Shown here: positions 1 through 64,000 of the stretch, piece by piece | Layout of the letters: each line of letters starts with the position of its first letter | Numbering within the stretch: position 1 is the first letter of the stretch | NCBI GenBank assembly: GCA_963705305.1 | Contig: OY970067.1 | Coordinates: 4,576,001 to 4,640,000 of the forward strand | DNA length: 64,000 bases | Source of the DNA: an uncultured Methylomirabilota bacterium | GTDB lineage: Bacteria > Methylomirabilota > Methylomirabilia > Methylomirabilales > 2-02-FULL-66-22 | Reading direction: 5' to 3' | The notes under the pieces: generated by a model | What the model saw: only the letters and a program-made list of their open reading frames with translations | Databases searched by the model: none | Told to the model about the DNA's origin: nothing | Translations under genes and position numbers: made by a program

Positions 1-365
1 AACACCTCGGCGATGCTGCGCATGGAGAGGAACTCAGCCGACAAACCGAATCGTTCCATGGCGGCCAGGTGCGCAAAGGTGGCGCGGGGGCCGAGGTAGG
101 CCACCCGCAGCGGATGCTCCAGCGAGAGGCAGGCGGAGATGACCTCCCGGAAGACCCGCCGGACGGCCCCGGCAGGGAACGGCCCGGCATGCTCTGCCTC
201 CAGCCGCGTGTAGATCTCCTCCTCGCGCTGGGGGACATGGTAGTCGAGGTTCTGTTCCGTCTTCAGCCGGCCCACCTCCAGGACCAGGGCCGCCCGACGG
301 TTCAGCAGCTGCAGCAACTCGGAGTCAATGACATCAATCTGTGCGCGGAACTCTGGAATCTGCAT
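1..365 (-). CDS. pheA: Chorismate mutase/prephenate dehydratase (P-protein), 3' end runs off window
   Basis: Not in ORF track. Manual translation from ATG at 365: MQIPEFRAQIDVIDSELLQLLNRRAALVLEVGRLK...VFREVISACLSLEHPLRVAYLGPRATFAHLAA, i.e. AroQ CM domain followed by the PDT start motif VAYLGP. Confidence 0.93.
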   Translation of the reverse strand, partial: MQIPEFRAQIDVIDSELLQLLNRRAALVLEVGRLKTEQNLDYHVPQREEEIYTRLEAEHAGPFPAGAVRRVFREVISACLSLEHPLRVAYLGPRATFAHLAAMERFGLSAEFLSMRSIAEV

Positions 366-419
366 CCGTGTCCTCGCCCGTGGCGTTCGCCGTGATGATA
401 CCGGGGTGGCCCGGGGGGA

Positions 420-1343
420 TCAAGGCCTTTCTCTGCGGAGATTCTCTCGCAGCCGCTGGAGCGCCGCCTGTTCTGCGGGTGCTAGCGGGCGCCAGTGGCC
501 GCGAGGCAGGGACCCCAGGGCCAGCGGCCCCACGGCGACCCGGACCAGCTTCAAGACCGGGTGGCCGATGGCGTCGCACATTCGCCGGACGTGGCGATAG
601 CGCCCCTGCTCGATGGTAATGGCGACCCAGCTGTTCTGCCGGGTCGGGCTCAGAACCTCCACCCGGGTGGCCGCCAGGCGCTCCTCGTCGCACACGACTC
701 CGTGCAGCAGCCGTGCAAGGCTTTCCGCGTCCGGATGCCCCTTCAGCTTGGCGTGGTAGACCTTCGGAACCCCATGGCGGGGATGGGTCAAGAGGTTGGC
801 CAACTCGCCGTCGTTGGTGAGGAGGAGCAGACCTTCCGTGTCCCAATCCAGGCGACCGACCGGAAAGAGCCGCGGCAGGCCCGCCGGCGGCAGCAGCGAC
901 AGCACCACCGGGCGGCCTTGAGGATCGGAGCGGGAGGTGATGTATCCGACGGGCTTGTGCAGGAGGATGGTCATAGGCGCTTCGGGCCGGACCGTCTCCC
1001 CGTCCACCTGGACGCGATCCACTCCCGGGACGATGCGGATGCCGGGCGTCCGCGCCGCCCGACCATTCACGTGGACGCGACCCGCCGCCATCAGCGCCTC
1101 GCACTGGCGGCGGGAAGCAATCCCCGCTCGCGCCAGAAACTTCTGCAGGCGCTCTCCCTGTTCTGGCGGCCGGCGGGAGCCCCCGCCGCCCGCCGCCGGG
1201 GGACCCGCCGCCATGGCGGGGCGGCGGGCGGCGCGGAGCGCGGACCTGCCGGCGCTCTGTCCCACCAGCGGTCTCCTTTCACCGCCCGCCGTCCGACGCC
1301 GGGCGGGCGACGAGGGGCGAGACCTACGGCGCGTCTCCGCCAT
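420..1343 (-). CDS. rluB: rRNA pseudouridine synthase (RluB/RsuA family) with S4 domain
   Basis: ERLQKFLARAGIASRR (S4), LLHKPVGY, VGRLDWDTEGLLLLTNDG, GRYRHVRRM. Start uncertain (1343 or 1214). Follows scpB. Confidence 0.9.
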   Translation of the reverse strand: MAETRRRSRPSSPARRRTAGGERRPLVGQSAGRSALRAARRPAMAAGPPAAGGGGSRRPPEQGERLQKFLARAGIASRRQCEALMAAGRVHVNGRAARTPGIRIVPGVDRVQVDGETVRPEAPMTILLHKPVGYITSRSDPQGRPVVLSLLPPAGLPRLFPVGRLDWDTEGLLLLTNDGELANLLTHPRHGVPKVYHAKLKGHPDAESLARLLHGVVCDEERLAATRVEVLSPTRQNSWVAITIEQGRYRHVRRMCDAIGHPVLKLVRVAVGPLALGSLPRGHWRPLAPAEQAALQRLRENLRRERP

Positions 1344-1995
1344 CCTCACCCTCGTGCGCGACGCCGGCCGGTGCCGGTGCGATACCCTCGGGGGTTCCGG
1401 GAGTCGCGGGCTCTTGGGCGGCCCCCGGTGCGCCCTCGGCCGATCCGACCAGCTCGTTGATCTCCCGCAGTGTGGGTAGATCCCCCAAATCCCGGAGGCC
1501 AAAGTGCTCAAGGAAGGCCGCACTCGTGCCGTACACGATGGGGCGCCCCGCCTCGGCCTTCCGTCCCAATATGCGGATCAGCTCCCGCTCCAGGAGCGTG
1601 TGGAGCACCCCGTCCACGGCCACACCGCGGATCGTCTCGATCTCCGCCTTGGTGATGGGTTGGCGATAGGCGATGATGGCCAGGGTCTCGACCGCAGGCC
1701 GGCTCAGCCGTGCCGGTCTGACTTGCTGCAGCTTTTGGACCCAGAGATGGACCTCGGGTCGCGTGGCCAGACAAAAGCCCCCCGCCACTTCCTGGACCAT
1801 AAGCCCCCGGCCCTCCGCCTCCATGGCCAAGGCCAGGGCGCGGACCGAGGCCTCCGTGGCCGCGCTGTCATCATCCCCCAGGACCTCCTGGAGTTTGGCC
1901 AGCGGCAGGGGGTCATCCGTGACAAAGAGAACGGCCTCCAGGGCAGCCAGTTGCTCGCGCTCCACGTTCACCCGTCTCTCCTTGCGCTGCGGCAA
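1324..1995 (-). CDS. scpB: SMC-Scp complex subunit ScpB
   Basis: LEAVLFV, LSRPAVETLAIIAYRQPITKAEIETIRGV, GRPIVYGTS..FLEHFGL. Confidence 0.95.
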   Translation of the reverse strand: MPQRKERRVNVEREQLAALEAVLFVTDDPLPLAKLQEVLGDDDSAATEASVRALALAMEAEGRGLMVQEVAGGFCLATRPEVHLWVQKLQQVRPARLSRPAVETLAIIAYRQPITKAEIETIRGVAVDGVLHTLLERELIRILGRKAEAGRPIVYGTSAAFLEHFGLRDLGDLPTLREINELVGSAEGAPGAAQEPATPGTPEGIAPAPAGVAHEGEDGGDAP

Positions 1996-2046
1996 GGCCG
2001 TGGGCCACCACGCCCGCCTGCGCGCCCAGCCCGGTCCGCGTACCGG

Positions 2047-2811
2047 CTACTCTTCCGCCCCCGCGACCGGAGCAGAGCCCCCGGCGAGATTCGCCTCGAC
2101 GCGCTCCATGGTGCGGTAGATCATGATGGGTCCGGTCGGTTCGGCCTGCCGGGCGGTGGCCAGACGCCGAGCCAAGAGCTCCAAGAGGGCCAGAAACGTC
2201 ACGATGATCTCCGCCCGCCGGGTCGCGCTGCCGAACAGGCGGTGGAACTCCAGAGGGCTCTCCTCGGCCAACCGGTCCAGCAGGAGAACCACCCGCTGCC
2301 CCACGTTGAGCTCCTCCGGCGAGATCTCCAGCGGACCGGGAATTTCCGCCCGCTTGAGGACATCCTGGAACGCCTTGATCAGTTCGAACAGCGAGATCTC
2401 CAGCGGCCCTTCCACTTCCAGGTCGATGGCCGGGCCGCTCCGCCGATGCAGCAGCTGCTGCTCGGCCTCCAGCACGCCGAGGGTCTGCGCGGCCTCCTTG
2501 TAGCGTTTGTACTCCAGGAGGCGGCTCACCAGTTCGGCGCGCGGGTCCGGCTCCTCGCCTGCCTCTTCCTCGCCCGTCTGGTCGGGGGGCAAGAGCATCT
2601 TGGATTTGATGTGGATCAAGGTGGCCGCCATGACCAGGAATTCCCCGGCCACGTCCAGGTCGAGGTCCTGCATGAGGGTCAGGTAGCGGAGGTACTCCTC
2701 GGTGATTTCCGCGATGGGAATGTCCAGAATGTCGAGCTGGCGCTCCCGGATCAGGTGGAGCAGGAGATCTAGGGGTCCCTCGAACATCTCGAGCTTGACC
2801 TGGTAGCTCAT
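2047..2811 (-). CDS. scpA: Segregation and condensation protein ScpA
   Basis: [50 protein letters not shown]. True start ATG at 2811. Confidence 0.95.
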   Translation of the reverse strand: MSYQVKLEMFEGPLDLLLHLIRERQLDILDIPIAEITEEYLRYLTLMQDLDLDVAGEFLVMAATLIHIKSKMLLPPDQTGEEEAGEEPDPRAELVSRLLEYKRYKEAAQTLGVLEAEQQLLHRRSGPAIDLEVEGPLEISLFELIKAFQDVLKRAEIPGPLEISPEELNVGQRVVLLLDRLAEESPLEFHRLFGSATRRAEIIVTFLALLELLARRLATARQAEPTGPIMIYRTMERVEANLAGGSAPVAGAEE

Positions 2812-3296
2812 GGAGCCTCCCCCAACCGGAGCAGCGGCCGGATCCGCTCCCATCGCTTCGGTCCGATGCCGGGAACTTGGAGCAGCTCCTCGATGCGTCG
2901 GAAAGGCCCGTGCACCTCCCGATACGCCACCACCCGCCGCGCGAGACCCGGCCCCACCCCGGGCAGGCCTTGGAGCGCCGTGGCATCCGCCCGGTTGAGA
3001 TCCAATTGCGATCGGCGATGTTCCGGAGGCGTGAGCTTCGCCGCCCGCAGAGGAGCCTCCGCCCGACCGAGGCGATCTGCCGCCGGCCACGGTGGCCCCT
3101 CCGCGTCGAGCGGCCCGGCCCGCAGGGGCGGGGGGGGCGTGCGCGCCGCGTCCGTGAGAAACACAGCAGGATCCCCGCTGCTCCAGGATGCCGCTGTCCC
3201 GGCCGCCAGCAGGGCGGCCAGCAGGATCACCGCCGCCCCCGAACTGTCAAGACCCGCCGTCCGAGCAGCATCCCCGCCACTCGAATCTGCCCTCAC
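2808..3296 (-). CDS. comEA: ComEA-family helix-hairpin-helix DNA-binding protein
   Basis: N-terminal hydrophobic segment; [35 protein letters not shown]...VPGIG. Overlaps the ends of both neighbouring genes by 4 nt. Confidence 0.85.
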
Positions 3297-4531
3297 GCCG
3301 GCTCCTCGGTCACCGCTTGGCCTCCCAGGCCGAAGGCCTCGTGCAGAATCCGGACCGCCAGCTCGCAGTACTTCAGCTCGATGACGCAGGAGACCTTGAT
3401 CTCCGAGGTGCTGATCATCATCAGGTTGATCTTCTCTTTGCCCAGGCTCTCGAACATCCGCGCCGCCACGCCGGAGTGGGTCCGCATGCCCACCCCCACG
3501 ATGGACACCTTTGCGATCTTGTCGTCTCCCAGCACCTTGTCCGCGCCCATCTCTTTGGCCACGGCCGACACGATCTCCATGGCCCGTGCGTAGTCCGCTT
3601 TGGGCACCGTGAAGGAGATGTCGGTGGTGCCGTCCTGGCTGACGTTCTGGACAATCATATCGACCACAATATTCGCCTCGGCAACGCGCCCGAACAGCGC
3701 AGCCGCAATCCCGGGGCGATCGGCCACCCGGGTCACGGTGATCTTGGCCTCCTGTTTGCTGTACGCGATTCCCGAGACCACCACCTTCTCCATATCCGTA
3801 TCCTCCTTCACCACGAGTGTCCCCGGATTGTCATTGAAGCTCGAGCGGACGTGCACGGGGACGCCGTAGTTCTTGGCGTATTCCACCGACCGCGTCTGCA
3901 GCACTTTGGCCCCCAGGCTGGCCATCTCCAGCATCTCGTCGTACGAGATCCGCTCCAACTTTCGGGCCTCGGGAACGATATTCGGGTCCGTGGTGTAGAC
4001 CCCATCCACGTCCGTGAAGATCTCGCACACATCGGCCGAAAGGGCCGCCGCCATCGCCACCGCGGTGAGGTCGGACCCGCCCCGACCCAGCGTCGTGATC
4101 TCGTCCTCGGCGCTGACCCCCTGAAACCCGGCCACAATCGCGATCTCGCCGTCGGCGAGCGCCTGCCGCACCCGGTCCGCGGCAATGCTCACGATTCTGG
4201 CCTTCGTGTGCACGTCGTCCGTCTGGATCCGAACCTGCCCCCCGGTGAAGCTGCGGGAACGGCGACCGAGGGCCTGAATCGCCAACGACAGGAGCCCGAT
4301 GCTCACCTGTTCCCCGGTGGCCAGGATCACGTCCAGCTCGCGCTCGTTGGGTCGCCCCGCCACCTGCTGGGCCAGCCCGATGAGCCGGTCCGTCTCCCCG
4401 GCCATGGCCGAAACAACGACTACGACCTGGTTGCCGGCCGCTTGAGCCTGCGTGACGCGCCGCGCCACATTCTTGATGCGCTCCACATCCCCGACGGATG
4501 TCCCACCATACTTTTGGACGATGAGTGCCAT
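3293..4531 (-). CDS. lysC: Aspartate kinase
   Basis: [38 protein letters not shown], two C-terminal ACT domains. Confidence 0.97.
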
Positions 4532-4598
4532 GTCACACCCCAATCAGCGGTTGACCGTGTCGTCGACCTTCCACTCGCCTGCGGTCGCCCTCCAGGCG

Positions 4599-5225
4599 TC
4601 AGGGCCTCCCAGCGGACGGCGGAGGCCCCGCAGGGATTCTTTCGCCAATCCTCCCCTCGGTCCCGCGCCACAGCCGCTGGATGTTCTCGCGATGCCGCAC
4701 CACAATCAAAAGCAGGAGGATCACCGCCAATCCGATCATCGCCGGACGCCCGTCCAACAGCCAGGCCAGGGGCGGCAGAGCGGCCGAGGCGGCCAGGGCG
4801 GCCAGAGACGAGTAGCGGCTCGCAGCCGCCACCGCGAGCCAGACGGCGACGAAGAGCCCCCCCACCGGGGGCATCGCGGCCAGGACGACTCCCAGTCCGG
4901 TCGCCACCCCTTTGCCGCCCCGGAATCCGGAGAAGACGGGAAACAGGTGTCCCAGGACCGCCGCCACGCCGATCGCCGCCAGGACGATCGCGGGCGCCCC
5001 CAACCACCGTCCTCCCCCGACCGCCAGGGCACCCTTCCCGACATCCCCCAGCAGCGTCAAGACCGCCGCCACCCTTCCCACCGCCCGCAGGACGTTGGTG
5101 GCGCCGATATTCCCGCTGCCCACGCGACGAACGTCCACCCCGCCGACGGCACGCGAGACCAGCACCCCGAATGGCAGGGACCCCAGGATGTACGCACCGG
5201 CCATCAACAGCAGATCCCCAAACAC
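4599..5225 (-). CDS. plsY: Glycerol-3-phosphate acyltransferase PlsY
   Basis: AYILGSLPFG, GSGNIGATN, GHLFPVFSGFRGGKGVAT, RHRENIQRL. Confidence 0.96.
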   Translation of the reverse strand: MFGDLLLMAGAYILGSLPFGVLVSRAVGGVDVRRVGSGNIGATNVLRAVGRVAAVLTLLGDVGKGALAVGGGRWLGAPAIVLAAIGVAAVLGHLFPVFSGFRGGKGVATGLGVVLAAMPPVGGLFVAVWLAVAAASRYSSLAALAASAALPPLAWLLDGRPAMIGLAVILLLLIVVRHRENIQRLWRGTEGRIGERIPAGPPPSAGRP

Positions 5226-5292
5226 ACTGACTCCGTTCCGGGAGAGCGTGCCGACGCGCGGCAGCCGTCCTGCCCGATCCCCGCCCCTCCCT

Positions 5293-5826
5293 TCATCTGC
5301 CCAGATCGATGCAGCGCCAGAACTTTTGGAAGTAGAGCACGCCGGATATCACGGACAGCAGTGCAGCAACCCCCAGGGCCGCCTGTCCCAAGGGGACGAA
5401 CACCGGTGACCAGGACAGGATCAGCAAGGCCACGGCAATCACCTCTGCGATCATCGTGGCCTTGCCAAAGTCGCTGGCCTGGATGATGACGTTCTGCGAC
5501 GCGGCAATGCCCCGCAGTCCCGTGATCGCCAGGTCCCGCCCCACGATCAAGACCACCAGCCAGGCCGGGGCCCGACCCACCTGGACCAGGGAGATCAGGC
5601 TCGCGGAGATCAGCAGCTTGTCCGCAATGGGATCCAACAGCTTCCCGAGCGTCGTGACCTGGCGCGTGCTTCGCGCGATCCGACCGTCGAGCCAATCGGT
5701 GAGGACGGCCGCGAGAAACACCACTGCAGCCGTCAGGTTGTACGGCCGCGGCACGGCAATGAGGAACACGACCAGAACGGGAACCAGGAAGATCCGGACG
5801 AGACTCAAGGCATTGGGAAGGTTCAC
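5293..5826 (-). CDS. pgsA: CDP-diacylglycerol--glycerol-3-phosphate 3-phosphatidyltransferase
   Basis: NLPNALSLVR and the CDP-alcohol phosphotransferase motif TDWLDGRIAR...GKLLDPIADK. Confidence 0.93.
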   Translation of the reverse strand: MNLPNALSLVRIFLVPVLVVFLIAVPRPYNLTAAVVFLAAVLTDWLDGRIARSTRQVTTLGKLLDPIADKLLISASLISLVQVGRAPAWLVVLIVGRDLAITGLRGIAASQNVIIQASDFGKATMIAEVIAVALLILSWSPVFVPLGQAALGVAALLSVISGVLYFQKFWRCIDLGR

Positions 5827-5844
5827 GCCACCCTCGCGGCTCGC

Positions 5845-6660
5845 TTATCCCACCACGCCGAGATCCCGGACCACGTCCTTCAAGAGCTCGACATCCGGTT
5901 TTTCCCTCTTCCGCAGATACCCCTCGAGCAGCACATTGTCGCAAATGGTGTTAATCAGCCGGGGAATGCCCCGAGAATCCACGGCGATCTGATTCAAAAC
6001 CGGCTCCGAAAAGATCTCATGGGTGGCCCCGGCGACTTTGAGCCGATGACGGATGTAGGCTTTGGTGGAGTCCGGAGTGAGTGAGGTCAGGCGGCACTTC
6101 ACGGCGACGCGCTGCACCAGAGGGGGATCCAGCGCCAGATTCGTTTCCAGGTTGGGGAGACCGAACAGGATGAAGGTGATGAGCTTACTGCCGGGAACCT
6201 CCAAGTTCAGGAACCCTCGCAGCTCTTCCATCAGCCCTTGCTGCTGCAGCATGTTGGCCTCATCGATGAGAACCACCGCCTTCTTCCCGGCCTGATGCAG
6301 CTCCATGAGCCGCTGGTAGATCTGGGTGAGGATGGCGACTTTCTCTTCCACCGCGTGTTCCACACCGATCTGGGAAGCGATCCGGCGCAGAAGCCATTCC
6401 GCCGAAATCGACGAATGGATGATGACGAGCAGCGCAGACTCGTACTGCTCGTCCTCGAGGTGATCCAGCATGCGTCGGGCCAGGGTGGTCTTCCCGGTCC
6501 CCACATCCCCGATCACGACCGCCAACCCCTTCATGGTGTTGACGGCATGCATGAGTCGGGCCAGCACCTCCGCGTGCTGATCCACCTCGAAGAAGAAGCG
6601 CGCGTCTGGGGTGTTCGAAAACGGCTGCTCCCGAAGCTGGTAGAATTGTTCGTAGCTCAT
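5845..6660 (-). CDS. ExeA/GspA-family AAA ATPase
   Basis: YEQFYQLREQPFSNTPD, Walker A GDVGTGKT, Walker B LIDEA, YIRHRL, GIPRLINTICD. Confidence 0.88.
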   Translation of the reverse strand: MSYEQFYQLREQPFSNTPDARFFFEVDQHAEVLARLMHAVNTMKGLAVVIGDVGTGKTTLARRMLDHLEDEQYESALLVIIHSSISAEWLLRRIASQIGVEHAVEEKVAILTQIYQRLMELHQAGKKAVVLIDEANMLQQQGLMEELRGFLNLEVPGSKLITFILFGLPNLETNLALDPPLVQRVAVKCRLTSLTPDSTKAYIRHRLKVAGATHEIFSEPVLNQIAVDSRGIPRLINTICDNVLLEGYLRKREKPDVELLKDVVRDLGVVG

Positions 6661-6681
6661 GGCGGTCCTATCGAGATGGCG

Positions 6682-9600
6682 TCAGATGAAGGAGATCTTC
6701 TTCTTTCTCTCGGCCGGTCGCGGCCCCTCTGTTTTCGGGGGCCGGGGGGTGGCGGCTGGAGGCGGGGGCACGGAGGCCGGCGGGGTCGGCCGCCTGCGGG
6801 GCACCCGCGCTTGCAGGGCCTGCACCCGCACCTGGACATCTTTGAATCGGGGATCCTCCCGCTGTACGGTCTCAAATTGCGCCAACGCGCGTTCCATGTC
6901 TCCTTGGGATTCATAGGCGAGACCAAGATCATACCGCAGGCTGTGGTACGCCCCCCGCGGCTGTCCCTCGATCTTCAAGCCGGCGATCAGCTCCTGGACC
7001 GCCTGGCCGGCCTGCCCCTTGGCGAGGAAGCATATCCCGAGGAGATCCGCGCATTCCAGGGCCCGCTTGGCATCTCGCGCCGCCAGACGGAACTCCTGAA
7101 TCGCTTCGTCAAACAGCTCCATTTCCTTGTAGGCAATGCCCAGGTTGTAATGGGTCTCGAAGTCCTTTTCGTCCAGCTGCTCGCGGACTCCCTTCTGAAA
7201 TTCCCGGAGGAGTCCGTCCACCAGGGGGCCCCCGGTGCGCGGAGCCGCCTCATGCTCCTCCGCCGCCAGCTCCTCCTCCAGCTGCGCCCCGAGGTTGACA
7301 AACCCGCCTCCCTCCCCTCGCGAGTCGGCCACCGTAAACTTGGGGACCACTTTTTCCATGGACGCGTCGGAGTCCACGGAGCGGGGCTGCGGACCCGCAG
7401 GCGCTCCCCGCCCGGCCAACGGGCCGGTCACGCCCGGGCGCCCGGCGAATGTCTTGGCGTCAGGCGAGGGGGGCGGCGCGCTCTCGGCGGCCGGGGGGGT
7501 CCGCGGCCCCTCAGCGGGCGGCGCAGATGTCCCCGGAGCCAGCTTACCGGCCAGCTTGACGACGGCGGAATGCCGCGAGTCCCTCGCTTGCATGCGCCGA
7601 TAGACTTCGCGTGCCTCGTCTGCCATTCCTTGCGACAGGTAAAATTCGGCCTCCGACAGATCATCGGCCATCGCCTGCTCGAGGCCCACTCCCTCGCCTT
7701 CCACCATGAGAATCGGGCTCTCCTCCGGCTCTTCCAGGAGCGACCGCAGCTCGATGGGAAGCCCCTCCTCATCAGGAGCCACAACGGCCTCGCCCTGCGG
7801 ACCACCCTCCAGGAGCGAAGGCTCCGGCGCGGAAGGGGCCGCCCCAGGCGACCCAGCATCCGCCCCCTGGGCCGGCTCGAGCGCCCACTCCAGAGGCACC
7901 CCTTCGAGTGTCCCGCTGTCCTCCGGAGTCTTCGCCGAGGGCGGAGCCGCAGCCTCCTTGAGCGCCCGCAGTTCGATCGTCGCGCTCCGCGATGTCGGCA
8001 GTGTCGCCGTCGATGCCGAGCCTGCCCCGCTCTCCAAGTCGACGAGGAGTTCCCGCAGCTCCCGGTAATTCGGAGCCAGCTCCAATCCTTCTCGCACCTC
8101 GCGAAGGGCCGCCTCTCGGCGATTCCGCCGACCCAAGATGCGGGCGATGGCCAGAATCTCGGCACAAGCCTCGGCATCCTGGTGGCGGTCGCGGTAGATG
8201 GCTTTCAACCGGCGCCGAGCCCCCAGGTTTTCAGGAGCCGACCGCTTCACTTCCAGCAGCCGCTCTCGAGCCTTTTCCTCGAGCCCGTACTTCAGGTACA
8301 CCTCGGCTTCGGCCAGCTTTTCGGCGATGTGACCGGGCGGCTCTTCCTCGTCCGCCAGCTCGGGGGAGCCCAGGAGGGGATTTTCCGCCTCCGCCTCGAC
8401 TGGAGGGCCGGCGAACTCCGCCGGCAGCGGCAAGGCTCCACCTGCCGGTTCGTCCATCGGGAACTGCATACCGGCCAACTGGTGCGGGTCGGTCAAACCG
8501 GACCGCTCGCCGCGGCGGTCGCCTTCCGGAAATGTCAGCAGATCCAGGCCGCCCTCCGCCTCCACCGTGGGCGCCTCTTCATCCGTCAGCCAGCCCAGAT
8601 CTTGTGCGGCATCCTTCGGGGATTCCAAGAGCGACGCCGGCTCTTCCCCCTCCGGAGACAGGAGAATCGCCTGCGGCTCGCCTATTCCATCGTCTTCCTC
8701 CGCATCCAGCTGGAAGAACGGCTCTTCTCCTGGGGGCGGCGCCGGCTTGGTCTTCAGTTGCACGGGCTCTTCGTCCAGTTGGAATACCGGGGCTTGCTCG
8801 GCCTCCTCCGCCAGGGGTTCCAGCGGAATGATCTCGGCCTCTTCCTTCGGCCCCTGCAGCGATTCCAGCCGTGCGCGAACCTCGGCATCCTCTGGAAAGC
8901 GCTCTGCAATCTGGCGGTAGACCTGAAGCGCCTCTTCGGCCTCCCCCGCCTCCTCCTGGGCCTTGGCCTGGTCCCAAAGGGCGGCGTGCGCCTCCTCCTC
9001 GCGCCCCAGACTCAACAGCACTGTCGCCAGGTCCGCGTGGAGGCTCGCCTGCTGGGGTGCCGCCGCGGCCAGATCCCGCAGAAAGGCCACGGCGGCATCG
9101 GGGTCGTTCTGAGCGAGCTGCTCGGCGGTCGTTCGACGCGACAGGGCCAGCGCCTCGTCGCCCCGACCGATGCGGAAAAGACTCACGGCCAGCGGGCCGG
9201 CGATTTCGGATTCGGGCACGCCCAACGAGACGGCCCGCTGCAAAGCCGACGCTGCTTTGTCCGATGCCCCCTGCAGCCCGTAGGCCTCACCCAGCATGCG
9301 CCAGGCGCTGGCGTTATCGGTGTCTGCCCCGGTGACCTGTTGCAGCGCCTCGATCGCCTCGGCGGCCTTCCCTTCGCGCAGCAGCATCTCGCCCAGCCCC
9401 AAATTCGACTCGGGCGATGGAGGCTGAAGTTCCCGGGCCTTCTGGAGAAGCCGCCGGCTCTCGGCCTCTTGACCGGCCGTCTGGGCTGCCTGGGCCGCCC
9501 GCTCGTACTCGGCAGCGGCCGCATCCCGCATGCCCTCTTTCAGCATGAGGTCGCCCAGCTTCTTGACCAGCACGTAGTTGCCGGGATCCAACTGCGCCAG

Positions 9601-10014
9601 ATGCTGGTAGGTCTCGACCACTTTCGCCGTGTCGCCAGCCTTGGCATAATGCTCGGCCACGGTGGCCAGTTGAACCTTGGCTTCACCCACCAGGCCTTGC
9701 TCGAGATAGAGGTCGGCACAGGCCGTGTAGGCCGCGGTGCGATTAGGGTCAAGCTTGGCGATCTTCTTGTAGACTGCAATGGCCTTCACCGAGAGGCCAT
9801 CGGCCCGATAGAGCTCACCCAGCTTCAGGTATTGGTCGATCGCCTCGGCGGTCTTCCCCGCCCGGGCGTACAGGTCGCCCAGGTTGTTGCAGACAGTCAG
9901 GTCCCGCGGATCGGCCTTAAGGATGGCCTGATACTCGGTGATCGCCTTATCCCACTTTCCCTGCTGGGTGTACGTGAGGGCGTTTTGCAGGGCTTTTCGC
10001 TTGTCGAACGCCAT
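6682..10014 (-). CDS. Large tetratricopeptide-repeat protein, SgmX-like
   Basis: N-terminal TPR array, acidic/Pro-rich linker, C-terminal TPRs (ETHYNLGIAYKEM), basic-hydrophobic tail KKKISFI; upstream of an ExeA ATPase. Confidence 0.75.
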   Translation of the reverse strand: MAFDKRKALQNALTYTQQGKWDKAITEYQAILKADPRDLTVCNNLGDLYARAGKTAEAIDQYLKLGELYRADGLSVKAIAVYKKIAKLDPNRTAAYTACADLYLEQGLVGEAKVQLATVAEHYAKAGDTAKVVETYQHLAQLDPGNYVLVKKLGDLMLKEGMRDAAAAEYERAAQAAQTAGQEAESRRLLQKARELQPPSPESNLGLGEMLLREGKAAEAIEALQQVTGADTDNASAWRMLGEAYGLQGASDKAASALQRAVSLGVPESEIAGPLAVSLFRIGRGDEALALSRRTTAEQLAQNDPDAAVAFLRDLAAAAPQQASLHADLATVLLSLGREEEAHAALWDQAKAQEEAGEAEEALQVYRQIAERFPEDAEVRARLESLQGPKEEAEIIPLEPLAEEAEQAPVFQLDEEPVQLKTKPAPPPGEEPFFQLDAEEDDGIGEPQAILLSPEGEEPASLLESPKDAAQDLGWLTDEEAPTVEAEGGLDLLTFPEGDRRGERSGLTDPHQLAGMQFPMDEPAGGALPLPAEFAGPPVEAEAENPLLGSPELADEEEPPGHIAEKLAEAEVYLKYGLEEKARERLLEVKRSAPENLGARRRLKAIYRDRHQDAEACAEILAIARILGRRNRREAALREVREGLELAPNYRELRELLVDLESGAGSASTATLPTSRSATIELRALKEAAAPPSAKTPEDSGTLEGVPLEWALEPAQGADAGSPGAAPSAPEPSLLEGGPQGEAVVAPDEEGLPIELRSLLEEPEESPILMVEGEGVGLEQAMADDLSEAEFYLSQGMADEAREVYRRMQARDSRHSAVVKLAGKLAPGTSAPPAEGPRTPPAAESAPPPSPDAKTFAGRPGVTGPLAGRGAPAGPQPRSVDSDASMEKVVPKFTVADSRGEGGGFVNLGAQLEEELAAEEHEAAPRTGGPLVDGLLREFQKGVREQLDEKDFETHYNLGIAYKEMELFDEAIQEFRLAARDAKRALECADLLGICFLAKGQAGQAVQELIAGLKIEGQPRGAYHSLRYDLGLAYESQGDMERALAQFETVQREDPRFKDVQVRVQALQARVPRRRPTPPASVPPPPAATPRPPKTEGPRPAERKKKISFI

Positions 10015-10053
10015 TTGTAGGAGACCTCGTTTAGCGAGGAAAAATGACAGCTT

Positions 10054-10082
10054 AAGCTATCAGACGCTCCCGAGGGTGTCAA
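10054..10082 (-). promoter_or_regulatory. Putative sigma70 promoter of the TPR gene
   Basis: Minus strand TTGACA-17 nt-TAGCTT, about 40 nt upstream of the ATG at 10014. Confidence 0.55.
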
Positions 10083-10171
10083 GGGCGTTGCCAGCCCTCA
10101 TATTCGCCTGCACGCTGCCTCGCACCTGCTCTTCCGCCGCCCGGAGCCTTCCGACCGGTCGGGAGCCCTGC

Positions 10172-10978
10172 CTACCGAGCAAACGTCCAGGCCGGATCTT
10201 CGTATCGGCAGCGGGCCAGCCGATCGGCTTCCGCCAGCTCTGCCGGCGTCAGGACACCCGGCATAGGATCGCTGCCGATCGTCTCCCCCCACCCGGCCGT
10301 CAGGGCCTGCTCGATCTTAGTCAGCGGAGGGGGCTCGCCCAAGAGGCTGGCAAGGCTGGTGACGGGGGGCGGCTCCGACCGCGGCCAGCCGGGAAACACC
10401 GTCTCCAGGAGCTCGCGGTCGACATCCAGCAGTAAGGAGCCGTGCTGCAGAACCGATCCTTCCCAGCGACGCTGAGCCGATCCGACCAGCTTACGCCGGT
10501 TCGCCAGAATCGCGGGCATACGCGGCTGCAGGAAGCAGGCCGCGCTATGGGACCCTTCCCCCCTCACCGGCTCCGCATCTCCCAAGGTTGCGTCGACCCC
10601 GAGGTGACGGAGTCCCGCCAGGAGTGCGCGGCAGATGCGCGTGAAGGTCTCGGGGATGGAAAGGCCCTTCCAGGATCCCGCCAGGGGGAGAGCCACGCTG
10701 TACGTCAGCTCATGGGCATGCAACACGGCCCGCCCCCCCGTGATGCGCCGCACCACAGGCACGTTCAGCCGCCGGCAGGCCCCGACATCCACCCCCGCCT
10801 GCGTTCGCTGGAGATAGCCGAGAGAAACCGTGGGAGCGGCCCACCGATAGAGGCGAAACGTCGGGGGCGCCTGCCCCTCCGCCACCTCGCGGACAATCGC
10901 CTCGTCCACGGCCATGTTCCACGCGCCCCCTGCGGGGCCGTGGCGAAGGAGCCGCCAGGGACTGTCGACATCACGCAT
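10172..10978 (-). CDS. Lipoate-protein ligase / octanoyltransferase (LplA/LipM family)
   Basis: WNMAVDEA, VVRRITGGRAVLH, KLVGSAQ, LQHGS. Confidence 0.9.
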   Translation of the reverse strand: MRDVDSPWRLLRHGPAGGAWNMAVDEAIVREVAEGQAPPTFRLYRWAAPTVSLGYLQRTQAGVDVGACRRLNVPVVRRITGGRAVLHAHELTYSVALPLAGSWKGLSIPETFTRICRALLAGLRHLGVDATLGDAEPVRGEGSHSAACFLQPRMPAILANRRKLVGSAQRRWEGSVLQHGSLLLDVDRELLETVFPGWPRSEPPPVTSLASLLGEPPPLTKIEQALTAGWGETIGSDPMPGVLTPAELAEADRLARCRYEDPAWTFAR

Positions 10979-11114
10979 GGCACGGCCCGGGGGGCGGGAG
11001 GCTTCCGGTCGGCCCGCGATCCTCGCCCGCGGCGGCCGTTGTCGGCGCTCGCGTGCCAGACGTGTCGGAATGCGCTAACGGATTTTCCGGCGTCAACCTC
11101 GACCGGCCCGCCAT

Positions 11115-11397
11115 TTATTCAGGCTCTCCAAAGCGGGAGGCGACGAGAATCGGCAATGACCTGGATAGCCTCGGCGGCATCCGCACCCACTGCGCGCAAT
11201 TTCAATACTGTGCCCTGGGCGGCCGCCAGCATTAGCAGACCCATGATGCTCTTCCCGTTCACCCGTTGCGATCCCAGCTCCACCGTGATCTCGGCGCGAT
11301 ACCCGCTCGCTCTCTTTACGAACTGAGCCGCCGCCCGGGCGTGCAGCCCCAGCCGGTTCCGGATGAGGACCTCTCGGGTCACCGCTGGCCCTCTCAT
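11115..11397 (-). CDS. ptsH: Phosphocarrier protein HPr (apparent +1 frameshift near 11148)
   Basis: IRNRLGLHARAAA (His15), VNGKSIMGLLML (Ser46). Removing one base at 11148/9 restores the typical C-terminus IADLVASRFGEPE*. Confidence 0.9.
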
Positions 11398-11632
11398 GGC
11401 ATCCCGCCTCCGCTTCCGACAGCTTGAGGTTCGCACGGGTGCGGCGAGCCGGCTCCCCGGGTCCCTTTCCCGGCCAGCTCGGGCGACAGCCCCTTCGGCG
11501 AGAACGTCCCGGGGGCGCGGCTCGGCCGGACTGGGACCCCCGCGGCCGGCACCGCGGCCAGGTCGAGCGTCAGGCGTGGGGAGATCGCCCATGCCTGCGG
11601 CCGATCGCAAACATGGTCGGGAATGCTCCGGG

Positions 11633-12058
11633 TTAGCGCCCGGGGGCCGTCGGCTTGCCCTGCTTGGCAAGAAATTCGCTGGCCACCAGAATATTGCGCT
11701 GGCCATACTTGGCAAGCTTGTCGGCCAGCGTCCGGATATCCCGCTCGTCCCGAAGCGAGGGGAGCTTCATGAGCATCGGGAGGTTCACACCCGTCACCAC
11801 TTCTATGCGACCGGCTTCGAGGTAGGACAGAACAAGATTGGACGGCGTTCCTCCGAACAGGTCAGTGAGGATGAGCACCCCGCTGCCATCGTCCACTTGT
11901 TGGAGGACGGTTTCAATCTTCTTCCGAACCTTCTCGATCTGCTCGGAAGCTTGGATGGAGACCGCCTCCACTCGGGGGAGCTTCCCCACAATCTCCTGCG
12001 CAGTGCGCAAAAGCTCCGTCCCCAGGTCGGCGTGGGTGACAATCACGATGCCGATCAT
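11633..12058 (-). CDS. PTS EIIA component, mannose/fructose family
   Basis: MIGIVIVTHA, LILTDLFGGTPSN, VTGVNLPML. Confidence 0.92.
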   Translation of the reverse strand: MIGIVIVTHADLGTELLRTAQEIVGKLPRVEAVSIQASEQIEKVRKKIETVLQQVDDGSGVLILTDLFGGTPSNLVLSYLEAGRIEVVTGVNLPMLMKLPSLRDERDIRTLADKLAKYGQRNILVASEFLAKQGKPTAPGR

Positions 12059-12062
12059 GGCC

Positions 12063-12929
12063 CTAGTCCCGCTCTATGTCGCGGTGGCGCACCGACACCA
12101 CGTGACCCGTCGCGCGCAGTCGGCAGGTCAACTCCTCGACCAGCACCACCGAGCGATGCCGGCCGCCGGTGCAGCCGATCGCGATGGTCAAGTAGGCTTT
12201 TCCCTCCTGCACGTAGAGAGGCAGTGCAAAGGTCAGGAAATCTTGAATTCTCTCCAGGAATGCCCGTGCCTGGGGAAAACCCAGCACGTACTCCTTCACC
12301 GGGACAGCGGTGCCCGTCAGCGGCCGCAGGCTGTCCACGAAGTGCGGGTTGGGCAGGCAGCGGGCGTCGAACACGAGATCCGCATCCACCGGCAGGCCGT
12401 GCCGATAGCCAAAGGACACCAGGGTGAAGACCGTCTCGGTCGGCGCCGGCAGGTCCAGAAACGAGGTGGCCAGGAGCTTGCGGAACTCATGTACGGTAAA
12501 GCCGGATGTATCGATAACCAGATTCGCCTCGGCCTTAAGTCTGGACAGGAGCGCCCGTTCCGCCCGGATCCCGTCCAACGCCGATCCGCCGGGGGCCAGC
12601 GGGTGCGGTCGCCGGCTCTCACTGAAGCGACGCACGAGGACCTCGTCCCCGGCATCCAGAAAGACCATGCGGACCCGGTGGCCGTCCCTGCGGAGCCCCG
12701 CCAGGATATCGTTCAGGGCATCGAGAAAGCGCCCTTCCCGGGCGTCGACGACCAGCGCAACGCGCTCGATCCGCTTCTCGGATTGGGCGCACAATTCCCC
12801 AACCTTTGGAATCAGGGCAGGCGGCAGATTGTCGATGCAGAAAAATCCGAGATCCTCAAGCGCCCGGCTGGCGGCGGTCTTGCCCGCCCCGGACATTCCT
12901 GTGATGACGATGAAATCAATCCCCGTCAT
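12063..12929 (-). CDS. rapZ: RNase adapter RapZ (YvcJ family P-loop protein)
   Basis: ITGMSGAGKT, FCIDNLP, RRFSESRRPHPL, SFGYRHG, IGCTGGRHRSV. Confidence 0.95.
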   Translation of the reverse strand: MTGIDFIVITGMSGAGKTAASRALEDLGFFCIDNLPPALIPKVGELCAQSEKRIERVALVVDAREGRFLDALNDILAGLRRDGHRVRMVFLDAGDEVLVRRFSESRRPHPLAPGGSALDGIRAERALLSRLKAEANLVIDTSGFTVHEFRKLLATSFLDLPAPTETVFTLVSFGYRHGLPVDADLVFDARCLPNPHFVDSLRPLTGTAVPVKEYVLGFPQARAFLERIQDFLTFALPLYVQEGKAYLTIAIGCTGGRHRSVVLVEELTCRLRATGHVVSVRHRDIERD

Positions 12930-12989
12930 CGCCGCACCGCCTCCACACCGCACACGCTCCCCGCGTGCCGCATGGGGATGGCCACGCTC

Positions 12990-13583
12990 CTACTCCGTAT
13001 CCTCGCGGCTGAAGCCGGCAAGGTCGCTGCCCGGAAATCCGCCGTCCGGCTGGGTCAGTTGGGCGGTCAGATTGCGCGCCGCATGGACTCCCATGAGCTT
13101 GAGGAGATGGTTGCGGGCCGCCACTTCCACCAGGATGGCAATGTTCCGACCCGCCGACACCGGAATTCTCAGCATCGGGATCTCGACCCCGAGGATGGCG
13201 TAGACCTGCTGCTCCAAACCCAGTCGGTCGTACTCCGCTTCGGGACGCCAGGGCTCGAGGAGCACGACGAGCTCGATCCGCTTGCGGAAGCGGATCGCCG
13301 CCACCCCGAACAGGTCGCGGATGTTGATGATCCCCAGTCCCCGGATCTCCATGTGGTGGCGGATGCGGGCGGGGCCCCACCCGATCAGGAGGGACTGACC
13401 GTCGCGCGCCACCTCGACCACATCGTCGGCGACCAGCCGGTGCCCCCGGGTGACGAGATCCAGCGCGCACTCGCTCTTGCCCGTCCCGCTCTCGCCCAAC
13501 AGCAAAACCCCGATGCCGTAGACATCCACCAGGTCGCCGTGGAGCGTCGTCGCCGGCTGAGAGGTCTCGTCCACCATCCTCAC
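12990..13583 (-). CDS. hprK: HPr kinase/phosphorylase, catalytic domain only
   Basis: GVLLLGESGTGKSECALDL, HRLVADD, HHMEIRGLGIIN, GRNIAILVEVAARN. GTG start overlaps the hpf stop; the N-terminal domain is absent. Confidence 0.9.
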   Translation of the reverse strand: MRMVDETSQPATTLHGDLVDVYGIGVLLLGESGTGKSECALDLVTRGHRLVADDVVEVARDGQSLLIGWGPARIRHHMEIRGLGIINIRDLFGVAAIRFRKRIELVVLLEPWRPEAEYDRLGLEQQVYAILGVEIPMLRIPVSAGRNIAILVEVAARNHLLKLMGVHAARNLTAQLTQPDGGFPGSDLAGFSREDTE

Positions 13584-14107
13584 GCCCCGGGTTCAATCAG
13601 GCCGTAGTTTCCGTCGCGGCGGCGATAGAGCACATTCACCTCGTCCGTGCGCGCGTTCCGGAAGACGTAGAAGCTGTGGCCCAGGAGGTTCATCTGGAGG
13701 ATGGCCTCCTCCACCTCGGCGGGCTTGACCGCAAATCGCTTCGTTTTGACTACTGCCGGCTCATCCTCGGCCGCCTCGTTCGTGCCGGGCAGGTCCGCCT
13801 GCCGGATGCCTCCCCGCCCCTCGTGGGCAACGATCCGCTCCTTGTAGCGCAGGATCTGCCGCTCCAGCTTTTCCACGACGAGGTCGATCGACGAGTAGAG
13901 GTCCTGGGTACTCTCCTCCGCCCGGATGGTGAGATCCCGGACGCGCAGGGTGACCTCGGCGATCTGCCGGTGCTTCGCGACGGAGAGAACCACGTGGGCT
14001 GCGACGATGTTCCCCAGGTACTTGGTCAGCCGGCCCAGCTTTTCTTCTGCATACGTGCGGAGGGCGTCCGTGATCTCCAGATTGCGCCCACTCAGGGATA
14101 GCTGCAT
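13580..14107 (-). CDS. hpf: Ribosome hibernation promoting factor (long HPF)
   Basis: GRNLEITDALRTY, DLYSSID...KLERQ, C-terminal EEAILQMNLLGHSFYVFRN...VLYRRRDGNYGLIEP. Confidence 0.95.
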   Translation of the reverse strand: MQLSLSGRNLEITDALRTYAEEKLGRLTKYLGNIVAAHVVLSVAKHRQIAEVTLRVRDLTIRAEESTQDLYSSIDLVVEKLERQILRYKERIVAHEGRGGIRQADLPGTNEAAEDEPAVVKTKRFAVKPAEVEEAILQMNLLGHSFYVFRNARTDEVNVLYRRRDGNYGLIEPGA

Positions 14108-14218
14108 GGCTGCGCTCCTTCCGCTGATTGTGGGTCTGCGGGGTGCCGCTGCCTCTCGAACTCCCGACAGCTAGCCGGCGGACAGAGGACCCTCGGCCTG
14201 CCGGTGCGAACCAACGAA

Positions 14219-14390
14219 CAGGGTACTGAAAAACCCGCTTTCCCCAGGCTGCCCAAAAAGGTCCAGATGCAAGGCGGCGCGCCGGGTACCCATCCGTGAG
14301 GATGGGTGCAGACGCGAGCCGTACTTACGGGTACGTCGCAGCGTCGCGAGAGCGTGCCAACGCGGCAGATGGGCCTTTTTCAGCAGCCTG
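14219..14390. repeat. MITE-like inverted-repeat element, copy 1
   Basis: Ends CAGGCTGCCCAAAAAGGTCCAGATGC ... GCAGATGGGCCTTTTTCAGCAGCCTG, plus an outer degenerate end at 14219. Similar copies at 35476 and 54289. Abuts the rpoN stop codon. Confidence 0.85.
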
Positions 14391-15827
14391 CTAATACCGT
14401 TTCCGCCGGCTCGAAGAGGGGATCTTCAGCTGGCTTCGATACTTGGCCACGGTCCGCCGGGCGATCTCCACTCCGTGCTGTCGTCGCAAGATCTCGACGA
14501 TCTTCTGGTCGGAGAGCGGGCGTCCGCTGTCCTCGACCGTCAGGAGCTTGTGGATCAAATCCTTGACCTTCAGCGACGAAACGGCGTCTCCCCCGGTGCT
14601 GGGGACGCCGCGATGGAAGAAATATTTCAACTCGAACAGGCCTTGCGGGGTGTGGATGTACTTGTTGGTGGTGACGCGGCTGACGGTGGACTCGTGCATG
14701 CCGATGTCCTCCGCCACCTCTTTCAGGGTCAGCGGCCGCAGGGCGGTAATACCCTTCTCCAGAAACTCCCGCTGGAATTTCACCAGGCTGGTGGCGACCT
14801 TGTACATCGTTCGCTGCCGCTGCTCGATGCTCCGGATCAGCCAGAGAGCCGACCGCATACGCCCCTCGACATACTCCCGCACCTCCTGCGCATTTCCGGT
14901 CTTGTCGGCGAGGATGGAGCGATAGTAAGGGCTGATGCGCAGGCGGGGCAGTCCTTCATCGTTCAGCAGCACCATGAACTCATCGTCAACCTTGACGATA
15001 TAGACATCGGGGGTGATGTAACGGGGATCCTCCGTCCCGAAGGTCCGTCCAGGCTTCGGTTCGAGGCTGGCGATGTACTCGACGGCCTCCTGGACCTCCT
15101 TCACCGGAACGCCGAGTTTAGTCGCCAGCTTGTCCCAATGCCGCCCCTCCAGCTCCGGCAGATGGGCGGAGATCAGCTCTTTGGCCAGCGGCTGAGGATC
15201 GGACCGCCCTTCCAACTGCAGCAGCAGGCATTCCCGCAGGTCGCGCGCTCCGACGCCGGTCGGCTCGAAGGATTGCACCAGGCGGAGCGCCGCTTCCAGC
15301 GCTGGCAGGAGGGCGCCTGCCCCGGTGGCGAGGGTCTCCAGCGACTCCTTGAGGTATCCCGACTCGTCCAGATTTCCGATGATGACGGTCCCCAGCCGAA
15401 GGAGGTCGGGGTCGGAGGTGCTCAGGTGCAGCTGAAAGAGCAGGTGATCGATGAGCGACCGCGGCTTGGTCAGGTGCATCTCTGCGTCGAGGTGCTCGAT
15501 CTCTTCGCGCGGGATCTGGGGGCGGTAATCCGAGGCGTCCTGGAGGTAGCTGTCCCAGTCGAAGTCGTCGATGCGATCCCGCCCGGCGTCTTCGGCCTGT
15601 TCCGCGTCGGATCGCTCTCGCTCCGACGTCTCCTGGTCGAGGCTCAGCTGCGGCTCCTCCACCTCCTCCAGAGTTTCCTCCAGGACCGGATTCAGCTCCA
15701 GCTGCTGGCGGAGCTCCTGCAAGAGCTCGAGTCGCGACAACTGCAGCAGGCTGATCGCCTGCTGCAGCATCGGCGTCATGATCATCCGCTGCGTCTGGAG
15801 CAGCCGGAGCTTCGCGTCAAAGGCCAT
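14391..15827 (-). CDS. rpoN: RNA polymerase sigma-54 factor
   Basis: MTPMLQQAISLLQL, GVGARDLRECL, HESTVSR, RpoN box ARRTVAKYR. Confidence 0.98.
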   Translation of the reverse strand: MAFDAKLRLLQTQRMIMTPMLQQAISLLQLSRLELLQELRQQLELNPVLEETLEEVEEPQLSLDQETSERERSDAEQAEDAGRDRIDDFDWDSYLQDASDYRPQIPREEIEHLDAEMHLTKPRSLIDHLLFQLHLSTSDPDLLRLGTVIIGNLDESGYLKESLETLATGAGALLPALEAALRLVQSFEPTGVGARDLRECLLLQLEGRSDPQPLAKELISAHLPELEGRHWDKLATKLGVPVKEVQEAVEYIASLEPKPGRTFGTEDPRYITPDVYIVKVDDEFMVLLNDEGLPRLRISPYYRSILADKTGNAQEVREYVEGRMRSALWLIRSIEQRQRTMYKVATSLVKFQREFLEKGITALRPLTLKEVAEDIGMHESTVSRVTTNKYIHTPQGLFELKYFFHRGVPSTGGDAVSSLKVKDLIHKLLTVEDSGRPLSDQKIVEILRRQHGVEIARRTVAKYRSQLKIPSSSRRKRY

Positions 15828-15847
15828 GAACTCGCGCCGTCCTCAGC

Positions 15848-16594
15848 CTACAGGGAGAACCGCTGTCCGAGGTAGATCTCGCGGGCGCGCTCGTCGGCCG
15901 CTAGCTCGGCCGCCGTCCCGGAGAGCAGGACCTGCCCCTCATGGATGATATAGGCCCGGTCCACGATCTGCAAGGTCTCCCGGACATTGTGGTCGGTGAT
16001 GAGCACCCCGATGCCTCGATCCTTGAGCTGCTCGATGATCCCCTGGATATCATACACTGCGATCGGGTCGATCCCGGCGAAGGGCTCGTCCAGGAGGATG
16101 AACGAGGGGTCGGTGGCCAGAGCCCGTGTGATCTCCACGCGCCTCCGCTCCCCCCCCGAGAGCGTGTAGGCGCGGCTGGCCGCCAGGTGGGCGATGTTGA
16201 GGTCTCGCAGCAGGGCGTGCGCCCGGTCCGCCCGTTCCTCGGCCGAGATGCCTCTCGCCTCAAGAATAGCCAGGATGTTCTCCTCCACGCTCAGTTTGCG
16301 AAAGATGGAGGGCTCTTGTGGGAGGAATCCGATGCCGCGGCGAGCCCGCTGGTGCACGGGCAGATTGGTAATCTCCTCCCCGTTCAGCAGTACCCGGCCG
16401 GAGTCGGGACGGGTCAGGCCCAGGACCATGTAGAATGCGGTGGTCTTGCCTGCGCCGTTCGGCCCCAGCAGGCCCACGATCTCGCCAGCATCCAGCGCCA
16501 GGCTGAGATCCGAGACGACCACCCGCTTCTTGTACGCTTTGACCAGCTTCTCGGCCCGCAGGCTTCGTCCCTGCCCGTTCTCGGTCACGGCCAT
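15848..16594 (-). CDS. lptB: LPS export ABC transporter ATP-binding protein
   Basis: [53 protein letters not shown]. Confidence 0.96.
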
Positions 16595-16604
16595 CCGGAC
16601 ACCC

Positions 16605-17123
16605 TCACCGCGCCTGCTTGCCGGGGGGAGCGTCGCCATTCTGTTTCGGATAGAGGACCGCATTGACGCGCTCTCCCTCGCACCCCTCCACGTGGCTCCG
16701 GTCCTCCCGCAGCAACAGGGTGATCTTGCAGCCCGTCACCACATCGCTGTCCTGCCACACCCTCGGATGTCCGATCAGAACGGTTCGGGATTCCTTGGGG
16801 AAATACTCGGCTTGGTCCGCCACACCACGCCGATCGCCGTAGGAGATGCGGACGTTGCCCGAGGCCAGCGCCCGCTCCACCTCCTGCATCTGGTCATCAA
16901 AGAAGAACTCGATCTGCTCTGCCAGGATGGTGAGACCGCGCCCCTTGTCGTCGGCGACGACGTTCCCCCGGTAGATCGCCACGTGCTCTTTCTGATCCAC
17001 CTCGAGGTTGTCGGATGAAATCGTGATCGGTGAAAGCGCCGGCGTTGGTTCGGCCGCCCGACAGGGGTGGGGAAGCACGGCGACCAGTCCCAGCACCACC
17101 AGCCACCACCGGACCTGCCTCAT
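16605..17123 (-). CDS. lptA: LPS transport periplasmic protein LptA
   Basis: Signal peptide, [23 protein letters not shown]; lies between lptC and lptB. Confidence 0.85.
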
Positions 17124-17719
17124 GGATGCGTACTCCTTCTCTGCTGCGATATCGGTGCCGCCGATCCAGCCACCCGCGAAGTGATGTTCTTGAGAATTCG
17201 GGCGCGCTCGAGAGTCGTCTCCGCCTCCATGCCGCGCCCCCGGCTGGACAAGCTTCCCCGGGTCAGGGTCACGGGCTGATCCGTGAGGAGAACCCGCGAG
17301 GCGGCGATCCAGCGGAGCTTCTCCGTCTGCAGCTCCGTGCCCTGGTCCGACCGGGCGTGCACCCGCCCCTCGAGCGTAACGTCCTTCGTCTGGAGATCCA
17401 CCGTGACATGATCAGCCGTGCACGTCAGTTCGCCCTGCTGCGAATAGAGGATGATCTGGATGGGATGCGTGACCCGGGACAGCACCGAGTACCCCTGCTG
17501 CTCGTGCACTTCGGCGCGATCCGCTCGCACCTCCCACAATTTCTTCCCTTCGCGGGTCTCGATCATATGGATCTGTTGGAGCGTAACTTCCGGAGGGACA
17601 CTCCTGGGGGGGTTCTGGGCTGCCCCTGAGGCTGTTCCGGGGGCCCCAGGGCCGAGCGCAGCGACCATCAGGAGACCCAGGACCGACCAAACCCGGCGCC
17701 GCAACCACCACATGTCCAT
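17120..17719 (-). CDS. lptC: LPS export periplasmic protein LptC
   Basis: N-terminal hydrophobic segment, WEVRADRA, LQTEKLRW, TDQPVTL, GRGMEA; upstream of lptA. Start approximate. Confidence 0.8.
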   Translation of the reverse strand: MDMWWLRRRVWSVLGLLMVAALGPGAPGTASGAAQNPPRSVPPEVTLQQIHMIETREGKKLWEVRADRAEVHEQQGYSVLSRVTHPIQIILYSQQGELTCTADHVTVDLQTKDVTLEGRVHARSDQGTELQTEKLRWIAASRVLLTDQPVTLTRGSLSSRGRGMEAETTLERARILKNITSRVAGSAAPISQQRRSTHP

Positions 17720-17835
17720 TATGCTATAACACACTGACACAGGAGATGTAAATTGGAAAGAGGAGAGCGGCGGCACCATGCGTTGAGGCCCGACGTTCCG
17801 GGCTTCCCCTGCGGCGCCTGCCGGGATGCGGCGGC

Positions 17836-19320
17836 TCATTCGCCGGTTGATTCCGGTGACTCCCGCTCCCGGGAATCAAGGAGGAGCGTCTTCCGCTGTG
17901 CAAACGCCCCGGGATCCCGGGGCGTGACGTCACCCCACGCCCCGCGGCCCTGCCCGGTCGCCGAAGCCGGTCCTCGCTCCTCCTCGGATGTCGTGGGGCG
18001 ATTCAGGCAGACCACACCGGCCGCCAGCCGGTCTGCAACGCGAAGGCCCTTCTGCAGATCGCGGGTATAGATGGCCACACAAGAATCGGTCCGCGTTCGG
18101 TTGGCGAGATCGACGGCCTCCTCCGGGGAGCCCACCGCCGCGACAGCGGCCAGCGGTCCAGGGACGTCTTCCTGCGCAAGGCGCATCTTCGCCTGTACAT
18201 CCAAGAAGAGTGTGGCGGGATAGTAGAAGCCTTTGCGATACTCCCCTTCCCGCAGGACCTCCCCCCCGCACACTACCCTGGCGCCTTCCTTCAGCGCCAG
18301 CCGCGTGGATGCGTGCACCCGCTTCACCTGCGCCTCGTTGATCAGCGGGCCGACGCTCGTGTCCGCGAGCGCACCGTCACCGCAACGCAGCGCTTGGGCT
18401 TCCTTGGCCAGTCTCTCTACAAACTCCTTTGCCACCTTGCGATGCACCAGTAGGCGAGAGGACGAGGCGGCGCACTGGCCGGAGGTTCTGAAGGCGCTGC
18501 GGATGGCCCCCATCACGGCCGCCTCCACATCCGCGTCCTCCAGAACCAGAAAGGCGTTCTTGCCTCCCACCGCCAACAGCAGCCGCTTTTGTTCCGCCGC
18601 ACACGCGATGGCCACCTCGCGCCCGACCTCCGCAGATCCGACGAAAGAGACGAGAGAGACCTCGGGATGGCGCACGAGGGGCGCCCCTGCCTCTTCCCCA
18701 ACTCCATGGACGAGCTGGAGAACCGCCGCAGGCAGACCGGCCTCGAGAAAGAGCTCCACCGCGCGCGCGGCCACCATCGGACTATCCTTGGCCGGCTTGA
18801 ATACCACGGTATTCCCGACGACCAGGGCCGAGGCGATGGTGGCGATCGGGATTGCCATGGGCCGAACCCAAGGGGTGATGACGGCGACCACTCCCCGGGC
18901 CACCTGAAGATTGAGCCGCAGACCGCCCGTCGAGTCCAAGGTGGTCGCTTCGCCCGCGAGGTGCTGTCCTAGGACGCCCAGGGAGTTGAGGACACCGACT
19001 GCCTCCTGGACCTCCTCCATCGCTTCCGCGAGAATCTTCCCCGTCTCTCGTGTGATCAGCCGCGCGGTCTCCTCGCACCGCCCCCCCAGGAGCGCCGCAG
19101 CGCGAAACAGGATATCCGCCCGACGAAAGGGCGGGGTCAGTCGCCACGCCGGGAAATTCGCCCTGGCCGCCTCCGCGGCCCTGTCCACGTCCCGATGGTC
19201 CGAACGCGGGAAGCTGCCCAGGATGTCGGTCTTGTTGGCCGGGCTCAAATCGTCGTAGGTCGCACCGCTCGCCGATGCCACCCACTTCCCGTTTATGAAA
19301 TTTTCCGTGGGCTCAGCCAT
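17836..19320 (-). CDS. Aldehyde dehydrogenase-family protein with degenerate catalytic motifs
   Basis: NFINGKWV, GNTVVFKPA, GGKNA, GPLIN are present, but ITPWVRP, LAVGGKN, TSGQCAA and QEDVPGP replace PWNFP, LELGGKN, GQxC and EEIFGP. Confidence 0.85.
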   Translation of the reverse strand: MAEPTENFINGKWVASASGATYDDLSPANKTDILGSFPRSDHRDVDRAAEAARANFPAWRLTPPFRRADILFRAAALLGGRCEETARLITRETGKILAEAMEEVQEAVGVLNSLGVLGQHLAGEATTLDSTGGLRLNLQVARGVVAVITPWVRPMAIPIATIASALVVGNTVVFKPAKDSPMVAARAVELFLEAGLPAAVLQLVHGVGEEAGAPLVRHPEVSLVSFVGSAEVGREVAIACAAEQKRLLLAVGGKNAFLVLEDADVEAAVMGAIRSAFRTSGQCAASSSRLLVHRKVAKEFVERLAKEAQALRCGDGALADTSVGPLINEAQVKRVHASTRLALKEGARVVCGGEVLREGEYRKGFYYPATLFLDVQAKMRLAQEDVPGPLAAVAAVGSPEEAVDLANRTRTDSCVAIYTRDLQKGLRVADRLAAGVVCLNRPTTSEEERGPASATGQGRGAWGDVTPRDPGAFAQRKTLLLDSRERESPESTGE

Positions 19321-19704
19321 CTTTCTTCCGTTCCCCTAAAGACGAAGATCGGCCGGGGAGGGGATCTCCACAATACTCTGGTTCCCACGACGGGAAGCAT
19401 CTCAGCCCCGGTGACACCCGCCGCCCGTCCTTCGGGGGCCACGCTCGGTGAAAAGGAGGGACCCATGGGGAGGCTCCCATGGGCGGTATCGATGAAGGTG
19501 AATCCCGAAGAATCTTTCGAGGGGGAGAATACCACAGCGCTGGACACAGTCGCAATGACGAAGCATGCAACCTGCGAACCAAACTGGACTACAAAAACAT
19601 GTCAAAATACTTTATATTTTCTCTCCAATCCTCATTGAAAACGAGTAAAACAAATTATACATTCTTTCCTTGACGACTCCGATTCATATGAATAATATGA
19701 GTGC

Positions 19705-19728
19705 CGCTGGGGGGTGCCGCCCCCAGCG
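19705..19728. terminator. GC-rich hairpin downstream of the micro-ORFs
   Basis: CGCTGGGGG-GTGCCG-CCCCCAGCG, a 9-bp stem about 15 nt after the stop at 19744. No clear U-tract. Confidence 0.45.
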
Positions 19729-19743
19729 TTCAACTGTCCGTAC

Positions 19744-19797
19744 TTACTTCTTTTTCTTCGGAGCAGCCTTCTTAGCGGGCTTCTTCTTCGTCGCCAC
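19744..19797 (-). CDS. 17-aa lysine-rich micropeptide MATKKKPAKKAAPKKKK
   Basis: SD GGAGGTGA 6 nt before GTG; TAA stop; H1-like PAKK/AAPKK content. Confidence 0.65.
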   Translation of the reverse strand: MATKKKPAKKAAPKKKK

Positions 19798-19855
19798 TAG
19801 AATCACCTCCCTTCTTGTGGCTGTCTACGTTCCACCATACCACCCGGTGATTAGC

Positions 19856-19906
19856 CTACTTCTTCTTTTTCGTGGCTGTCTTCTTCGACCCCTTTTTCTT
19901 CGTCAT
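19856..19906 (-). CDS. 16-aa lysine-rich micropeptide MTKKKGSKKTATKKKK
   Basis: SD AAGGAGGTGA 8 nt before ATG; TAG stop; similar to the adjacent micro-ORF. Confidence 0.65.
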   Translation of the reverse strand: MTKKKGSKKTATKKKK

Positions 19907-19945
19907 CGGGCGGGTCACCTCCTTGTGATCAGTCTCCCAGAGATA

Positions 19946-20399
19946 TCAGGCGAGCAGCGTCATCTGAGGGTTCTTCGCCCGGGTAGCCTCCAACGTGCAT
20001 TCGATGAACCGCTGCGCATCCTTGATCGCGCCCTCCACCTCATAGCGGGAGATAGGTTGACCGGGCTCCTCGAGAATTGTCTGCCACCGGCGCCGCATTC
20101 GATCAAATGCATTGATGAGTGTTCGCCTGTCCGGCCCCAGGATGGCGGCGGTCAACTCCACAACCGTCCGCTGTTGATCCCGCCCCCTGGGACGCAACCC
20201 CTCAACCATGATCACCGCGCGCGCCGCCCGTAACATACCCTGATAGGCAATGGCATACGCCCACTCGCGGTCAATACTGGCATTGGCCCGCGCTGTGGCC
20301 AAGTCCTTCGATGCGCGGGCGACGAGCGCATTGACCACCGCAAAATCGGGTTTGAACGTCCTCCACCAGCCCTTTCTCGCGCAGGTTCTCATACGCCAT
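19946..20399 (-). CDS. HEPN-domain protein with degenerate active site (probable +1 frameshift near 20355)
   Basis: DLATARAN..DREWAYAIAYQGMLRAARA..GLRP...FDRMRRR. N-terminus MAYENLREKGLVEDV (ATG 20399) joins after removing one base. Alternative in-frame ATG at 20392. Confidence 0.75.
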
Positions 20400-20958
20400 C
20401 GTCTCGTCCGATGAGCAGGACGTTCCTGTCGCCCAGGATCTCGGTCAAGAATGGATCCGCCTCTGCCCGTCGTCGATGAAAATCCCCCTCGTCGAAGACG
20501 GTGTAATTGATCTCGCGTCCCAGCTTGGCTTCCAAGCGGGTCACCGCCTCGTTCAATTCCGTCAGGTCCACACCACCCACAACCAAGAGCAAGATAGGGC
20601 CTGGACCCTCCCCGGCGGGATGGGCGTTGGTCGTGTAGAGCCACGCCTGCTGTATGCCCGCCAGCGACTTCAGGGCCTCGGCGATCGCGCCCTGCGCCCC
20701 AACCGTTTTGGCAATGATGGACTTGACCTCGGAATAGATCGCAGCAGTCTTGTTGACAGTGTAATAGCGGAGATTCCCGACCTTCTCGCTGGCGAGCAGT
20801 GTAGCCTTCTCCAGATTGTCCAGTTCCCGTTTGATACCTGAGATGTCGCGGCGGAGATCCCGAGCGATCTGCCTCACGTAGAAGCGATGCTCTGGGTGCG
20901 TGAAAAGGAGTCGCAAGATATCGACCCTGGTCTTTGATGAGAACAACCTTTCGAGCAT
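20389..20958 (-). CDS. Winged-HTH plus minimal nucleotidyltransferase (MNT)-like protein, catalytic motif lost
   Basis: LFSSKTRVDIL..F.HPEHRFYVRQIAR...IKRELDNL...GNLRYY (wHTH); C-terminal LEAKLGREINYTVF typical of this MNT family; the GS...DxD motif is replaced by YTTNAH...GPILL. Confidence 0.8.
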   Translation of the reverse strand: MLERLFSSKTRVDILRLLFTHPEHRFYVRQIARDLRRDISGIKRELDNLEKATLLASEKVGNLRYYTVNKTAAIYSEVKSIIAKTVGAQGAIAEALKSLAGIQQAWLYTTNAHPAGEGPGPILLLVVGGVDLTELNEAVTRLEAKLGREINYTVFDEGDFHRRRAEADPFLTEILGDRNVLLIGRDDGV

Positions 20959-20980
20959 TATTCGTCACCATTCGTTGAGC

Positions 20981-21010
20981 TTTATACATCGACCGTTCTT
21001 CACTTGTCAA
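20981..21010 (-). promoter_or_regulatory. Putative sigma70 promoter of the wHTH-MNT/HEPN operon
   Basis: Minus strand TTGACA-18 nt-TATAAA, 22 nt upstream of the ATG at 20958. Confidence 0.6.
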
Positions 21011-21453
21011 CAAAATTTTTTTGAAAAATTCACAAGCGGCTTCGGTAATCGGTATCCACACCCCCCCTTAACCGAATATACTCAATCCTGGAGAGAGTTA
21101 ACAAAGAAAGCGGGGCTTCATTGCAAACCGGACACCTTGTACGTTCCTGCTTTCTCAGGTCTGTTCCGATGAAAAATCCTCTCTACTTAGCTGTATTCTT
21201 AGGATAGAAAGTGATCGGAGAACAAAAGAGAACAGGAACAGTCTCACCTCTCATGCGGGCCGGAAAATCCAAATTCGCGAGTGCGGGGACAGAACCGTCA
21301 CAGCTCGGTCCAGCCCCGCGACAAACCCGGAGTTTGAGAATAGCGAATCCCGCATCTTGCAGATGGTCCCTCTCGCCCAAACTCCGGGGACATGGGTCAG
21401 GGGAGGCTAGCGATTTGACCCGCCGATCAATTCACCATTATACGACCGGTCCC

Positions 21454-21951
21454 GTGATCGTGCCCGGGCGACTGCGCCTGTGGTGGTGGCTGGGATTCCT
21501 CGCTCGTGCGGCGATGCTCGCCCTCCTCCTCGGCGCACCGGGTGCCAGCCCCGTGCGCGCTTCCCAGCCCCCTGATCTCCGGACCGTCTTCGCCGCCGCG
21601 CTGAATGCCTGGACCTACGGGGCGTACTGGCGCCTCTGGGGCATGGGAACCCGCGAAAGCCGGGAAGCTCTCAGCCAGGACGAGTTCGCGCGTCGGATGG
21701 ACGCCGGGAACGCAGCGCCTGTAGCCGACATGCCTGTGCAGGCGTTCCAAGTGATCTCAATGTCCGGGGATGTGGCGCTGGTCCGGGTGGGGATCCGCTT
21801 GGAAGACCGTCGGGCCCACCGTAAGGCCGCCACGGCTCGCCCATTTCTGATGCGCTTCGAGGAGGGCGCCTGGAAAGTCAACCTGTGGGACTTCGTCGGG
21901 CTGGCCGCATTCTTCCCTCCCCACTATCTTCCGGGGAGACTGCCCCGGTAG
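21454..21951 (+). CDS. Hypothetical exported protein (possible NTF2-like fold)
   Basis: Signal-like hydrophobic stretch ending VRA-SQ; SREALSQDEF...FEEGAWKVNL pattern. Start uncertain. Confidence 0.55.
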   Translation: MIVPGRLRLWWWLGFLARAAMLALLLGAPGASPVRASQPPDLRTVFAAALNAWTYGAYWRLWGMGTRESREALSQDEFARRMDAGNAAPVADMPVQAFQVISMSGDVALVRVGIRLEDRRAHRKAATARPFLMRFEEGAWKVNLWDFVGLAAFFPPHYLPGRLPR

Positions 21952-22101
21952 GGCCTCCGGGCCGCGTGTCCGAGCGGCTCCTCGCACGCTGCCGGCAGCT
22001 CTGAGGCAAGGAGCGGCGAGCCACACGCCCGGTGAAAAAGGAACGGGGCCGCGGATGGCGACCCATCCCGGCCCCGTCAGGCCGAAAGCCGATCCGCCGC
22101 G

Positions 22102-22368
22102 CTAGGCGCCGACCGGCTCTTTGTCGGGATGAAGTTTCTTGAACTTCGTCAGCAGCTGGTCCTTGCTCTCCTTCCTGTCGGGATTCGGCTCGATGCTCCC
22201 CGTCGGACACGTAGACACACACTGCGGCTCCGCAAAGTGCCCTACGCATTCAGTGCAGAGGTCGGGATTGATCATATAGTGATCCTCGCCCTCGCTGATC
22301 GCGCCGTTCGGGCATTCCGACTCGCAGGCCCCGCAGCTGCTGCATTCGTCATTGATGAAAAGCGCCAT
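22102..22368 (-). CDS. 2x[4Fe-4S] ferredoxin (YfhL-like)
   Basis: CSSCGACESECP and CTECVGHFAEPQCVSTCP. Confidence 0.93.
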   Translation of the reverse strand: MALFINDECSSCGACESECPNGAISEGEDHYMINPDLCTECVGHFAEPQCVSTCPTGSIEPNPDRKESKDQLLTKFKKLHPDKEPVGA

Positions 22369-22692
22369 GAACTCGCCTCCTTGCGTGACGGTGTAATTGG
22401 GACTCTTGCGACTCTTGTAAAACTATACCCCCGAAGCTTGCCCTCCGAAAAGAAAAAAATGCCCTCTTCGTCGACCGCGCGAAAAGGCGCGCTTTTCCGA
22501 ACAATTCCTGCGGAGCCACGACTGCCGGCAGCCTGCGTCGGCTGCCAAGCGGAAGTCCCCCGCGAACATGCTGCCGACCATATCTACCTTCAGGAGATGC
22601 CGGTCAAACAATACGGAAAGGGCTCTTGCATTCTAGAGGTGATCGTGCGACCTTTACACGCAACCCGTACACGCAACCCGGAGGAAAATGGG

Positions 22693-23112
22693 ATGCCCGG
22701 CGTCACCAGGTTTGGAGTGTCATTGGAGGCACGTCTGCTGGAGCACTTCGATCGGATGATCCAGCGGAAAGGATACACGAACCGATCCGAGGCCATTCGC
22801 GACCTGATCCGTGAAGGCCTCGTCCGGGAGCAATGGGAGCTGGAGGCCACCGAGGCGGTCGGAACGCTCACCCTTGTCTATGATCACGATGTCCGGGAGC
22901 TCGACGAGAAGTTGACCGACATCCAGCACGCCCACTACCGAACCATTGTGTCCACGCTCCACGTCCACCTGGATCCGCACCACTGTCTCGAGGTGCTGGT
23001 CTTGCGCGGCAAAGCCCGCGAGCTGAAGACCATCGCGGACCGTCTCATCGGCACCCGGGGCGTCAAGCATGGAACCTTTTCGGCCACGGCGGAAGGGCGT
23101 GTCCTGGCGTAA
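22693..23112 (+). CDS. nikR: Nickel-responsive transcriptional regulator NikR
   Basis: RFGVSL ribbon, GYTNRSEAIRDLIR, LVYDH, HVHLDPHHCLEV; upstream of a Ni/Co ECF operon. Confidence 0.96.
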   Translation: MPGVTRFGVSLEARLLEHFDRMIQRKGYTNRSEAIRDLIREGLVREQWELEATEAVGTLTLVYDHDVRELDEKLTDIQHAHYRTIVSTLHVHLDPHHCLEVLVLRGKARELKTIADRLIGTRGVKHGTFSATAEGRVLA

Positions 23113-23139
23113 GCTGCGGCCTCTTTTTTTTGGACTGTA

Positions 23140-23166
23140 GTGGCACGATTCGTAAGAGTGTAGCAC
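23140..23166. promoter_or_regulatory. Possible second NikR operator
   Basis: GTGGCAC-N13-GTAGCAC imperfect dyad with the same 27-bp span as the site at 23359-23385. Confidence 0.4.
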
Positions 23167-23351
23167 TCAAGATCAACACCAATCGCTCCTCCCCCAGACG
23201 CCTGGAGCGCTGCTCATCCTTGCCCTCGGTTCAGGATGACACTCCTTCGTGTGGGCAGTGCCCGCAGTGCGGGTCCCGGAACCCGGTCCGCGCCGGAATG
23301 ATCGGGCCTCCTGACATTTACCGGGGGATTCGCCGTTTCTCAGAATATAAC

Positions 23352-23386
23352 TTGACTGGTAGCATGAAAATAATAATCATGCTACC
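23352..23386 (+). promoter_or_regulatory. Putative NikR operator overlapping the promoter of the nickel uptake operon
   Basis: Perfect inverted repeat GGTAGCATGA-N9(AT-rich)-TCATGCTACC (23358-23386) directly after TTGACT (-35-like). Confidence 0.75.
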
Positions 23387-23550
23387 TGGATTTTTGACCA
23401 AGGCTCGGAAGGCGTTGTCCTGTCTCTCGCCAGTTCCGCCGTGGCAAGGGCCTCCAGGCGACACGCGCGGCTCGGAGGTCAGGCCGACGACGACCCCGGC
23501 CTGTACTTCAGCGAGGCACGTGCGAACTACCCACGACGAGGAAAGCCATC

Positions 23551-24588
23551 ATGCCCATGCAAAGAGACGACGTCCGAGGAGGCCAATCGCAATCCGCTCC
23601 CGATGTTCCCCGCGGCACACGCACAGGGGCTCCCCGCGGAGAAGCCGGACGCATCGGATGGGGACTTGGCGTGCCGGCCTTGGCCCTCCTCCTGGCCCTC
23701 TGCACCCCTGCCGCGCCACGTGCGCAGGAGCGGGCCGCACCTCCGCAGGATCAGGCAGCTCCGGAGGCCGAGTTCGACCTTACGGATGCGCTCATCACCC
23801 GGACCCCGCTCCCTGGATCCAGCGTAGAGCTCCGGTATCGCTACGAGCGGGACCGGGACTTGCAGGACGCCGGGAGCGCCGTCACCCATGTCCACCAGCC
23901 CTCGGCGATCCTCAGCATCGCCCCGACCGACTGGCTCGGACTTTCGGCCACCATCCCCTATCAGTTCCGGGACCTCCGGGCCCCCGACGGCACGGCGGCC
24001 GAGACGCGGAACCTGGGAGACCTCTCGACGGAAGTCCTGGCCACGTTCCTCAACGATCCCGCGCGTCAGCTCGCCGTGGCGGGGGGGTTCGACCTGGGTG
24101 TCCCCACGGGCTCAATCAAGGATGGGACCGGAGGCCAGTGGACGCTGACCCCCTTCCTTGGGGCCGGGAAGCTTGTTGGTCCCGTCCAGCTCCTGGCCGA
24201 CGTAAGCTACCAGGACGATTTCCGGGCGGCGCCGGACGGGGGTCAAATCAAGCGCGAGCTCCTCTACAACCTCGCGGTGGGCCCGCGCCTCTGCGACGGC
24301 CAGCTTTTCCCGTTCGTGGAGCTCAACGGCGCGTACGCTTTCATGGGGGACCCGGCCATCCGCCATCGGGGCCAGCTCTACATCAGCCCGGGCGTGCGGG
24401 TCAGTCCCGCCGCATGGCTTGCTGGCCTCGGGGGTTCCCCAGGCTCCGCGAACGGAGAGAAATCCCCGTCAGCCGAGGAAAAGCCCTGGTGGCAGCGGCT
24501 CAGCCTGGCGATCGGCGCCCAGTTTCCGGTCACGCAGGCCCGCGAGTTCGAGTGGGGCCTGACGACCGGCGTGAAGCTCGATTTCTGA
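23551..24588 (+). CDS. Putative outer-membrane beta-barrel ('transporter'/MetA-pathway-like family)
   Basis: Signal-like segment, alternating beta-strand pattern (WLGLSATIPY, NLGDL, LGVPTG), C-terminal GVKLDF. Confidence 0.65.
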   Translation: MPMQRDDVRGGQSQSAPDVPRGTRTGAPRGEAGRIGWGLGVPALALLLALCTPAAPRAQERAAPPQDQAAPEAEFDLTDALITRTPLPGSSVELRYRYERDRDLQDAGSAVTHVHQPSAILSIAPTDWLGLSATIPYQFRDLRAPDGTAAETRNLGDLSTEVLATFLNDPARQLAVAGGFDLGVPTGSIKDGTGGQWTLTPFLGAGKLVGPVQLLADVSYQDDFRAAPDGGQIKRELLYNLAVGPRLCDGQLFPFVELNGAYAFMGDPAIRHRGQLYISPGVRVSPAAWLAGLGGSPGSANGEKSPSAEEKPWWQRLSLAIGAQFPVTQAREFEWGLTTGVKLDF

Positions 24589-24685
24589 GCACCCTACGCC
24601 GCGGCGTCTCGAAAAGCCAGAGCCGTCTGCCCAAGAGTCTGTGGCACACTCGACAAGGTCTTTCAGAGTCTCAGGAGGATCTGCG

Positions 24686-25735
24686 ATGCATATTCCCGAC
24701 GGGTATTTGAGCCCCTCAACGTGCGTGAGCTTTGGTGTGGTCATGATCCCGACGTGGGTGGCCGCAGCCAGGAAGGTGCGACACTGGCTCAAATCCCGGT
24801 ACGTCCCCTTGATGTCCATCGGGGCGGCTTTTTCTTTCACCATCATGATGTACAATGTGCCCATCCCGGGCGGCACCACGGCCCACGCGGTGGGCGGAGG
24901 ATTGGTCGCCGTGGTGCTGGGACCGTGGGCGGCCCTGATTTGCGTGACTGTCGCCCTCGCCATCCAGGCGCTGCTCTTCGGCGATGGCGGCATCTGGACG
25001 TTTGCCGCCAACTGTTTCAACATGGCGCTCGTGCTCCCCTTCGTGGCGTATGGCGTCTACCGCCTGATGAGCGGAGACAGCCCGCTTGAGGCGAAGCGGC
25101 GCTGGATCGGCGCCGCCCTCGGAGGCTACCTGGGCCTCAACGCGGCGGCCCTGTGCGCGGGCGTCGAGCTGGGACTGCAGCCCCTGCTCTTCCATACCGC
25201 CGCCCGGGTGCCCCTCTACTGCCCCTATCCGCTCGCGGTGGCGGTGCCAGCCATGCTGTTTGCGCACCTCCTTCTGGCCGGCCCCATCGAAGGGGTCGTC
25301 ACCGCGCTCGCGGTCCGCTACCTGCAAGCCTCCGACGCAGCCCTGTTGAACATCCGGGCACTGGCGACCGCTCCTTCGCCCGCACCGCCCGCGATCTCCC
25401 GCAGGTTCTGGTGGGCGCTGGGCGTCCTGATCGTCCTGTCGCCGCTCGGCCTGCTGGCCAGCGGCACGGCGTGGGGCGAATGGGGGGCCGACGAACTGCA
25501 GAAGATGCTCGGATTCGTTCCCGCCGGGATGCAGCGGCTGGCGGACACCTGGTCCCATGCGCCGTTCGCCGATTATTCGCTCCCCGGCTTCGAAAGCTTC
25601 TGGGCCGCAGCCCTCATCTACGTCCTCTGCGCCGTCCTCGGCGTCGGGACGATCTGCCTGCTCACGTTTGCCTTCTGGCGGCTCCAAATGGCGGAGCGCC
25701 GGCGGCAGAATGAGACACCGCAGGTTCTCCGTTGA
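24686..25735 (+). CDS. nikMN: Ni/Co ECF transporter substrate component, NikM/CbiM fused to NikN-like domain
   Basis: N-terminal MHIPDGYL metal-binding motif, PGGTTAHAVG, QALLFGDGG, C-terminal WGEWG...APFADY. Confidence 0.9.
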   Translation: MHIPDGYLSPSTCVSFGVVMIPTWVAAARKVRHWLKSRYVPLMSIGAAFSFTIMMYNVPIPGGTTAHAVGGGLVAVVLGPWAALICVTVALAIQALLFGDGGIWTFAANCFNMALVLPFVAYGVYRLMSGDSPLEAKRRWIGAALGGYLGLNAAALCAGVELGLQPLLFHTAARVPLYCPYPLAVAVPAMLFAHLLLAGPIEGVVTALAVRYLQASDAALLNIRALATAPSPAPPAISRRFWWALGVLIVLSPLGLLASGTAWGEWGADELQKMLGFVPAGMQRLADTWSHAPFADYSLPGFESFWAAALIYVLCAVLGVGTICLLTFAFWRLQMAERRRQNETPQVLR

Positions 25736-26685
25736 CGGCCCGGAGGTGGTCCGCCCCGGCCTGGCTCCAGGAGAGCACACGGCCGCCGGTGCCCCCCGCG
25801 TCACCCAGGCGTTCTTCGAGGCGGAGCTTCATCGAAAAGACCTTGCAGGCGATCGCCGAAACCCTCGAGCGCGAGTTCTTCTCCGAGTCGGTCGCAAGCC
25901 GGTCGGGCCTGATGCAGGAGCTGGATCCGCGCGCCAAGCTGGCCTCGATCCTCTTCTTGATCGGGACGGCGGGGCTGCTCCAGCACGCCTTCTCGCTGGT
26001 CCTGTTCAATGTCTGGCTGGTGTGGCTGGCGAGGAGCTCGCGGATCCCCGTCGGAGCCTTCATAAGAAGAGTCTGGATTGTGGTGCCGCTCTTCACGGGG
26101 ATCCTGGTGTTCCCCGTCCTCTTCAATGTGGTGCGGCCCGGCACGCCGCTCCTGGTGCTGTTTCATCTGAGCCATCCGGTGAGGTTGGCCGCCTGGATCC
26201 TCCCCCGCGAGGTGGCCATAACTAGGGAAGGGGCTGCGGCCGCGGTGCTGCTGATCCTGAGGGTCGGCGCGTCCGTTTCGCTGGCCGTGATGCTCACGCT
26301 CACCACCCGGTGGAGCACGCTGCTCAAAGCCTTGAGCGTCCTGCGGATCCCCCAGGTCTTTCTGGCCGTGCTGGAGATGACGTACCGATATATCTTTCTC
26401 TTGTTGCATACGAGCAGTGAGATGTTCATGGCCCGGCGGAGCCGTCTCGTCGGCCGAGCGAGCTCCCGTGAAGGGCGCCGGTTTGTCGCTTCCGCCATGG
26501 GAAGTCTTTGGAGCAAGACGGCAGCGCTGAGTGAAGAGGTGCACAGTGCCATGCTGGCACGCGGCTATGCGGGGTCGCCCCGGTCGCTGTGCCGGTTCGA
26601 GATGAAACGCAGCGATTGGGTCTGGATGGCTCTGGTGCTCATCATCGCGCTGGCGTTCGTGGGAGGCGACCGTGTCCTCGGCTGA
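25732..26685 (+). CDS. nikQ: ECF transporter transmembrane component (NikQ/CbiQ)
   Basis: LDPRAKL, MTYRYIFLL, ARRSR, AMLARGY. Confidence 0.9.
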   Translation: MTARRWSAPAWLQESTRPPVPPASPRRSSRRSFIEKTLQAIAETLEREFFSESVASRSGLMQELDPRAKLASILFLIGTAGLLQHAFSLVLFNVWLVWLARSSRIPVGAFIRRVWIVVPLFTGILVFPVLFNVVRPGTPLLVLFHLSHPVRLAAWILPREVAITREGAAAAVLLILRVGASVSLAVMLTLTTRWSTLLKALSVLRIPQVFLAVLEMTYRYIFLLLHTSSEMFMARRSRLVGRASSREGRRFVASAMGSLWSKTAALSEEVHSAMLARGYAGSPRSLCRFEMKRSDWVWMALVLIIALAFVGGDRVLG

Positions 26686-27490
26686 AAGCGCCGTGCCATC
26701 GGTCTTTCGACTGGAACAGGTGAGCTACCGGTACGTGGATGGAGAAATCGGCGTTCAGGACGTCAATTTGGCCATCCTCGAGCAGGAGCGAATTGTCCTC
26801 CTGGGCGCCAACGGGTCGGGCAAATCCACATTGCTGAAGGTTCTGGACGGCTTGCTGTTTCCTCAAAAAGGGACGATCCACGCCTTCGACCGGGAACTGC
26901 ATGAGAAGAGTCTGAACGACGACGGGTTCAATCAGGCATTCCGCAGGCGGGTGGGGTTCGTTTTTCAGAACGCTGATGCGCAGCTTTTTTCGTCTTCCGT
27001 ATGGGAGGAGATCGCGTTCGGCCCCTTGCACATGGGACTTGACGGAGCAGAGGTCCGCCAGCGCGTTGTGGAGGTTCTGGAGCTTTTCGGCCTGGCGGGC
27101 GTGAAGGACCGGCCGCCGTTCGCGCTCAGCGGCGGCGAGAAAAAGAAGGTCGCGCTGGCGTCGGTTGTAGCCACGAATCCGGCCGTGCTGCTGCTCGATG
27201 AACCTACGACAACACTCGACCCGCGCACACATCGGTGGCTGATCGACATGCTGGCCCAGTTCGGCCGCTGCGGGAAAACGCTCATCACGGCAACCCATGA
27301 TCTTGATACGGTTGAAGAGATTGCGGATCGCGTCCTGGTCTTCGGCGAGGATCATCGTGTGGTGGCCGATGGGACACCCTCGGAGATTCTTGCCGACCGA
27401 AATCTGCTCTTACGTGTGAATTTGATCGATCCGAGGTTTCACAAGCACGTTCATGGCGGCGAACACCGGCATTATCACATTCATGATTAA
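26672..27490 (+). CDS. nikO: ECF transporter ATPase (NikO/CbiO) with His-rich tail
   Basis: GANGSGKST, VFQNADAQLF, LSGGEKKKVA, LLDEPT; ends HKHVHGGEHRHYHIHD. Confidence 0.92.
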   Translation: MSSAESAVPSVFRLEQVSYRYVDGEIGVQDVNLAILEQERIVLLGANGSGKSTLLKVLDGLLFPQKGTIHAFDRELHEKSLNDDGFNQAFRRRVGFVFQNADAQLFSSSVWEEIAFGPLHMGLDGAEVRQRVVEVLELFGLAGVKDRPPFALSGGEKKKVALASVVATNPAVLLLDEPTTTLDPRTHRWLIDMLAQFGRCGKTLITATHDLDTVEEIADRVLVFGEDHRVVADGTPSEILADRNLLLRVNLIDPRFHKHVHGGEHRHYHIHD

Positions 27491-27634
27491 TCATACGGGG
27501 CGTGGCGATTGCCACCGCCTTCTTGTTTGCCACGAAAAGAAACCGCTCACGGAGGCCGGAAACGCGCAGGGACCGCCGCCGGACGAGCCCACGGCAGGGC
27601 TGGCCCGCGCAGCAGCCGAACCCTTGTCGACCCC

Positions 27635-27919
27635 TTACCAGTTCTGATGGTCTGCGGGTGTCTCGCTCAGCACGCTGCCAAAGCCGGGGACTTCCTGCCG
27701 CAAGAACCGCTGCACTCCCTCACGGAGAGTGATGCTGGCCCCGGGTCAGCCCACGCAGGCGCCGACCAGCCGGACGCGGGCGTCCCGCCCCACGACGGCG
27801 AGGAGCTCGATATCGCCCCCATGGGCCTGAAGCGCCGGCCGGATGCTCTCTACCGCCGCCGCAATCCGCGCCTCGAAGTCAGGAGTTGCGGCTTCCGCGC
27901 CGCCTCGAGACATCTCCAT
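27635..27919 (-). CDS. Nfu/NifU-C domain Fe-S carrier, probable selenoprotein (CxxU)
   Basis: Missing from ORF track. SD AAGGAG, then MEMSRG...IRPALQAHGGDIELL...VRLVGACVG[TGA 27746-8]PGASITLREGVQRFLRQEVPG..., TAA at 27635. Confidence 0.85.
27705..27740 (-). promoter_or_regulatory. Putative bacterial SECIS element
   Basis: After the UGA: GGCC-A-GC-AU-CACUCUC-[CGUGA]-GGGAGUG-CA-GC-GGUU stem-loop; loop begins 21 nt after UGA with G at loop position 2. Confidence 0.7.
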
Positions 27920-29369
27920 GGGCACCCTCTCCTTCCCGTCTCGGAAGATTGCGTTGCTCCGTCCGCACCGATCTCCGCGGGCCCGACCGGCTGGCGCGGG
28001 CGGCTGGGACGCGGGCCGGCGGGGGACGCCGCGCGGACCCGGACGACTGCTGATTCTGTGCAGGGGCAGGGTCGGGGGACAACCCCAGCACCTCCCAGAG
28101 CTTCGAGGGATCGGCCGACGGTCGGCCGAGTCGCCTCAGTCGGGCAAGGTCTCGCTCCAGCCCCTGGAGCGCTCCCGTGACCTGCTCGCGACCCCCACGA
28201 AACGCCACGACCTGCCGCGGCGCCCGGCCCCCCAGGGCCGCATGGGGAATGCTCGGCCATCGTGCCACAATGTCTGCGAGGAACCGGGCGCCTCCCGAAT
28301 CCATCCGATCCGCCACGGAATCCGCAGAGGTAAGTCCGACGCCGTCGCCTTCCTCTGCCGGATCGATGCGCCGGATCAGGCCGCGCAGGGACGTTTCGAA
28401 GTGCTGCCCGGCTGCCGCCACGTCTTCTCTCGTGTCGGCGTGGAGAGCCAGCATCCCGGGCGTGAGGATGATCGTCGCGCGTGACAGGCCCAGGGTTGGA
28501 TCGACCCACGCGTATCGCGTTTCCTCCTTTTTTGATTCCTGCCGCTCCAGACCGTCTTCCCGACTGAGGCAGGCATGCACGCGTCCCATCTCCTCCGCAG
28601 CATAGGAGAGCATGGCTGGCGCAAACGCCACCCGGCGAACCGTCTCGCCGGCCTGACCGCCGAGATCCCGTCCGCGCAGCAGAAAGAAGTGATGGTAGAG
28701 ATGGGCGGAGGCGTCCAGAAAGTCCTCCAGCGAAACGTGGCGAGCGGGTCGAGCCAGCCGATACGTGGTCCGCAGGTATGCCAACAGCTCCTCGCGGCCG
28801 GCCGCGGGCAGCGTCAGGAGACTCATCCCTGGTCTCATCAGGCGCCCGAGCGGGAGGAGGCGGCATATCAGGAGGTCGGAGCGAATGGGAGGGTGCGCCA
28901 GGCCGCAGGGACCCACCTGGAACTCTCCGCCCGACAGCACGTCTCTCACCACACATCCGCGCGGACCCAGGGTCTCACCCACCTCGAATGTCCTGATGGG
29001 GGTGAGCAGCGAGGCCAGCAGAAGGGTCTCCTCTCGGGCGTCCAGCGCGGCGATGCCGTCGGCAAACCGCCCGAGAAACGTTCCCTTTCGCTGGGGGCGA
29101 GCATACTCATGAAGCGTCCATTCAAGAAAGCCGAGGTGCGGATCGGGCCCAACGTATCCCTTCCCGACACGAAGAGGACCGCTGGTATTCCAGAAGATCT
29201 CGCCGGCCTGCGATTCGAGACTCCGCATGGCGGCGGCCTGCGCAAAGGCGACCAGCCGGCTCCCCAGGCGGTGAAAGCTCTCTTCCCACGGGAGACAGCA
29301 CTCGGCCAACGGCCGCCCACTCCCACATCCGCAGGCGGCCTGGCGTTGAATCCGAGGGAACACTGCCAT
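27879..29369 (-). CDS. SEC-C motif-containing hypothetical protein
   Basis: N-terminal CGCGSGRPLAECC; C-terminal W..IPHAALGGRAPRQ motif; low-complexity tail overlaps the next gene. Confidence 0.7.
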   Translation of the reverse strand: MAVFPRIQRQAACGCGSGRPLAECCLPWEESFHRLGSRLVAFAQAAAMRSLESQAGEIFWNTSGPLRVGKGYVGPDPHLGFLEWTLHEYARPQRKGTFLGRFADGIAALDAREETLLLASLLTPIRTFEVGETLGPRGCVVRDVLSGGEFQVGPCGLAHPPIRSDLLICRLLPLGRLMRPGMSLLTLPAAGREELLAYLRTTYRLARPARHVSLEDFLDASAHLYHHFFLLRGRDLGGQAGETVRRVAFAPAMLSYAAEEMGRVHACLSREDGLERQESKKEETRYAWVDPTLGLSRATIILTPGMLALHADTREDVAAAGQHFETSLRGLIRRIDPAEEGDGVGLTSADSVADRMDSGGARFLADIVARWPSIPHAALGGRAPRQVVAFRGGREQVTGALQGLERDLARLRRLGRPSADPSKLWEVLGLSPDPAPAQNQQSSGSARRPPPARVPAARASRSGPRRSVRTEQRNLPRREGEGAHGDVSRRRGSRNS

Positions 29370-29616
29370 GAAATCCTCTCGTCCTGCCGGACCGTTGAGG
29401 AACCCGCCTCAACGGCCAGACCGCACGCTTCCCCTGCCGGTGTGCTCAGGCACAACCGGCCGTCACCGCCTCCACCATATCGGCGGCGTCCCGTCACGTC
29501 AACCGACGTCCCGGCCGCCCCTGCCCATTGACTCGATCACCGACCCTGCCGGCAGCCCGAAGCGGACGAGCCTGCGGGCGCGGACCGCTCGTCCGATCTT
29601 CCCAGAGCCCGCGGCC

Positions 29617-30147
29617 TCAATCCCCGGGCGGGGGGCCATGAGTCAAGTCCTGCGGCTCGAGACGGGCCAACGCTATGATGATCTCGGCAACGGCCAGCCC
29701 GAGCAGGGACCCCAGCACGCCGCTGATCGCCACGAAGGCGGGCGTACCCGCCGCCATTTCTTTTCCCAACACCGACATGGCCATGAAGAAGGCTGGAACG
29801 AAGCGGTCACCCGTAGGGGTCGCCTGCAGGTCAAGCGCCCAGCGGACCGCCAGCAGGCCGATTCCCAGCGCTGGGGTGCAGAGGCCGGTGACCGCCCCAT
29901 AGCGAAGCCCTAGGAGCCGGAGCTTCCGCCCTGTCATGGCGGCTCCCTCGAAGCGCCCCCGGAACCAGGCCAGCCCGAAGACTAGACACAACCCCGCGCT
30001 GACGAGCATGGCCAAGAACATGGCTGTCTGGTCCGCCCCACGATAGCGGCGCAGGAAGGCCCCCAGACACAGGAGAACCAGCGCAGCCAGGATGCCAATA
30101 GCCGCTCGCAGCTTCGGAATTCGGATCCTGGTTTCCGCCGTCTGCAT
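29617..30147 (-). CDS. Hypothetical membrane protein (about 4 TM)
   Basis: Four hydrophobic segments; GGGAG before ATG at 30147. Confidence 0.65.
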   Translation of the reverse strand: MQTAETRIRIPKLRAAIGILAALVLLCLGAFLRRYRGADQTAMFLAMLVSAGLCLVFGLAWFRGRFEGAAMTGRKLRLLGLRYGAVTGLCTPALGIGLLAVRWALDLQATPTGDRFVPAFFMAMSVLGKEMAAGTPAFVAISGVLGSLLGLAVAEIIIALARLEPQDLTHGPPPGD

Positions 30148-30254
30148 GAGGTCTCCCGCACGCACGCGCGGTGCAGCCCTACCCTAGTGGGGGGTGCTGC
30201 GCGTTGTCAATCCCTTTCGACGCCTGCCCAGCCGGGGAGGCCGCCGCCAACCCC

Positions 30255-31124
30255 CTACCCCTTGATCCCGGTTGAGGCAACGCTTTGAACGTAGTAACGC
30301 TGCAGGAGGAAGAAGAGAACCACCATGGGAATCGTGGCCAGCATGGAGCCCGCCAGCAGCCGGCCCCAGTAGGTGATGAACTCGGTCATGTACTTCGTGA
30401 GGGCCACCTGGATCACGGTGAGGTTCAGCGAGGAGGTCGCCACCAGGGGCCAGAAGAACGCATCCCACTGGCGGAGGAAGAGGAGCAGGCTGGCAGTGAT
30501 GAGGGCGGGCTTGACGTTGGGCATGGCCACGCGCCAGTACAGATCCCACCAGGACGCCCCGTCCACCCTGGCAGCCTCGAACACGTCCTTGGGAAGCTTG
30601 GCCATGAACTGCCGAATGAGAAAGATGGAAAAGGCGTCCGGGACGGCCGGAATAATCAGCGCGCGGTAGGTGTCCACCCAACCCATGGACCGGATGACCA
30701 GATACAGCGGCAGCACGATGACCTCGAAGGGGACCATGAACGTCACCAAGACCAGCCCGAAAAGCAGTCGCCGACCGGGGAAGGTGAACCGGGCAAATCC
30801 GAAGGCCGCCAGAGAGTTGACGAACAGTCCCAGGACAACCGTGGAGCCCGCAACGAGCACACTGTTGGCGAAGAAGCGGGCAAACCGGTCCTGGAACAGG
30901 ATGGCGCGGTAATTTTCCAATGTGGGACCGATGGGGAGGAAGGTCTTCCAGGAGATCTGCAGCGTATAGCGAAAGATCTCGTCGTCCGACCGCAGGGAGG
31001 ATGTGAAAGCCCAGAGTAGGGGGAAAACCGACACGATGGCGATTCCCGCCAGGAGCAGGTACATTCCTGCCCGGCGGGCACCGCGCAGGGGGTTGAGCTC
31101 GGATGGCTTCCGAAGGGCCCTCAC
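30255..31124 (-). CDS. Carbohydrate ABC transporter permease (MalG-like)
   Basis: FPLLWAF, FANSV, EAA loop EAARVDGAS. Confidence 0.92.
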   Translation of the reverse strand: MRALRKPSELNPLRGARRAGMYLLLAGIAIVSVFPLLWAFTSSLRSDDEIFRYTLQISWKTFLPIGPTLENYRAILFQDRFARFFANSVLVAGSTVVLGLFVNSLAAFGFARFTFPGRRLLFGLVLVTFMVPFEVIVLPLYLVIRSMGWVDTYRALIIPAVPDAFSIFLIRQFMAKLPKDVFEAARVDGASWWDLYWRVAMPNVKPALITASLLLFLRQWDAFFWPLVATSSLNLTVIQVALTKYMTEFITYWGRLLAGSMLATIPMVVLFFLLQRYYVQSVASTGIKG

Positions 31125-31127
31125 GAC

Positions 31128-32006
31128 TCAATACTCGAATTCGACGCGCAGAAAGCGCATCTGGATTGTCACCGCCAGGACGGTGACCAGGAGTAACAGC
31201 GTGGAAATGGCCGCCGCATACCCGAACCGCGTGTAGACGAAGGCGTTTCGATAGACCTCGAACATCAGCAGCGTGGTCGAATCCGACGGCCCTCCCTGGG
31301 TCATGACGTACACGGGAACGAACAGCAGGAAATTGATCACCGTGTCCGCCACCACCACGAAGAGCAAGGTCGGAGACACGAGCGGCAGCGTGATGAAAAA
31401 AAAGCGGCGGACAGGCGTTGCCCCATCCACGATGGCCGCCTCTTGGATCCCCTCTGGAATATCCTTCAAGCCGGCCAGGAGAATCACCATCCAGTAGCCG
31501 ACCCCCTTCCAGATTACCATACCCATCACGGCGGGCATGGCCTGCGTGCGGCTGGTCAGAAATGGCTGATGGGGCAGCCCGAGGAGTCCCAGGAGCCCGT
31601 TGAGGAGGCCGTTGTCGGGGAGGTACATCAGGTTCCAAATAATGGAGGCCACCACCAAAGAGACGACGACGGGGATAAAATAGGTCGACCGAAGCAGCGC
31701 GATCCCCCGACCCTTCCGGTTGACCAAAACCGCCAACCCTAATGCCAGCACCACCTGTGCACTGGTCACCACCAAGTTGAAGACGATGGTATTGAAGGTC
31801 GCCTGCAGGATAACCGAATCCTGCGCGAGTTCCAGGTAGTTGGCCAAACCGATGAAGGTGGATTGGCGGGCAATCAGCCGAACCTCGTAAAAGGACACAC
31901 GGAGCCCCTCCACGATGGGGTAGAGCTTGAACAGCCCTAGCCCCACCATGGCCGGGGCGATGAAGAGATACGGAACGAGCGATCGAAGCGTCCGCCGTCT
32001 GTTCAC
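31128..32006 (-). CDS. Carbohydrate ABC transporter permease (MalF-like)
   Basis: FIGLANY, WKGVGYWMVILLAGL, EAAIVDGA, TQGGP. Confidence 0.92.
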   Translation of the reverse strand: MNRRRTLRSLVPYLFIAPAMVGLGLFKLYPIVEGLRVSFYEVRLIARQSTFIGLANYLELAQDSVILQATFNTIVFNLVVTSAQVVLALGLAVLVNRKGRGIALLRSTYFIPVVVSLVVASIIWNLMYLPDNGLLNGLLGLLGLPHQPFLTSRTQAMPAVMGMVIWKGVGYWMVILLAGLKDIPEGIQEAAIVDGATPVRRFFFITLPLVSPTLLFVVVADTVINFLLFVPVYVMTQGGPSDSTTLLMFEVYRNAFVYTRFGYAAAISTLLLLVTVLAVTIQMRFLRVEFEY

Positions 32007-32018
32007 GATGGGGACAGC

Positions 32019-33293
32019 TCACCGGAAGCGGCGCAGCTGGGCGTCGATTTTTTGCACTGCGGCGTTCATCTCCTTGGCCGGGTCGGCTCCCTGGCGGATG
32101 TTGGCGAAGGCTTGCCGCAGCAAATCCTCGTACTCGCGATAAGCGGGAGTGCGGGGACGGGTGACGGCCGTATGGATGATCTCCCAATAGAAGAGCTTGT
32201 TGGGGTTGGCCTCAAACGTCTCGGGGAAGGCCTTGAAGGTCGAAAGTCGCACCGGCATGTAATTCATGATCGTGTAGTTCCGCTTGGCCGCCTCTGGATC
32301 GGTGTAAGCCTTGAGAAGCTCGGCGGCCAGATCGGGCTCTTTGCTGCCCGAGAACACCCCGACGTGCCATGCCCCGGTCGGCGTCACAGGCTTCTTGAAG
32401 AATGGGTGCGGGGCAACCGCCCACTTGACGTCGGGGTACTGGCTCTTGAGGGTGTTGGCTTCATAGGATGGGGCGAGGTACATGGCAAGCTTGCCGGTGT
32501 AGAACAGGTTCGGGATCTGCTCGCGGGGGGAGATCTTGAAGGTATTGAAGGTATCTCCGTACCAGCGGGCCGCCGCGATGGCCTCAGGGCTGTTGAGGTA
32601 TCCATTCACGGTCGCCCCGTCCGGGCTCAGGTCCCCCGCGCCCATGGACTCGATCAGCGGCAGCATCTCGTACGGGCGGTCATACTGGGAGACGGCGAAG
32701 CCCCAGACGCCCGGAAGTTTCTCCATGATCTTCTTGGACAGGTCCACAACCCGGTCCCAGGTCATCCGATCCGACGGCTCGGTCCCGGGGAGCGGGAGGC
32801 CCGCTTGCTTAAACAGATCAATGTTGTAGAAGAGGTCCACGCTGGTGGAACTCATGGGAGCGGACAGCTTTTTCCCCTTGTAGACGGCGATCCTCCGCTC
32901 CACCTCGGTGAAATCGTTCCAGTTTTGCTGGCTGTAGTATTTATCCAGAGGCAGCAGCGCCCCCTGGTACCCGTAGGACGCGACAAGCGGGCTGTCGACG
33001 TCGAACACATCGATCCCGCTGCCCGAGGCCAGGGCGATCGCCACCTTCTGGAAATACTGATCGAAGGGGATCTCCGAAAGCATCACCTTCACCCCGGGAT
33101 GCGCCTTCTCAAAATCCGCAATTCCCCCGAGGATCGCCTGCCGGCGCGGCTCTCCCCGGGCAACCGATAGGTAATTGAGCTCGGCGGACAGGGCCGGCGT
33201 CGGACCCATGGGTAAGCCCGGAGGCGCGGCCAGCAGGCCCCCGCAGAGGACCGCGATGGCCAGCAGAACGGTCAGGACCGTACGGGATCTCAT
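32019..33293 (-). CDS. Sugar/nucleoside ABC transporter substrate-binding protein
   Basis: Signal peptide, FEKAHPGVKV, LFYNIDLFKQAG, FYTGKLAM. Confidence 0.88.
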   Translation of the reverse strand: MRSRTVLTVLLAIAVLCGGLLAAPPGLPMGPTPALSAELNYLSVARGEPRRQAILGGIADFEKAHPGVKVMLSEIPFDQYFQKVAIALASGSGIDVFDVDSPLVASYGYQGALLPLDKYYSQQNWNDFTEVERRIAVYKGKKLSAPMSSTSVDLFYNIDLFKQAGLPLPGTEPSDRMTWDRVVDLSKKIMEKLPGVWGFAVSQYDRPYEMLPLIESMGAGDLSPDGATVNGYLNSPEAIAAARWYGDTFNTFKISPREQIPNLFYTGKLAMYLAPSYEANTLKSQYPDVKWAVAPHPFFKKPVTPTGAWHVGVFSGSKEPDLAAELLKAYTDPEAAKRNYTIMNYMPVRLSTFKAFPETFEANPNKLFYWEIIHTAVTRPRTPAYREYEDLLRQAFANIRQGADPAKEMNAAVQKIDAQLRRFR

Positions 33294-34300
33294 GAGTCTC
33301 CTCCTTTCGTGCGTCGGGATCTGAGGGTGGCGAGGAACATCTCCATGAAGCGTGGCTCGTCGAGGTCGAGGGCGACCTGGGCGTTGACCGGCCCCGGCGC
33401 TGGAAAGAGGAACCGGGTCGACTCAGCATATCCGAGAAGCTGGCCGGCGGTCAATCCCTCCCCCAGCTGCACCGCCACGTGCATCGGGGTGAGCTTCAGA
33501 ATCAGTGGATCCAGTGCGAACGCCAGGGCCAGAGGGTCGTGCAGCCAAAATCCCGGCAGCCCCCGCACCTCTCTGGCAAAGCGCAGCCAGGGGCGGCTGG
33601 TCGCCGCCAAGAACTCGTGAAGCGAGGTCCCGCCTGCGGCGATGCGGTCCAGGTCGTCGGGCCGCATGAATGTCCGTGAGGTAACATCCAGGGGAACCAG
33701 CACAACTGGGGCGCCGGAGGCCAACACCACTGCCGCGGCCTCGGGATCGTAGCCGACATTGAATTCGACCGCGGGGGTCACCAGTCCCGACACGCGAATC
33801 GCCCCGCCCATGACCACGATCCCGGCCACCGCGGCCGCCACCGCCGGATCCAGCAAGAGCGCCGTTGCCACGTTCGTGCAGGGCCCGATAGCCACGATCG
33901 TCACCCCCCCGGGGCGCGCGCGGACGGCGTCGGCGATGAACTCGGCGGCCCGAGCGGCGGCGGGCCGCAACCGAGGAGGATCGAGGGGGGGCACGTCCCA
34001 ATAGCGCTCCACCGCTTGGCGGCCGCGGGCCGCCATGAGTGCCCGGATCCTCGTCGGGTCCCGCAGCAGCGGACGTTCCGCTCCCGGCACGACCGGAACC
34101 TGGCCGCGCCCCGCAATCTCCAGCAAGCGGAGGGTATTCGTCACGCCCTCTGCCTGCTCGACGTTTCCCGCCACGATGGTCAGTCCCAACAGCTCGCAAT
34201 TGGGGTGGAGAAGCCCCAGGGCGATGGCCAGCCCGTCGTCGACATCCGATCCGGGCGTTCCAATGCCGGGGTCTGTATCCAGGATGATCGTTCTGGGCAT
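33290..34300 (-). CDS. Nucleoside hydrolase (IU-NH family)
   Basis: IILDTDPG...DVDD, VAGN, IGPCTN, MGG, EFNVGYDPEAA, LHDP. Confidence 0.9.
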   Translation of the reverse strand: MPRTIILDTDPGIGTPGSDVDDGLAIALGLLHPNCELLGLTIVAGNVEQAEGVTNTLRLLEIAGRGQVPVVPGAERPLLRDPTRIRALMAARGRQAVERYWDVPPLDPPRLRPAAARAAEFIADAVRARPGGVTIVAIGPCTNVATALLLDPAVAAAVAGIVVMGGAIRVSGLVTPAVEFNVGYDPEAAAVVLASGAPVVLVPLDVTSRTFMRPDDLDRIAAGGTSLHEFLAATSRPWLRFAREVRGLPGFWLHDPLALAFALDPLILKLTPMHVAVQLGEGLTAGQLLGYAESTRFLFPAPGPVNAQVALDLDEPRFMEMFLATLRSRRTKGGDS

Positions 34301-34370
34301 GCTCTCCCTCTCCTCGAGCGTCCCGGTCGGAGTCCAGGCGGCTCCCCCGCCAGCGGGCTCCATCCTCACC

Positions 34371-35408
34371 TCAGGTGTACACCTGGATTTTGTCGGAGGG
34401 GATGAGGAGGCGCACCGGACCGGGAGGCCGGAGATCCGGGCTGTCGGCCATGACCATGAAGCTCCCGATCCGAACGTAGTGGCGGTAGTGGGCGCCCAGG
34501 AACAGACTTTCCTCCAACATCCCCGACAGCACCGCCACCCCGGTGGGGCCCGGGCCGGACTCCTCCTCCAAACGGACGTCGGAGGCGCGAAAGATGAGCG
34601 TGGCCCTCCCGCGCGCCGGCCCTCCGTACGGAACGGCCTGCCCCCCCACCACCACCCGGCCCTCGCTCGCCTCCCCTTCCAGCTGGTTGCTGACCCCGAG
34701 AAACTCCGCGGCGAAGGCTGTACTGGGTCGGAGGTAGATATCCTGCGGGGTGCCCGTCTGGACGATCCGGCCCTGATCCATCAGGACCACGGTGTCGGCC
34801 AGAGCCAGCGCCTCCTCCTGGTCGTGCGTGACGTAGATGGCGGTGATCCCGACCTGCCGCTGGACGCGCCGAAGCTCCACGCGCAGCCGCTGGCGCACTT
34901 TGGCATCCAGGTTGGAGAGGGGCTCGTCCATCAGGAGGACTTTGGGCTCCACCACCAGCGCCCGGGCCAGCGCCACGCGCTGTTGCTGCCCCCCGCTGAG
35001 CGCGCCGGGCTTGCGGCTCTCGACGTCCTCCAGGCTGCCGATCTCCACCAGCTCCAGGACGCGGCGCACCCGTCTTTGGATGTCGGCCCGAGGAACTTTC
35101 TGGAGCCGCAGTCCGTAGGCCACGTTCTCGAAAATGGTCATGTGGGGCCACAAGGCATAGTTCTGGAACACCATGGCCGTGCCGCGCCGCTGCGGCGGCA
35201 ATCCCGAGACCTCCTCGGCGTCGAAGAAGATGCGGCCCGCATCCAGCTGGAGGAATCCCGCGATGCTCCGCAGGAGCGTGGTTTTCCCGCAGCCGCTAGG
35301 GCCCAGGATGGCCGTCAGGGCGCCGCTCTTGAAAGTCAAGGTGGCGCCCTTCAGTGCGCCGACCTTCCCGTACGCCTTCCGTATGTCCTCAACGCGAACC
35401 TCGACCAT
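34371..35408 (-). CDS. ABC transporter ATP-binding protein (PotA/MalK type, TOBE domain)
   Basis: GPSGCGKTT, VFQNYALWPHM, LSGGQQQRVALAR, DEPLSNLD, YVTHDQEEA. Confidence 0.93.
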   Translation of the reverse strand: MVEVRVEDIRKAYGKVGALKGATLTFKSGALTAILGPSGCGKTTLLRSIAGFLQLDAGRIFFDAEEVSGLPPQRRGTAMVFQNYALWPHMTIFENVAYGLRLQKVPRADIQRRVRRVLELVEIGSLEDVESRKPGALSGGQQQRVALARALVVEPKVLLMDEPLSNLDAKVRQRLRVELRRVQRQVGITAIYVTHDQEEALALADTVVLMDQGRIVQTGTPQDIYLRPSTAFAAEFLGVSNQLEGEASEGRVVVGGQAVPYGGPARGRATLIFRASDVRLEEESGPGPTGVAVLSGMLEESLFLGAHYRHYVRIGSFMVMADSPDLRPPGPVRLLIPSDKIQVYT

Positions 35409-35475
35409 GGCACCCCTTTGCAGCCGCGCTCCCGGACCTAGATCATAGCGGGATCTGGAATAACTGTCTTCGCGC

Positions 35476-35621
35476 AAGGCTGCTCAAAAAGGCCCAGGTG
35501 CAAGGCGCCGCGCCGGGTACCCATCCGCAGGATGGGTGCAGGCGCGAGCCGTACTTTGCGCGTACGTCGCAGCGCCGCGCGAGCGCGCCAACGCCGCAGA
35601 TGGGCCTTTTTCAGCAGCGTT
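35476..35621. repeat. MITE-like inverted-repeat element, copy 2
   Basis: AGGCTGCTCAAAAAGGCCCAGGTGC ... GCAGATGGGCCTTTTTCAGCAGC with internal hairpin GTACCCATCC-GCA-GGATGGGTGC; directly after the stop codon at 35622. Confidence 0.85.
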
Positions 35622-36443
35622 TCAGATGCGCCCGAACATGCTGAGGTACTCCGACTTCATGTAGCGCTCCAGAAGGAGCAGCAGCAGGATGCCCGGCACC
35701 ATCAGGATCAAGGCGCTGATGGAGGCCACCTGCAGCTCATATCCCATCGAGGTCCGGTACATGTAGACCGGCAGGGTGAGCACGAATGGGCTGCCCACCA
35801 GCAGGGTCCCCGTGAACTCGTCCAGCGAATAGAGGAATACCAGCAGCGTGCTGGCGATGATCCCCGGCGTGGCCAACGGAAGCGACACGGAGTAGAAACT
35901 CTTGAATCGCGAGGCGCCCAGATTGATGGCGGCCTCCTCCAGCGTCTCGGGTACGGACTTGAAGACCGCCGTCATCGTCCAGACGGCGAATACCAGGGCC
36001 CCCACCATGTGGATCAGCACCACCCCGCCCAGCTTCCCGCCCAGGTTCACCCGGTACAGCAGCGTCGTGGAATTGACGAAGACGGGAAGCTGGGGAAACG
36101 CCTGGGGGAGGAGGAAGATCATGAGGATGAGGGGCTTGAACGGAATGGGCAGGCGGGCCAGGACGTATGCCAGGGGGATGGTGATGATGAGCGTGAGCAC
36201 CGTGACCACTCCCGCAATGAAAAAGCCGTCCCGCAGCGCCCGCAGCATGTCCCCCTCGAACACCTTGCCCCAATAGAACAGGCCGACCTGCTGGGGAAAC
36301 AGGTGCGGCCAATACCATTTTTCCGCGAAGGACCAGATGAGCAGGCTGGAGAGGGGGAGACAGATGACCACCCCGGCCGCTGCCACCCCGGCCATGCGGA
36401 GCGTCTGTCGGGTCAAACTCCGGCTGGCTCCCGTGTTCCCCAT
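35622..36443 (-). CDS. ABC transporter permease (PotC-like)
   Basis: WSFAEKWYWPHLFP, EEAAINLGAS, FLYSLDEF. Confidence 0.88.
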   Translation of the reverse strand: MGNTGASRSLTRQTLRMAGVAAAGVVICLPLSSLLIWSFAEKWYWPHLFPQQVGLFYWGKVFEGDMLRALRDGFFIAGVVTVLTLIITIPLAYVLARLPIPFKPLILMIFLLPQAFPQLPVFVNSTTLLYRVNLGGKLGGVVLIHMVGALVFAVWTMTAVFKSVPETLEEAAINLGASRFKSFYSVSLPLATPGIIASTLLVFLYSLDEFTGTLLVGSPFVLTLPVYMYRTSMGYELQVASISALILMVPGILLLLLLERYMKSEYLSMFGRI

Positions 36444-36448
36444 CCGCC

Positions 36449-37270
36449 TCAGGGCTCCTTCTGTGTGATGGTCCTGAGATAGTACCCCGCCACACCCATC
36501 GCCAGGAGGTATGACACCACCCCCAGCGCATTGGCTGTCCCGTAATCCCCCTGGTAATTGATCCGGTAGTACACATCGATCATGACCATCTGTGGAGGCT
36601 CCCCGCTTCCGATCATCAACGGGACGGAGAAGGCGGCCAGCATGGAGGTGAACATGAAGGCCCCCGCCACCGCCAGCGAGGCCCGCGACATGGGCAACAG
36701 AATGTCCCGAATCTGCCGGAACGTCGAGGCCCCGAAGTTGCGGGCCGCCTCCAGGAACGTCTCGTCCACGGAGCGGTAGGCGCCCAGCACCAGGAGAATT
36801 GCCAGGGCCAGGTTCTTCCAGATGAGAGAGACGGCGATGCCCATCCAGCCAAAGGCGATGGAGGGCGGATCGCTGAAGTTGATGAGCCCCACCTGGCTCA
36901 GGAAGGAGTTCAGGGTGCCCTTCGGGGCCAGCAGGACCCGCATGGCGTGGCCGACCACCACGAAGGGGATGAAGAGGGGGACCTTGAACAGAAACTCCAC
37001 CGGCCTATTGATGTGCACGCGGAGGTAGCCGCAGAGAAACACGGCTATCCCCAGGACCACCGCGAGGCTGAAGAACGCAATCCAGAGCGTGTACAGGATA
37101 TCGGTTCGGTACAGTCTCCAGACGAGGGAGTAGTTGTGGAGACTCCACCGGCCGTCATGCAGGAGGCTCAGGTGCGCCGAGGAGAGGAACGGGATGAAGA
37201 AGAGCCAGATGACGATGGCCAGCGGGGGGAGGGCGATAATGAGACAAGCGATGCGGGTGGTCAGTCGCAT
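36449..37270 (-). CDS. ABC transporter permease (PotB-like)
   Basis: PLFIPFVV, EAARNFGAS, FSVPLMIG, YGTANALG. Confidence 0.88.
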   Translation of the reverse strand: MRLTTRIACLIIALPPLAIVIWLFFIPFLSSAHLSLLHDGRWSLHNYSLVWRLYRTDILYTLWIAFFSLAVVLGIAVFLCGYLRVHINRPVEFLFKVPLFIPFVVVGHAMRVLLAPKGTLNSFLSQVGLINFSDPPSIAFGWMGIAVSLIWKNLALAILLVLGAYRSVDETFLEAARNFGASTFRQIRDILLPMSRASLAVAGAFMFTSMLAAFSVPLMIGSGEPPQMVMIDVYYRINYQGDYGTANALGVVSYLLAMGVAGYYLRTITQKEP

Positions 37271-37327
37271 AGGTCCCGGAGGGCGAGGCCGGCTCGGCCT
37301 CGCCCCCTCTCCAGGCTGATGGCGGGA

Positions 37328-38480
37328 TCAGTTTTCCTCGTAGGCGGTCAGCAGATCCTTGAAGTACTGTCCCTCGGGAAAGACCAGCCCGTACTTGGAC
37401 AGGACGTTCCGGCGGCACATCGCGGAAGAGCATCTCTCTGGCCTTGGCCGAAACCTCCGGCAGCACGTACTTGGCGTCGATGCCCGGGAGCCACCCGTTC
37501 CGCTCCACGATTACCCTGGCCTGCTGCACGGGCGAAGTGACGAACTCCACGTACTTCTTCGCCATCTCGGCGTTGGCGGCCGCCGCCGGGACCACCAGGT
37601 ACATGGGCTGTCCCGGGATGCCCGGCGCGATCAGCTTCATCTTGATCTTGGGATCCATGCGGCCTTCGTTTTTCATGTTGACCAGCATGTCCACCCAAAC
37701 CGGGCCCATGGCGATCTCGCCCCGATTGATCTTATCCAGGGTATCGTTGTTGCTGGTTGTCATGATCACGGGCAGGGCTTTCAGCTCTTTGATGACCGCC
37801 GGCCAGCCGGACTCCGCGCCCTTGTCATAGGGACCCTTGGCGTATGTCTGGTACTGCCCCGTCTTCCAGTAGGCCCAGCCGGTGGTGAACGCCACCCCGC
37901 TCATGCCGCCCTTGACCCCGTTGTAGCCGAACTTCCGGGGATTGGCCTTGATCCAGGCGACCAGCTCCTCATAGCTGTTGGGCGGGTTCTTCACCATGTC
38001 AGGGTTATACGCCAGAACCACCTGGCTGTGAAACATGGGCATCACGTACCCTTCCACGTCGAAGCCCAGGGCGTTCCGCCCGTCCGCCGCCGTCATGTAC
38101 TTGTAGGTGCCGATCTCCGGGGCGTACTTGGCCAGGAGACCGCTCTGGATCATGTCCGGCATAATGCTCTGATGGACGATGGCCACATCCATATCCCACT
38201 TGGCCACCCCGGCGTCCTTCTCGCTCTTGAGCTTTTGGAAGATCACCCGGCTCCCCGGATCCCCCGGGCCGCTCCCCACGGCATTGATCTCCACGTTGGG
38301 GTGCAGCTTCGTGAACTCCGGCCCGAAGACGTTCTTCTGGAGCTCGTGCATGTTGGTGTCCCCGGCGGTCACCACGTTGAGGACGATCTTTTCCGCCGCC
38401 CCCGCCGGTCCAATCCACCCCCATCCGAGAAACGCCAGGGCCAGCACCCCGCCCACCGCCCAAAACTTCACGCCCCTCAT
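37328..38480 (-). CDS. ABC transporter substrate-binding protein (apparent +1 frameshift near 37407)
   Basis: Signal peptide, LNVVTAGDTNM, MPMFHSQVVLAYNP, FGYNGVKGGMSG. Removing one base restores ...PDVLSKYGLVFPEGQYFKDLLTAYEEN* ending at 37328. Confidence 0.85.
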
Positions 38481-38656
38481 CGCCGACCTCCCTTCTCCGT
38501 CCCGCTCAGGGAAGAATTGTCTGCCGCCGACACCCGTCGATCCGACAGGGGCGGTCCGATCCGGCCTCAGAGAGTGAACCGAGATTTTCATGGGGTCGTG
38601 AACGGCGAATGACACTTCCGTGACAGTCCTGCTCTCCCCTCCCAGGACCACTCGGA

Positions 38657-38686
38657 ACTCTATCCTTAGTCAACTGAGAGTGTCAA
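38657..38686 (-). promoter_or_regulatory. Putative sigma70 promoter of the ABC operon
   Basis: Minus strand TTGACA-18 nt-TAGAGT; direct repeat GTCAACTG (x2) overlaps it. Confidence 0.45.
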
Positions 38687-38866
38687 CTGCAATTCCGGAC
38701 CCGAACCGCTGCAGACGAAAAACTGGGCAGTCAGACCTCCCGGCCGCCCAGCCGATGGGCAGGTCCTTCGTCGTCCCGCCTCTCCCAGCCAGACGAAAGA
38801 CCCGCAACGTTTTGTTTTCACTGATCTGGCAAGGCCAAGCATTTTGATCCATCTGATCCATATGGC

Positions 38867-38881
38867 TGGCACGGAAGCTGC
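38867..38881 (+). promoter_or_regulatory. Putative sigma54 (-24/-12) promoter of the NifA-like gene
   Basis: TGGCAC-GGAAG-CTGC. Confidence 0.6.
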
Positions 38882-38899
38882 TTTTTCCATCTTCGACAG

Positions 38900-40585
38900 T
38901 TGGCGAGCACAAGTTTTACATCCCAAACATCTGATTTTCTGGAGGTCGCTATCCGAGCGCCAACCCGGCAAAGCGAGAACCAGCCGATCGATCGCCGCCT
39001 CCTGGAGCTGACGACCCTCTACGAGATCAGTAAGATTCTCGGGTCGTCGCTGATCCTGGAGCAGAACCTGACCGGCATCCTGCGGATCCTCAGCTCGTTC
39101 ATGGGGATGCGTAAGGGCACTATCTTGCTGTACGACGCCCTGACGGGCGAGCTTGCCATTCGCCTGGCCCTGGGCATGACCCCCGAGGAGATGGCCCGTG
39201 GCAAGTATCAGAAAGGTGAGGGGATCCTCGGAAAGGTCATACAGCATGGCGTCCCCATGGTGATCCCCGACATCGGCAAGGAACCCCTGTTCCTCGACCG
39301 TACCCTTTCGCGGGGTGATCTGTCCGCCCAGCACATCGCCTTTATCGCTGTCCCGATCAAGGCGGCCGGCGAGACGATCGGCGTCCTCAGCGTGGACCGG
39401 CTCTTTGCCGAAGGCGTGTCCTTCGAGGAAGACGTGCGGGTCCTTACTATCGTCGCCTCGTTGATCGGGCAGACCGTCAACCTCCACCGGCACGTGGCGC
39501 AGGAGCGGGAGGGTCTGCTAGAGCAGACCCGCAGCCTGCAGCAGGCCCTGACAAGCCGCTACCGATTGGGGAATATCGTCGGGCAGAGCAAGCGGATGCG
39601 GGAAATCTACCAGGCGGTGGAGCAGGTGTCCCAGACGCGGGCCACCGTTCTCATCCGGGGGGAAAGCGGCACCGGGAAGGAGTTGATCGCCCGCGCCATC
39701 CACTTCAACTCGCCCCGCGCTGCCGGTGTTTTCGTGAGACTCAACTGCGCCGCCCTGCCCCAGAGCCTGCTGGAGAGCGAACTGTTCGGCCACGAGAAAG
39801 GGGCATTCACCGGGGCCATCGCGGCCAAAAAGGGACGCTTCGAGCTCGCCGATGGGGGGAGTTTGTTCCTGGACGAGATCGGGGACATGCCCATGCCCGT
39901 TCAGGTGAAGCTCCTGCGGGTCTTGCAGGAGCGCTGTTTCGAGCGTGTCGGCGGCACCCGAACCATCACGGTGGACGTGAGGATCATCGCGGCAACCCAC
40001 AAGGACCTGGAGTCCGCTATTGCCCGCAGCGAATTCCGCGAGGATCTCTACTACCGGCTGAACGTGGTCCCCATCCTGCTTCCTTCACTGCGCGAACGGA
40101 GGGAGGACATCCCGCTCTTAATCGAGCATTTCCTGGCCAAGTACAACCGAGAGAACAACCGGAAGGTGCGGATCACCGGCCGGGTCCTGCAGACCATGCT
40201 GAACTACGACTGGCCGGGAAACGTCCGCGAGCTGGAGAACTGCATCGAGCGGATGGTCATTATGACGCGCCGGCGATTGGTGCTTCCCGAGGATCTACCC
40301 CTCCCCGTCGAGGCGGCGTCCGACGGGCCGGAGGATGCGCCGCGACACCCGGCCCCGGCGCGCGGGCGCGCACCCGCCGGCGGAGCGGCGGCGGCCGGCT
40401 TCTCCAATCTCCGGGACCTAGAGCGCCAGCAGATCATCCAGGCCCTGGGCCGCGCGAACGGCGTGCAGGCTCGGGCCGCCGCCTTGCTCGGCATCACACC
40501 CCGCCAGCTCGGCTATCGGATGCGAAGGCACAACATTGTCCGGGCCTTCAGGACGGCAAACGAAGAGCTGTCCGTGGAGGCCTGA
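38900..40585 (+). CDS. NifA-like sigma54 enhancer-binding protein (GAF-AAA+-HTH)
   Basis: GAF ([24 protein letters not shown]), [34 protein letters not shown]-terminal HTH. Start uncertain. Confidence 0.9.
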
Positions 40586-40713
40586 TCGCCGCCATCCTTC
40601 TGCGTTCCTGCCAGCCGCCCCCTGCCTCCCCGACATCCGGACGCATTCTTGCCGGTCCGCTGCTCACCGTCGGCCCCTCGGCCCCAGGGCAAAGCGCGCT
40701 GCCTGCGGGCACG

Positions 40714-41673
40714 TCAGGTTTTGGGTCTTTTGGCCTCCTCTGTTTCTTTTGGCGGTGAAAGACCGAAGGCCAGCCCGCGCAGCTTCCACAGCCAGGCTGC
40801 CAGTCTTGACGTGGGATGCTGGTGCGTAGCGCGATATGTCACCACCACCGCTTCTGGGTTGGCCAGGGCCTTCCGGAACTCCAGAGCGCTCGGGAATCGA
40901 TCACGGGGATTGCGCTCGAGCGCATGCAGGATGATCTCCTCAAGCTGGGGGGAGATGTCGCGCCGCAGGTGGCTCGGCGGAATCGGATTCTTCAGAATCT
41001 TCGCTTGCAGCACAGCGTACACGTTTCGGCCCGTAAAGGGAACCTTGCCGGTCAGCATCTCGTACAGGATGACCCCCAGGCTGTAGGTGTCTGTGCGCGC
41101 GCTCCCGCGCTGTCCCTTGATCTGCTCGGGTGCCATATAGTTGGGCGTGCCGACCGGCTGCGACAACCCCGACCAGGTCATCCTGCGCTGGGATGCGTCG
41201 AAGGCAATGCCGAAGTCCATAAGCTTTATTCTCCCCGGCGGCAGGATCATGAGGTTGTCGGGCTTGAGATCACGATGCACCACATTGCGATCGTGCAAAT
41301 AGACGAGGATGTCTGCAATCTGAATCGCGAAATCCAGCGCCCGCGCAACGGGGAGTCGGCGTTCGCGCTGCAGCCGGGTGCTCAGCGGCTCCCCCTCCAC
41401 ATACTCCATCACGAGATAGAGGCGGCTCCGCTCCTGCACACGATAGGTCTTGATGATCCCCGGGTGATCGAGCGAGAGCCCGATGTTCTCCTCACGGATG
41501 AACCGTTGATGGAAGACCATGTCCCCCGCGTACTGAAGGTACGGCACCTTCAACACAGCGGTGCGGTCCTGCTTGGTATCGCGGGCACGAAATACCGTGG
41601 CCATGCCGCTGCGGGCAATGATGTCGAGAAGCTGAAACTGGTCGAGCATCTGTCCGGGAGCAGGCTCAGCCAT
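40714..41673 (-). CDS. Hanks-type Ser/Thr protein kinase (soluble)
   Basis: ARSGMATVF, VLKVP, HRDLKPDN, DFG, GTPNYMAPEQ, DTYSLG. Confidence 0.93.
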   Translation of the reverse strand: MAEPAPGQMLDQFQLLDIIARSGMATVFRARDTKQDRTAVLKVPYLQYAGDMVFHQRFIREENIGLSLDHPGIIKTYRVQERSRLYLVMEYVEGEPLSTRLQRERRLPVARALDFAIQIADILVYLHDRNVVHRDLKPDNLMILPPGRIKLMDFGIAFDASQRRMTWSGLSQPVGTPNYMAPEQIKGQRGSARTDTYSLGVILYEMLTGKVPFTGRNVYAVLQAKILKNPIPPSHLRRDISPQLEEIILHALERNPRDRFPSALEFRKALANPEAVVVTYRATHQHPTSRLAAWLWKLRGLAFGLSPPKETEEAKRPKT

Positions 41674-41947
41674 CCCAGCCCTCAGTTGCCGAGAAGTTCT
41701 CCGGTATCCAACGCCCAGGCAACCATGGGTGCTGGCATGGAGGTTGGCCGAGCAGCCACCCCCGCCGTCTGGCGACGACGCCACGACTGCCGCCCCCGGG
41801 TGGCGTGGACCGGCTGGGCTGCCCCCCAGGTCGTCCACAACGCGTCGCGGGTGCGGAGATCACGGACCACCCTCGGGTCGGCGCCCCGCCCGCAAACCTA
41901 ATCGAAAGCAGGAAGCTTGTCAATCGATGGACAGGCCGGCGACAGGC

Positions 41948-42793
41948 TCAATGCCAGAATCTCCACCAAGACGCCGGCGGGGGGGAGGCAGAACAGGAGA
42001 TGACCGCAGCCACCTGCAGGCTCATATTGTCCGGACCTCCGGCGTCCTGAGAGCGCTGGACAGCGGCCTTGCAGGCGGCTTCCGGGCGATTCTCGCGGAG
42101 CAGCGTGATCAGCTCGGCCTCTGATAGCACGTCATGAATGCCATCGCTGCATTGGAGCAGCACGTCTCCCGGCCGGATGTCCATCTTGAGGGTGTCGATG
42201 GAGGTAATCAGGTCGTGACCCAGGTAGTTGGTGAGCTTGTGCCGATCGGGATGCATCCGTGCTTCCTCTGGCGAAAGGATGCCGTATTCCATCTGCTCCT
42301 GCACCGAGGTGTGGTCTTTTGTGAGCTGGGAGAGCGCGCCATCGCGGAACAGGTAGAGCCGGCAATCTCCAATATGCGCTGCGACCAGTGTGCGGCCTAG
42401 CACCAGGCTGGCGGTGAGCGTCGTCCCCATGCGGTACAGCTCGGGGACCGTGATGCTCTTCTGGTAGATCTCCAGGTTCGCCTGCTGCACTGCACGCTTG
42501 AGGTTCCGCACCGGAGGCCCTGCGTCCACGGCGGCGGCCATCTCCCGGGCCAGTGCCTCGAGTGCGAGCGCGCTGGCGACCTCTCCGCTGCTGTGCCCGC
42601 CAAGGCCGTCGGCCACGGCAAAGAGGAACCCCTCCCCGTGCGGCCAGAACCCCAGGGCATCCTCATTCCCGTCACGCACGGAGCCGACATCTGTCAGCTG
42701 GAAGAACTCAATCTCAATGCTGCTGGTTTTGAGGTCCATCAGCGTGTGCACATGAGGATCCTGCATGGCCGGAGGTCGATAACCCGGACTCAT
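41948..42793 (-). CDS. PP2C/PPM-family Ser/Thr phosphatase
   Basis: DVGSVRDGNED, VADGLGGH, MGTT, HIGDCRLY, CSDG, GGPDN; overlaps the permease stop (ATGA). Confidence 0.93.
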   Translation of the reverse strand: MSPGYRPPAMQDPHVHTLMDLKTSSIEIEFFQLTDVGSVRDGNEDALGFWPHGEGFLFAVADGLGGHSSGEVASALALEALAREMAAAVDAGPPVRNLKRAVQQANLEIYQKSITVPELYRMGTTLTASLVLGRTLVAAHIGDCRLYLFRDGALSQLTKDHTSVQEQMEYGILSPEEARMHPDRHKLTNYLGHDLITSIDTLKMDIRPGDVLLQCSDGIHDVLSEAELITLLRENRPEAACKAAVQRSQDAGGPDNMSLQVAAVISCSASPPPASWWRFWH

Positions 42794-44370
42794 GAGCGCG
42801 ACACTTCACCTTCGGCTGTCTGGGGAGCGGCAATGATCCCGCGGCCCGAGCGCCTGCTCTTCACGATCACGTAGACTGCGCTCACCAGGGCCCATGCTCC
42901 TGAGATCGCGAAGCAGATATACGCCTCGCTCTTCGAGTCGCTGTTGCCGATGATATACAGATACACGATTGCGACGAGCATGGCCAGGTTCGCGAGGAGG
43001 CCGAGGATCGGAACGACCCCATGCTTCAGGGACCTGAATTCCCGCCGGTGCGAAAACGCAACGACCGTCCACAAGCAGGTGAGCCCGTAGAGCACGAATG
43101 TTCCGAGGTTCGATGCCAGCGTGATGCCGGTGAGTCCCACCACCGATTGCACGCCCACGGCCGCAATCGCGCACGACACGGCCACAAGCACCCAGACCGC
43201 CCTGTGTGGGGTGGCGAACTGGCCGTGGAGGAGGTTCAGGATCTCCGGCATTTCCTCATCCTGCGCCATGGCGTAGGTGACGCGGACCGCGGTGTTCATG
43301 CAACTCAGGGTGGTCCCGAGGATCGCCAGGGCAACGGTCACGGCGATGGAGATCATCAGGCCAAAGCCGATGCCTCCGAGTACGCTGTTGCCGATGAGGA
43401 TGGACAGATCGCCCATGGGGGCGCTTGATGCACCAGCAGCGGCCATACCCGCCACCGTTGATGTGGTCCCGTTATTGGTGACCGTGGCGACCAGCTTTTC
43501 GTTCACCATATAGCTGGCCGCGAAGTACTCAAAAAGGTAGGCGAACAGCCCTTGAATCACCAGCGAGATGATCACCGCGCGGGGAATGTCCCGCTTCGGG
43601 TTCTTCGCTTCGGCCGCGAAGGCAGTGCAGCTCTCAAATCCGACCAGAATGAGGATGGCCAGCGTTGACTGGATGAGCACTCCCTGGAGGGAGTGGGGGC
43701 GGATCACATCCCAGCCGCCGCTGAAGGCCCATTGGGTGGCACCCTGAGGGTTCATCATCCGGTAGGCGATCGCGGCGGCGCTGAAGCCGATGAGCGTGAT
43801 GAGCTGGATGACGTTGATCAGAAAGGCGGTCACTGTAGACCCGGAGATGCCACGGTAGGCGATATACCCAGTCACGACGGCGAACACCACCGCAATGATG
43901 GTGAGCGCCGTGTTCGAGAGGGTACTTCCCGTAAACTGCGTATACATGTACCCGATCAGCGTGGCCATCATGGCCACCATGACCCCAGGGTACACCCAGT
44001 AGAAGAGATGGGCTGCCCAGCCGGTGACGATCTTAGCCAGACGCGCCCACTTGTGATGCCCCCGCTCTTCCTTGTCAAGGAATGCCCGCTCGGCAAAGTA
44101 ATAGCAGCTGCCGAACCCAGCTTCGGGATAGAGGCGGGCAAGTTCTGCGTAGGAGATGGCCGTGAGAAAGGCGAGCACCAGGGCAAAAACGATCCCCGGC
44201 CAGATGTCGCTGGCGACCGAGCTCCCATCCGGAGCGGTGGCTGCAGCCTGCAGTTGGTAGGTAATCCAGAGGAACGCCCCCGGTGCGATCAGCGCCATGG
44301 CATTGACGGTGACACCGGTGAGGCCGAGTGTCCGTGTTACTGGGGACGGGGTATTGGGGCTCTCGTTCAT
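42790..44370 (-). CDS. APC-superfamily amino acid/amine permease
   Basis: About 12 TM segments, NAMALIAPGAF, YAELARLYPEAG, LVGFESCTAFAAEAKNPKRDIPRA, RVTYAMA, TPHRA. Confidence 0.9.
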   Translation of the reverse strand: MNESPNTPSPVTRTLGLTGVTVNAMALIAPGAFLWITYQLQAAATAPDGSSVASDIWPGIVFALVLAFLTAISYAELARLYPEAGFGSCYYFAERAFLDKEERGHHKWARLAKIVTGWAAHLFYWVYPGVMVAMMATLIGYMYTQFTGSTLSNTALTIIAVVFAVVTGYIAYRGISGSTVTAFLINVIQLITLIGFSAAAIAYRMMNPQGATQWAFSGGWDVIRPHSLQGVLIQSTLAILILVGFESCTAFAAEAKNPKRDIPRAVIISLVIQGLFAYLFEYFAASYMVNEKLVATVTNNGTTSTVAGMAAAGASSAPMGDLSILIGNSVLGGIGFGLMISIAVTVALAILGTTLSCMNTAVRVTYAMAQDEEMPEILNLLHGQFATPHRAVWVLVAVSCAIAAVGVQSVVGLTGITLASNLGTFVLYGLTCLWTVVAFSHRREFRSLKHGVVPILGLLANLAMLVAIVYLYIIGNSDSKSEAYICFAISGAWALVSAVYVIVKSRRSGRGIIAAPQTAEGEVSRS

Positions 44371-44455
44371 TCTTGCCTCCCTCCATGTCAGAGCAGCACG
44401 CGCACTCTCAACACCCGCATCGTTGCCTACTCTCTCCGTCACTGACTTACAGGAG

Positions 44456-44470
44456 GCAAGGCGGGTGCCA
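44456..44470 (-). promoter_or_regulatory. Sigma54 promoter of the APC permease-PP2C-kinase operon
   Basis: Minus strand TGGCAC-CCGCC-TTGC (full consensus), about 85 nt upstream of the ATG. Confidence 0.8.
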
Positions 44471-44937
44471 CAGGCAGAGCTTGCCCGCCGAACCGGATGG
44501 AACGTCGTATAACTAAAGGGCGGAGTGCGGTTCCATTGCTCCCAAAGTGAAGGGGGCATCGACACCGCAACAAGGTGCGGATACAACAAGAATGTTGTTC
44601 CATACGTTTTTGTAGCGAGGCCGGAAAACGCGCTTCGCCAAAGGCCAGATCCGCATTCTGCCATCCTTGGATTGGGTGGGGGCGCCCCCCGGGACTATGG
44701 AGGCTCGTCCCCGGCCAGCCTCGGCGCTGGCTGCCGCGCCGATTCAACCGTTGCGCTTCGCCGGCGCCTCTGTCCACTGTCTCGCGTTTCAAGGTCGAAA
44801 GCGGCGTTTTTGTCTTCTCTAAACAGATTTGTGCGGATTACGCAGAATGCCCTGGACAAACTCCTCGAACCGATGGCAACCGGAATCAGCTATCGAATCA
44901 ACAGGTTGAGAGGATCACAGGGTAGACCGGTACACCT

Positions 44938-44952
44938 GGGCACGCTGCTTGC
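44938..44952 (+). promoter_or_regulatory. Sigma54 promoter of the PII-like gene
   Basis: GGGCAC-GCTGC-TTGC about 95 nt upstream of the ATG at 45048. Confidence 0.7.
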
Positions 44953-45047
44953 CCCCCGGACAAGAAGCATTCGGGAGGAAATTATCGCGGAGGCAGCGCG
45001 TGAGGGCTGCCCACGAGCGGTGAGTCGCAGGCAGCACGGAGGCGGCC

Positions 45048-45386
45048 ATGAAGAAGGTGGACATCATTATTCGCCCCCATAAGCTGGAAGAGGTACGGGG
45101 CGCTCTCACGGCGGTCGGTATTCGGGGCGTGACCGTGACGGATGTCAAGGGTTTCAGCCGCCAGGGGGGAACGACAGGTTCTTCTTGCGGCGACGAAGGT
45201 GGCCCCACCTTCAACCTCAAGGTTCGCCTGGAGGTCCTGATCCCCGACGCGATGCTGGAGCGGATCATGCAATCGGCGGGCGAGGCGGCCCGAACCGGTC
45301 GGCTCGGCGACGGGAAGATTCTGGTGACCGATGTACTCAACGTCGTGCGGATCCGCACCGGTGAAACAGGGGACGCCGCCATTTGA
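45048..45386 (+). CDS. P-II family nitrogen signalling protein with atypical T-loop
   Basis: 112 aa; IIRPHKLEEV, VKGFSRQ, TGRLGDGKI, RIRTGE; Tyr51 replaced by Gly. Confidence 0.9.
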   Translation: MKKVDIIIRPHKLEEVRGALTAVGIRGVTVTDVKGFSRQGGTTGSSCGDEGGPTFNLKVRLEVLIPDAMLERIMQSAGEAARTGRLGDGKILVTDVLNVVRIRTGETGDAAI

Positions 45387-45643
45387 AACCTGGCGCACGG
45401 GCGGGGTACTGGCGCCAGCCGGCCCTCTCACGGACTCCAAAATGAAGGGGGGCAGGAAGGCGGCGGCGCCCTCTGGATAGCCGAACAACTCGCCGATCTC
45501 TCCGGGCGGCGGATCGGCGGGGCCACACAGTGAACCCGGAAGTGGATCCAGGCGGACGATGCCGTCTATCCTCCGGATACAGGCCCCTGCGATCAGCAGG
45601 CGCCTTCCTAGGCGTAGCATTGATGCAGACAAAGGGAGAAGAC

Positions 45644-46600
45644 ATGGTGAAAAGACGATTGGCACCGGGTGTTCTGCTGGGTCTGGCATTGGCAGTTCTG
45701 CTGACCGTACCGGCATGGGCCGAAGAGCCGAGCGGGCCGAACACCGGCGCGCTGTCGCTGACCGTCAATCTCAACTTTCCGACCTCCTACTACTTTCGCG
45801 GCATCGCCCAGAACAACGCCGGGTTTCAGTTCGAGCCGTACGTGGAACTCAAGGCCAACGTCTATCAAGGCAACGACAAAGACGTGATAAGCGGTGGCTA
45901 CTTCAAGGTCGCCGGATTTTCACACTTCCAGTCCACGGCGGCACCGATGAATACGAACTACTACGAGCAGGATGTCTACCTCTCCGGCGGGCTGGTCTTG
46001 CTGAAGCGCGCCACTCTCGAATCCGGCTGGAATCTTTATACCTATCCCGGCATCGGGTCATCCGCCCAGGTCCAGGAAGTCTACGGCAAGGTGAGCTTCG
46101 ACGACGGCGGTCTGTGGCCGTTCACGCTGCCGGGCAAGCAGGACTTTTCACTCTCGCCCTACGTGCTGGTGGCCGGAGAGACGTCGGGCGGAGCGGACGG
46201 CGCCGCCCCCTTTGGCGGCCACAGGGGTACCTACATGGAGTTCGGGACCGATCCTGGCTACTCCGTAGATTTCAACAAGGATTGGTCCGCCCGTTTCCAC
46301 CTGCCCTTCGTCCTCGGCCTCAATCTCCACGACTACTACGAGGTCGCCACGACCACGGGCCTGGAGGACAAGACCTTCGGTTATGCCGATCTGGCGCTGG
46401 CGGTCGATATTCCATTGAAATTCATGCCTGCGCGCTACGGCAAGTGGACCTTCACCACCGGACTGCATGGATTGTGGTTGGGCCCCACCGCCAAGCTGTT
46501 GGACGGTCCACCCTCCAATAACGCCCTGAACGCTGTGAACGTTACCGGCGGCAATGGCTTCCAGGTGTGGGGGCTCACAGGGGTCACAATCGAATACTGA
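45644..46600 (+). CDS. Putative outer-membrane beta-barrel (TIGR02001/Gcw_chp-like)
   Basis: Signal peptide (AWA-EE), TSYYFRGIAQ, YYEQD, YTYP, C-terminal GVTIEY; downstream of PII. Confidence 0.65.
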   Translation: MVKRRLAPGVLLGLALAVLLTVPAWAEEPSGPNTGALSLTVNLNFPTSYYFRGIAQNNAGFQFEPYVELKANVYQGNDKDVISGGYFKVAGFSHFQSTAAPMNTNYYEQDVYLSGGLVLLKRATLESGWNLYTYPGIGSSAQVQEVYGKVSFDDGGLWPFTLPGKQDFSLSPYVLVAGETSGGADGAAPFGGHRGTYMEFGTDPGYSVDFNKDWSARFHLPFVLGLNLHDYYEVATTTGLEDKTFGYADLALAVDIPLKFMPARYGKWTFTTGLHGLWLGPTAKLLDGPPSNNALNAVNVTGGNGFQVWGLTGVTIEY

Positions 46601-46841
46601 GGCGGGAAGGAAGGCGGGACAGACTCCCGGGGGCGGCTCGGCCGGTGGGCCGCCGTTCTCTTTGGCAGGCGATCACCTCGTGTCCCAGTCGTCGAACGTC
46701 TCACAGGTACCTCCTGCCCCGGCAGTCCTTCCCGGAGACCGCTCAGGATGGCCGCCGGATATCGAGCGTGCTGCACCAATAATTTGCATCATCCATCGGG
46801 GCCACCGGGAGCCCCGCGGCGCCCGAACGCGGGCTCCCGGA

Positions 46842-48305
46842 TCACTCCCCGACGGCATCCTCCTTCCCGCCCGATCGAGTCGGGAGCGCAATCCGGAGCT
46901 CTCTGATTCGCTTGCGCAGCGTGTTCCGATTGATCCCCAGGAGCTCGGCGGCCTTGACCTGGTTCCCTCCCGTGCGGCGCAAGATCAGCTCGATCAGCGG
47001 GCGCTCGACGCAATCCGCGATGTGCTGGTGAAGGCGCCCATCCCGGATGTCCTGGAGCCGCGACAGCTCGGCCCGCAGCCAGTCCACGGGAAAGCTGGCG
47101 GCGCTCGGGGTCGCCTCGGAAGGCGCAGGTCCGGGACGGGCTGCGTCCGGCAGATGCTCCGGCAGGATCAGCTGCGTCGGGGCCAGGGCCGCCGCCCGCT
47201 TCGCCACATTTTCCAGCTCCCGGACGTTTCCAGGCCAGGCGTAGGCCAGGAGCAGCTGCGCGGCCTCGTCGGAAAAGACCTTAGGCTCGGCGCCTTGCTC
47301 GCGGGCAAATACCGCCAGAAAATGATTGGACAGGGCCGGGATATCCTCCCGCCGGTCGCGCAGGGGGGGAAGGTGAATGGTGACCACATTCAGCCGGTAG
47401 AAAAGATCCTCCCGAAAGGTCCGGCGCGCGACGGCGGCTTCCAGGTCCTGGTTCGTGGCCGCAACGATCCGCACGTCCACAGGGGTGGACCCCTCGCTCC
47501 CCAGTCGCTCGATGCGCCGCTCCTGCAGCACTCGCAGCAGCTTGGTCTGGAGGCTCAGGTCCATGTCCCCGATCTCGTCCAGGAATACGGTCCCCCCCTC
47601 CGCCTGCTCGAATCGACCTCGTCTCGCCATGACCGCCCCGGTGAAGGCCCCCTTCTCGTGGCCGAACAGCTCGCTCTCCAGAAGCTCGCGGGGGATGGCG
47701 GCGCAGTTGACCGGGACGAAGGGCCGGCCCTTCCGGCGGCTATTCTCGTGGATCGCGCGGGCGATCAGTTCTTTGCCCGTGCCGCTCTCCCCGCGGAGCA
47801 GCACCGTGAGGTCGGTCCCGGCCACTTTTCCGACCGCCTTGAAGATCTGCTGCATGGCGGGGCTGCCCCCCACGATGCCTCCCAGATCAAACGGCTCTTC
47901 CACACCCTGCCGGAGGCGCGTGACCTCCCGCGCCAAGGCCTGGGCCTCCAGGGCCTTCTCGACTACCAGCAGAACCTCATCCATGTCGAAGGGCTTCCCG
48001 ATGTAGTCGTAGGCCCCCTGCTTCATCGCTTCGACTGCCACCTGGAGCGTCCCGTAGGCTGTCATCATGATGACCGGAAGCTCCGCCCGGCGCTTGCGGA
48101 TCTCGCGAAGCACGCCCAGCCCATCCCGGCCGGGAAGGCGTACGTCCAACAGGACGAGGTCCACCTCGGGATGCTCCGCCGCACGGAGGCCGCCCGGTCC
48201 GTCCGCAGCCAGGTCCACCCGGTGGCCTGCCCGCTCCAGTGCTTTGCTGAGGGCCCAGCGAACGCCCTCCTCGTCGTCCACCACCAGAATCCGCTTGCCC
48301 GTCAT
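46842..48305 (-). CDS. ntrC: NtrC-type sigma54 response regulator
   Basis: REC (VVDD, LLDVRLP, KPF), [14 protein letters not shown], Fis HTH GGNQVKAAELLGINRNTLRKRI. Confidence 0.85.
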   Translation of the reverse strand: MTGKRILVVDDEEGVRWALSKALERAGHRVDLAADGPGGLRAAEHPEVDLVLLDVRLPGRDGLGVLREIRKRRAELPVIMMTAYGTLQVAVEAMKQGAYDYIGKPFDMDEVLLVVEKALEAQALAREVTRLRQGVEEPFDLGGIVGGSPAMQQIFKAVGKVAGTDLTVLLRGESGTGKELIARAIHENSRRKGRPFVPVNCAAIPRELLESELFGHEKGAFTGAVMARRGRFEQAEGGTVFLDEIGDMDLSLQTKLLRVLQERRIERLGSEGSTPVDVRIVAATNQDLEAAVARRTFREDLFYRLNVVTIHLPPLRDRREDIPALSNHFLAVFAREQGAEPKVFSDEAAQLLLAYAWPGNVRELENVAKRAAALAPTQLILPEHLPDAARPGPAPSEATPSAASFPVDWLRAELSRLQDIRDGRLHQHIADCVERPLIELILRRTGGNQVKAAELLGINRNTLRKRIRELRIALPTRSGGKEDAVGE

Positions 48306-49477
48306 GGCCGGATCCCCTCCTCCTCACCAGCGATGGGCAGGAGGACACGAAACGTCGTACCCTCTCCCTGCAGGCTCTGCACCTCCACCGTCCCGCCGTG
48401 CTCTTCGACGATGCGGAGGGAGATCGGCAGGCCCAATCCGGTGCCTCCATCCTTCGTGGTGAAGAACGGATTGAACAGCTGCCCCTCCACCTCGGGAGGA
48501 ATGCCGGGCCCGTGATCGGCGACCTCCAGCACGGCTGCCGCGCGCCCGCCGCACTGCGGCGCCACGCGCTCGAACCGGGATCGAACCACCAACTCCCCTC
48601 CTCCCGGCATGGCTTCCGCGCCGTTCCGAATGAGGTTGAGGAAGACCTGCAGCAGGCGGTCCTGGTCTCCCTTTACCGCCGGGACCTCGGGGTCGTATTG
48701 CCGCACGACGCGCACACCAGCGGCACTCATGTCGGCGTCCTGAAGGCGCAGCGCTTCCTCCAGCACCTGGTGGATATTGCACGGCTGCAACCGAAGCAGG
48801 CGCGGCCCAGCAACGGTGAGAAGATCCTCGACAAGGCGATTTAGCCGATCGACCTGGCGAATGATGACCCCCGTGAACTCCCGAAGATTGGGAGGAAAGC
48901 TCGGCTCCCCCTCCAGAAGCTGCGCCGCCGCGCGGATGCCCACCAGGGGATTCCGTACCTCGTGGGCCACCCCCGCCGCCAGCACCCCCAGGGCCGCCAG
49001 GCGATTGGAACGCCCCTCTTGGCCCGCCAGCTCGCGGATGCGGGAAAGGTCCCGGAGCACCAGCACCACCCCCCGCGTCTCCCCATGCGGATCGCTGATC
49101 AGCGACGCAACCGCGCTCACAGTCAGCCGGCCCCCGTCCGCCCGAATCAGGGGCGCGTCGAAATCGCCGTGGCTTCTCCCCACAGCGACCGTCTTGGCGA
49201 GCAGGCTCGCCAGTGGGGCGGGCGGCGGGAAGATCTCCCCGATGGTTCGTTTGACCACCTGCGATCGCGAGAAGCCCGTCAACTCTTCGGCGGCGGGGTT
49301 GATGGACACAATCCGCCCCTCGGGATCCAGGAGGATCACGCCGTCCTGCAGGCTCGAAATCAGATCCTCATGGTGTGCGCGGAGCTCCTGGAGGGCGGCG
49401 GCAAGGTCTGCATTCTGCCGCTCCAGTGTCGCCAGTCGCTCTCGAAGCTCTCTGGTGGGATGTCGCGCAGTCATCAC
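48302..49477 (-). CDS. ntrB: NtrB-type PAS histidine kinase
   Basis: PAS (INPAAEEL), H-box AHEVRNPLVGIRAAAQLL, N-box NLIRNG, DHGPGI, FNPFFTTK, GTGLGL; no TM segment. Confidence 0.82.
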   Translation of the reverse strand: MMTARHPTRELRERLATLERQNADLAAALQELRAHHEDLISSLQDGVILLDPEGRIVSINPAAEELTGFSRSQVVKRTIGEIFPPPAPLASLLAKTVAVGRSHGDFDAPLIRADGGRLTVSAVASLISDPHGETRGVVLVLRDLSRIRELAGQEGRSNRLAALGVLAAGVAHEVRNPLVGIRAAAQLLEGEPSFPPNLREFTGVIIRQVDRLNRLVEDLLTVAGPRLLRLQPCNIHQVLEEALRLQDADMSAAGVRVVRQYDPEVPAVKGDQDRLLQVFLNLIRNGAEAMPGGGELVVRSRFERVAPQCGGRAAAVLEVADHGPGIPPEVEGQLFNPFFTTKDGGTGLGLPISLRIVEEHGGTVEVQSLQGEGTTFRVLLPIAGEEEGIRP

Positions 49478-49967
49478 CTTTCCGGGGAATCGGAGACCGT
49501 CCGGACTCCATCGGTCACGTCATGGTGCTTTCCAGGCAGCCCCACGGCACGCCGGCCGGATCGCCACCGGGGGAGTGCGGCATTCTGGCGCCGGCAAGCC
49601 TCTCGCAACGGTGAGAAGCCGAGGCCGGCGGACCAGCGGAGCAGGAGCCCGGAAGACGACCACACCCCGTGGGCCGAGGTCTTCACCCGGCTCTTGGCGC
49701 AGGGTTCAAGGGGCACGGTGACTCATTATATGCTGGGACACGAATACTTCAAGGCGCAAATATGTCCCGAAACATCCCGGCCCTGGGCGCCTTTCGGCTC
49801 CGGGGGAAGAGGGGGATCGGGAATTTTTGACCAGGGCGATGGAGCGTGCGCTTGACAGCTCCACCCGTCGCGAGGTACTCAGGCCCGGAGTGAGCGAGCA
49901 AACAGCGAAACGGACTGCTCCCCGTCGCCGGACGCCCCCCGCCTCGGACAACTCTGCGGGGACGCTC

Positions 49968-51818
49968 TCAGGACGGAACGGACGCATCGCTCGCCGGACC
50001 TTGAGGTGAGGCATCTCCCGCCGCGCCGGCCAGCAGCTCGGCCCGCTCAACTAGACTCCGGATCTCATCCAGGCCGCGTTGCCAAAACGCGCGATCGTGA
50101 ATGTCCACCCCCAGGGCCCGCAGAAGGTCCTCGGGCGCAGCGGACCCTCCCGCCTCCAGCAGGCGGAGATACCTGGGTACGAACGCCCTGCCCTCCTCCT
50201 TGTACTGCCGGTACAGCGACAGCACCAGCAGCTCGCCGAAGACGTAGCTGTAACAGTAGAAGCGGGTGTGGATGAAGTGGGGGATATAGGACCACCCCCA
50301 GCGGTATCCATCGGGGATCTCCACGGCATCCCCGTAGTAGGGACGGTTGGTCTCGAGCCATACGGCGGCGACCGCATCCGTCGTGAGCCGTCCCACCCGC
50401 CGCCGGGCGAAGACGGCCTGCTCGAATCGGGTGAGCACATTCTGACGAAACACCGTGGCGCAGCTATCCTCGATCTTCGCGCACACGAGCGCCAGCTGCA
50501 CGCGGGGATTCTCCTGCGCCTCCACCAGATGGTCGAAGAGCAGGAACTCGCCGAACACCGAGGCCGTCTCGGCCAGCGTCAGGGGAGCATCGTAATTGAA
50601 GTAGGTCTGCGGTCGGGACAGCCAGCCGTGCAGCCCGTGTCCCAGCTCGTGGGCCAGCGTCATCACATCCCGGGGATTGTCGGTATAATTGCACAGGATA
50701 TACGGGTGGAGGGCTGGGCTGGGCGAAGCGCAGAACGCCCCGTCCTGCTTCCCCGGCCGGATCTCCGCGTCGATCCACTTCTGGTCGAAAAACCGCCGCG
50801 CGATCTCCTGAAACACCTCCGAGAAGGCCCCGAACGCCTGCAAGATCACCTCTCGCGCCTGGTCGAACGGCAACGACGGCAGCTCTGCGGTCAGCGGGGC
50901 GTACTGATCGTAGAGCGCCAGCCGCGGCAGGCCGAGCAGCCGGGCCTTCAGGCGAAAGTAGCGTTGAGCCGTCTCGTAATTCGCCTCGGTCGCGGCCATC
51001 ATCTGCTCCACCGCTTGGTCGTCGATCTCGTTGCTGAGGTGGCGCTCGGCCATGGGATGGGGGAATCGGCGCAACCGATCCGTGGTCAGCTGATCTTGGA
51101 CCAGCGTGTCGTAGACGAACGTCAGGACGAGATCCTGCCTCGACAGCTCCTGGAACAACGCCTCGTGGGCCCGCCGGCGAATGCCCCGGTCCGGATCGTG
51201 GACCAGTGCCAGCACCTCGCTCAGCGTCAGGCGCTCCTCCTGGCCGTTTCGGCTGAGGGGAAACCTCAAGTCGGCGATGAGCTCCGTGAAGAGCCGTCCG
51301 AAGGCCCGACGGCCGGTGTTGTCCCGCTCGTTAAGGAGCTGCTCCTCCGCCTCGGAAAGGATGTGCGGCCGCATCCTGCGCGCCTGCCGGAGATGGTGGG
51401 CATAGTTGGCCAGGAGGGGATGGCCGGCCAGACGATCGGCCGTCTCGTCCGGAAGCTCCAGCCACTCCAGGTCGAAAAAAAGGACGCGGTTCCCGATGTC
51501 GGTGGCACGCAGCTCGACCCGCTCGCGGAGGTCGCGATAGGCCGGCCGAGCGGTATCCGAGGCGTAGAGCAGCCCGGCATACGCTCCAACCCGCTCGAGG
51601 TCCGCCTGCAGTCCCTCAAGCTCTTGGAGTGCGGACAAGAGGCACTCCGGCGACGGGCCGCCGGTGACTCGAATGCTGTCGCGATATCGGCGGGCGAACG
51701 ATTCGGCCCGCTGCTGGCAGTCTGCTAGAGCGGCCGTGATGTGTGGATCTTCGGGCGAGGCGAACAGGTCGCCGAGATCCCATCGAACCCCGGCAGCACT
51801 TCGAGTCTTGGCAGCCAT
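49968..51818 (-). CDS. pepF: M3B oligoendopeptidase F
   Basis: WDLGDLF, WIDAEIRPGKQDGAFC, TLAHELGHGLH, AETASVFGE, WSYIPHF, FYCYSY. Confidence 0.92.
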   Translation of the reverse strand: MAAKTRSAAGVRWDLGDLFASPEDPHITAALADCQQRAESFARRYRDSIRVTGGPSPECLLSALQELEGLQADLERVGAYAGLLYASDTARPAYRDLRERVELRATDIGNRVLFFDLEWLELPDETADRLAGHPLLANYAHHLRQARRMRPHILSEAEEQLLNERDNTGRRAFGRLFTELIADLRFPLSRNGQEERLTLSEVLALVHDPDRGIRRRAHEALFQELSRQDLVLTFVYDTLVQDQLTTDRLRRFPHPMAERHLSNEIDDQAVEQMMAATEANYETAQRYFRLKARLLGLPRLALYDQYAPLTAELPSLPFDQAREVILQAFGAFSEVFQEIARRFFDQKWIDAEIRPGKQDGAFCASPSPALHPYILCNYTDNPRDVMTLAHELGHGLHGWLSRPQTYFNYDAPLTLAETASVFGEFLLFDHLVEAQENPRVQLALVCAKIEDSCATVFRQNVLTRFEQAVFARRRVGRLTTDAVAAVWLETNRPYYGDAVEIPDGYRWGWSYIPHFIHTRFYCYSYVFGELLVLSLYRQYKEEGRAFVPRYLRLLEAGGSAAPEDLLRALGVDIHDRAFWQRGLDEIRSLVERAELLAGAAGDASPQGPASDASVPS

Positions 51819-52179
51819 GCGGCGCTCCTGTTCCGCGAGGTGGAAGCCGGCAGACGCGTCTCCTGCAGCCCGTATCGGATGCCGCGGCCCATTGGCCTGG
51901 ACGGGCGGCGCACCCGCTCCGGGGGCTATTGTAATGGCGGAGACCCCTCTCCGCAATCGGGCCCGGCCCGGACGACCCCATTCCGAAGATATCTCACCGC
52001 CAAGACACCAAGGGAAAATTCGAATTTCGAAATAGAAAGGGGTGCCCTTGGCGTCAGGGCGGTCGAAGCGCTCTATCGGTTCACAGGAGATTCCCGACCC
52101 CCCGGAGCATTCTACCTGCAGTTTCCCGGCAGGGTGTGGTATGGTCTGGTAGCGCGGCCCTAGATGCGGGCCGAGGAGC

Positions 52180-53232
52180 GTGCGCGTGCCGGAGCTGCCT
52201 GGCGAACTGCGGTCCGTGCTCAAGCAGGTCAGTCGCTCTTTTTTTCTGACACTGTCCGTCCTGCCCTCTTCGCTTCGGCTGCCGGTCGGGCTGGCCTATC
52301 TCCTGGCGAGGACGGCCGACACCATTGCGGACACCCGATTGGTCTCCCGGGCGGACCGCCTGGCGCATCTCGATCGCCTGCTGCGGGAAATCGACGGCTC
52401 CGCCCCGTCCCGCGCCGGCGTGATCGGGGATGCGATCGCCGACCGCCAGCCGGTTACGGCCGAGCGCGAGCTATTGCGGTGCCTCCCCCGGAGCCTCGTG
52501 GTCCTTGAGGCGCTGCCCCTCCACGACCGGGCCCACATCCGGGCCCTCCTGCAGACGCTGATTCACGGGATGCAACGGGAATTGCGTATCTTCCCCGGGG
52601 AGGACGAGGGCCGCGTGGTTGCGCTGGAATCCTCTCAGGAGCTTGATCGGCACACCTACTTTGCAGCCGGATGCGTCGGCGAGTTCTGGACGCAGATCGC
52701 CGTGGACCACCGTCCGGCGCTCCGCGCGTGGGACATCCAGCTCATGACCCGCCGGGGCGTTCGCTTCGGTCAGGGGCTGCAGATGACCAACGTGCTCCGG
52801 GACCTCGCCCAGGACCTTCGGATCGGACGGTGCTACCTCCCCCGCGAAGCTCTGGCGACGCTCGGTTTGGCGCCGCCGGATCTCCTGCGTCCTGGCGCCA
52901 TCGATTCCCTCCGGCCTCTGCTGTGGGATCTCCTGGTGGAAACGCTGGAGCTGTATGCGGAGGGGTGGGCCTACCTGATAGCCATTCCGCCCCGCGAAGT
53001 GCGTATGCGCCTCGCGTGCGCCTGGCCGCTGCTCATCGGGCTTCGCACGCTCGAACGCATCGCCGTGGCGGGAGACCTCTTAGAACCGCAGATCCGCGTC
53101 AAGATCCCCCGATCGGCCGTCTACGGGATTCTGGCTCGATCTTCGATCCTTGTCCTTTCGAGCCGGGGGCTGGAGCTCTATTATCGGAAGCACCGGGACC
53201 GGGTGCGCATGCTCGCGGCGGTGGACCGCTGA
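52180..53232 (+). CDS. Squalene/phytoene synthase family (farnesyl-diphosphate farnesyltransferase-like)
   Basis: VSRSF, YLLARTADTIAD, YFAAGCVGEFWT, GLQMTNVLRD...D...GRCYLP. Confidence 0.9.
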   Translation: MRVPELPGELRSVLKQVSRSFFLTLSVLPSSLRLPVGLAYLLARTADTIADTRLVSRADRLAHLDRLLREIDGSAPSRAGVIGDAIADRQPVTAERELLRCLPRSLVVLEALPLHDRAHIRALLQTLIHGMQRELRIFPGEDEGRVVALESSQELDRHTYFAAGCVGEFWTQIAVDHRPALRAWDIQLMTRRGVRFGQGLQMTNVLRDLAQDLRIGRCYLPREALATLGLAPPDLLRPGAIDSLRPLLWDLLVETLELYAEGWAYLIAIPPREVRMRLACAWPLLIGLRTLERIAVAGDLLEPQIRVKIPRSAVYGILARSSILVLSSRGLELYYRKHRDRVRMLAAVDR

Positions 53233-53298
53233 CGCCAAAAGCGACGGCGAGGCCGGGAGCGCGCTCACGAGTGGAGGCCGCGGCAGGGCACCAGTCGG

Positions 53299-53721
53299 AT
53301 GGAGGCAGACGTGTGTGCAACTGAGGCATCGCCCAAAATCACCGGAATTTTGGAGACCGTGCTGTACGTCTCCGACATTGATCGCGCCGAGCGCTTCTAC
53401 CTGGAAGTGATGGGGTTGACGCAGATCGGGAAGGAGCCAGGACGACACGTCTTCTTCCGCGTGGGATCCGGGGTGCTGCTGCTGTTCCGCGCGGAGCGGA
53501 CCCGGCGCACCACCAGCCTGCCACCGCACGGGGCCGACGGCGAGATTCACGTCTGCTTTACCGCGTCGCCCCTCGAGTACGAGAGCTGGAAAACACGGAT
53601 TGCAGACCGCGGCATCGCCCTGCTGCAAGAGACCGAGTGGCCGCGGGGCCGCTCCTTCTACTTCCGCGATCCAGACGGAAACCTGCTGGAGATCGCCGAC
53701 GCGGATATTTGGCCGCGCTGA
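53299..53721 (+). CDS. VOC/glyoxalase family protein
   Basis: ETVLYVSDI..AERFY, HVCF, SFYFRDPDGNLLE. Confidence 0.88.
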   Translation: MEADVCATEASPKITGILETVLYVSDIDRAERFYLEVMGLTQIGKEPGRHVFFRVGSGVLLLFRAERTRRTTSLPPHGADGEIHVCFTASPLEYESWKTRIADRGIALLQETEWPRGRSFYFRDPDGNLLEIADADIWPR

Positions 53722-53728
53722 TCCGCCC

Positions 53729-54067
53729 ATGCCAGAGCACACCGCCCGCTGTCCCGGCTGCTGCCGCACCTACCCGCGAGACACCCCTGCCTGTCCCGTG
53801 TGCGGACTGGCCCTCCAGCCCGGCCCCGTACGCGTGCCCGAGCCTCCCGCGACCGTTGTGTTCGAAAGCTGGGATCGCGCCTCCGTCGATATCGTCGTAT
53901 CGCTTCTGGGGGCGCACGGACTCGGCTGCCTCGTTCGCGGGACAGCCGGAGATCAGCCTTTCGGCGTCGGTCCGGCGGGTTTCTGGCGGGTGTTTGTCCG
54001 GGCCTCGGACGAGTTCAGGGCCCAAGAGATCCTGGATGCGGAGATCGGCCGGGACGAGGAATCCTGA
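53729..54067 (+). CDS. Zinc-ribbon plus DUF2007-like protein
   Basis: CPGC...CPVC followed by [11 protein letters not shown]...[15 protein letters not shown]. Confidence 0.7.
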
Positions 54068-54120
54068 CGCTGCAGTCCTGGCGGCCTGGTGAGAACCGGT
54101 CCGGAATTCTCAGGCAAAGG

Positions 54121-54258
54121 CGCAAAGGGCGCCAAGGGGGGAAAGACGGAGTATCGGGGAAACGGAGCCACGGAGAGAGGGCACGCCCACCTATTCCCCG
54201 GTTCACCGATACCCCGGCTCCCCGGTTCCTCCGTGCAGCGTGCTTGGCGGTCTTTGCG
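54121..54258. repeat. Nested REP-like palindrome with internal 8-bp tandem repeats
   Basis: CGCAAAGGGCGCCAAG (54121) pairs with CTTGGCGGTCTTTGCG (54243); inside lie ACGGAG repeats and TCCCCGGT/TCACCGAT/ACCCCGGC/TCCCCGGT. Confidence 0.65.
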
Positions 54259-54288
54259 TGTGGCCAGATGTGAAGCTTTCCCGTCTGG

Positions 54289-54441
54289 CAGGGTGCTGAA
54301 ACACTCGTCTTCGCTCAGGCTGCTCAAAAAAGCCCAAATGCAAGGCGCCGCGCGATCCGAGGCGCGAGGCGTACTTACCACGTACGTTGCAGCGCCGCGG
54401 GAGCGCGGCAACGCCGCAGATGGGCCTTTTTCAGCAGCCTG
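54289..54441. repeat. MITE-like inverted-repeat element, copy 3
   Basis: CAGGCTGCTCAAAAAAGCCCAAATGC ... GCAGATGGGCCTTTTTCAGCAGCCTG with outer end CAGGGTGCTGAAA; lacks the internal CCCATCC/GGATGGG hairpin. Confidence 0.85.
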
Positions 54442-55732
54442 CTGAACGTCCGCGCGTCGCAGGACCAGGCAGTCGTTGTGGCCCCCGAAGCCGAAGGAGT
54501 TCGAGAGCGCGACGGTCACTGCGGCGGGCCGTGCGCGGCCGGGCACATAGTCCAGGTCGCACAGGGGGTCGGGGGTCTCGTAGTTGATCGTCGGAGGCAG
54601 GACCTGATCGCGAAGCGCCAGGATGCAGGTGATGGCCTCGATGGCGCCGGCGGCGGACACGGTGTGGCCCAGCATGGATTTCGTAGAGCTGACCGGGATC
54701 TGGGCGGCCCGGTCGCCGAAGAAGGTCTTGATGGCGAGGGTTTCCACGCGGTCGTTCATCTGGGTCGAACGTCCCGTGTGCATTGATGTACCCAACGTCC
54801 TCCATGTCGAGGCCGGCGCTTTCGAGCGTGCGCTGCATGGCCAAGACAGCTCCCCTCCCCTCGGGGTCCTCGTCCGTGAGGCGATAGGCATCGCAGGACG
54901 TCCCGTAGCCCGCCAGCTCGCATAAGATCGGCGCCCCTCGCCCTTGGGCCAGATCCATGCGCTCCAGGACGAGCACCCCGCCCCCCTCGCCCAGCACGAA
55001 ACCGTCTCGGTTCGCGTCGAACGGACGACTGGCCCGTTCCGGCTCATCGTTTCGCGTGGAAAGGACGCCCAGCAAGGAGAACATCATCATATGGTCCGGG
55101 GTCACCAGGCACTCCGCCCCTCCGGTGATGGCCCGGTCGATGGCACCGCGTCGAATCGCGCGGTAAGCCTCTCCGATCGCCTGGGCCGAAGACGTGCAGG
55201 CGGTCTGGATGGTGCAGGTGAGCCCCGTCGCCCCGAAACGTTGCGCCAGCGCCGCCGTCGTGTGTTGGGAGAGCAGCCGGTGCAGCTGCCGTCCCCGGAG
55301 CGTTCGGCAGTACGTGTCGAAGAACGCCGCCGGGGCGATCTCCGAGACCCCGGCCGGCCTGGACTGCAGGGCGATGTCTCCGATCCGGCCCATGTCCAGC
55401 TTGTCCCCGTAGGTCCCGAAAATCACGCCGACCCGATCCCCCGCCAGGCTCGAATCCCACCCCGAATTCTGCGAGGCCATCTCGCCGGCGATCAGGGCAA
55501 ACAGCAGGGATCGCGGGACGTCCGGCGGCAGCCCGAGGACATCCCTCCAGCCGGCAAGCATTTCGGCCTCGTGAACGTACGAGGCAATTCTGGCCGGAAG
55601 CCCCGAAGCGTCGAAGTGACGTACGGGCCCGATCCCGGTTTCGCCCGCCCGGCAGGCCTTCCAATACGGCTCGACGCCGATTCCGATGGGGGTGACGATT
55701 CCGATGCCAGTCACCGCGATACGTACAGCCAT
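54442..55732 (-). CDS. fabF: Beta-ketoacyl-ACP synthase (FabF-type, catalytic KS); +1 frameshift near 54768, 3' end uncertain
   Basis: TACTSS (Cys), [23 protein letters not shown] split by an extra base, [23 protein letters not shown]. Confidence 0.88.
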
Positions 55733-55768
55733 TCGCCGCTCACCCCGCCGTGCAACCGCCCACACCCT

Positions 55769-56518
55769 TCAGGCCGTCAGGGTGTACCCCCCATCCACGA
55801 CCAGGATCTGCCCGCGAATCATCTCGGCCTGCGGGCTGACCAGGAAGAGGACCGCCTCTGCGATGTCGGCAGGCATCGTGATCCGGCCGGCCGGGGTTCG
55901 GCGCCGGATCTCCTCCAGCTGGGAATCCACTTCGGGCAGCTGCTGCCAGGAGTCCGTGGCCACCGCACCGCCCGAGACCGCGTTGACGGAGATGCCCTGC
56001 GGGGCCAGCTCGACCGCCAAGTATCGGGTCAACGTCTCGAGCGCGCCCTTGCACGCGCCCATGCCCGCATACTGCGGAATCGCGCGCTGCGAGCCGATGC
56101 TGCTGATCGCCACGATCCTCCCCCGCCGTCCCTGCATCAGGGGTACCGCCGCCTGCGCGCAGAGCAGCAAGGCGCGCGGATGCGTGTTCATCATCCAGTC
56201 CCAATGCTTGGCAGTCAGATCCGGCACCGGCCGGAAGACCGCCGAGGCCGCATTGCTCACCAGGATGTCCAGGCCGCCCCACTGCGCCTCGACCGCGCCG
56301 AACAGCTGTTGGATCTGGGCCGGACTCTTCATGTCGGCCTGCACCAGGTGGGCCCGAGCCCCCTGCCGCCGGATCTCCTCAGCCGTCTTTTCTGCCTCAT
56401 CGCGGTTGACGAAATAATTCACCACCACGTCCGCGCCGGCCGCCGCCAGGCGGAGGGCCACGGCCCGCCCGATGCCCCGCCCGCCCCCCGTCACCACGGC
56501 GACCTGTCCCTCAAGCAT
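55769..56518 (-). CDS. fabL: Enoyl-ACP reductase, FabL-like SDR
   Basis: TGGGRGIG, NAASAVFRP, ISSIGS, Yx6K motif YAGMGACK, ALETLTRYLAVELAP. Confidence 0.75.
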   Translation of the reverse strand: MLEGQVAVVTGGGRGIGRAVALRLAAAGADVVVNYFVNRDEAEKTAEEIRRQGARAHLVQADMKSPAQIQQLFGAVEAQWGGLDILVSNAASAVFRPVPDLTAKHWDWMMNTHPRALLLCAQAAVPLMQGRRGRIVAISSIGSQRAIPQYAGMGACKGALETLTRYLAVELAPQGISVNAVSGGAVATDSWQQLPEVDSQLEEIRRRTPAGRITMPADIAEAVLFLVSPQAEMIRGQILVVDGGYTLTA

Positions 56519-57032
56519 GGTGGGAATCTCCATGGGGGGGGCCGCCGACCTGCGCGTCTTCCTGTCCGGATGGGCCCAGCGGATCGTTGGTGAGAACCTC
56601 CCAGAAGGCCCGCATCCGATCGAGCGCCCGGGCTGCCGCGGGATCCCCGGAGGATTTCACCAGACGGTAGATCAATGTGGCCTGGACCACGGTACGATCG
56701 CCGACGGCCGCCGTGGCGCGCACCTCGGCCTCCCCTTCTGCGGCGGGCCGCATCGCGACGTGGACCTGGAGGGAGTCCCCCGGCTGGACGAAATGCCGGA
56801 ACTTGGCATTGATGACCTGCTCCAGCTTGGGGAGGCTGCGAAACCCGGCACTGCTGGCAAGCAGCAGCCGAGCCGTCTGGTCGCAGGCCTCCAAGATGAG
56901 GCAGCCGGGCATGATCGGTCGGCCCGGGAAATGGTCGGCGAAGAAGTCCTCGCTATTGCTGACGTTCTTGAGGACAACCGCTTCCGCGCCGGGCACGATC
57001 CGCAGGATTCGGTCCACCAAGAGGAAGCGCAC
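56511..57032 (-). CDS. fabZ: 3-hydroxyacyl-ACP dehydratase (FabZ family)
   Basis: MRFLLVDRI, FFADHFPGRPIMPGCLILEA, KFRHFVQPGD. Confidence 0.85.
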   Translation of the reverse strand: MRFLLVDRILRIVPGAEAVVLKNVSNSEDFFADHFPGRPIMPGCLILEACDQTARLLLASSAGFRSLPKLEQVINAKFRHFVQPGDSLQVHVAMRPAAEGEAEVRATAAVGDRTVVQATLIYRLVKSSGDPAAARALDRMRAFWEVLTNDPLGPSGQEDAQVGGPPHGDSHHA

Positions 57033-57055
57033 GGCCGCTCCGCCGGGAGTCCCCG

Positions 57056-57670
57056 TCAGTTCGGGTGCAGGCGCGGGCCCAGTTTCCCGCAGATGAAGGA
57101 GACCAAGGTTCCGAAGGTCAAGAGATCCAGCGTCCGCTCGGTGATGCGCCGCGTCCCCAAATTTGACCGCATGATGGTCAGGAGGTCCTCCCGGTCCCCA
57201 TCCGATACATCGAAGCCGATCCCGGCGAACTCCTTCAGCAGCCGGCGCAGAAGCTCCTGGCCGATCTCGTCAACGGCTGTTCCATCGACCGGGATCCCCT
57301 GCGTCGTCCGGAAGTGATCCAGGACCTTTTCGAGGCCGCCCCCCTCCAGCGGGCGCAGCTCCTCGGGGGATGTCCGGACACCGTACCGCTCCGTCAACAG
57401 GCCGCTCAGGGCCGGAAGAACCAGGGACCCCCAGGCGATGATGCGATCCCGAATTTCGGCCGCCTGGATATTCACCCCGAAGACCTGCTGGATCTGGAAG
57501 CTCATGTCCAGAAAGTCGATCGACTCGGCCCCCAGATCCCGCACCAAGGAGGCGGAAGGGGTCACCTCGTCCGGCTGAATTCCCAGGGACTCTACCAGGA
57601 TGGCGCGCAGCTCTTCCTCGACCTCGGCCCGGCGCCATACCCGACTTTGCTCTTCTTCTTTCTGGATCAT
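57056..57670 (-). CDS. Acyl carrier protein with large internal insertion (204 aa)
   Basis: LRAILVESLGI..DEV...ASLVRDLGAESIDFLD (Ppant Ser); last helix TFGTLVSFI separated by more than 100 aa. Confidence 0.8.
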   Translation of the reverse strand: MIQKEEEQSRVWRRAEVEEELRAILVESLGIQPDEVTPSASLVRDLGAESIDFLDMSFQIQQVFGVNIQAAEIRDRIIAWGSLVLPALSGLLTERYGVRTSPEELRPLEGGGLEKVLDHFRTTQGIPVDGTAVDEIGQELLRRLLKEFAGIGFDVSDGDREDLLTIMRSNLGTRRITERTLDLLTFGTLVSFICGKLGPRLHPN

Positions 57671-57741
57671 CGGTGCCTCCCTGACTACGATACTCGTGCA
57701 CATCCGGGCAGACGGACGACCGAAGAGGCTCCCACCGCCTG

Positions 57742-58488
57742 CTACACCAGCCCCCCGTCGACCGAAAATACCTGGCCGGTGATGTACGCGGCATACTCCG
57801 ATGCCAGGAACACCACCAGAGGCGCGACATCTTCCGGACGGCCGATCCGGCGGACGGGGACGCGATCGCGAATCATCTCCTCGGCGTACGGCGCCACCCT
57901 GCGGCTCATGTCCGTCTCGATGAGTCCGGGGGCAACGGCATTCACGGTGACCCCTTTGGGGCCCAACTCCGTCGCCATCACCCTGGTGAGCCCGTTGACG
58001 GCGGCCTTGGCTGCGGCATAATTCCCCTGCCCCTTGTTGCCGCGCCAGGCGCTCACGGAGCTTACGTTGATGATCCGGCCCCATTTCTTTCGCATCATAT
58101 GCGGGGCGGCCAGCCGCGAGCAATGGAAAACTCCGGACAGGTTGGTATCCAGAACCGACCGCCAATCCTCCGCGGACATTTCGGGGACCAGAGCGTCCCG
58201 GACGATGCCGGCGTTATTGACCAGAACATCCAGGCGAGTGTGCCGTCGGACTACCTCCGCGATCATGGCCGAGACCTCTTGCTCGTCTCGGATGTCCGTT
58301 TGCCAGACCCAGGCTGCCCCCCCTTTTCCTTCGATCTCGGCCACGACCGATGCGGCGGCGGCGTTTTCCTGATGGTAGTTCACCACGACCGAGGCCCCGG
58401 CCCCGGCCAAGCCCCTGGCGATCGCGGCACCGATTCCACGCGACGCCCCGGTCACCAGAGCCACTTTTCCGCTCAAATCGACGCGCAC
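57742..58488 (-). CDS. fabG: 3-oxoacyl-ACP reductase
   Basis: [37 protein letters not shown] before GTG at 58488. Confidence 0.9.
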
Positions 58489-58531
58489 TATCCCTCCACA
58501 CGGCCCCTGGCCGGATGACATCCCATTCGGC

Positions 58532-59818
58532 CTACGCGGATCGGGTGACCACGACCGATGCCGCCTCTCCAAAAGCGCCCAGGGCGTTCACCAACGCGGT
58601 GCGGAGCCCCGGACGGGGTTCGGCCGACCGGCCGGAGAGCCGCAGGCCGCATTCGGGGTCGCGATCGTCGCAGGATGGGCTCGGCGGAAGAATTCCGTGC
58701 TCCAGGGCCACGAGGGCGGTGACGACATCGAGGGGGGCCGCCGCGGACACCAGACTCCCGTGGGCACCCTTGGTGGCGAACACGGCGGGGCTCCCGGGCT
58801 GCAAGCCTGCGATGTCGCAGATGGCGCCGCTCTCCGCCCAGTCGTTCACCCGGGTGGAATCCCCGTTGGCGGAGATCAAATCCACCCCGTTCACGCCGCC
58901 GTCGTCCAGCGCCCGCCGCATGGCGGACCGGCTGCTCTGGAGCACTCGCTCCCGCGTCCCGTCTCCGACAGCCGCACCAAAGCCGGTCACCTCTCCCCGC
59001 TGGCGTGCCCCGCGCCGGCAGGCGTGCTCATACGCCTCGAGAATCAGGATGGCCGCACCCTCACCGACCACCAGGCCGCGCCGCTCCCGGCCGAATGGAC
59101 GACAGGTGCGCTGCGGGATCTGGTCCGGATCGGCCAGAAGCCCGGTGGCGCACAGATCGGCAAACACGAGGTCGTCCAGCGGAGCCTCCGTCCCTCCGCA
59201 GACGACCAGGTCCGCATGGCCTTCGCGGATCGCGGTCATGGCCTGGCCGATGGCATTCATGCCTCCAGTCCAGCCGTCTGCCACCGTCCGGCACAGCCCC
59301 CGGAGACCAAAGTGGATGGCAATATGGCCGGCCGTGAGGTTGGGCACGATCTTCAGCGACATGTCCAGAGGGTTGACCGATTTCATGGCGCTGCCGAGCG
59401 CCCGCCCCAAGTTCACCCGCTCCGGATTCTCCGCCGACTCCAGACCGGGCAGCAGTCGCAGGATCGTCTGGACGGGATACGGGATGAAGAGCGTGGCGAG
59501 AATCACCCCGGCCCGCGTCGGGTCCTCCACGGGGGCCGCGAGTCCGGCATCCTCCGCCGCCAGGAGCGCCGCGATCATCGCAAAGACGGTGGCTCGGTTG
59601 TACAGCTTGATTTGTTTGCGCGGGAGACGGGAGAGGCAGGCGGCCAGCTCATCCGCCGGAGCCTCTGCGGCAACATCAACGGGGAATCCCAGCGAAGATA
59701 ATCGCTGGAGGCGCGTGACGGCCGCCCGCCCCTCGAGGAGGCCCTCCCAGTGTCTGGAGGTGCCGATCCCCAGAGGCGATACGACCCCCATGCCGGTCAC
59801 CACTACCCGCCTGGACAT
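58532..59818 (-). CDS. Non-catalytic ketosynthase homolog (chain-length-factor-like)
   Basis: KS fold ([28 protein letters not shown]) but all triad positions are lost: ADGWTGG (Cys), SANGDST (His), KGAHGSL (His). Confidence 0.82.
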
Positions 59819-59854
59819 TTTGCCGTAACCGCCCACCCCGACGAAGCCTCCCGA

Positions 59855-60358
59855 TCAAGGGCGATTCTCAGCCCGCCCTACCAGTTCCAGCCAGCGCGTA
59901 AGGATCTCCTCAGTCTTGGGGCCCAGGGTCGCTGCCATCGGGACGCAAAGGTAGAGGACGTCCGCTTCCGCCACGCACCTGGCCGAAACGAAGCCCGAGG
60001 CTCTCATCTGGGCCAGCGCGCCGGCGCTGCCCGGGCTTTCTGCTCCGCCCCAGTCGCCCTGAGTCTCCTCCAGGCGCGACCTGACGGTGAAGCGGTCGCC
60101 GGCGAGCACCTCGCCCGGGAAGGTCGCCCGCGCAACCTTCAGCAGGAGCGCGTTCATTCGGTACCCGCTCCTGATGGCCAGGAGAAACGACCCGGCCGAC
60201 ACCATCGTTTCCAGGACCAGCGAGGCCGGTACCTTGCACTCCGATCGGAACGTTCCTTGAAAATAATCCTCCGTCCGCGGGAAGCTTTTCTCCACCAGGA
60301 TCGTCCCCGCCCCATGGGCGTCGATCTCGAGGATGCGATCGCCGAAGTGATAATGCAT
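59855..60358 (-). CDS. FabZ-like hotdog protein lacking catalytic His
   Basis: FGDRIL, EDYFQGTF...VPASLVLETM, ATFPGEVLAGD; HF replaced by TF. Confidence 0.7.
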   Translation of the reverse strand: MHYHFGDRILEIDAHGAGTILVEKSFPRTEDYFQGTFRSECKVPASLVLETMVSAGSFLLAIRSGYRMNALLLKVARATFPGEVLAGDRFTVRSRLEETQGDWGGAESPGSAGALAQMRASGFVSARCVAEADVLYLCVPMAATLGPKTEEILTRWLELVGRAENRP

Positions 60359-60427
60359 TCGGGCTCGCTGGGGAGGCGGCAGCCGCCCACACGGACATCC
60401 GCCCCCAGACAATTCGCCGATTCGGGA

Positions 60428-60530
60428 TCACGCCGTTTTGGTGAACACCGCTTCGAGCCGTGCCGGCTTCCCCTCGAAGACCCGCCGCACCTCCGACACC
60501 TGGACGAGGTCCAGGCCGATCTGCGGGTGG
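60428..60530 (-). pseudogene. acpS: Truncated holo-ACP synthase (AcpS) remnant
   Basis: QIGLDLVQVSEVRRVFEGKPARLEAVFTKTA* resembles the AcpS N-terminus (GxDxV...F..VFT) and then stops; no ARFAAKEA downstream. Confidence 0.55.
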
Positions 60531-60650
60531 CAGGGCCGAACATCCCCCGCATTTCCCGACCGTCGCCTCGCTCCGCCCCAGAAATGGGGAGACGGCAGCC
60601 GCACGGGCAGAAGCGCAGCCAACCCGACGGACGCCGGAACGCCCGTCGAT

Positions 60651-61421
60651 TCATCCCGGGACAGGGATCCTCCAACCGGAGAAGCCATAGCTGGAATTGT
60701 CCGGATCGAAATCCCGACCCGGAAGGCCCGGATTGAGGTGCAGTCTGGAGTAGGTATAATCTTCGACGAGTCGGTCCTCCCAATCGTACACCACAACCCG
60801 AATGGGAAGACCGGTTTCCTCGTCGAACGAAAGAATGACTCGATAGCCGTAGTATCCGGCCCCCGCGTCCTTTGGCAGGATGCTTTCGATCGTATGGACG
60901 GGGCGCCCGCCTACCTCCCCTAACCCGCGGTCCAGCACCTGCAGGACATCGTTCCGAGCTGCCCGCCGGGCGTTCTCTCCGACGATCTCCAAGAGCCGTC
61001 CGATGCCGACATCGGTCACCGGATGCCGACTCTTCTCCATGACCCGCCGGTCCCCCGGCTCTAGGGCCGCCGTGAAGAAACGGCGCAGGACCCCCCGCGG
61101 CTCGTACACCAGGAATCTCCCGTCATAGGCCCCCCGCACGTAGAGACCTTCCCGACCCTTGCCGGGGCCATCGAGCCAGTGCATGTAGACCTTGAAGGGG
61201 CGCTGGAACTTCAGCAGAATTCTCTCCTCAGGAAGAAGGACGCCCTGGACGCGCTCGTGGCTGATCATAATGGCGGTGTAGTCATAGACGCCGGCGTAGC
61301 GTTGCTCGGCCCGTTCCAAGAGCTGCATGAGCTCGGCGGGGCCGGCCGCCAGGACCGGGGAGGCCACACCCAGGATCAGCGCACATACCGGGGCAAGGAT
61401 GCCCGTCCACAAGCGACACAT
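60651..61421 (-). CDS. DUF1571-like exported protein (LolA-like fold)
   Basis: Signal peptide (VLA-AG), DYTA...ERV.G.L, KFQRPFKVYMHW, SRHPVTDVGIG, GLPIRV..YDW, EDYTY. Confidence 0.75.
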   Translation of the reverse strand: MCRLWTGILAPVCALILGVASPVLAAGPAELMQLLERAEQRYAGVYDYTAIMISHERVQGVLLPEERILLKFQRPFKVYMHWLDGPGKGREGLYVRGAYDGRFLVYEPRGVLRRFFTAALEPGDRRVMEKSRHPVTDVGIGRLLEIVGENARRAARNDVLQVLDRGLGEVGGRPVHTIESILPKDAGAGYYGYRVILSFDEETGLPIRVVVYDWEDRLVEDYTYSRLHLNPGLPGRDFDPDNSSYGFSGWRIPVPG

Positions 61422-61561
61422 GCATATTCCCCTGCATGACCGTGGCGTCACAGTCCGCAGGCGATCCGAGTAATCGGAACAGCGGCATTCAAAACTTGAA
61501 ATATACGCAAGAAGGGAGGACAAGTCCAGCCAAAACCCAGCCGGCTAGGCCGAGCGCTCAC

Positions 61562-62899
61562 TCATCCCCCCCCGGGGAAATCACGCTCGTCCACCAGGCG
61601 CCGCAGTTTTCGCCCCGTCCGCAGCGTCCCCGGCGCATACATGCGGACCTGGATTTCGCACATCCGTTGTTGGGTCTTGGCCCACAGCGCCGGGTACCGC
61701 TCGGATAGCTGCTGACGGATGCGGGCGCCGACCGCCTCGGCCGCGGCGCCTCCCCCTTCCCCCTCCAGCCGGAATTCGAATGCGGGCCTGAGACCCTCCT
61801 GCCGGAGGGCGACTTGCCACTCGTCTCCCACGCCTTCAGCCCCTCGGAGGAGATCCTCGAAAAAATCGGGGTGGACATCTCCCCACACGCACGCGATGAC
61901 CTCGTCGCTTCGACCGCGTATGGCCGACAGCCGGCGAAACGGCAGCCCGCACGAGCATCGCCCCGGGAGAAAACGGGCAACATCACGAGTCCGGTACCTG
62001 ATGAGGGGCATCACACGACGGGTGAGCGTGGTAAAAACGATCTCTCCGAATCCCTCCGCATCCGGGTTCAGCACCTCGATCGCGTAATCGTACTCGTTGA
62101 GGTGGTACCCGTCCTTGGCCGGACACTCCGCGCCCAGGCTGGCTCCCAGCTCGGTGCTGCCGTAGGTCATGTACAGGGGGGCCCGCCAGTATTCCTCTAT
62201 CATCCGGCGGAAGCGCTCGGTCACTCGCTCCGCCCCCGACGCGAAGGCTTTGAGGGGAGCCCGGACACCTCGCTCCATGGCGATCTCGGTGAACCGCGAG
62301 ATCCAAAATGGATCGGCAATGACGACGGTGAAACCGTACGCGCCCAGACGATCGACCGCCTCGCCGGGATCCACGAGTCCCGGGCACATGCCGAACAGCC
62401 CGCTCTGCGCCATGACTCGCTGGGTGTAGAGCCCCCCGAGCCCCCAGGCATAATCGAAGGCGCCCACGATCCGGTCCTGCGGACCGACCCCGATCATTCC
62501 CAGGAAGATCAGCCCCTGGCGCGCCACGTACTCGATCTCGGCGTGGGAGAAGTACACCCGGGTCACTCGGCCGGTCGTTCCGGAGCTCTCGAGGGCCATC
62601 TCCGGCCTGCCGCACAGCAGCGTCTCGGGGGGGGCTCCGCGGATCTCTTCCGGTGTGGTTTCGACGCCGGCGAGGTCGGCCAGACCCCTCACGGCTCGAG
62701 GCAGGATCCCGGCGGCCTTGAACTTCTCTCGATAGAACGGCGACCGGGCTCCCACCAGGCGGATCGTCCTGCGCAGCGACCCTCGCCGCAGCGCGTTCAT
62801 GACCGGCAGGGGCATCCGCCGCACCATCGACAGGAGCCTGGCGGGGGACCCCTTTCCGGCGCGCATCACGAGGGAGTTTGCAAGCCGTGCGATCGACAT
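61562..62899 (-). CDS. Phenylacetate-CoA ligase-like (PaaK family) adenylating enzyme
   Basis: SPFYREKF, ESSGTTG, YGSTELG, ECP, TTLTRRVMPLIRYRTRD, GRSDE, GKLRRLVDER. Confidence 0.85.
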   Translation of the reverse strand: MSIARLANSLVMRAGKGSPARLLSMVRRMPLPVMNALRRGSLRRTIRLVGARSPFYREKFKAAGILPRAVRGLADLAGVETTPEEIRGAPPETLLCGRPEMALESSGTTGRVTRVYFSHAEIEYVARQGLIFLGMIGVGPQDRIVGAFDYAWGLGGLYTQRVMAQSGLFGMCPGLVDPGEAVDRLGAYGFTVVIADPFWISRFTEIAMERGVRAPLKAFASGAERVTERFRRMIEEYWRAPLYMTYGSTELGASLGAECPAKDGYHLNEYDYAIEVLNPDAEGFGEIVFTTLTRRVMPLIRYRTRDVARFLPGRCSCGLPFRRLSAIRGRSDEVIACVWGDVHPDFFEDLLRGAEGVGDEWQVALRQEGLRPAFEFRLEGEGGGAAAEAVGARIRQQLSERYPALWAKTQQRMCEIQVRMYAPGTLRTGRKLRRLVDERDFPGGG

Positions 62900-63085
62900 C
62901 AGCCGCACACCGCCTTCGTCCCGCTGGAGCGCCGTCCAAAGCAGGAGGAGAGCCGTCGCGAAACCGGGCTGATTCCCCGACAGGCAGGATGTTCCTGGGG
63001 CCAGCCGAAATTTCCGAGCGAGGGCGACCCCATCATTCACGAGCCCCGCGGCTGGCACCCGCCTCGCGCCCCCGCCCGGGTAATC

Positions 63086-64000
63086 TCAGTACTTGACCTG
63101 CAGGGCCGCCCCCCATGCCTTGCCATCCGCCAGGGGAACGATAGACACCGGCGAGTTGCGGCGCTCTTTGTTCAAATACACAACCGCCTTCCCCACCGCC
63201 GTCCCGATGGCCGCCGCCAGCAGGGCGTCCGACGCCCAGTGCTTGTCTTCATAGATCCGGGCCGCTCCCACTCCCCCAGCCAGGCCGTAGACCAGCGTGC
63301 TGACCCACGGATTGTCCGCGTGCTCGGCGATGACCGCGGCCGCCGTGAATGCCTCGGCGGTGTGGAAGGAGGGCATGGAGCCGCTGATGTTGAAGGGACG
63401 GTAATCCTGGGAGCCCCGCTCGTCTGCCGGCTGGCTGCGCCCGATCAGGAACTTCATCGGATATACGAGCATCGCGTTGGTGAGGATACTGGCCTCTAGG
63501 CCATCTGCAGCCTGCTGCTTCGCCTCCTGGTCGTGGAAGGCCTCGCCCGCCACGTACGAGCCGACCAGTCCCACCGCCGGCGCGATGAGTGCGAAGTTCG
63601 TCCAGGCGTTCGCCACTCGGTCCCCTGTGCGGCTCCGGTTGTCTTGCGCGAAGTCCCGGATGTCATGATCCAGCAGCATGGCCCCGCCCGTGGCGGCGGC
63701 CACGCCGCCGGCGATGAGCCAGTCCTTGCCGTCCCACCGGAGGGGGGACGTTGCGATATCCCATCCGTCTCCGATGACCTTGCCGGCGTATCTCCACGAA
63801 AGAATCTCGTCCGGATCCGAGGATTTCGGCGGCGGGGCCAACGGAGGCAGCGACCCCGGCGGGAGGGTGGCCCGCTCTCCGGCCCCGTAGGAGCGGTCGA
63901 AGGTGTAGGTGGCCTCGACGGTTTGCACAAAGTTGGGGCCGCTGTTTCCCACGACAAAATCCCGGTTCTCGTCATATTCGAATCGCGTTCCGAATCGGAA
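63086..64000 (-). CDS. PAP2-family phosphatase domain, C-terminal part of a longer protein (5' end off window)
   Basis: KFLIGRSQP, SMPSFH, ARIYEDKHWASD; frame is open to the window edge (FRFGTRFEYDENRDFVVG...). Confidence 0.75.
   Translation of the reverse strand, partial: FRFGTRFEYDENRDFVVGNSGPNFVQTVEATYTFDRSYGAGERATLPPGSLPPLAPPPKSSDPDEILSWRYAGKVIGDGWDIATSPLRWDGKDWLIAGGVAAATGGAMLLDHDIRDFAQDNRSRTGDRVANAWTNFALIAPAVGLVGSYVAGEAFHDQEAKQQAADGLEASILTNAMLVYPMKFLIGRSQPADERGSQDYRPFNISGSMPSFHTAEAFTAAAVIAEHADNPWVSTLVYGLAGGVGAARIYEDKHWASDALLAAAIGTAVGKAVVYLNKERRNSPVSIVPLADGKAWGAALQVKY

Follow-up and report, generated by a model that had tools for sequence, protein, structure and literature searches.

Tandem micro-ORFs conserved across Methylomirabilota are predicted to encode free lysine-rich polycations

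Among the closest described counterparts of the genes reported here are the histone-H1-like proteins of bacteria, which are 100-350 aa long or form tails on a folded domain. KPAA peptides are reported to bind DNA in vitro, and the AlgP tail to organise and position polyphosphate (polyP) granules (PMC9239181); PAKKA repeats are reported to modulate DNA binding by mycobacterial Ku (PMC3553676), and the length of Hc2 to vary through Lys-rich pentamers (PMC2848022). The peptides described here, hereafter micropeptides, resemble the KPAA regions of AlgP and PhaF, chlamydial Hc2 and the PAKKA tails of Ku and HupB in composition and in a K-K-x-A/P periodicity (PAKK, AAPKKKK, ATKK), and like them are predicted to be disordered polycations; however, they measure 10-27 aa, stand alone and often occur in tandem. 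Lys-rich sequences have been reported to bind polyP non-covalently (PMC12077175), and the binding of lysine to polyP is described as Lys-specific and multivalent (PMC12077175, PMC12345225). The targets of lysine polyphosphate modification are Lys-rich stretches inside ordinary proteins, whereas the micropeptides have dedicated genes.

ScvA is about 30 aa long and rich in Arg and Gln, and bL37 and THX are tiny, basic, lineage-specific ribosomal proteins. ScvA of Coxiella burnetii is described as a developmentally regulated small basic peptide, for which a role in chromatin condensation has been speculated (PMC13568565, citing Heinzen 1996), and bS22 as a very short, highly basic protein of restricted lineage that annotation overlooked for a long time (PMC10081302). 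Like the micropeptides, ScvA is a small, basic, stand-alone bacterial peptide, but it is confined to one genus and bound to a developmental form, and we compare the two by description alone. The micropeptides share with bS22, bL37 and THX a very short length, high basicity and lineage specificity; those ribosomal proteins, however, have defined sequences that fit rRNA pockets, whereas the micropeptides keep composition alone and drift in length. Our literature search, made within a limited full-text library, returned no description of stand-alone 10-20-aa Lys-rich peptide genes in Methylomirabilota or Acidobacteriota.

The window analysed here is a stretch of 64,000 nucleotides from the genome of an uncultured Methylomirabilota bacterium. 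A sequence-only reading of it had pointed out two tandem Lys-rich micropeptides of 16-17 aa with strong Shine-Dalgarno (SD) sites, followed by a 9-bp hairpin. All of these are present on the minus strand, with the hairpin at 19728..19705, and we call the two ORFs pep1 and pep2:

20389..20958, minus strand: upstream neighbour, 189-aa wHTH protein, PDC-M05A-like
19946..20380, minus strand: upstream neighbour, 144-aa HEPN-domain protein, PDC-M05B-like (PF05168, E 1.6e-7)
19915..19924, minus strand: SD of pep1, AAGGAGGTGA, with an 8-nt spacer to the ATG
19856..19906, minus strand: pep1, ATG at 19906..19904, 16 codons, TAG at 19858..19856; predicted peptide MTKKKGSKKTATKKKK
19802..19815, minus strand: SD of pep2, (AGAAG)GGAGGTGAT = AGAAGGGAGGTGAT, with 5 nt from GGTGA to GTG
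19744..19797, minus strand: pep2, GTG at 19797..19795, 17 codons, TAA at 19746..19744; predicted peptide MATKKKPAKKAAPKKKK
19705..19728, minus strand: hairpin CGCTGGGGG-cggcac-CCCCCAGCG, whose 9-bp GC stem and 6-nt loop close the tandem array
19670..19698, plus strand: predicted sigma70-like promoter, TTGACG-17-TAATAT, preceded by an AT-rich tract; convergent and just past the hairpin

The start codon of pep2, read from the sequence, is GTG and not ATG. Lysine codons are mixed in both ORFs, as had been noted, with AAA at two of nine positions in pep1 and one of nine in pep2 and AAG at the rest. The Lys/Ala/Pro/Thr make-up likewise agrees with the PAKK/AKKA units of H1-like proteins to which it had been likened, and 2-3 repeat-like units (PAKKAAPKKKK) are contained within just 16-17 aa, with no long domain. 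The 3' end of 16S rRNA in the source genome is ...GGATCACCTCCTTTCT, with which the SD of pep1 forms 10 contiguous pairs and that of pep2 forms 9 pairs, then a G.U pair, then 4 more. The genome-wide chance scan (5,645,311 bp, 66% GC) covered SD-led ORFs between 8 and 45 aa in which Lys makes up 35% or more; it returned four such ORFs in the whole genome, and two of the four are pep1 and pep2, which lie 58 nt apart. A 187-aa ORF on the plus strand (19670..20233), which runs antisense to the micro-ORFs in a frame that reads poly-Phe, was also considered as a candidate gene and rejected, because the spacers between and after the copies differ by non-multiples of three in relatives and its frame is therefore not conserved among them.

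Conservation was followed outward from the genus to the phylum. Within the genus, the DNA of pep2 plus the hairpin was matched in 17 of 20 genomes (E <=3e-12, 72-86% identity), often with a second or third copy upstream, and the pep2 orthologues read MATKK(K)PA(A)KKAAPKKKK. The more diverged copy of the pair is pep1, and the first tandem copy is still conserved in relatives; it is frameshifted in G010, where at least it is evidently dispensable or mis-assembled. Each of the 20 loci fetched from the order has one to three SD-led K-rich micro-ORFs in tandem; a script found them in 19, and L027 was read by eye (two copies, with a GGGGG G.U variant of the SD). Phylum-wide, the pattern GGTGA-N3-10-DTG-GCN-NNN-AARAAR-N3-12-AARAAR matched 221 of 251 Methylomirabilota genomes, or 216 of 246 without five genomes flagged as unpublished (G028, G050, G075, G216 and G217, all of which match), and the reversed control gave 0. 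Looser patterns applied to seven of the misses showed that six carry variants, which read MAAKKK.. in G026 and G055 and (M)KKKA(A/T)KKKKK(K) in G068-G071; the pattern miss G018 carries just a different 27-aa K-rich ORF. In genomes of the Rokubacteriales type, the predicted peptides are shortened to MAKKKAAKKKK(K) and lie at two loci. Frame and SD, whose loss in relatives had been named beforehand as counting against the peptides, are kept across the phylum together with start and stop codons. Because of this conservation and the rarity of such ORFs in the source genome (the four above), we conclude that pep1 and pep2 are almost certainly real genes and not chance ORFs. The predicted peptide family is near-universal in Methylomirabilota and was previously unannotated.

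The copies carry a consistent coding signature. Among 74 compiled copies, the start codon (ATG in 38, GTG in 34 and TTG in 2) lies 4-8 nt past GGTGA, and the SD sites follow the consensus AAAGGAGGTGA or, with a G.U pair, ..GGGGGTGA. The predicted peptides are 10-27 aa long overall, and 11-27 aa in this set, and consist almost solely of Lys, Ala, Thr and Pro (residue set M, K, A, T, P, G and S), with no hydrophobic stretch. The stop codon is TAG in 44 copies and TAA in 30 and is never TGA, which ends 59% of the long ORFs of the genome; most simply, this reflects the single change that turns AAG into TAG or AAA into TAA. Lysine is encoded by AAG 584 times and by AAA 38 times (94% AAG), against about 77% AAG in the long ORFs of the genome. 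The same peptide can be encoded by different DNAs that change at third positions alone, as for MAKKKAAKKKKK, which is found in 8 copies with 6 distinct DNAs. A check of synonymous sites, which the sequence-only reading had asked for, revealed a third-position excess that is modest, at about 1.8-fold: pairs of equal length in a 91-copy set, which contains two copies from the unpublished G050, differ at codon positions 1/2/3 by 822/849/1514. The peptides contain 622 Lys and 14 Arg, whereas the long ORFs of the genome are Arg-rich (R 10.0%, K 2.1%), which argues for selection on lysine beyond mere positive charge; we take the predicted peptide genes to be under Lys-specific selection.

This signature bears on the possibility that no functional peptide is made and that the ORFs are Lys-tRNA-sensing leaders, or part of an RNA element on either strand in which the (AAG)n and SD-like motifs themselves matter. 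This idea draws on the resemblance of one-codon runs beside a hairpin to attenuator leaders, on CACCUCC motifs in the antisense strand, which match the 16S 3' end exactly, and on the very small size and low complexity of the peptides. However, every compiled copy keeps a start codon at SD distance and ends in frame at TAG or TAA, and the codons for Ala, Thr and Pro differ among copies in their third positions. The downstream genes are lineage-specific (ALDH-lptCAB, recG, an EamA transporter, PPX or CHAD) and include no Lys biosynthesis operon, and single-copy units are monocistronic, each with a promoter, SD, ORF and terminator. Furthermore, the long plus-strand ORF is not conserved in frame, and a search of Rfam with both strands of 19000-21500 gave no match at E <=1. 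We regard a leader or RNA element as the least probable of the explanations weighed in this study, with hardly any likelihood of its own.

The hairpin that closes the array in the window has a predicted energy of -20.1 kcal/mol (z = -2.1 versus shuffles), is nearly invariant in sequence across 18 loci of the genus and is unique within the source genome. A strong hairpin of -20 to -40 kcal/mol terminates every array examined; its stem sequence is family-specific, and its pairing is kept. The hairpin is probably a terminator, though a U-tract is absent. At the tandem loci, including that of the window, the first start codon lies 30-60 nt past the upstream stop codon and there is no promoter match in that gap, so the tandem peptide genes are likely co-transcribed with the upstream gene. 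Single-copy loci of the Rokubacteriales type have their own TTGACA-17/18-TAnnnT promoter in six of six cases.

In the window, the upstream gene encodes the HEPN protein and ends about 40 nt from pep1. This protein contains no His at all and thus no Rx4-6H motif. The two adjacent genes fit components A (189-aa protein, E 2.4e-41) and B (144-aa protein, E 7.5e-11) of the PADLOC candidate defence system PDC-M05. They had been taken for a wHTH-MNT/HEPN pair, of which the HEPN (PF05168) and wHTH assignments held, whereas the MNT assignment was not confirmed, Pfam and NCBIfam giving wHTH alone. Across the order the genes run from wHTH and HEPN through the peptides to aldehyde dehydrogenase (ALDH) and lptC-lptA-lptB; of 21 loci (20 fetched plus the window), 20 have the HEPN gene, 19 the wHTH gene and 20 the ALDH gene, and the misses are contig ends or G039, which is without ALDH. 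Peptides are absent beside the HEPN homologues of other phyla (L041-L044). In genomes of the Rokubacteriales type, the tandem locus lies directly behind a wHTH+AbiEi_2 gene and upstream of recG, and the single-copy locus precedes an EamA transporter gene; across 20 loci of this type, neither HEPN nor ALDH nor lpt genes lie nearby. The tie to the wHTH-MNT/HEPN pair that the sequence-only reading had implied therefore does not extend beyond this order. The conserved unit is the peptide genes, and the HEPN neighbourhood is merely order-level synteny. A single upstream regulator conserved across the phylum was considered and dropped, because BLASTP of the 189-aa wHTH protein against the Rokubacteriales wHTH+AbiEi_2 protein gave no similarity.

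Near-universality in the phylum, together with a tiny, very basic and multi-copy product, would also fit ribosomal or ribosome-associated micro-proteins (tiny basic subunits like bS22, bL37 and THX) or chaperones of rRNA or ribosome assembly. The signals for expression rank with the strongest of the genome, in which AAGGAGGTGA plus a start codon has just 13 occurrences; the AAG preference is that expected of highly expressed genes, and tiny lineage-specific basic ribosomal proteins do exist, bS22 being a reported example (PMC10081302). Against such a role, no examined locus lies within a ribosomal or translation operon, and both length (10-27 aa) and sequence drift while the K/A composition stays, unlike in proteins that fit rRNA pockets. 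The 20-aa read-through forms of pep1 and pep2 matched no family in Pfam or NCBIfam at E <=1, ribosomal families included. We therefore consider a ribosomal function quite improbable.

The H1-like families were no closer by sequence search. Relatives of 20-148 aa matched nothing in Pfam or NCBIfam except NCBIfam Hc2 at E 3.1, far under the cut-off, with a 51-aa relative from Acidobacteriota, and the Hc2 models PF07382 and NF038052 gave no significant match to the micropeptides. An exact look-up of eight K-rich sequences (upstream-extended ORFs, as at least 20 aa is required) in a collection of 15 billion proteins found none present. In the ESM Atlas, a 32-aa relative led to unnamed clusters of 32-38 aa at 0.90, with HC2 as the nearest named entry at 0.86; we treat these as weak leads.

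The predicted promoter that faces the array is also conserved. Its TTGACG is found in 18 of 18 genus loci, with TAnnnT 17-18 nt further on in about 14 of 18, and a promoter scan recovered the convergent site in the window and in three of three relatives tested. A TATGAG, TATAAT or TATGAT hexamer on the opposite strand, 3-7 nt before the hairpin, is also found in families f2, f4, f6, f7 and f8 of the order, whereas the downstream sequences inspected at loci of the Rokubacteriales type show no similar antisense promoter. An RNA from the convergent promoter would start at the hairpin and run antisense through pep2 and then pep1, and the conservation of this promoter suggests antisense control of the peptide genes. 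Such an arrangement could be that of a type I toxin-antitoxin-like pair, with an oligo-lysine that is harmful at high dose and restrained by the convergent antisense RNA, and the conserved promoter right after the hairpin in the genus and the opposite-strand hexamers of the other five families speak for this idea. Known type I toxins, however, are hydrophobic membrane peptides, and the micropeptides have no hydrophobic residues; the family is also a near-universal, syntenic core gene and not a patchy or mobile one, and the antisense promoter is missing from those Rokubacteriales-type sequences. Antisense control fits a polycation equally well. We hold a toxin-antitoxin pair to be very improbable.

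Look-alikes occur in a second phylum. In a sample of Acidobacteriota, the pattern matched 20 of 301 genomes, or 19 of 300 without the unpublished G278 (whose locus was not fetched). We read 12 loci that were made automatically and 14 that were fetched. Eight genomes have 19-20-aa forms (MATKKKAAKKKATKKKAAKK and similar) and five have K-rich repeat proteins of 34-159 aa; five of the first 12 loci were false matches to unrelated N-termini, and the script found no K-rich ORF in L112 (G373). By eye, TTGACA/TTGACT-17-(T/C)AnnnT lies upstream of the K-rich ORF at seven of nine Acidobacteriota loci inspected (five micro-ORFs and two longer K-rich ORFs), and none was seen in L109. A regular-expression search for the sigma54 promoter motif gave no match upstream of the Acidobacteriota micro-ORFs; the sigma70-type sites above were found instead. 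In the set of loci inspected for them, GC hairpins with T-runs follow the ORFs. The neighbours of the micro-ORFs in the eight genomes are as follows:

G395 and G255: micro-ORF, then convergent CHAD and PPX
G538: PPK1 and micro-ORF, then convergent PPX
G518: micro-ORF, PstB and PhoU, then PhoB/PhoR-like genes
G337, G310 and G324: micro-ORF by glycosyltransferases and a CCA/poly(A) polymerase
G540: micro-ORF by PadR and a xanthine-dehydrogenase-type gene

Phosphate or polyP genes thus adjoin the micro-ORF in four of the eight genomes, in three distinct contexts, and a sigma54 activator lies upstream in each of these four (G395, G255, G538 and G518). This linkage gives circumstantial support to a narrower role, in which the peptides would be partners of polyP specifically, either within its granules, as counter-ions or a scaffold, or by regulating the metabolism of phosphate and polyP, and not general binders of nucleic acids. 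The preference for Lys over Arg points the same way, as do the reported properties of AlgP (PMC9239181) and the reported interactions between lysine and polyP (PMC12077175). However, the other four Acidobacteriota micro-ORF genomes have unrelated neighbours, and the four that show the linkage may be closely related to one another. In peptides of such low complexity, homology and convergence across the two phyla are indistinguishable, and the Acidobacteriota forms are at most putative homologues of those in Methylomirabilota. None of the Methylomirabilota loci examined showed linkage to polyP genes: the source genome has CHAD, PPK1 and PPX at 5.009-5.014 Mb, about 413 kb from the peptides at 4.596 Mb, and in G241 and G243 the polyP genes are more than 500 kb from the peptides. 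A search for PPK1 and CHAD in G020 (98% complete), which has the peptides, gave no match to either. We consider a role confined to polyP unlikely, although it has more in its favour than the other alternatives above.

The reading that we prefer, and judge to be probable, is that pep1 and pep2 are translated genes for abundant free polycations that bind cellular polyanions (DNA, RNA/ribosomes and/or polyP). The initiator Met is likely removed, the next residue being Ala or Thr, which would leave a disordered oligocation of about 15-16 residues with a charge of about +9 to +10 and with neither a hydrophobic core nor a signal sequence. Such peptides would act electrostatically, binding, neutralising or condensing chromosomal DNA, RNA and ribosomes, and/or polyP, as free minimal units that mimic the KPAA/PAKKA/AKKA tails of histone-H1-like bacterial proteins. 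Their dose could be set by the tandem copies, by an SD that pairs with the 16S 3' end over 10-14 nt, and by the strong terminator hairpin. In the source genus, where the peptide genes lie 40 nt behind the HEPN gene, they are probably co-transcribed with it, and antisense RNA from the conserved convergent promoter probably tunes them. We infer translation, abundance, binding target and antisense control alike from the sequence comparisons. Nothing in the genomic context of the source genome indicates one particular polyanion, and binding by a 16-mer may be too weak to matter unless the peptide is very abundant. As a more tentative extension, which we regard as possible but doubtful, free oligo-lysine may be a dedicated polycation of Methylomirabilota and some Acidobacteriota, a ribosomally made and programmable counterpart of polyamines and protamines. 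It would be encoded by mini-genes composed of promoter, SD, ORF and terminator, would condense polyP and/or the nucleoid (or ribosomes) at a dose set by copy number and antisense RNA, and, at about 9-16 residues when mature, would be among the shortest conserved protein-coding families.

Annotation pipelines all miss these peptide genes because they are only 33-84 nt long, and the family is a caution for small-ORF discovery in that conservation of composition alone, combined with drifting length, evades HMM and clustering methods. The Acidobacteriota loci with a micro-ORF between ppk and ppx offer a testable handle on the building of polyP granules. If translated, the peptides would provide a minimal, synthesisable model of charge-driven organisation of the nucleoid, ribosomes or polyP, and would make up a gene family shared by nearly all members of one phylum, among them the large-genome 'Rokubacteria' and the bacteria that oxidise methane with nitrite. 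It would then follow that bacteria can manage polyanions with free oligo-lysine made on ribosomes, either in place of long H1-like proteins and polyamines or alongside them.

Between the tandem peptide genes and the aldehyde dehydrogenase gene downstream, two features were distinguished in the window:

19560-19700: AT-rich tract of ~140 nt, strongly AT-rich relative to the 66% GC genome.
19451-19555 (minus strand): predicted short transcription unit, conserved, situated between that tract and the aldehyde dehydrogenase gene.

The minus-strand unit contains a weak promoter-like site, TTGCGA-18-TATTCT, inside the conserved GTGTGGTAgTGTCC block, followed ~35 nt later by a hairpin (GCCCATGGGAGCCTCCCCATGGGT) with a CCCTCCTTTT tail, and this terminator was detected in the window and in all three of the relatives scanned. 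An Rfam search returned no match for the unit. From its sequence features, the unit is predicted to produce either an sRNA of ~70 nt or a terminating leader of the ALDH-lptCAB genes. Within the adjacent AT-rich tract lies a perfect 12-bp palindrome, ATTCATATGAAT (~19683-19694), which overlaps the spacer of the predicted antisense promoter, a convergent sigma70-like site. In relatives, the AT-richness of the tract is kept and its sequence is not.

The genome-wide scan for Lys-rich ORFs preceded by a Shine-Dalgarno (SD) site recovered only two matches beyond the pair itself, MACAPKKSAKTGKSCSMGKAKTKKK and MAKGKGVQKRETRKPKKGTAKGSKKK. Three coding stretches outside the window were recorded in the same genome (C1, its contig):

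C1:110444-110521 (minus strand): SD-led basic micro-ORF MACAPKKSAKTGKSCSMGKAKTKKK.
C1:5453658-5453738 (plus strand): SD-led basic micro-ORF MAKGKGVQKRETRKPKKGTAKGSKKK.
C1:3455121-3455348 (plus strand): 75-aa ORF behind AAAGGAGGTGA.

The N-terminus of the 75-aa ORF resembles a signal peptide and its middle is rich in Pro, Ala, and Thr; over the first 50 residues, which were those inspected, the Lys-rich stretch (…EKKVTKKK) occupies residues 43-50.

Among the 74 compiled copies, drawn from the loci of relatives and the window, 44 end in TAG, 30 in TAA, and none in TGA; TGA is the commonest stop of the long ORFs in the window's own genome (59%). The absence of TGA probably reflects single-step conversion of AAG to TAG and of AAA to TAA as the way in which peptide length is set. 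A longer form of the first tandem copy occurs in f7, a low-GC family (GC 52-53%):

L121:1363-1461 and L122:1372-1461: first tandem copy, 29-32 aa, C-terminal end ...GRGC.

The C-terminal Cys of this copy is absent from both peptides of the window; the second copy at another relative's locus (L040) likewise contains Cys.

At five Acidobacteriota loci, an NtrC-type sigma54-dependent response regulator lies within ~2.5 kb of the K-rich ORF. In L107, L116, L119, and L120 the regulator is encoded upstream of the ORF and on its strand; in L117 it is encoded downstream, on the other strand. The K-rich ORFs themselves carry promoter-like sites of the sigma70 type, and a regex search found no sigma54 motif at them.

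The neighboring wHTH/HEPN gene pair (19946-20958, minus strand) matches the PADLOC candidate PDC-M05. Despite this match, the pair is a syntenic core locus throughout the order, and its HEPN protein contains no histidine. Given this order-wide core synteny and the His-free HEPN protein, the pair seems to be a non-RNase module that is fixed, and not a toxin-antitoxin pair of the mobile kind.

Follow-up and report, generated by a model that had tools for sequence, protein, structure and literature searches.

A stand-alone Nfu gene of an uncultured Methylomirabilota bacterium almost certainly encodes a selenoprotein, its single in-frame UGA being read as selenocysteine (Sec). The gene (27635-27919, minus strand) lies within the window, the whole 64,000-nucleotide stretch of DNA analysed here, and runs for 94 codons from an ATG at 27919 to a TAA at 27635. 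Its TGA is codon 58 (27746-27748, read from 27748 to 27746 on the minus strand) and, in the genus alignment, occupies the place of the second cysteine of the Nfu CxxC motif, in the context LVGACVG-U-PGASITLR. A Shine-Dalgarno-like AAGGAG stands 9 nt 5' of the ATG (27929-27934, minus strand). An earlier sequence-only reading had described this 94-codon frame with its Shine-Dalgarno sequence and had placed the TGA on the second Cys of a GACxGCP motif; both are as described, in the minus-strand frame, a point that reading left unstated, and the plus strand of 27635-27919 contains nothing related to Nfu. The diagnostic peptide it offered, GACVGUPGASITLR, has to be corrected, since the tryptic peptide would start with LVG (LVGACVGUPGASITLR).

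The product, here called Sec-Nfu, matches the Pfam NifU family (PF01106) over residues 19-83 with 75.9 bits when U is read as C, the curated cut-off being 27 bits. Searched at the DNA level, the match crosses the TGA (68.9 bits), which bears out the earlier claim of an Nfu/NifU C-terminal domain on both sides of that codon, and this locus is the sole PF01106 match in the 5.65-Mb genome. All five sequence matches among solved structures are Nfu domains. Likewise, an AlphaFold model built from 63 sequences (mean pLDDT 72.8) returned Nfu domains as its top six Foldseek hits, the best being 2z51 (E 4e-7, TM 0.68). The ligand motif retains C55 and has UGA at its second position, so that a literal CxxC is absent and the motif becomes C55-x-x-U58 if the codon is recoded.

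In domain, fold, position of the G-x-C-x-x-C motif and stand-alone architecture, Sec-Nfu resembles the single-domain Nfu carriers of PF01106, among them Staphylococcus Nfu (1XHJ), the Helicobacter and Synechococcus Nfu proteins, Arabidopsis CnfU/NFU2 (2Z51) and the C-terminal domain of human NFU1 (2M5O). It differs from them in having UGA at the second Cys position, followed by a SECIS-like hairpin. With NfuA (TIGR03341) and full-length NifU (TIGR02000) it has the C-terminal Nfu domain in common, but it possesses a short, Shine-Dalgarno-led N-terminus instead of an A-type or IscU-like N-terminal domain and scores 39 against the 269 needed for TIGR03341 and 47 against the 273 needed for TIGR02000. 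None of the NCBIfam selenoprotein models, TIGR01911 included, matched it at E 0.01. The HesB-like selenoprotein described by TIGR01911, which we presume to be related to A-type Fe-S carriers, belongs to another family and carries another motif (UxGP).

The genome carries selA (577 bits), selB (313 bits), selD (342 bits) and a tRNA-Sec (77 bits), so all four sel genes that the sequence-only reading had proposed to look for are present above their curated cut-offs. Its selD has an in-frame TGA of its own, in the context ASCAG-U-ASK; no Sec codon could be established for formate dehydrogenase from four PF00384 matches. Because TGA is also the most frequent stop of long open reading frames in this genome (1213 of 2172), the recoding in nfu would be site-specific and not the product of an altered code. 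This bears on the plainest alternative to a selenoprotein, namely that the TGA really ends translation, results from a sequencing error or a pseudogene lesion, or encodes Trp or Gly throughout the genome. The frequent use of TGA as a stop argues against reassignment, and no TGG stands at the Sec/Cys column in any locus examined, which argues against a reading as Trp.

The relatives weigh further against this alternative. An orthologue was found in 17 of 20 genomes of the same genus, and at one and the same column it has TGA in 12 and TGC or TGT in 5, so that both kinds of homologue anticipated by the earlier reading exist; the three genomes lacking a close orthologue are 70-76% complete. A check by TGA pattern agrees, with 12 of the 20 genomes. 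Within the genus, Sec and Cys orthologues are 62-66% identical. In sister families of the order, one genome (G022) has TGA and three (G021, G025 and G029) have Cys. The TGA is not private to this assembly, as an error would be, for the same codon recurs in 13 independent genomes and, among the matches listed, in 87 metagenome loci. The latter come from a motif scan of metagenome contigs that gave at least 119 loci; among those listed, 87 of 119 (81 of them distinct, with a GC content of 41-77%) have TGA in place of the second Cys of a NifU domain (E < 1e-8), and the remainder are chance matches or too short. Some single metagenome matches without a hairpin (e.g. L129) could indeed be errors.

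Distribution of the Sec machinery follows the TGA. Twelve of the 13 TGA carriers (12 genus members and G022) have selA, the exception being a genome 68% complete. All five Cys-form members of the genus retain both selA and tRNA-Sec; therefore, their cysteine is specific to the nfu gene.

The frame beyond the TGA also speaks against a true stop or a lesion. Among 13 genus sequences, pN/pS is 0.25 over 36 upstream codons and 0.32 at codons +12 to +28, values that are descriptive since these kin are not independent; judged from them, the codons downstream of the TGA are under purifying selection. Of the TGA frames, 96 of 101 reach a stop, in every case 29-64 codons after the TGA, an outcome that the motif and domain filter favours. 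Altogether, the alternative of a TGA that is not recoded is already largely refuted, and we regard it as highly improbable.

The stem-loop that the sequence-only reading placed after the TGA is there. Its upper stem and apical loop make up the putative SECIS element (27713-27731, minus strand), with GUGA or CGUGA as the loop, 21-22 nt after the UGA. The pairing CACUCUC/CGUGA/GGGAGUG originally given has its loop after 21 nt, a G as the second loop nucleotide and an energy of -8.2 kcal/mol; an alternative pairing with a GUGA loop after 22 nt reaches -8.8 kcal/mol. Including a lower stem that varies among relatives, the whole predicted hairpin spans 27704-27742 (minus strand) and folds with -19.2 kcal/mol. 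Its geometry agrees on every count with the bacterial SECIS rules as set out in section 5 of PMC13188914 (a loop of 3-9 nt with a G in its first two positions, 16-37 nt from the UGA, a stem of at least 4 pairs and a minimum free energy of -7.5 kcal/mol or lower).

Neither geometry nor energy is distinctive. Of 93 distinct TGA forms, 79 conform to a loose SECIS rule, yet so do 27 of 55 Cys forms; against shuffled sequences the hairpin energy in four windows gave z = -1.04, -0.26, +0.45 and -1.39, no better than chance in GC-rich DNA. The support for the hairpin comes from conservation instead. Among 34 Sec sequences of its own clade, 27 use ACA for the Thr of the stem, all 34 use CTC for its Leu and 33 use GGA for its Gly, at a genome usage of 5.7%, 36% and 12.8%, respectively; of the 5 Cys forms, ACA is found in 2 and GGA in 2. 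Synonymous diversity is correspondingly low in the stem (pS 0.235 at codons +6 to +11 vs 0.47-0.54 elsewhere, among 13 genus sequences that as kin are not independent). Judged by this codon choice, the hairpin appears to be kept through rare synonymous codons.

The Sec clades compared here were hand-picked from the tree, six short or duplicate loci being added by resemblance. The own clade has a consensus 6-bp stem with 98% of cells paired. A second clade (18 Sec sequences) has an invariant 6-bp stem with 100% of cells paired and its loop after 37 nt, and in a third (16 sequences) the loop is GUG and lies near +25. Compensatory, two-sided changes number none in both consensus stems tested. In the gene of the window and three relatives, the fold is displaced by two bases; in this register L031 has G-C in place of the U-A of the source gene, a single case read by eye. 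On one metagenome contig (L120, plus strand), a Cys-type nfu at 2538 and a Sec-type nfu at 3022 stand in tandem 484 nt apart; only the Sec copy retains the hairpin codons of its clade, and the Cys copy upstream has lost the stem via synonymous codons. With the sel machinery, the alternation of TGA and Cys codons, the wide occurrence, the downstream selection and the conserved SECIS codons, the earlier proposal of a selenoprotein is thus well borne out.

The mode of expression would follow known bacterial Sec decoding. SelB with Sec-tRNA would bind the hairpin about 21 nt downstream, and Sec would be inserted at codon 58; without insertion, translation would terminate at the TGA and leave a 57-aa piece, which according to the model would be without the second helix (residues 59-76) and the last strand. 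Exactly such a form has entered the annotation. The sequence-only reading had supposed that gene-finding pipelines would truncate or miss the gene; truncation is confirmed by the annotated 57-aa protein P0026, which ends immediately before the TGA, and the gene has accordingly not been missed. Among 120 protein homologues listed, 53, including P0026, stop immediately short of the second Cys, 66 have CxxC, one has CxxS and none has U.

In a quick tree (74 columns, rows shorter than 60 aa left out) computed with the Sec/Cys column masked, the 5 Cys forms of the genus are nested among 36 Sec rows in one branch (SH-aLRT 99). This nesting suggests reversion from Sec to Cys. Over its whole extent the tree needs 11 Sec/Cys label changes, of which the starred branches force 2.

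The Sec form of Nfu is patchy in its distribution. Across 151 genomes of the same phylum, TGA was seen in 5 among the PF01106 matches listed (150 of 161), all in families f1 and f3. None occurred among the matches listed for families f8-f12, which belong to other orders and were represented by 105 genomes, 98 of them with a PF01106 match, nor in five of these genomes that were rechecked. The TGA motif scan, which recovered 13 of 21 in the own genus as a positive control, found none in a sample of 251 genomes from the phylum to which a Syntrophobacteraceae genome belongs, and none in 201 small genomes of the phylum that includes an Acholeplasmatales genome, a poor test group. A scan of named genomes with the Sec-Nfu protein gave 41 loci, 40 with TGC or TGT and 1 too short, but its back-translated pattern contained Cys and was therefore blind to Sec carriers. 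A second apparent TGA match in G005 was rejected because it is the normal stop codon of a full-length NifU of the Cys type; this nifU (L215, G005:C2, about 2056900-2057800, minus strand) has apparent frameshifts and is followed by a nifS-like gene. Some homologues have degenerate motifs, with both ligands lost in G028 (L046, YLGS) and G035 (L047, YAGR) and the second lost in P0019 (CLGS).

What Sec-Nfu does is a question of analogy. In Cys homologues, the Nfu CxxC binds a cluster of the [2Fe-2S] or [4Fe-4S] type where the two subunits of the homodimer meet (PMC7939391, PMC8593673). By that analogy, two Sec-Nfu chains would form a dimer bridged by a [4Fe-4S] or [2Fe-2S] cluster that is ligated by two C55 thiolates and two U58 selenolates. 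The protein would receive clusters from the SUF system, whose locus is present in the source genome, or from an A-type carrier; ferredoxin, NuoB and radical SAM enzymes are examples of the apo-proteins to which it would hand them on. We favour such a role as a Sec-ligated Fe-S cluster carrier, though with far less assurance than the recoding itself. Since close relatives have Cys, Sec must be dispensable; its part is probably to adjust how stable the cluster is or how well it resists over-oxidation, and not to add a new reaction. Cys Nfu proteins matter most under oxidative stress (PMC7939391, PMC8593673, PMC5014551), and the role of Sec-Nfu would probably weigh most under oxidative or nitrosative stress.

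Gene order in the sister families points the same way. In G022 and L158 (both Sec) and in G025 (Cys), merR-like, iscS, nfu, erpA and nuoB genes follow one another on one strand with no iscU between; these genes are named by family in G022 and by resemblance or clustering in L158 and G025. The run supports a role in Fe-S metabolism and with it the putative carrier proposed by the sequence-only reading. The source genome is arranged otherwise, with nfu about 320 kb from erpA and an iscS orthologue (69%) elsewhere, far from nfu, so that this context is drawn from the relatives. It has a run of merR-like, A-type carrier and nuoB-like genes without iscS or nfu (L222, G000:C1:4284398-4287700), which we read as a remnant of the sister-family run that holds both. 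A further gene of L222 we take to be korA-like, and a transposase-like ORF lies upstream of the run.

The same gene order also fits the main rival role, in which CxxU is not a ligand pair but a redox (selenenyl-sulfide) centre that would, for example, release sulfide from the IscS persulfide or reduce oxidised client thiols before cluster insertion; the position of nfu directly after iscS, with no iscU between, counts in its favour. Most catalogued CxxU and UxxC selenoproteins are thought to be redox proteins (section 7 of PMC13188914), and Nfu1 has been suggested to act as a persulfide reductase (Liu 2009, according to PMC5014551). Moreover, in another Sec clade (L114, L143, L171 and related loci), nfu lies among genes for Crp/Fnr, YgbA, hemerythrin, COX1-like, DUF1858 and cupin proteins, and we count the Crp/Fnr, YgbA, hemerythrin, DUF1858 and cupin neighbours in favour of the redox role. 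We take the Crp/Fnr-YgbA-hemerythrin neighbourhood to resemble a nitrosative-stress cluster. Against the redox role, the fold is that of Nfu and not of thioredoxin, and a single function is suggested by the gene position that Cys and Sec forms share. Characterised Cys Nfu proteins, single-domain bacterial ones included, bind and transfer clusters via the CxxC motif (PMC7939391, PMC8593673). We consider the redox role possible but rather unlikely, and the two roles are not mutually exclusive.

Carrying the cluster-carrier reading to its full extent, we tentatively propose, as a combination whose parts would all have to hold, that Sec-Nfu is a natural carrier or scaffold whose dimer interface binds a transferable Fe-S cluster through two selenolates and two thiolates; that in part of the order it works alongside IscS and ErpA, the three being encoded in a minimal run of genes without iscU; and that Cys gave way to Sec on more than one occasion, a different SECIS element arising in the same helix each time, with the loop at about +22 nt in one clade, about +25 nt in another and about +38 nt in a third.

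The immediate neighbours in the window offer possible partners. Directly upstream lies an unnamed gene, an ORF of 496 aa (27879-29369, minus strand) with a Cys-rich N-terminus; the 443 aa scanned gave no Pfam or NCBIfam match. A gene of this kind (about 460-500 aa) directly precedes nfu in 14 of 18 genus loci and is single-copy in the source genome. Its N-terminal Cys cluster (CGCGSG...CC) is, we assume, SEC-C-like, and its low-complexity tail overlaps the nfu start by 41 nt. One weak promoter-like site lies upstream of it (29502-29474), and the two genes are possibly co-transcribed. Further upstream, a membrane-like ORF of 182 aa (29617-30165, minus strand) without a family match precedes the unnamed gene in 10 related loci.

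On the other side, a YfhL-type 2x[4Fe-4S] ferredoxin (22102-22368, minus strand) is co-oriented with nfu. The sequence-only reading took this ferredoxin and the nearby NikR/Ni-ECF operon as hints of Ni/Fe-S/Se metallocentre assembly. The ferredoxin hint is supported in part: a ferredoxin of this type follows nfu in six other loci without a cbiO match, within about 200 nt in L040 and L168, and is a candidate client of Sec-Nfu. The nickel hint fares worse. The nikR gene (its start approximate), an unnamed gene and the cbiM-cbiQ-cbiO ECF transporter genes (22696-27490) lie on the plus strand and converge on nfu, with stops at 27490 and 27635; hence, a common transcript with nfu is ruled out. A role in nickel or Ni-Fe-Se metallocentre assembly together with this transporter would draw on the presence of cbiO within the 1.5-kb flank of nfu in 8 of 18 genus loci, all TGA forms, and on a nikR-cbiMQO block that also adjoins nfu in G005. 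The link has nevertheless turned up only in part of one clade, and since the ferredoxin follows nfu without cbiO in those six loci, the ECF block looks like an insertion. The operon is probably not part of the Sec-Nfu system, and a nickel role appears quite improbable. Between nikR and cbiM, a 345-aa gene (23551-24588, plus strand) has a weak Phenol_MetA_deg match and was not matched in the G005 region; it is possibly an outer-membrane channel of the metal importer.

Table 1 of a 2026 review (PMC13188914), which lists 119 selenoprotein families and includes those of Haft and Tolstoy 2025, has no NifU, Nfu or PF01106 family; its nearest entry is the HesB-like protein, a published precedent for Sec in a family linked to Fe-S assembly. 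Term searches found no Nfu-type selenoprotein family in the accessible portions of PMC9312934, the deep-Sep text and supplements, and the BSepDB text, and SelCysML, as far as its available tables go, names only the Cys-type enterobacterial NfuA, in control and annotation tables. Literature searches returned no publication on a Sec-containing Nfu, though supplements or RefSeq records could hold one. Sec-Nfu is thus apparently a widespread selenoprotein family absent from the current published catalogue. It would place a selenoprotein family in a core pathway, the delivery of Fe-S clusters. The natural Sec and Cys orthologues within one genus and the tandem Sec/Cys pair make the role of selenium as ligand of a cluster that is held and released directly testable. 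A recurring annotation error, the 53 truncated homologues, is also explained. To this the present locus contributes the family's branch in its order, where natural Sec/Cys pairs occur, as well as the iscS-nfu-erpA context and a corrected nickel hint.

Some observations from the related loci may be added. In L131 (2900-5783, minus strand), Sec-Nfu comes immediately after bioB and the gene of a sulfide-dependent thiazole synthase, and BioB is a plausible cluster client there. Genes resembling pmoA, under the family cut-off, were seen in two same-order relatives (2 of 5 genomes tested). In G025, two adjacent ORFs (L219:3093-3773, minus strand) resemble, as we take it, a glycine/proline reductase B-type protein split at a stop and are possibly another selenoprotein.

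What the first reader, a model, noticed from the sequence alone, without database searches (positions are those of the whole stretch)
40714..45386. Sigma54 module pairing a Ser/Thr kinase, PP2C and APC permease with a PII that cannot be uridylylated
Seen: an APC permease-PP2C-kinase operon and a PII gene are divergent, each behind its own -24/-12 promoter (44456-44470 and 44938-44952). The PII keeps Gln39, Lys58 and the B/C loops, but its T-loop reads SRQGGTTGSSCGDEGGPTF, so Tyr51 is Gly and the loop is Ser/Thr-rich. Known: proteobacterial PII is modified at Tyr51, while cyanobacterial PII is phosphorylated on T-loop Ser49 and dephosphorylated by the PP2C PphA. Inference: a possibly undescribed nitrogen-signalling circuit in which this kinase/phosphatase pair modifies the PII T-loop and/or the permease, with PII gating an APC transporter in place of AmtB (no amtB in the window).
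Basis: partly seen in the sequence, partly recalled or inferred. Interest (0 to 1): 0.78.

Follow-up and report, generated by a model that had tools for sequence, protein, structure and literature searches.

The report
Kinase-switched permease beside orphaned PII
A membrane transporter gene with its own protein kinase and phosphatase sits back-to-back with a nitrogen-sensor (PII) gene that has lost its usual ammonium-channel neighbour and whose signalling loop is drifting, so the kinase likely switches the transporter itself rather than marking this PII.

Summary
The PII is the genus's own glnK. In relatives it has an intact Tyr51/Ser49 loop and is followed by amtB, without the trio. Here amtB is gone from the locus and the loop evolves near-neutrally (rough dN/dS about 0.8, body about 0.15). 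Its closest relatives degenerate in different ways and mostly lose Ser49; T42/S45/S46 are nearly private to this copy. A canonical glnB, glnD and amtB lie elsewhere in the genome. The APC-PP2C-kinase trio is a separate, patchily distributed, nitrogen-linked module: 65 of 80 related loci have it, 49 lie near glutamine synthetase, and only 20 of the 65 lie near any PII. The kinase is usually tail-anchored. One sister clade carries the permease fused to a Tyr-less PII, lacks the cognate kinase and has lost permease Thr18, which almost all kinase-side permeases keep. Best reading: the kinase and PP2C likely act on the permease (candidate site Thr18); the substrate is unknown. Re-targeting of this PII to the permease remains open (about 0.2). 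The scan noted both the trio and the fusion before on other DNA. I found no paper on either.

The parts
40714..41667 (-). Hanks-type Ser/Thr kinase, 317 aa: catalytic domain plus a short aromatic/amphipathic C-tail, no sensor domain
   Evidence: PF00069 E 6e-50. Catalytic Lys, alphaC Glu, HRDxKPxN, DFG and GTPxYMxPE are at least 95% conserved in 63 aligned rows. Start from the G013 alignment. A hydrophobic C-tail in 59 of 65 relatives; the window's tail is weaker, peak hydropathy 0.53.
41895..41923 (-). Sigma70-like site (TTGACA-17-TAGGTT) between PP2C and kinase; possible separate kinase promoter
   Evidence: Kept in G013 amid diverged DNA. Not found by the same kind of regex in the gaps of the other trio loci (0 of 60 same-strand loci, gaps over 600 bp not scanned). 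Untested.
41948..42793 (-). PP2C/PPM phosphatase, 281 aa, start overlapping the permease stop; Trp-rich C-terminus
   Evidence: PF13672/PF00481. Five Asp motifs invariant in 11 aligned sequences. Trp-containing aromatic tails in 30 of 61 relatives.
42790..44370 (-). APC-superfamily permease, 526 aa, uncharacterised subfamily; Thr18 (and Thr14) at the start of TM1 are candidate phosphosites
   Evidence: PF13520. AlphaFold model pLDDT 81.7, pTM 0.85. Best fold match GkApcT 6F34, TM 0.70, 18% identity. Thr18 in 55 of 56 non-fused rows against 2 of 106 fusion rows matched.
44456..44470 (-). Sigma54 -24/-12 promoter of the permease operon
   Evidence: Identical in L168, conserved in G013.
44585..44614 (.). 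Likely activator-binding site (ACA-N4-TGT-N8-ACA-N4-TGT type), 114 bp from the permease promoter
   Evidence: Rank 1 of 5.6 million positions with a matrix that included 3 orthologous sites. Only rank 67, below shuffled maxima, with a matrix from glnK sites alone. Suggestive only.
44803..44833 (.). Likely activator site of the PII gene, with a spacer one base longer than in intact orthologues
   Evidence: Alignment of 10 upstream regions; score 10.6, rank 72.
44938..44952 (+). Sigma54 -24/-12 promoter of the PII gene
   Evidence: GGCA...TTGC invariant in 10 of 10 aligned upstream regions.
45048..45386 (+). PII, the host genus's glnK orthologue that has lost its amtB; body conserved, T-loop (45156-45218) degenerate
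   Evidence: Nests in the genus glnK clade, SH-aLRT 98. Synteny. Loop versus body rates.
45644..46600 (+). Putative outer-membrane barrel; in relatives it follows amtB
   Evidence: Weak TIGR02001 match, 32 bits, below the 47-bit cut-off. Synteny.
38900..40585 (+). NifA-like GAF-AAA+-HTH sigma54 activator; in relatives it lies directly upstream of glnK, and here the trio separates them
   Evidence: TIGR01817 604.5 bits, over the 528.85 cut-off. No nifH over cut-off in the genome. Synteny.
46842..49477 (-). ntrC-like and ntrB-like two-component pair of the ancestral locus
   Evidence: TIGR01818 552 bits, just under the 558.6 cut-off. Conserved neighbours in relatives.

Best explanation
A mobile permease-phosphatase-kinase operon is inserted in the host's nifA-like/glnK/amtB nitrogen locus, the glnK has lost its amtB and its loop is drifting, and the kinase and phosphatase likely switch the permease itself. 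Shown: the gene layout, the origin of the PII, the loss of amtB from this locus, the relaxed loop with a conserved body, intact catalytic motifs, and the mutual exclusion of the kinase/PP2C and a fused PII in this permease family. Inferred: under nitrogen limitation a sigma54 activator (the NifA-like neighbour or NtrC) would induce permease and PP2C together. The membrane-associated, sensor-less kinase would phosphorylate the cytoplasmic start of TM1 (candidate Thr18), and PP2C would reverse this, gating uptake of an unknown nitrogen compound. Which state is 'on' is not known. The orphan PII would still fold and probably bind nucleotide and 2-oxoglutarate, but its loop no longer serves AmtB, GlnD or a kinase; core sensing is likely left to glnB-glnA-glnE and amtB-glnD elsewhere in the genome.
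For: Origin of the PII: 9 same-genus loci carry glnK followed by amtB with Tyr51 intact and no trio. Of 31 metagenome loci of this glnK clade, 29 keep Tyr51, 26 of those are followed by amtB, and none of the 29 has the permease. The 2 without Tyr51 (L139, L168) both carry the permease-side DNA. Tree. Drift: Tyr51 is kept in 77 of 77 ordinary orthologues but 12 of 20 in the window's subclade, lost to G, H, P, F or L. Loop dN over gene dS is 0.55-0.84 for window pairs and 0.02-0.32 for intact pairs; body 0.13-0.16. The window differs from the intact consensus at 13 of 21 loop and 21 of 90 body positions, p=0.001. Trio independent of PII: a PII lies within 8 kb in 20 of 65 trio loci, and 11 of 14 PII genes in bacterial trio loci keep Tyr51. 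G013 and G059 have the trio with no PII nearby. The permease is found in 3 of 251 genomes of the phylum. Nitrogen link: GS, PII or Amt lies within 8 kb in 67 of 80 loci, GS in 49. Membrane target: kinase tail helix in 59 of 65. The 8 fused permeases have no PP2C or kinase in the locus and no cognate kinase found in their genomes (0 of 8), while 2 of 2 non-fused permeases cut off by contig ends have one at 58-62% identity. Thr18 in 55 of 56 versus 2 of 106.
Against: No phosphorylation, binding or transport was measured. The fusion, kinase loss and Thr18 loss are one evolutionary event (8 rows, one clade), and 18 other permease columns also differ in that clade, so Thr18 is only a candidate. The completeness of the 8 fusion genomes is not given. 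The loop excess is not significant for L168 (p=0.09) or L139 (p=0.59). The PII body is still under purifying selection, and the layout has persisted in three lineages, so the PII may have a job here. The window's kinase lacks a full transmembrane tail. Context is known for only 3 members of the PII subclade. GS, near 49 of 80 loci, is an alternative kinase target.
Confidence: 0.55

Rival explanations
1. The permease is mainly a sensor (transceptor) that controls the sensor-less kinase and the PP2C, whose targets are other nitrogen proteins such as glutamine synthetase, Amt or a transcription factor. The PII is an orphan, as in the best explanation.
For: The kinase has no input domain. GS lies near 49 of 80 loci and Amt near 8. 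A transporter-fold sensor coupled to a kinase exists in Kuenenia Amt5 (PMC10433425, passages). GlnA is listed as a substrate of a bacterial Ser/Thr kinase (PMC6213207, table passage).
Against: Where kinase and PP2C are absent, a PII is fused to the permease. PII on transporters is a regulator of the transporter, which points to control flowing onto the permease (inference). In this genome GS is about 0.88 Mb away, with glnB and glnE. A porin gene lies near 33 of 80 loci, as expected for uptake.
Confidence: 0.2
2. The freed GlnK has been re-targeted to the permease through a surface that does not need the T-loop. It would be a free-standing equivalent of the fused PII domain and add 2-oxoglutarate/ATP control to the phospho-switch.
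For: 120 of the 120 best hits to a fused protein carry a PII domain. The fused domains keep R9, G35, G37, Q39, K58, G87, K90, R101 and R103, and only 1 of 116 loops has any Tyr, much like the window's pattern. The fusion clade lies in the same 29-row permease clade. In the model, the last helix runs straight into the first PII strand. The body dN/dS is about 0.15. The divergent layout is shared by the window, L168 and L139.
Against: The window's PII is unrelated to the fused domains. It carries G37S and P57L, against G in 117 and P in 119 of 119 homologues. Close relatives carry K58N, G37D, G84C or a 12-residue loop deletion. The trio persists without a nearby PII in G013 and G059.
Confidence: 0.18
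3. One reading: the kinase and PP2C phosphorylate and dephosphorylate Ser/Thr residues in this PII's T-loop in place of uridylylation, as PphA does on cyanobacterial Ser49.
For: Adjacency, paired sigma54 promoters, five Ser/Thr in the loop, loss of Tyr51. The cyanobacterial PII kinase was unidentified as of 2015 (PMC4285133, passages).
Against: In the 20-member subclade, T42 occurs in 1, S45 in 1, S46 in 2 and S49 in 1. T43 is the canonical residue, also in 75 of 77 ordinary orthologues, and S49 is in 72 of those 77. The two other PII genes with this layout have different loops, with none of T42, S45, S46 or S49. 45 of 65 trio loci have no PII within 8 kb.
Confidence: 0.05

Closest known systems
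GlnK-AmtB (E. coli; PMC4274968 and PMC10433425, passages read)
   Same: The window's PII is a glnK by descent and synteny; sigma54 promoter; effector-binding residues largely kept.
   Different: amtB is gone from the locus. Arg47, which plugs AmtB, and Tyr51 are lost. The adjacent transporter has the APC fold, not the Amt fold.
Cyanobacterial PII Ser49 phosphorylation and PphA (PMC4285133, passages read)
   Same: A PP2C-type phosphatase and a PII occur together in a nitrogen context.
   Different: Position 49 is Asp, and the loop Ser/Thr are not conserved. The PP2C overlaps the permease gene and travels with it, not with PII.
APC-fold transporters GkApcT (6F34), AdiC, BasC, KimA; phospho-regulated NKCC1/NCC
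   Same: Same fold (TM 0.56-0.70; entries titled 'phosphorylated NKCC1' are among the hits). That cation-chloride cotransporters are switched by N-terminal threonine phosphorylation is recalled, not from a call.
   Different: Only 13-18% identity; substrate unknown; a dedicated bacterial kinase/PP2C pair is encoded in the same operon.
Mycobacterial PknF-Rv1747 and PknD-MmpL7 (kinase acting on a transporter; PMC6213207, table and reference passages)
   Same: A Hanks kinase with a membrane transporter as substrate.
   Different: Those are ABC and MmpL transporters, with FHA domains in Rv1747. No cognate PP2C or nitrogen regulon is given in the passages read.
APC-PII fusion family
   Same: Same permease subfamily (62-68% identity), nitrogen context, Tyr-less G/D-rich loop.
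   Different: There the PII is fused, forms a separate PII clade, has its own free PII partner, and kinase, PP2C and Thr18 are absent.

Membership tests
PII (GlnB/GlnK) | PF00543 domain, 112 aa, colinear with canonical PII | tested here: met
   85.9 bits against a cut-off of 25; ungapped 48% to the genome's glnB
PII (GlnB/GlnK) | Effector-site residues (R/K9, G35, G37, R38, Q39, K58, G87, K90, R101, R103) | tested here: inconclusive
   All kept except G37S; adjacent P57L. Binding not measured.
GlnD-modified PII | Tyr51 | tested here: not met
   Gly51. The NCBIfam equivalogs score 111 against 202 and 108 against 181.
GlnK-AmtB pair | glnK adjacent to amtB, with Arg47 at the loop tip | tested here: not met
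   No amtB at the locus; the single amtB is about 1.96 Mb away; Cys47
Cyanobacterial PII-PphA phosphorylation | Conserved T-loop Ser49 | tested here: not met
   Asp49; Ser49 in 1 of 20 subclade members
Cyanobacterial PII-PphA phosphorylation | PP2C orthologous to PphA and active on PII-P | not tested
   No comparison with PphA was made; activity cannot be tested here
Hanks-type Ser/Thr kinase | Catalytic Lys, alphaC Glu, HRD, DFG, PE motifs | tested here: met
PP2C/PPM phosphatase | Metal-binding Asp motifs | tested here: met
   D35, D52, D133, D207 and D245 (alignment numbering) invariant in 11 rows
APC superfamily | Profile match and APC/LeuT fold | tested here: met
Any characterised APC subfamily (CAT/ApcT, AdiC, Eat, KimA) | Family-level similarity or known substrate | tested here: not met
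   All NCBIfam permease models far below cut-off (best 86.6 against 556.8); best PDB sequence hit E 2e-4
APC-PII fusion family | PII in frame after the last helix, with a dedicated free PII | tested here: not met
   The permease ends at 526 aa and overlaps PP2C; the window's PII is in another clade
Kinase-gated permease (proposed) | Permease phosphorylated by the cognate kinase | not testable with these tools
   Only conservation evidence

The most novel reading that the evidence does not exclude
A widespread APC nitrogen-uptake family carries two interchangeable control heads: a dedicated membrane kinase/PP2C acting on Thr18 at the inner gate, or a fused, loop-less PII. This lineage shows a host GlnK, freed from AmtB, being recruited to the permease through a T-loop-independent surface, which would be a new way for PII to gate a non-Amt transporter.
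Probability: 0.15. Interest if true: 0.82.

Novelty: new variant of a known kind. Interest (0 to 1): 0.52.

Why it matters
Prokaryotic control of nitrogen uptake is known mainly through PII plugging Amt channels. If the best reading holds, many uncultured bacteria and some methanogens instead switch an APC permease with a dedicated kinase/phosphatase pair. One clade swapped that pair for a fused PII, which gives a natural experiment and a named residue (Thr18) to test. The specific claim of a new PII kinase, which would have touched the open question of the cyanobacterial PII kinase, is not supported. This PII is mainly an example of a signalling loop released after its partner was lost.

Tried and rejected
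1. Complex prediction of permease with PII was not available, so there is no verdict on binding. 2. Folding the natural fusion gave pTM 0.75 and mean pLDDT 73, which does not tell whether the PII domain has a fixed pose. 3. The protein atlas gave no answer for the permease. 4. Substrate: sequence and fold searches give only distant amino-acid and cation transporters; no substrate could be assigned. 5. A first activator-site matrix was out of register and meaningless. The non-circular version ranks the two sites 67th and 72nd, below shuffled maxima. 6. Idea that the trio replaces amtB: G013 has the trio and an amtB with at least one frameshift and an in-frame stop, but its nifA-like gene is also frameshifted, so assembly error is possible. 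Amt lies near 8 of 80 permease loci, so the two are not exclusive. Inconclusive. 7. No amtB remnant was found between the PII and the barrel. 8. A compensated frameshift as the cause of the loop was rejected. 9. A separate kinase promoter is seen only in the window and G013. 10. A recalled link to kinase/phosphatase genes in Pseudomonas nitrate clusters found no paper, and a plasmid search gave only generic kinases of at most about 41% identity among the 25 rows listed. 11. No RNA holder was listed, so nothing can be said on expression. 12. The careful permease tree did not finish; both trees are quick trees. Two of the 80 permease loci were left out of the tree as too short, and the PII part of the fusions was cut off. 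13. Literature searches found no paper on the trio or the fusion; the library lacks most subscription papers, and I read no supplements.


Full report
Observation. The permease is 526 aa, and the PP2C start overlaps its stop. The kinase most likely starts at 41667, 280 bp after the PP2C stop. The promoter pattern alone is not above chance (4 against 2.2 +/- 1.4), but both sites are conserved in relatives. The PII loop is as read, in frame, and is matched by a public contig (possibly the source sample). The locus also holds a NifA-like activator, a barrel gene and ntrBC-like genes. Source names of the nearest PII homologues point to Methylomirabilota. Elsewhere the genome has a canonical Tyr51 glnB followed by glnA and a glnE-like gene, an amtB near glnD, and no nifH over cut-off.

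Where the PII comes from. In 9 same-genus loci the orthologue has an intact loop and is followed by amtB, usually in the order nifA-like, glnK, amtB, barrel, ntrC, ntrB. A tenth (G015) has an intact loop with no amtB after it. None has the permease, which was found in 1 of 20 other genomes of the genus and 3 of 251 of the phylum. A metagenome scan returned 80 PII loci; I examined the top 33, of which 31 belong to this glnK clade. Of these 31, 29 keep Tyr51, 26 of the 29 show amtB next (the other 3 contigs end within about 520 bp), and none of the 29 shows the permease. The two without Tyr51 are L168, which has the window's layout with a 91% identical permease, and L139, whose upstream DNA aligns to the permease promoter region until the contig ends and whose PII is followed by a receiver-domain gene. 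A quick tree nests the window's PII in the genus glnK clade (SH-aLRT 98), apart from fused and trio-neighbour PIIs. So the trio sits inserted between the activator and glnK, and amtB is missing.

The loop is drifting, not specialised. Among the 120 listed best homologues (733 passed), 20 including the window share Asn56, and 77 are ordinary orthologues; the 23 most distant rows were left out of this count. Tyr51 is kept in 77 of 77 versus 12 of 20, and lost to five different residues; Arg47 is lost to C, G, H or S; one member lacks 12 loop residues. Ser49, the cyanobacterial site (PMC4285133, passages), is in 72 of 77 ordinary orthologues but 1 of 20 in the subclade. A rough Nei-Gojobori estimate (loop dN over whole-gene dS) gives 0.55-0.84 for window pairs and 0.02-0.32 for intact pairs; body values are 0.13-0.16 against 0.05-0.16. 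The loop excess is significant for the window (p=0.001) but not for L168 (0.09) or L139 (0.59). GlnK contacts AmtB almost only through the loop, with Arg47 blocking the pore (PMC4274968, passages), so release of the loop is what loss of AmtB predicts. The conserved body says this is not yet a dead gene, although relatives carry K58N, G37D or G84C.

The trio is its own module. Of 335 related permease stretches the best 80 loci were kept: PP2C in 68, kinase in 65, GS in 49, a porin in 33, a PII in 32, Amt in 8, and at least one of GS, PII or Amt in 67. They span Ignavibacteriota, Bacteroidota, Chloroflexota, Binatota, Gemmatimonadota, Spirochaetota and Methanoregulaceae. Only 20 of 65 trio loci have a PII within 8 kb, and 11 of the 14 PII genes in bacterial trio loci keep Tyr51; the methanogen loci carry several divergent PIIs. 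G013 and G059 have the trio with no PII nearby. Kinase and phosphatase motifs are intact. The kinase has no sensor domain and ends in a hydrophobic helix in 59 of 65 relatives; the window and its five nearest non-genus relatives have a shorter aromatic tail. The kinase is inverted in 4 of 64 loci.

A natural experiment. In 8 of the 80 loci the permease runs in frame into a PII domain, is followed by a free PII, and has no PP2C or kinase nearby. These form one clade inside the window's branch. The fusion is common: 120 of the 120 best hits carry a PII domain. The domain keeps the effector residues and has a variable G/D-rich loop, 1 of 116 with any Tyr. No cognate kinase was found in the 8 fusion genomes (7 had no hit at 1e-20, one had 18 generic kinases of 27-41% identity), while 2 of 2 non-fused permeases at contig ends have one at 58-62% (completeness not given). 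Thr18 is the clearest Ser/Thr difference: 55 of 56 non-fused rows versus 2 of 106 fusion rows matched (14 of 120 unmatched). It lies at the start of the first helix in the model, the cytoplasmic end by standard APC topology (recalled). This is one event, so it nominates a site without proving it.

Mechanism. Best reading (0.55): the kinase and PP2C likely switch the permease, and the PII is an orphaned GlnK with a released loop. The orphan part alone I put at about 0.85. Rivals: permease as sensor with other kinase targets (0.2); PII re-targeted to the permease without its loop, as in the fusions (0.18); kinase acting on this PII (0.05). The substrate is unknown; the closest fold is GkApcT at 18% identity.

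Novelty. Searches found no paper on the trio or the fusion. I read passages of PMC4285133, PMC4274968, PMC10433425, PMC6213207 and PMC12539734, saw the others only as listings, and read no supplements. The scan's own notes report both the trio and the fusion in other genomes; these are unchecked AI notes. I took the tail-anchor, GS and porin leads from them and tested them; the fusion I saw before looking it up. What this window adds is the origin of the PII, the evidence against it as kinase substrate, and the link between kinase loss, fusion and Thr18. Verdict: a new variant of known transporter-control schemes, interest 0.52.

Noticed in passing
L019, L021, L022, L023, L026, L037, L041, L048; P0121-P0240: APC permease fused in frame to a PII domain with a Tyr-less loop, followed by a dedicated free PII; kinase, PP2C and Thr18 absent.
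   Followed up: yes
window 38900-40585: A GAF-AAA+ activator passes the NifA equivalog cut-off although the genome has no nifH over cut-off. It is the constant upstream neighbour of glnK in the genus and has its own sigma54-like site at 38867-38881.
   Followed up: partly
G000:C1:182043 and 180567-181745(-): The activator-like site also lies 104 bp from a sigma54 promoter upstream of a branched-chain-amino-acid-type ABC binding protein gene (identified by eye), a possible further member of the regulon.
   Followed up: partly
L136 (G013:C26), L138 (G014:C226): Two genus members have nifA-like followed by amtB with glnK missing; G013's amtB has at least one frameshift and an in-frame stop, and no PII was found anywhere in G013.
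   Followed up: partly
L222 (G059:C15) 8469-14331; L139 828-1172: G059 has porin, permease, PP2C, kinase and then a receiver protein with an ANTAR-like tail (recognised by eye); a receiver-domain gene also follows the PII in L139.
   Followed up: no
L063, L065, L068, L076, L079, L080, L082: Methanoregulaceae loci insert or append three to five divergent PII genes to the trio, and six of them have a KdpB-like P-type ATPase nearby.
   Followed up: no
window 41895-41923(-): A sigma70-like site before the kinase, conserved in G013 only; it would allow kinase expression apart from the sigma54 operon.
   Followed up: partly
77 ordinary glnK orthologues: This genus's glnK carries both Ser49 (72 of 77) and Tyr51 (77 of 77), the cyanobacterial-type loop tip, in an organism with GlnD.
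   Followed up: no
window 33290-38480(-): An ABC transporter with a nucleoside hydrolase gene is a conserved neighbour of the locus in the genus.
   Followed up: no
L021, L049, L051-L054, L064: A small YnfA/UPF0060 membrane protein recurs in 7 of 80 permease loci.
   Followed up: no
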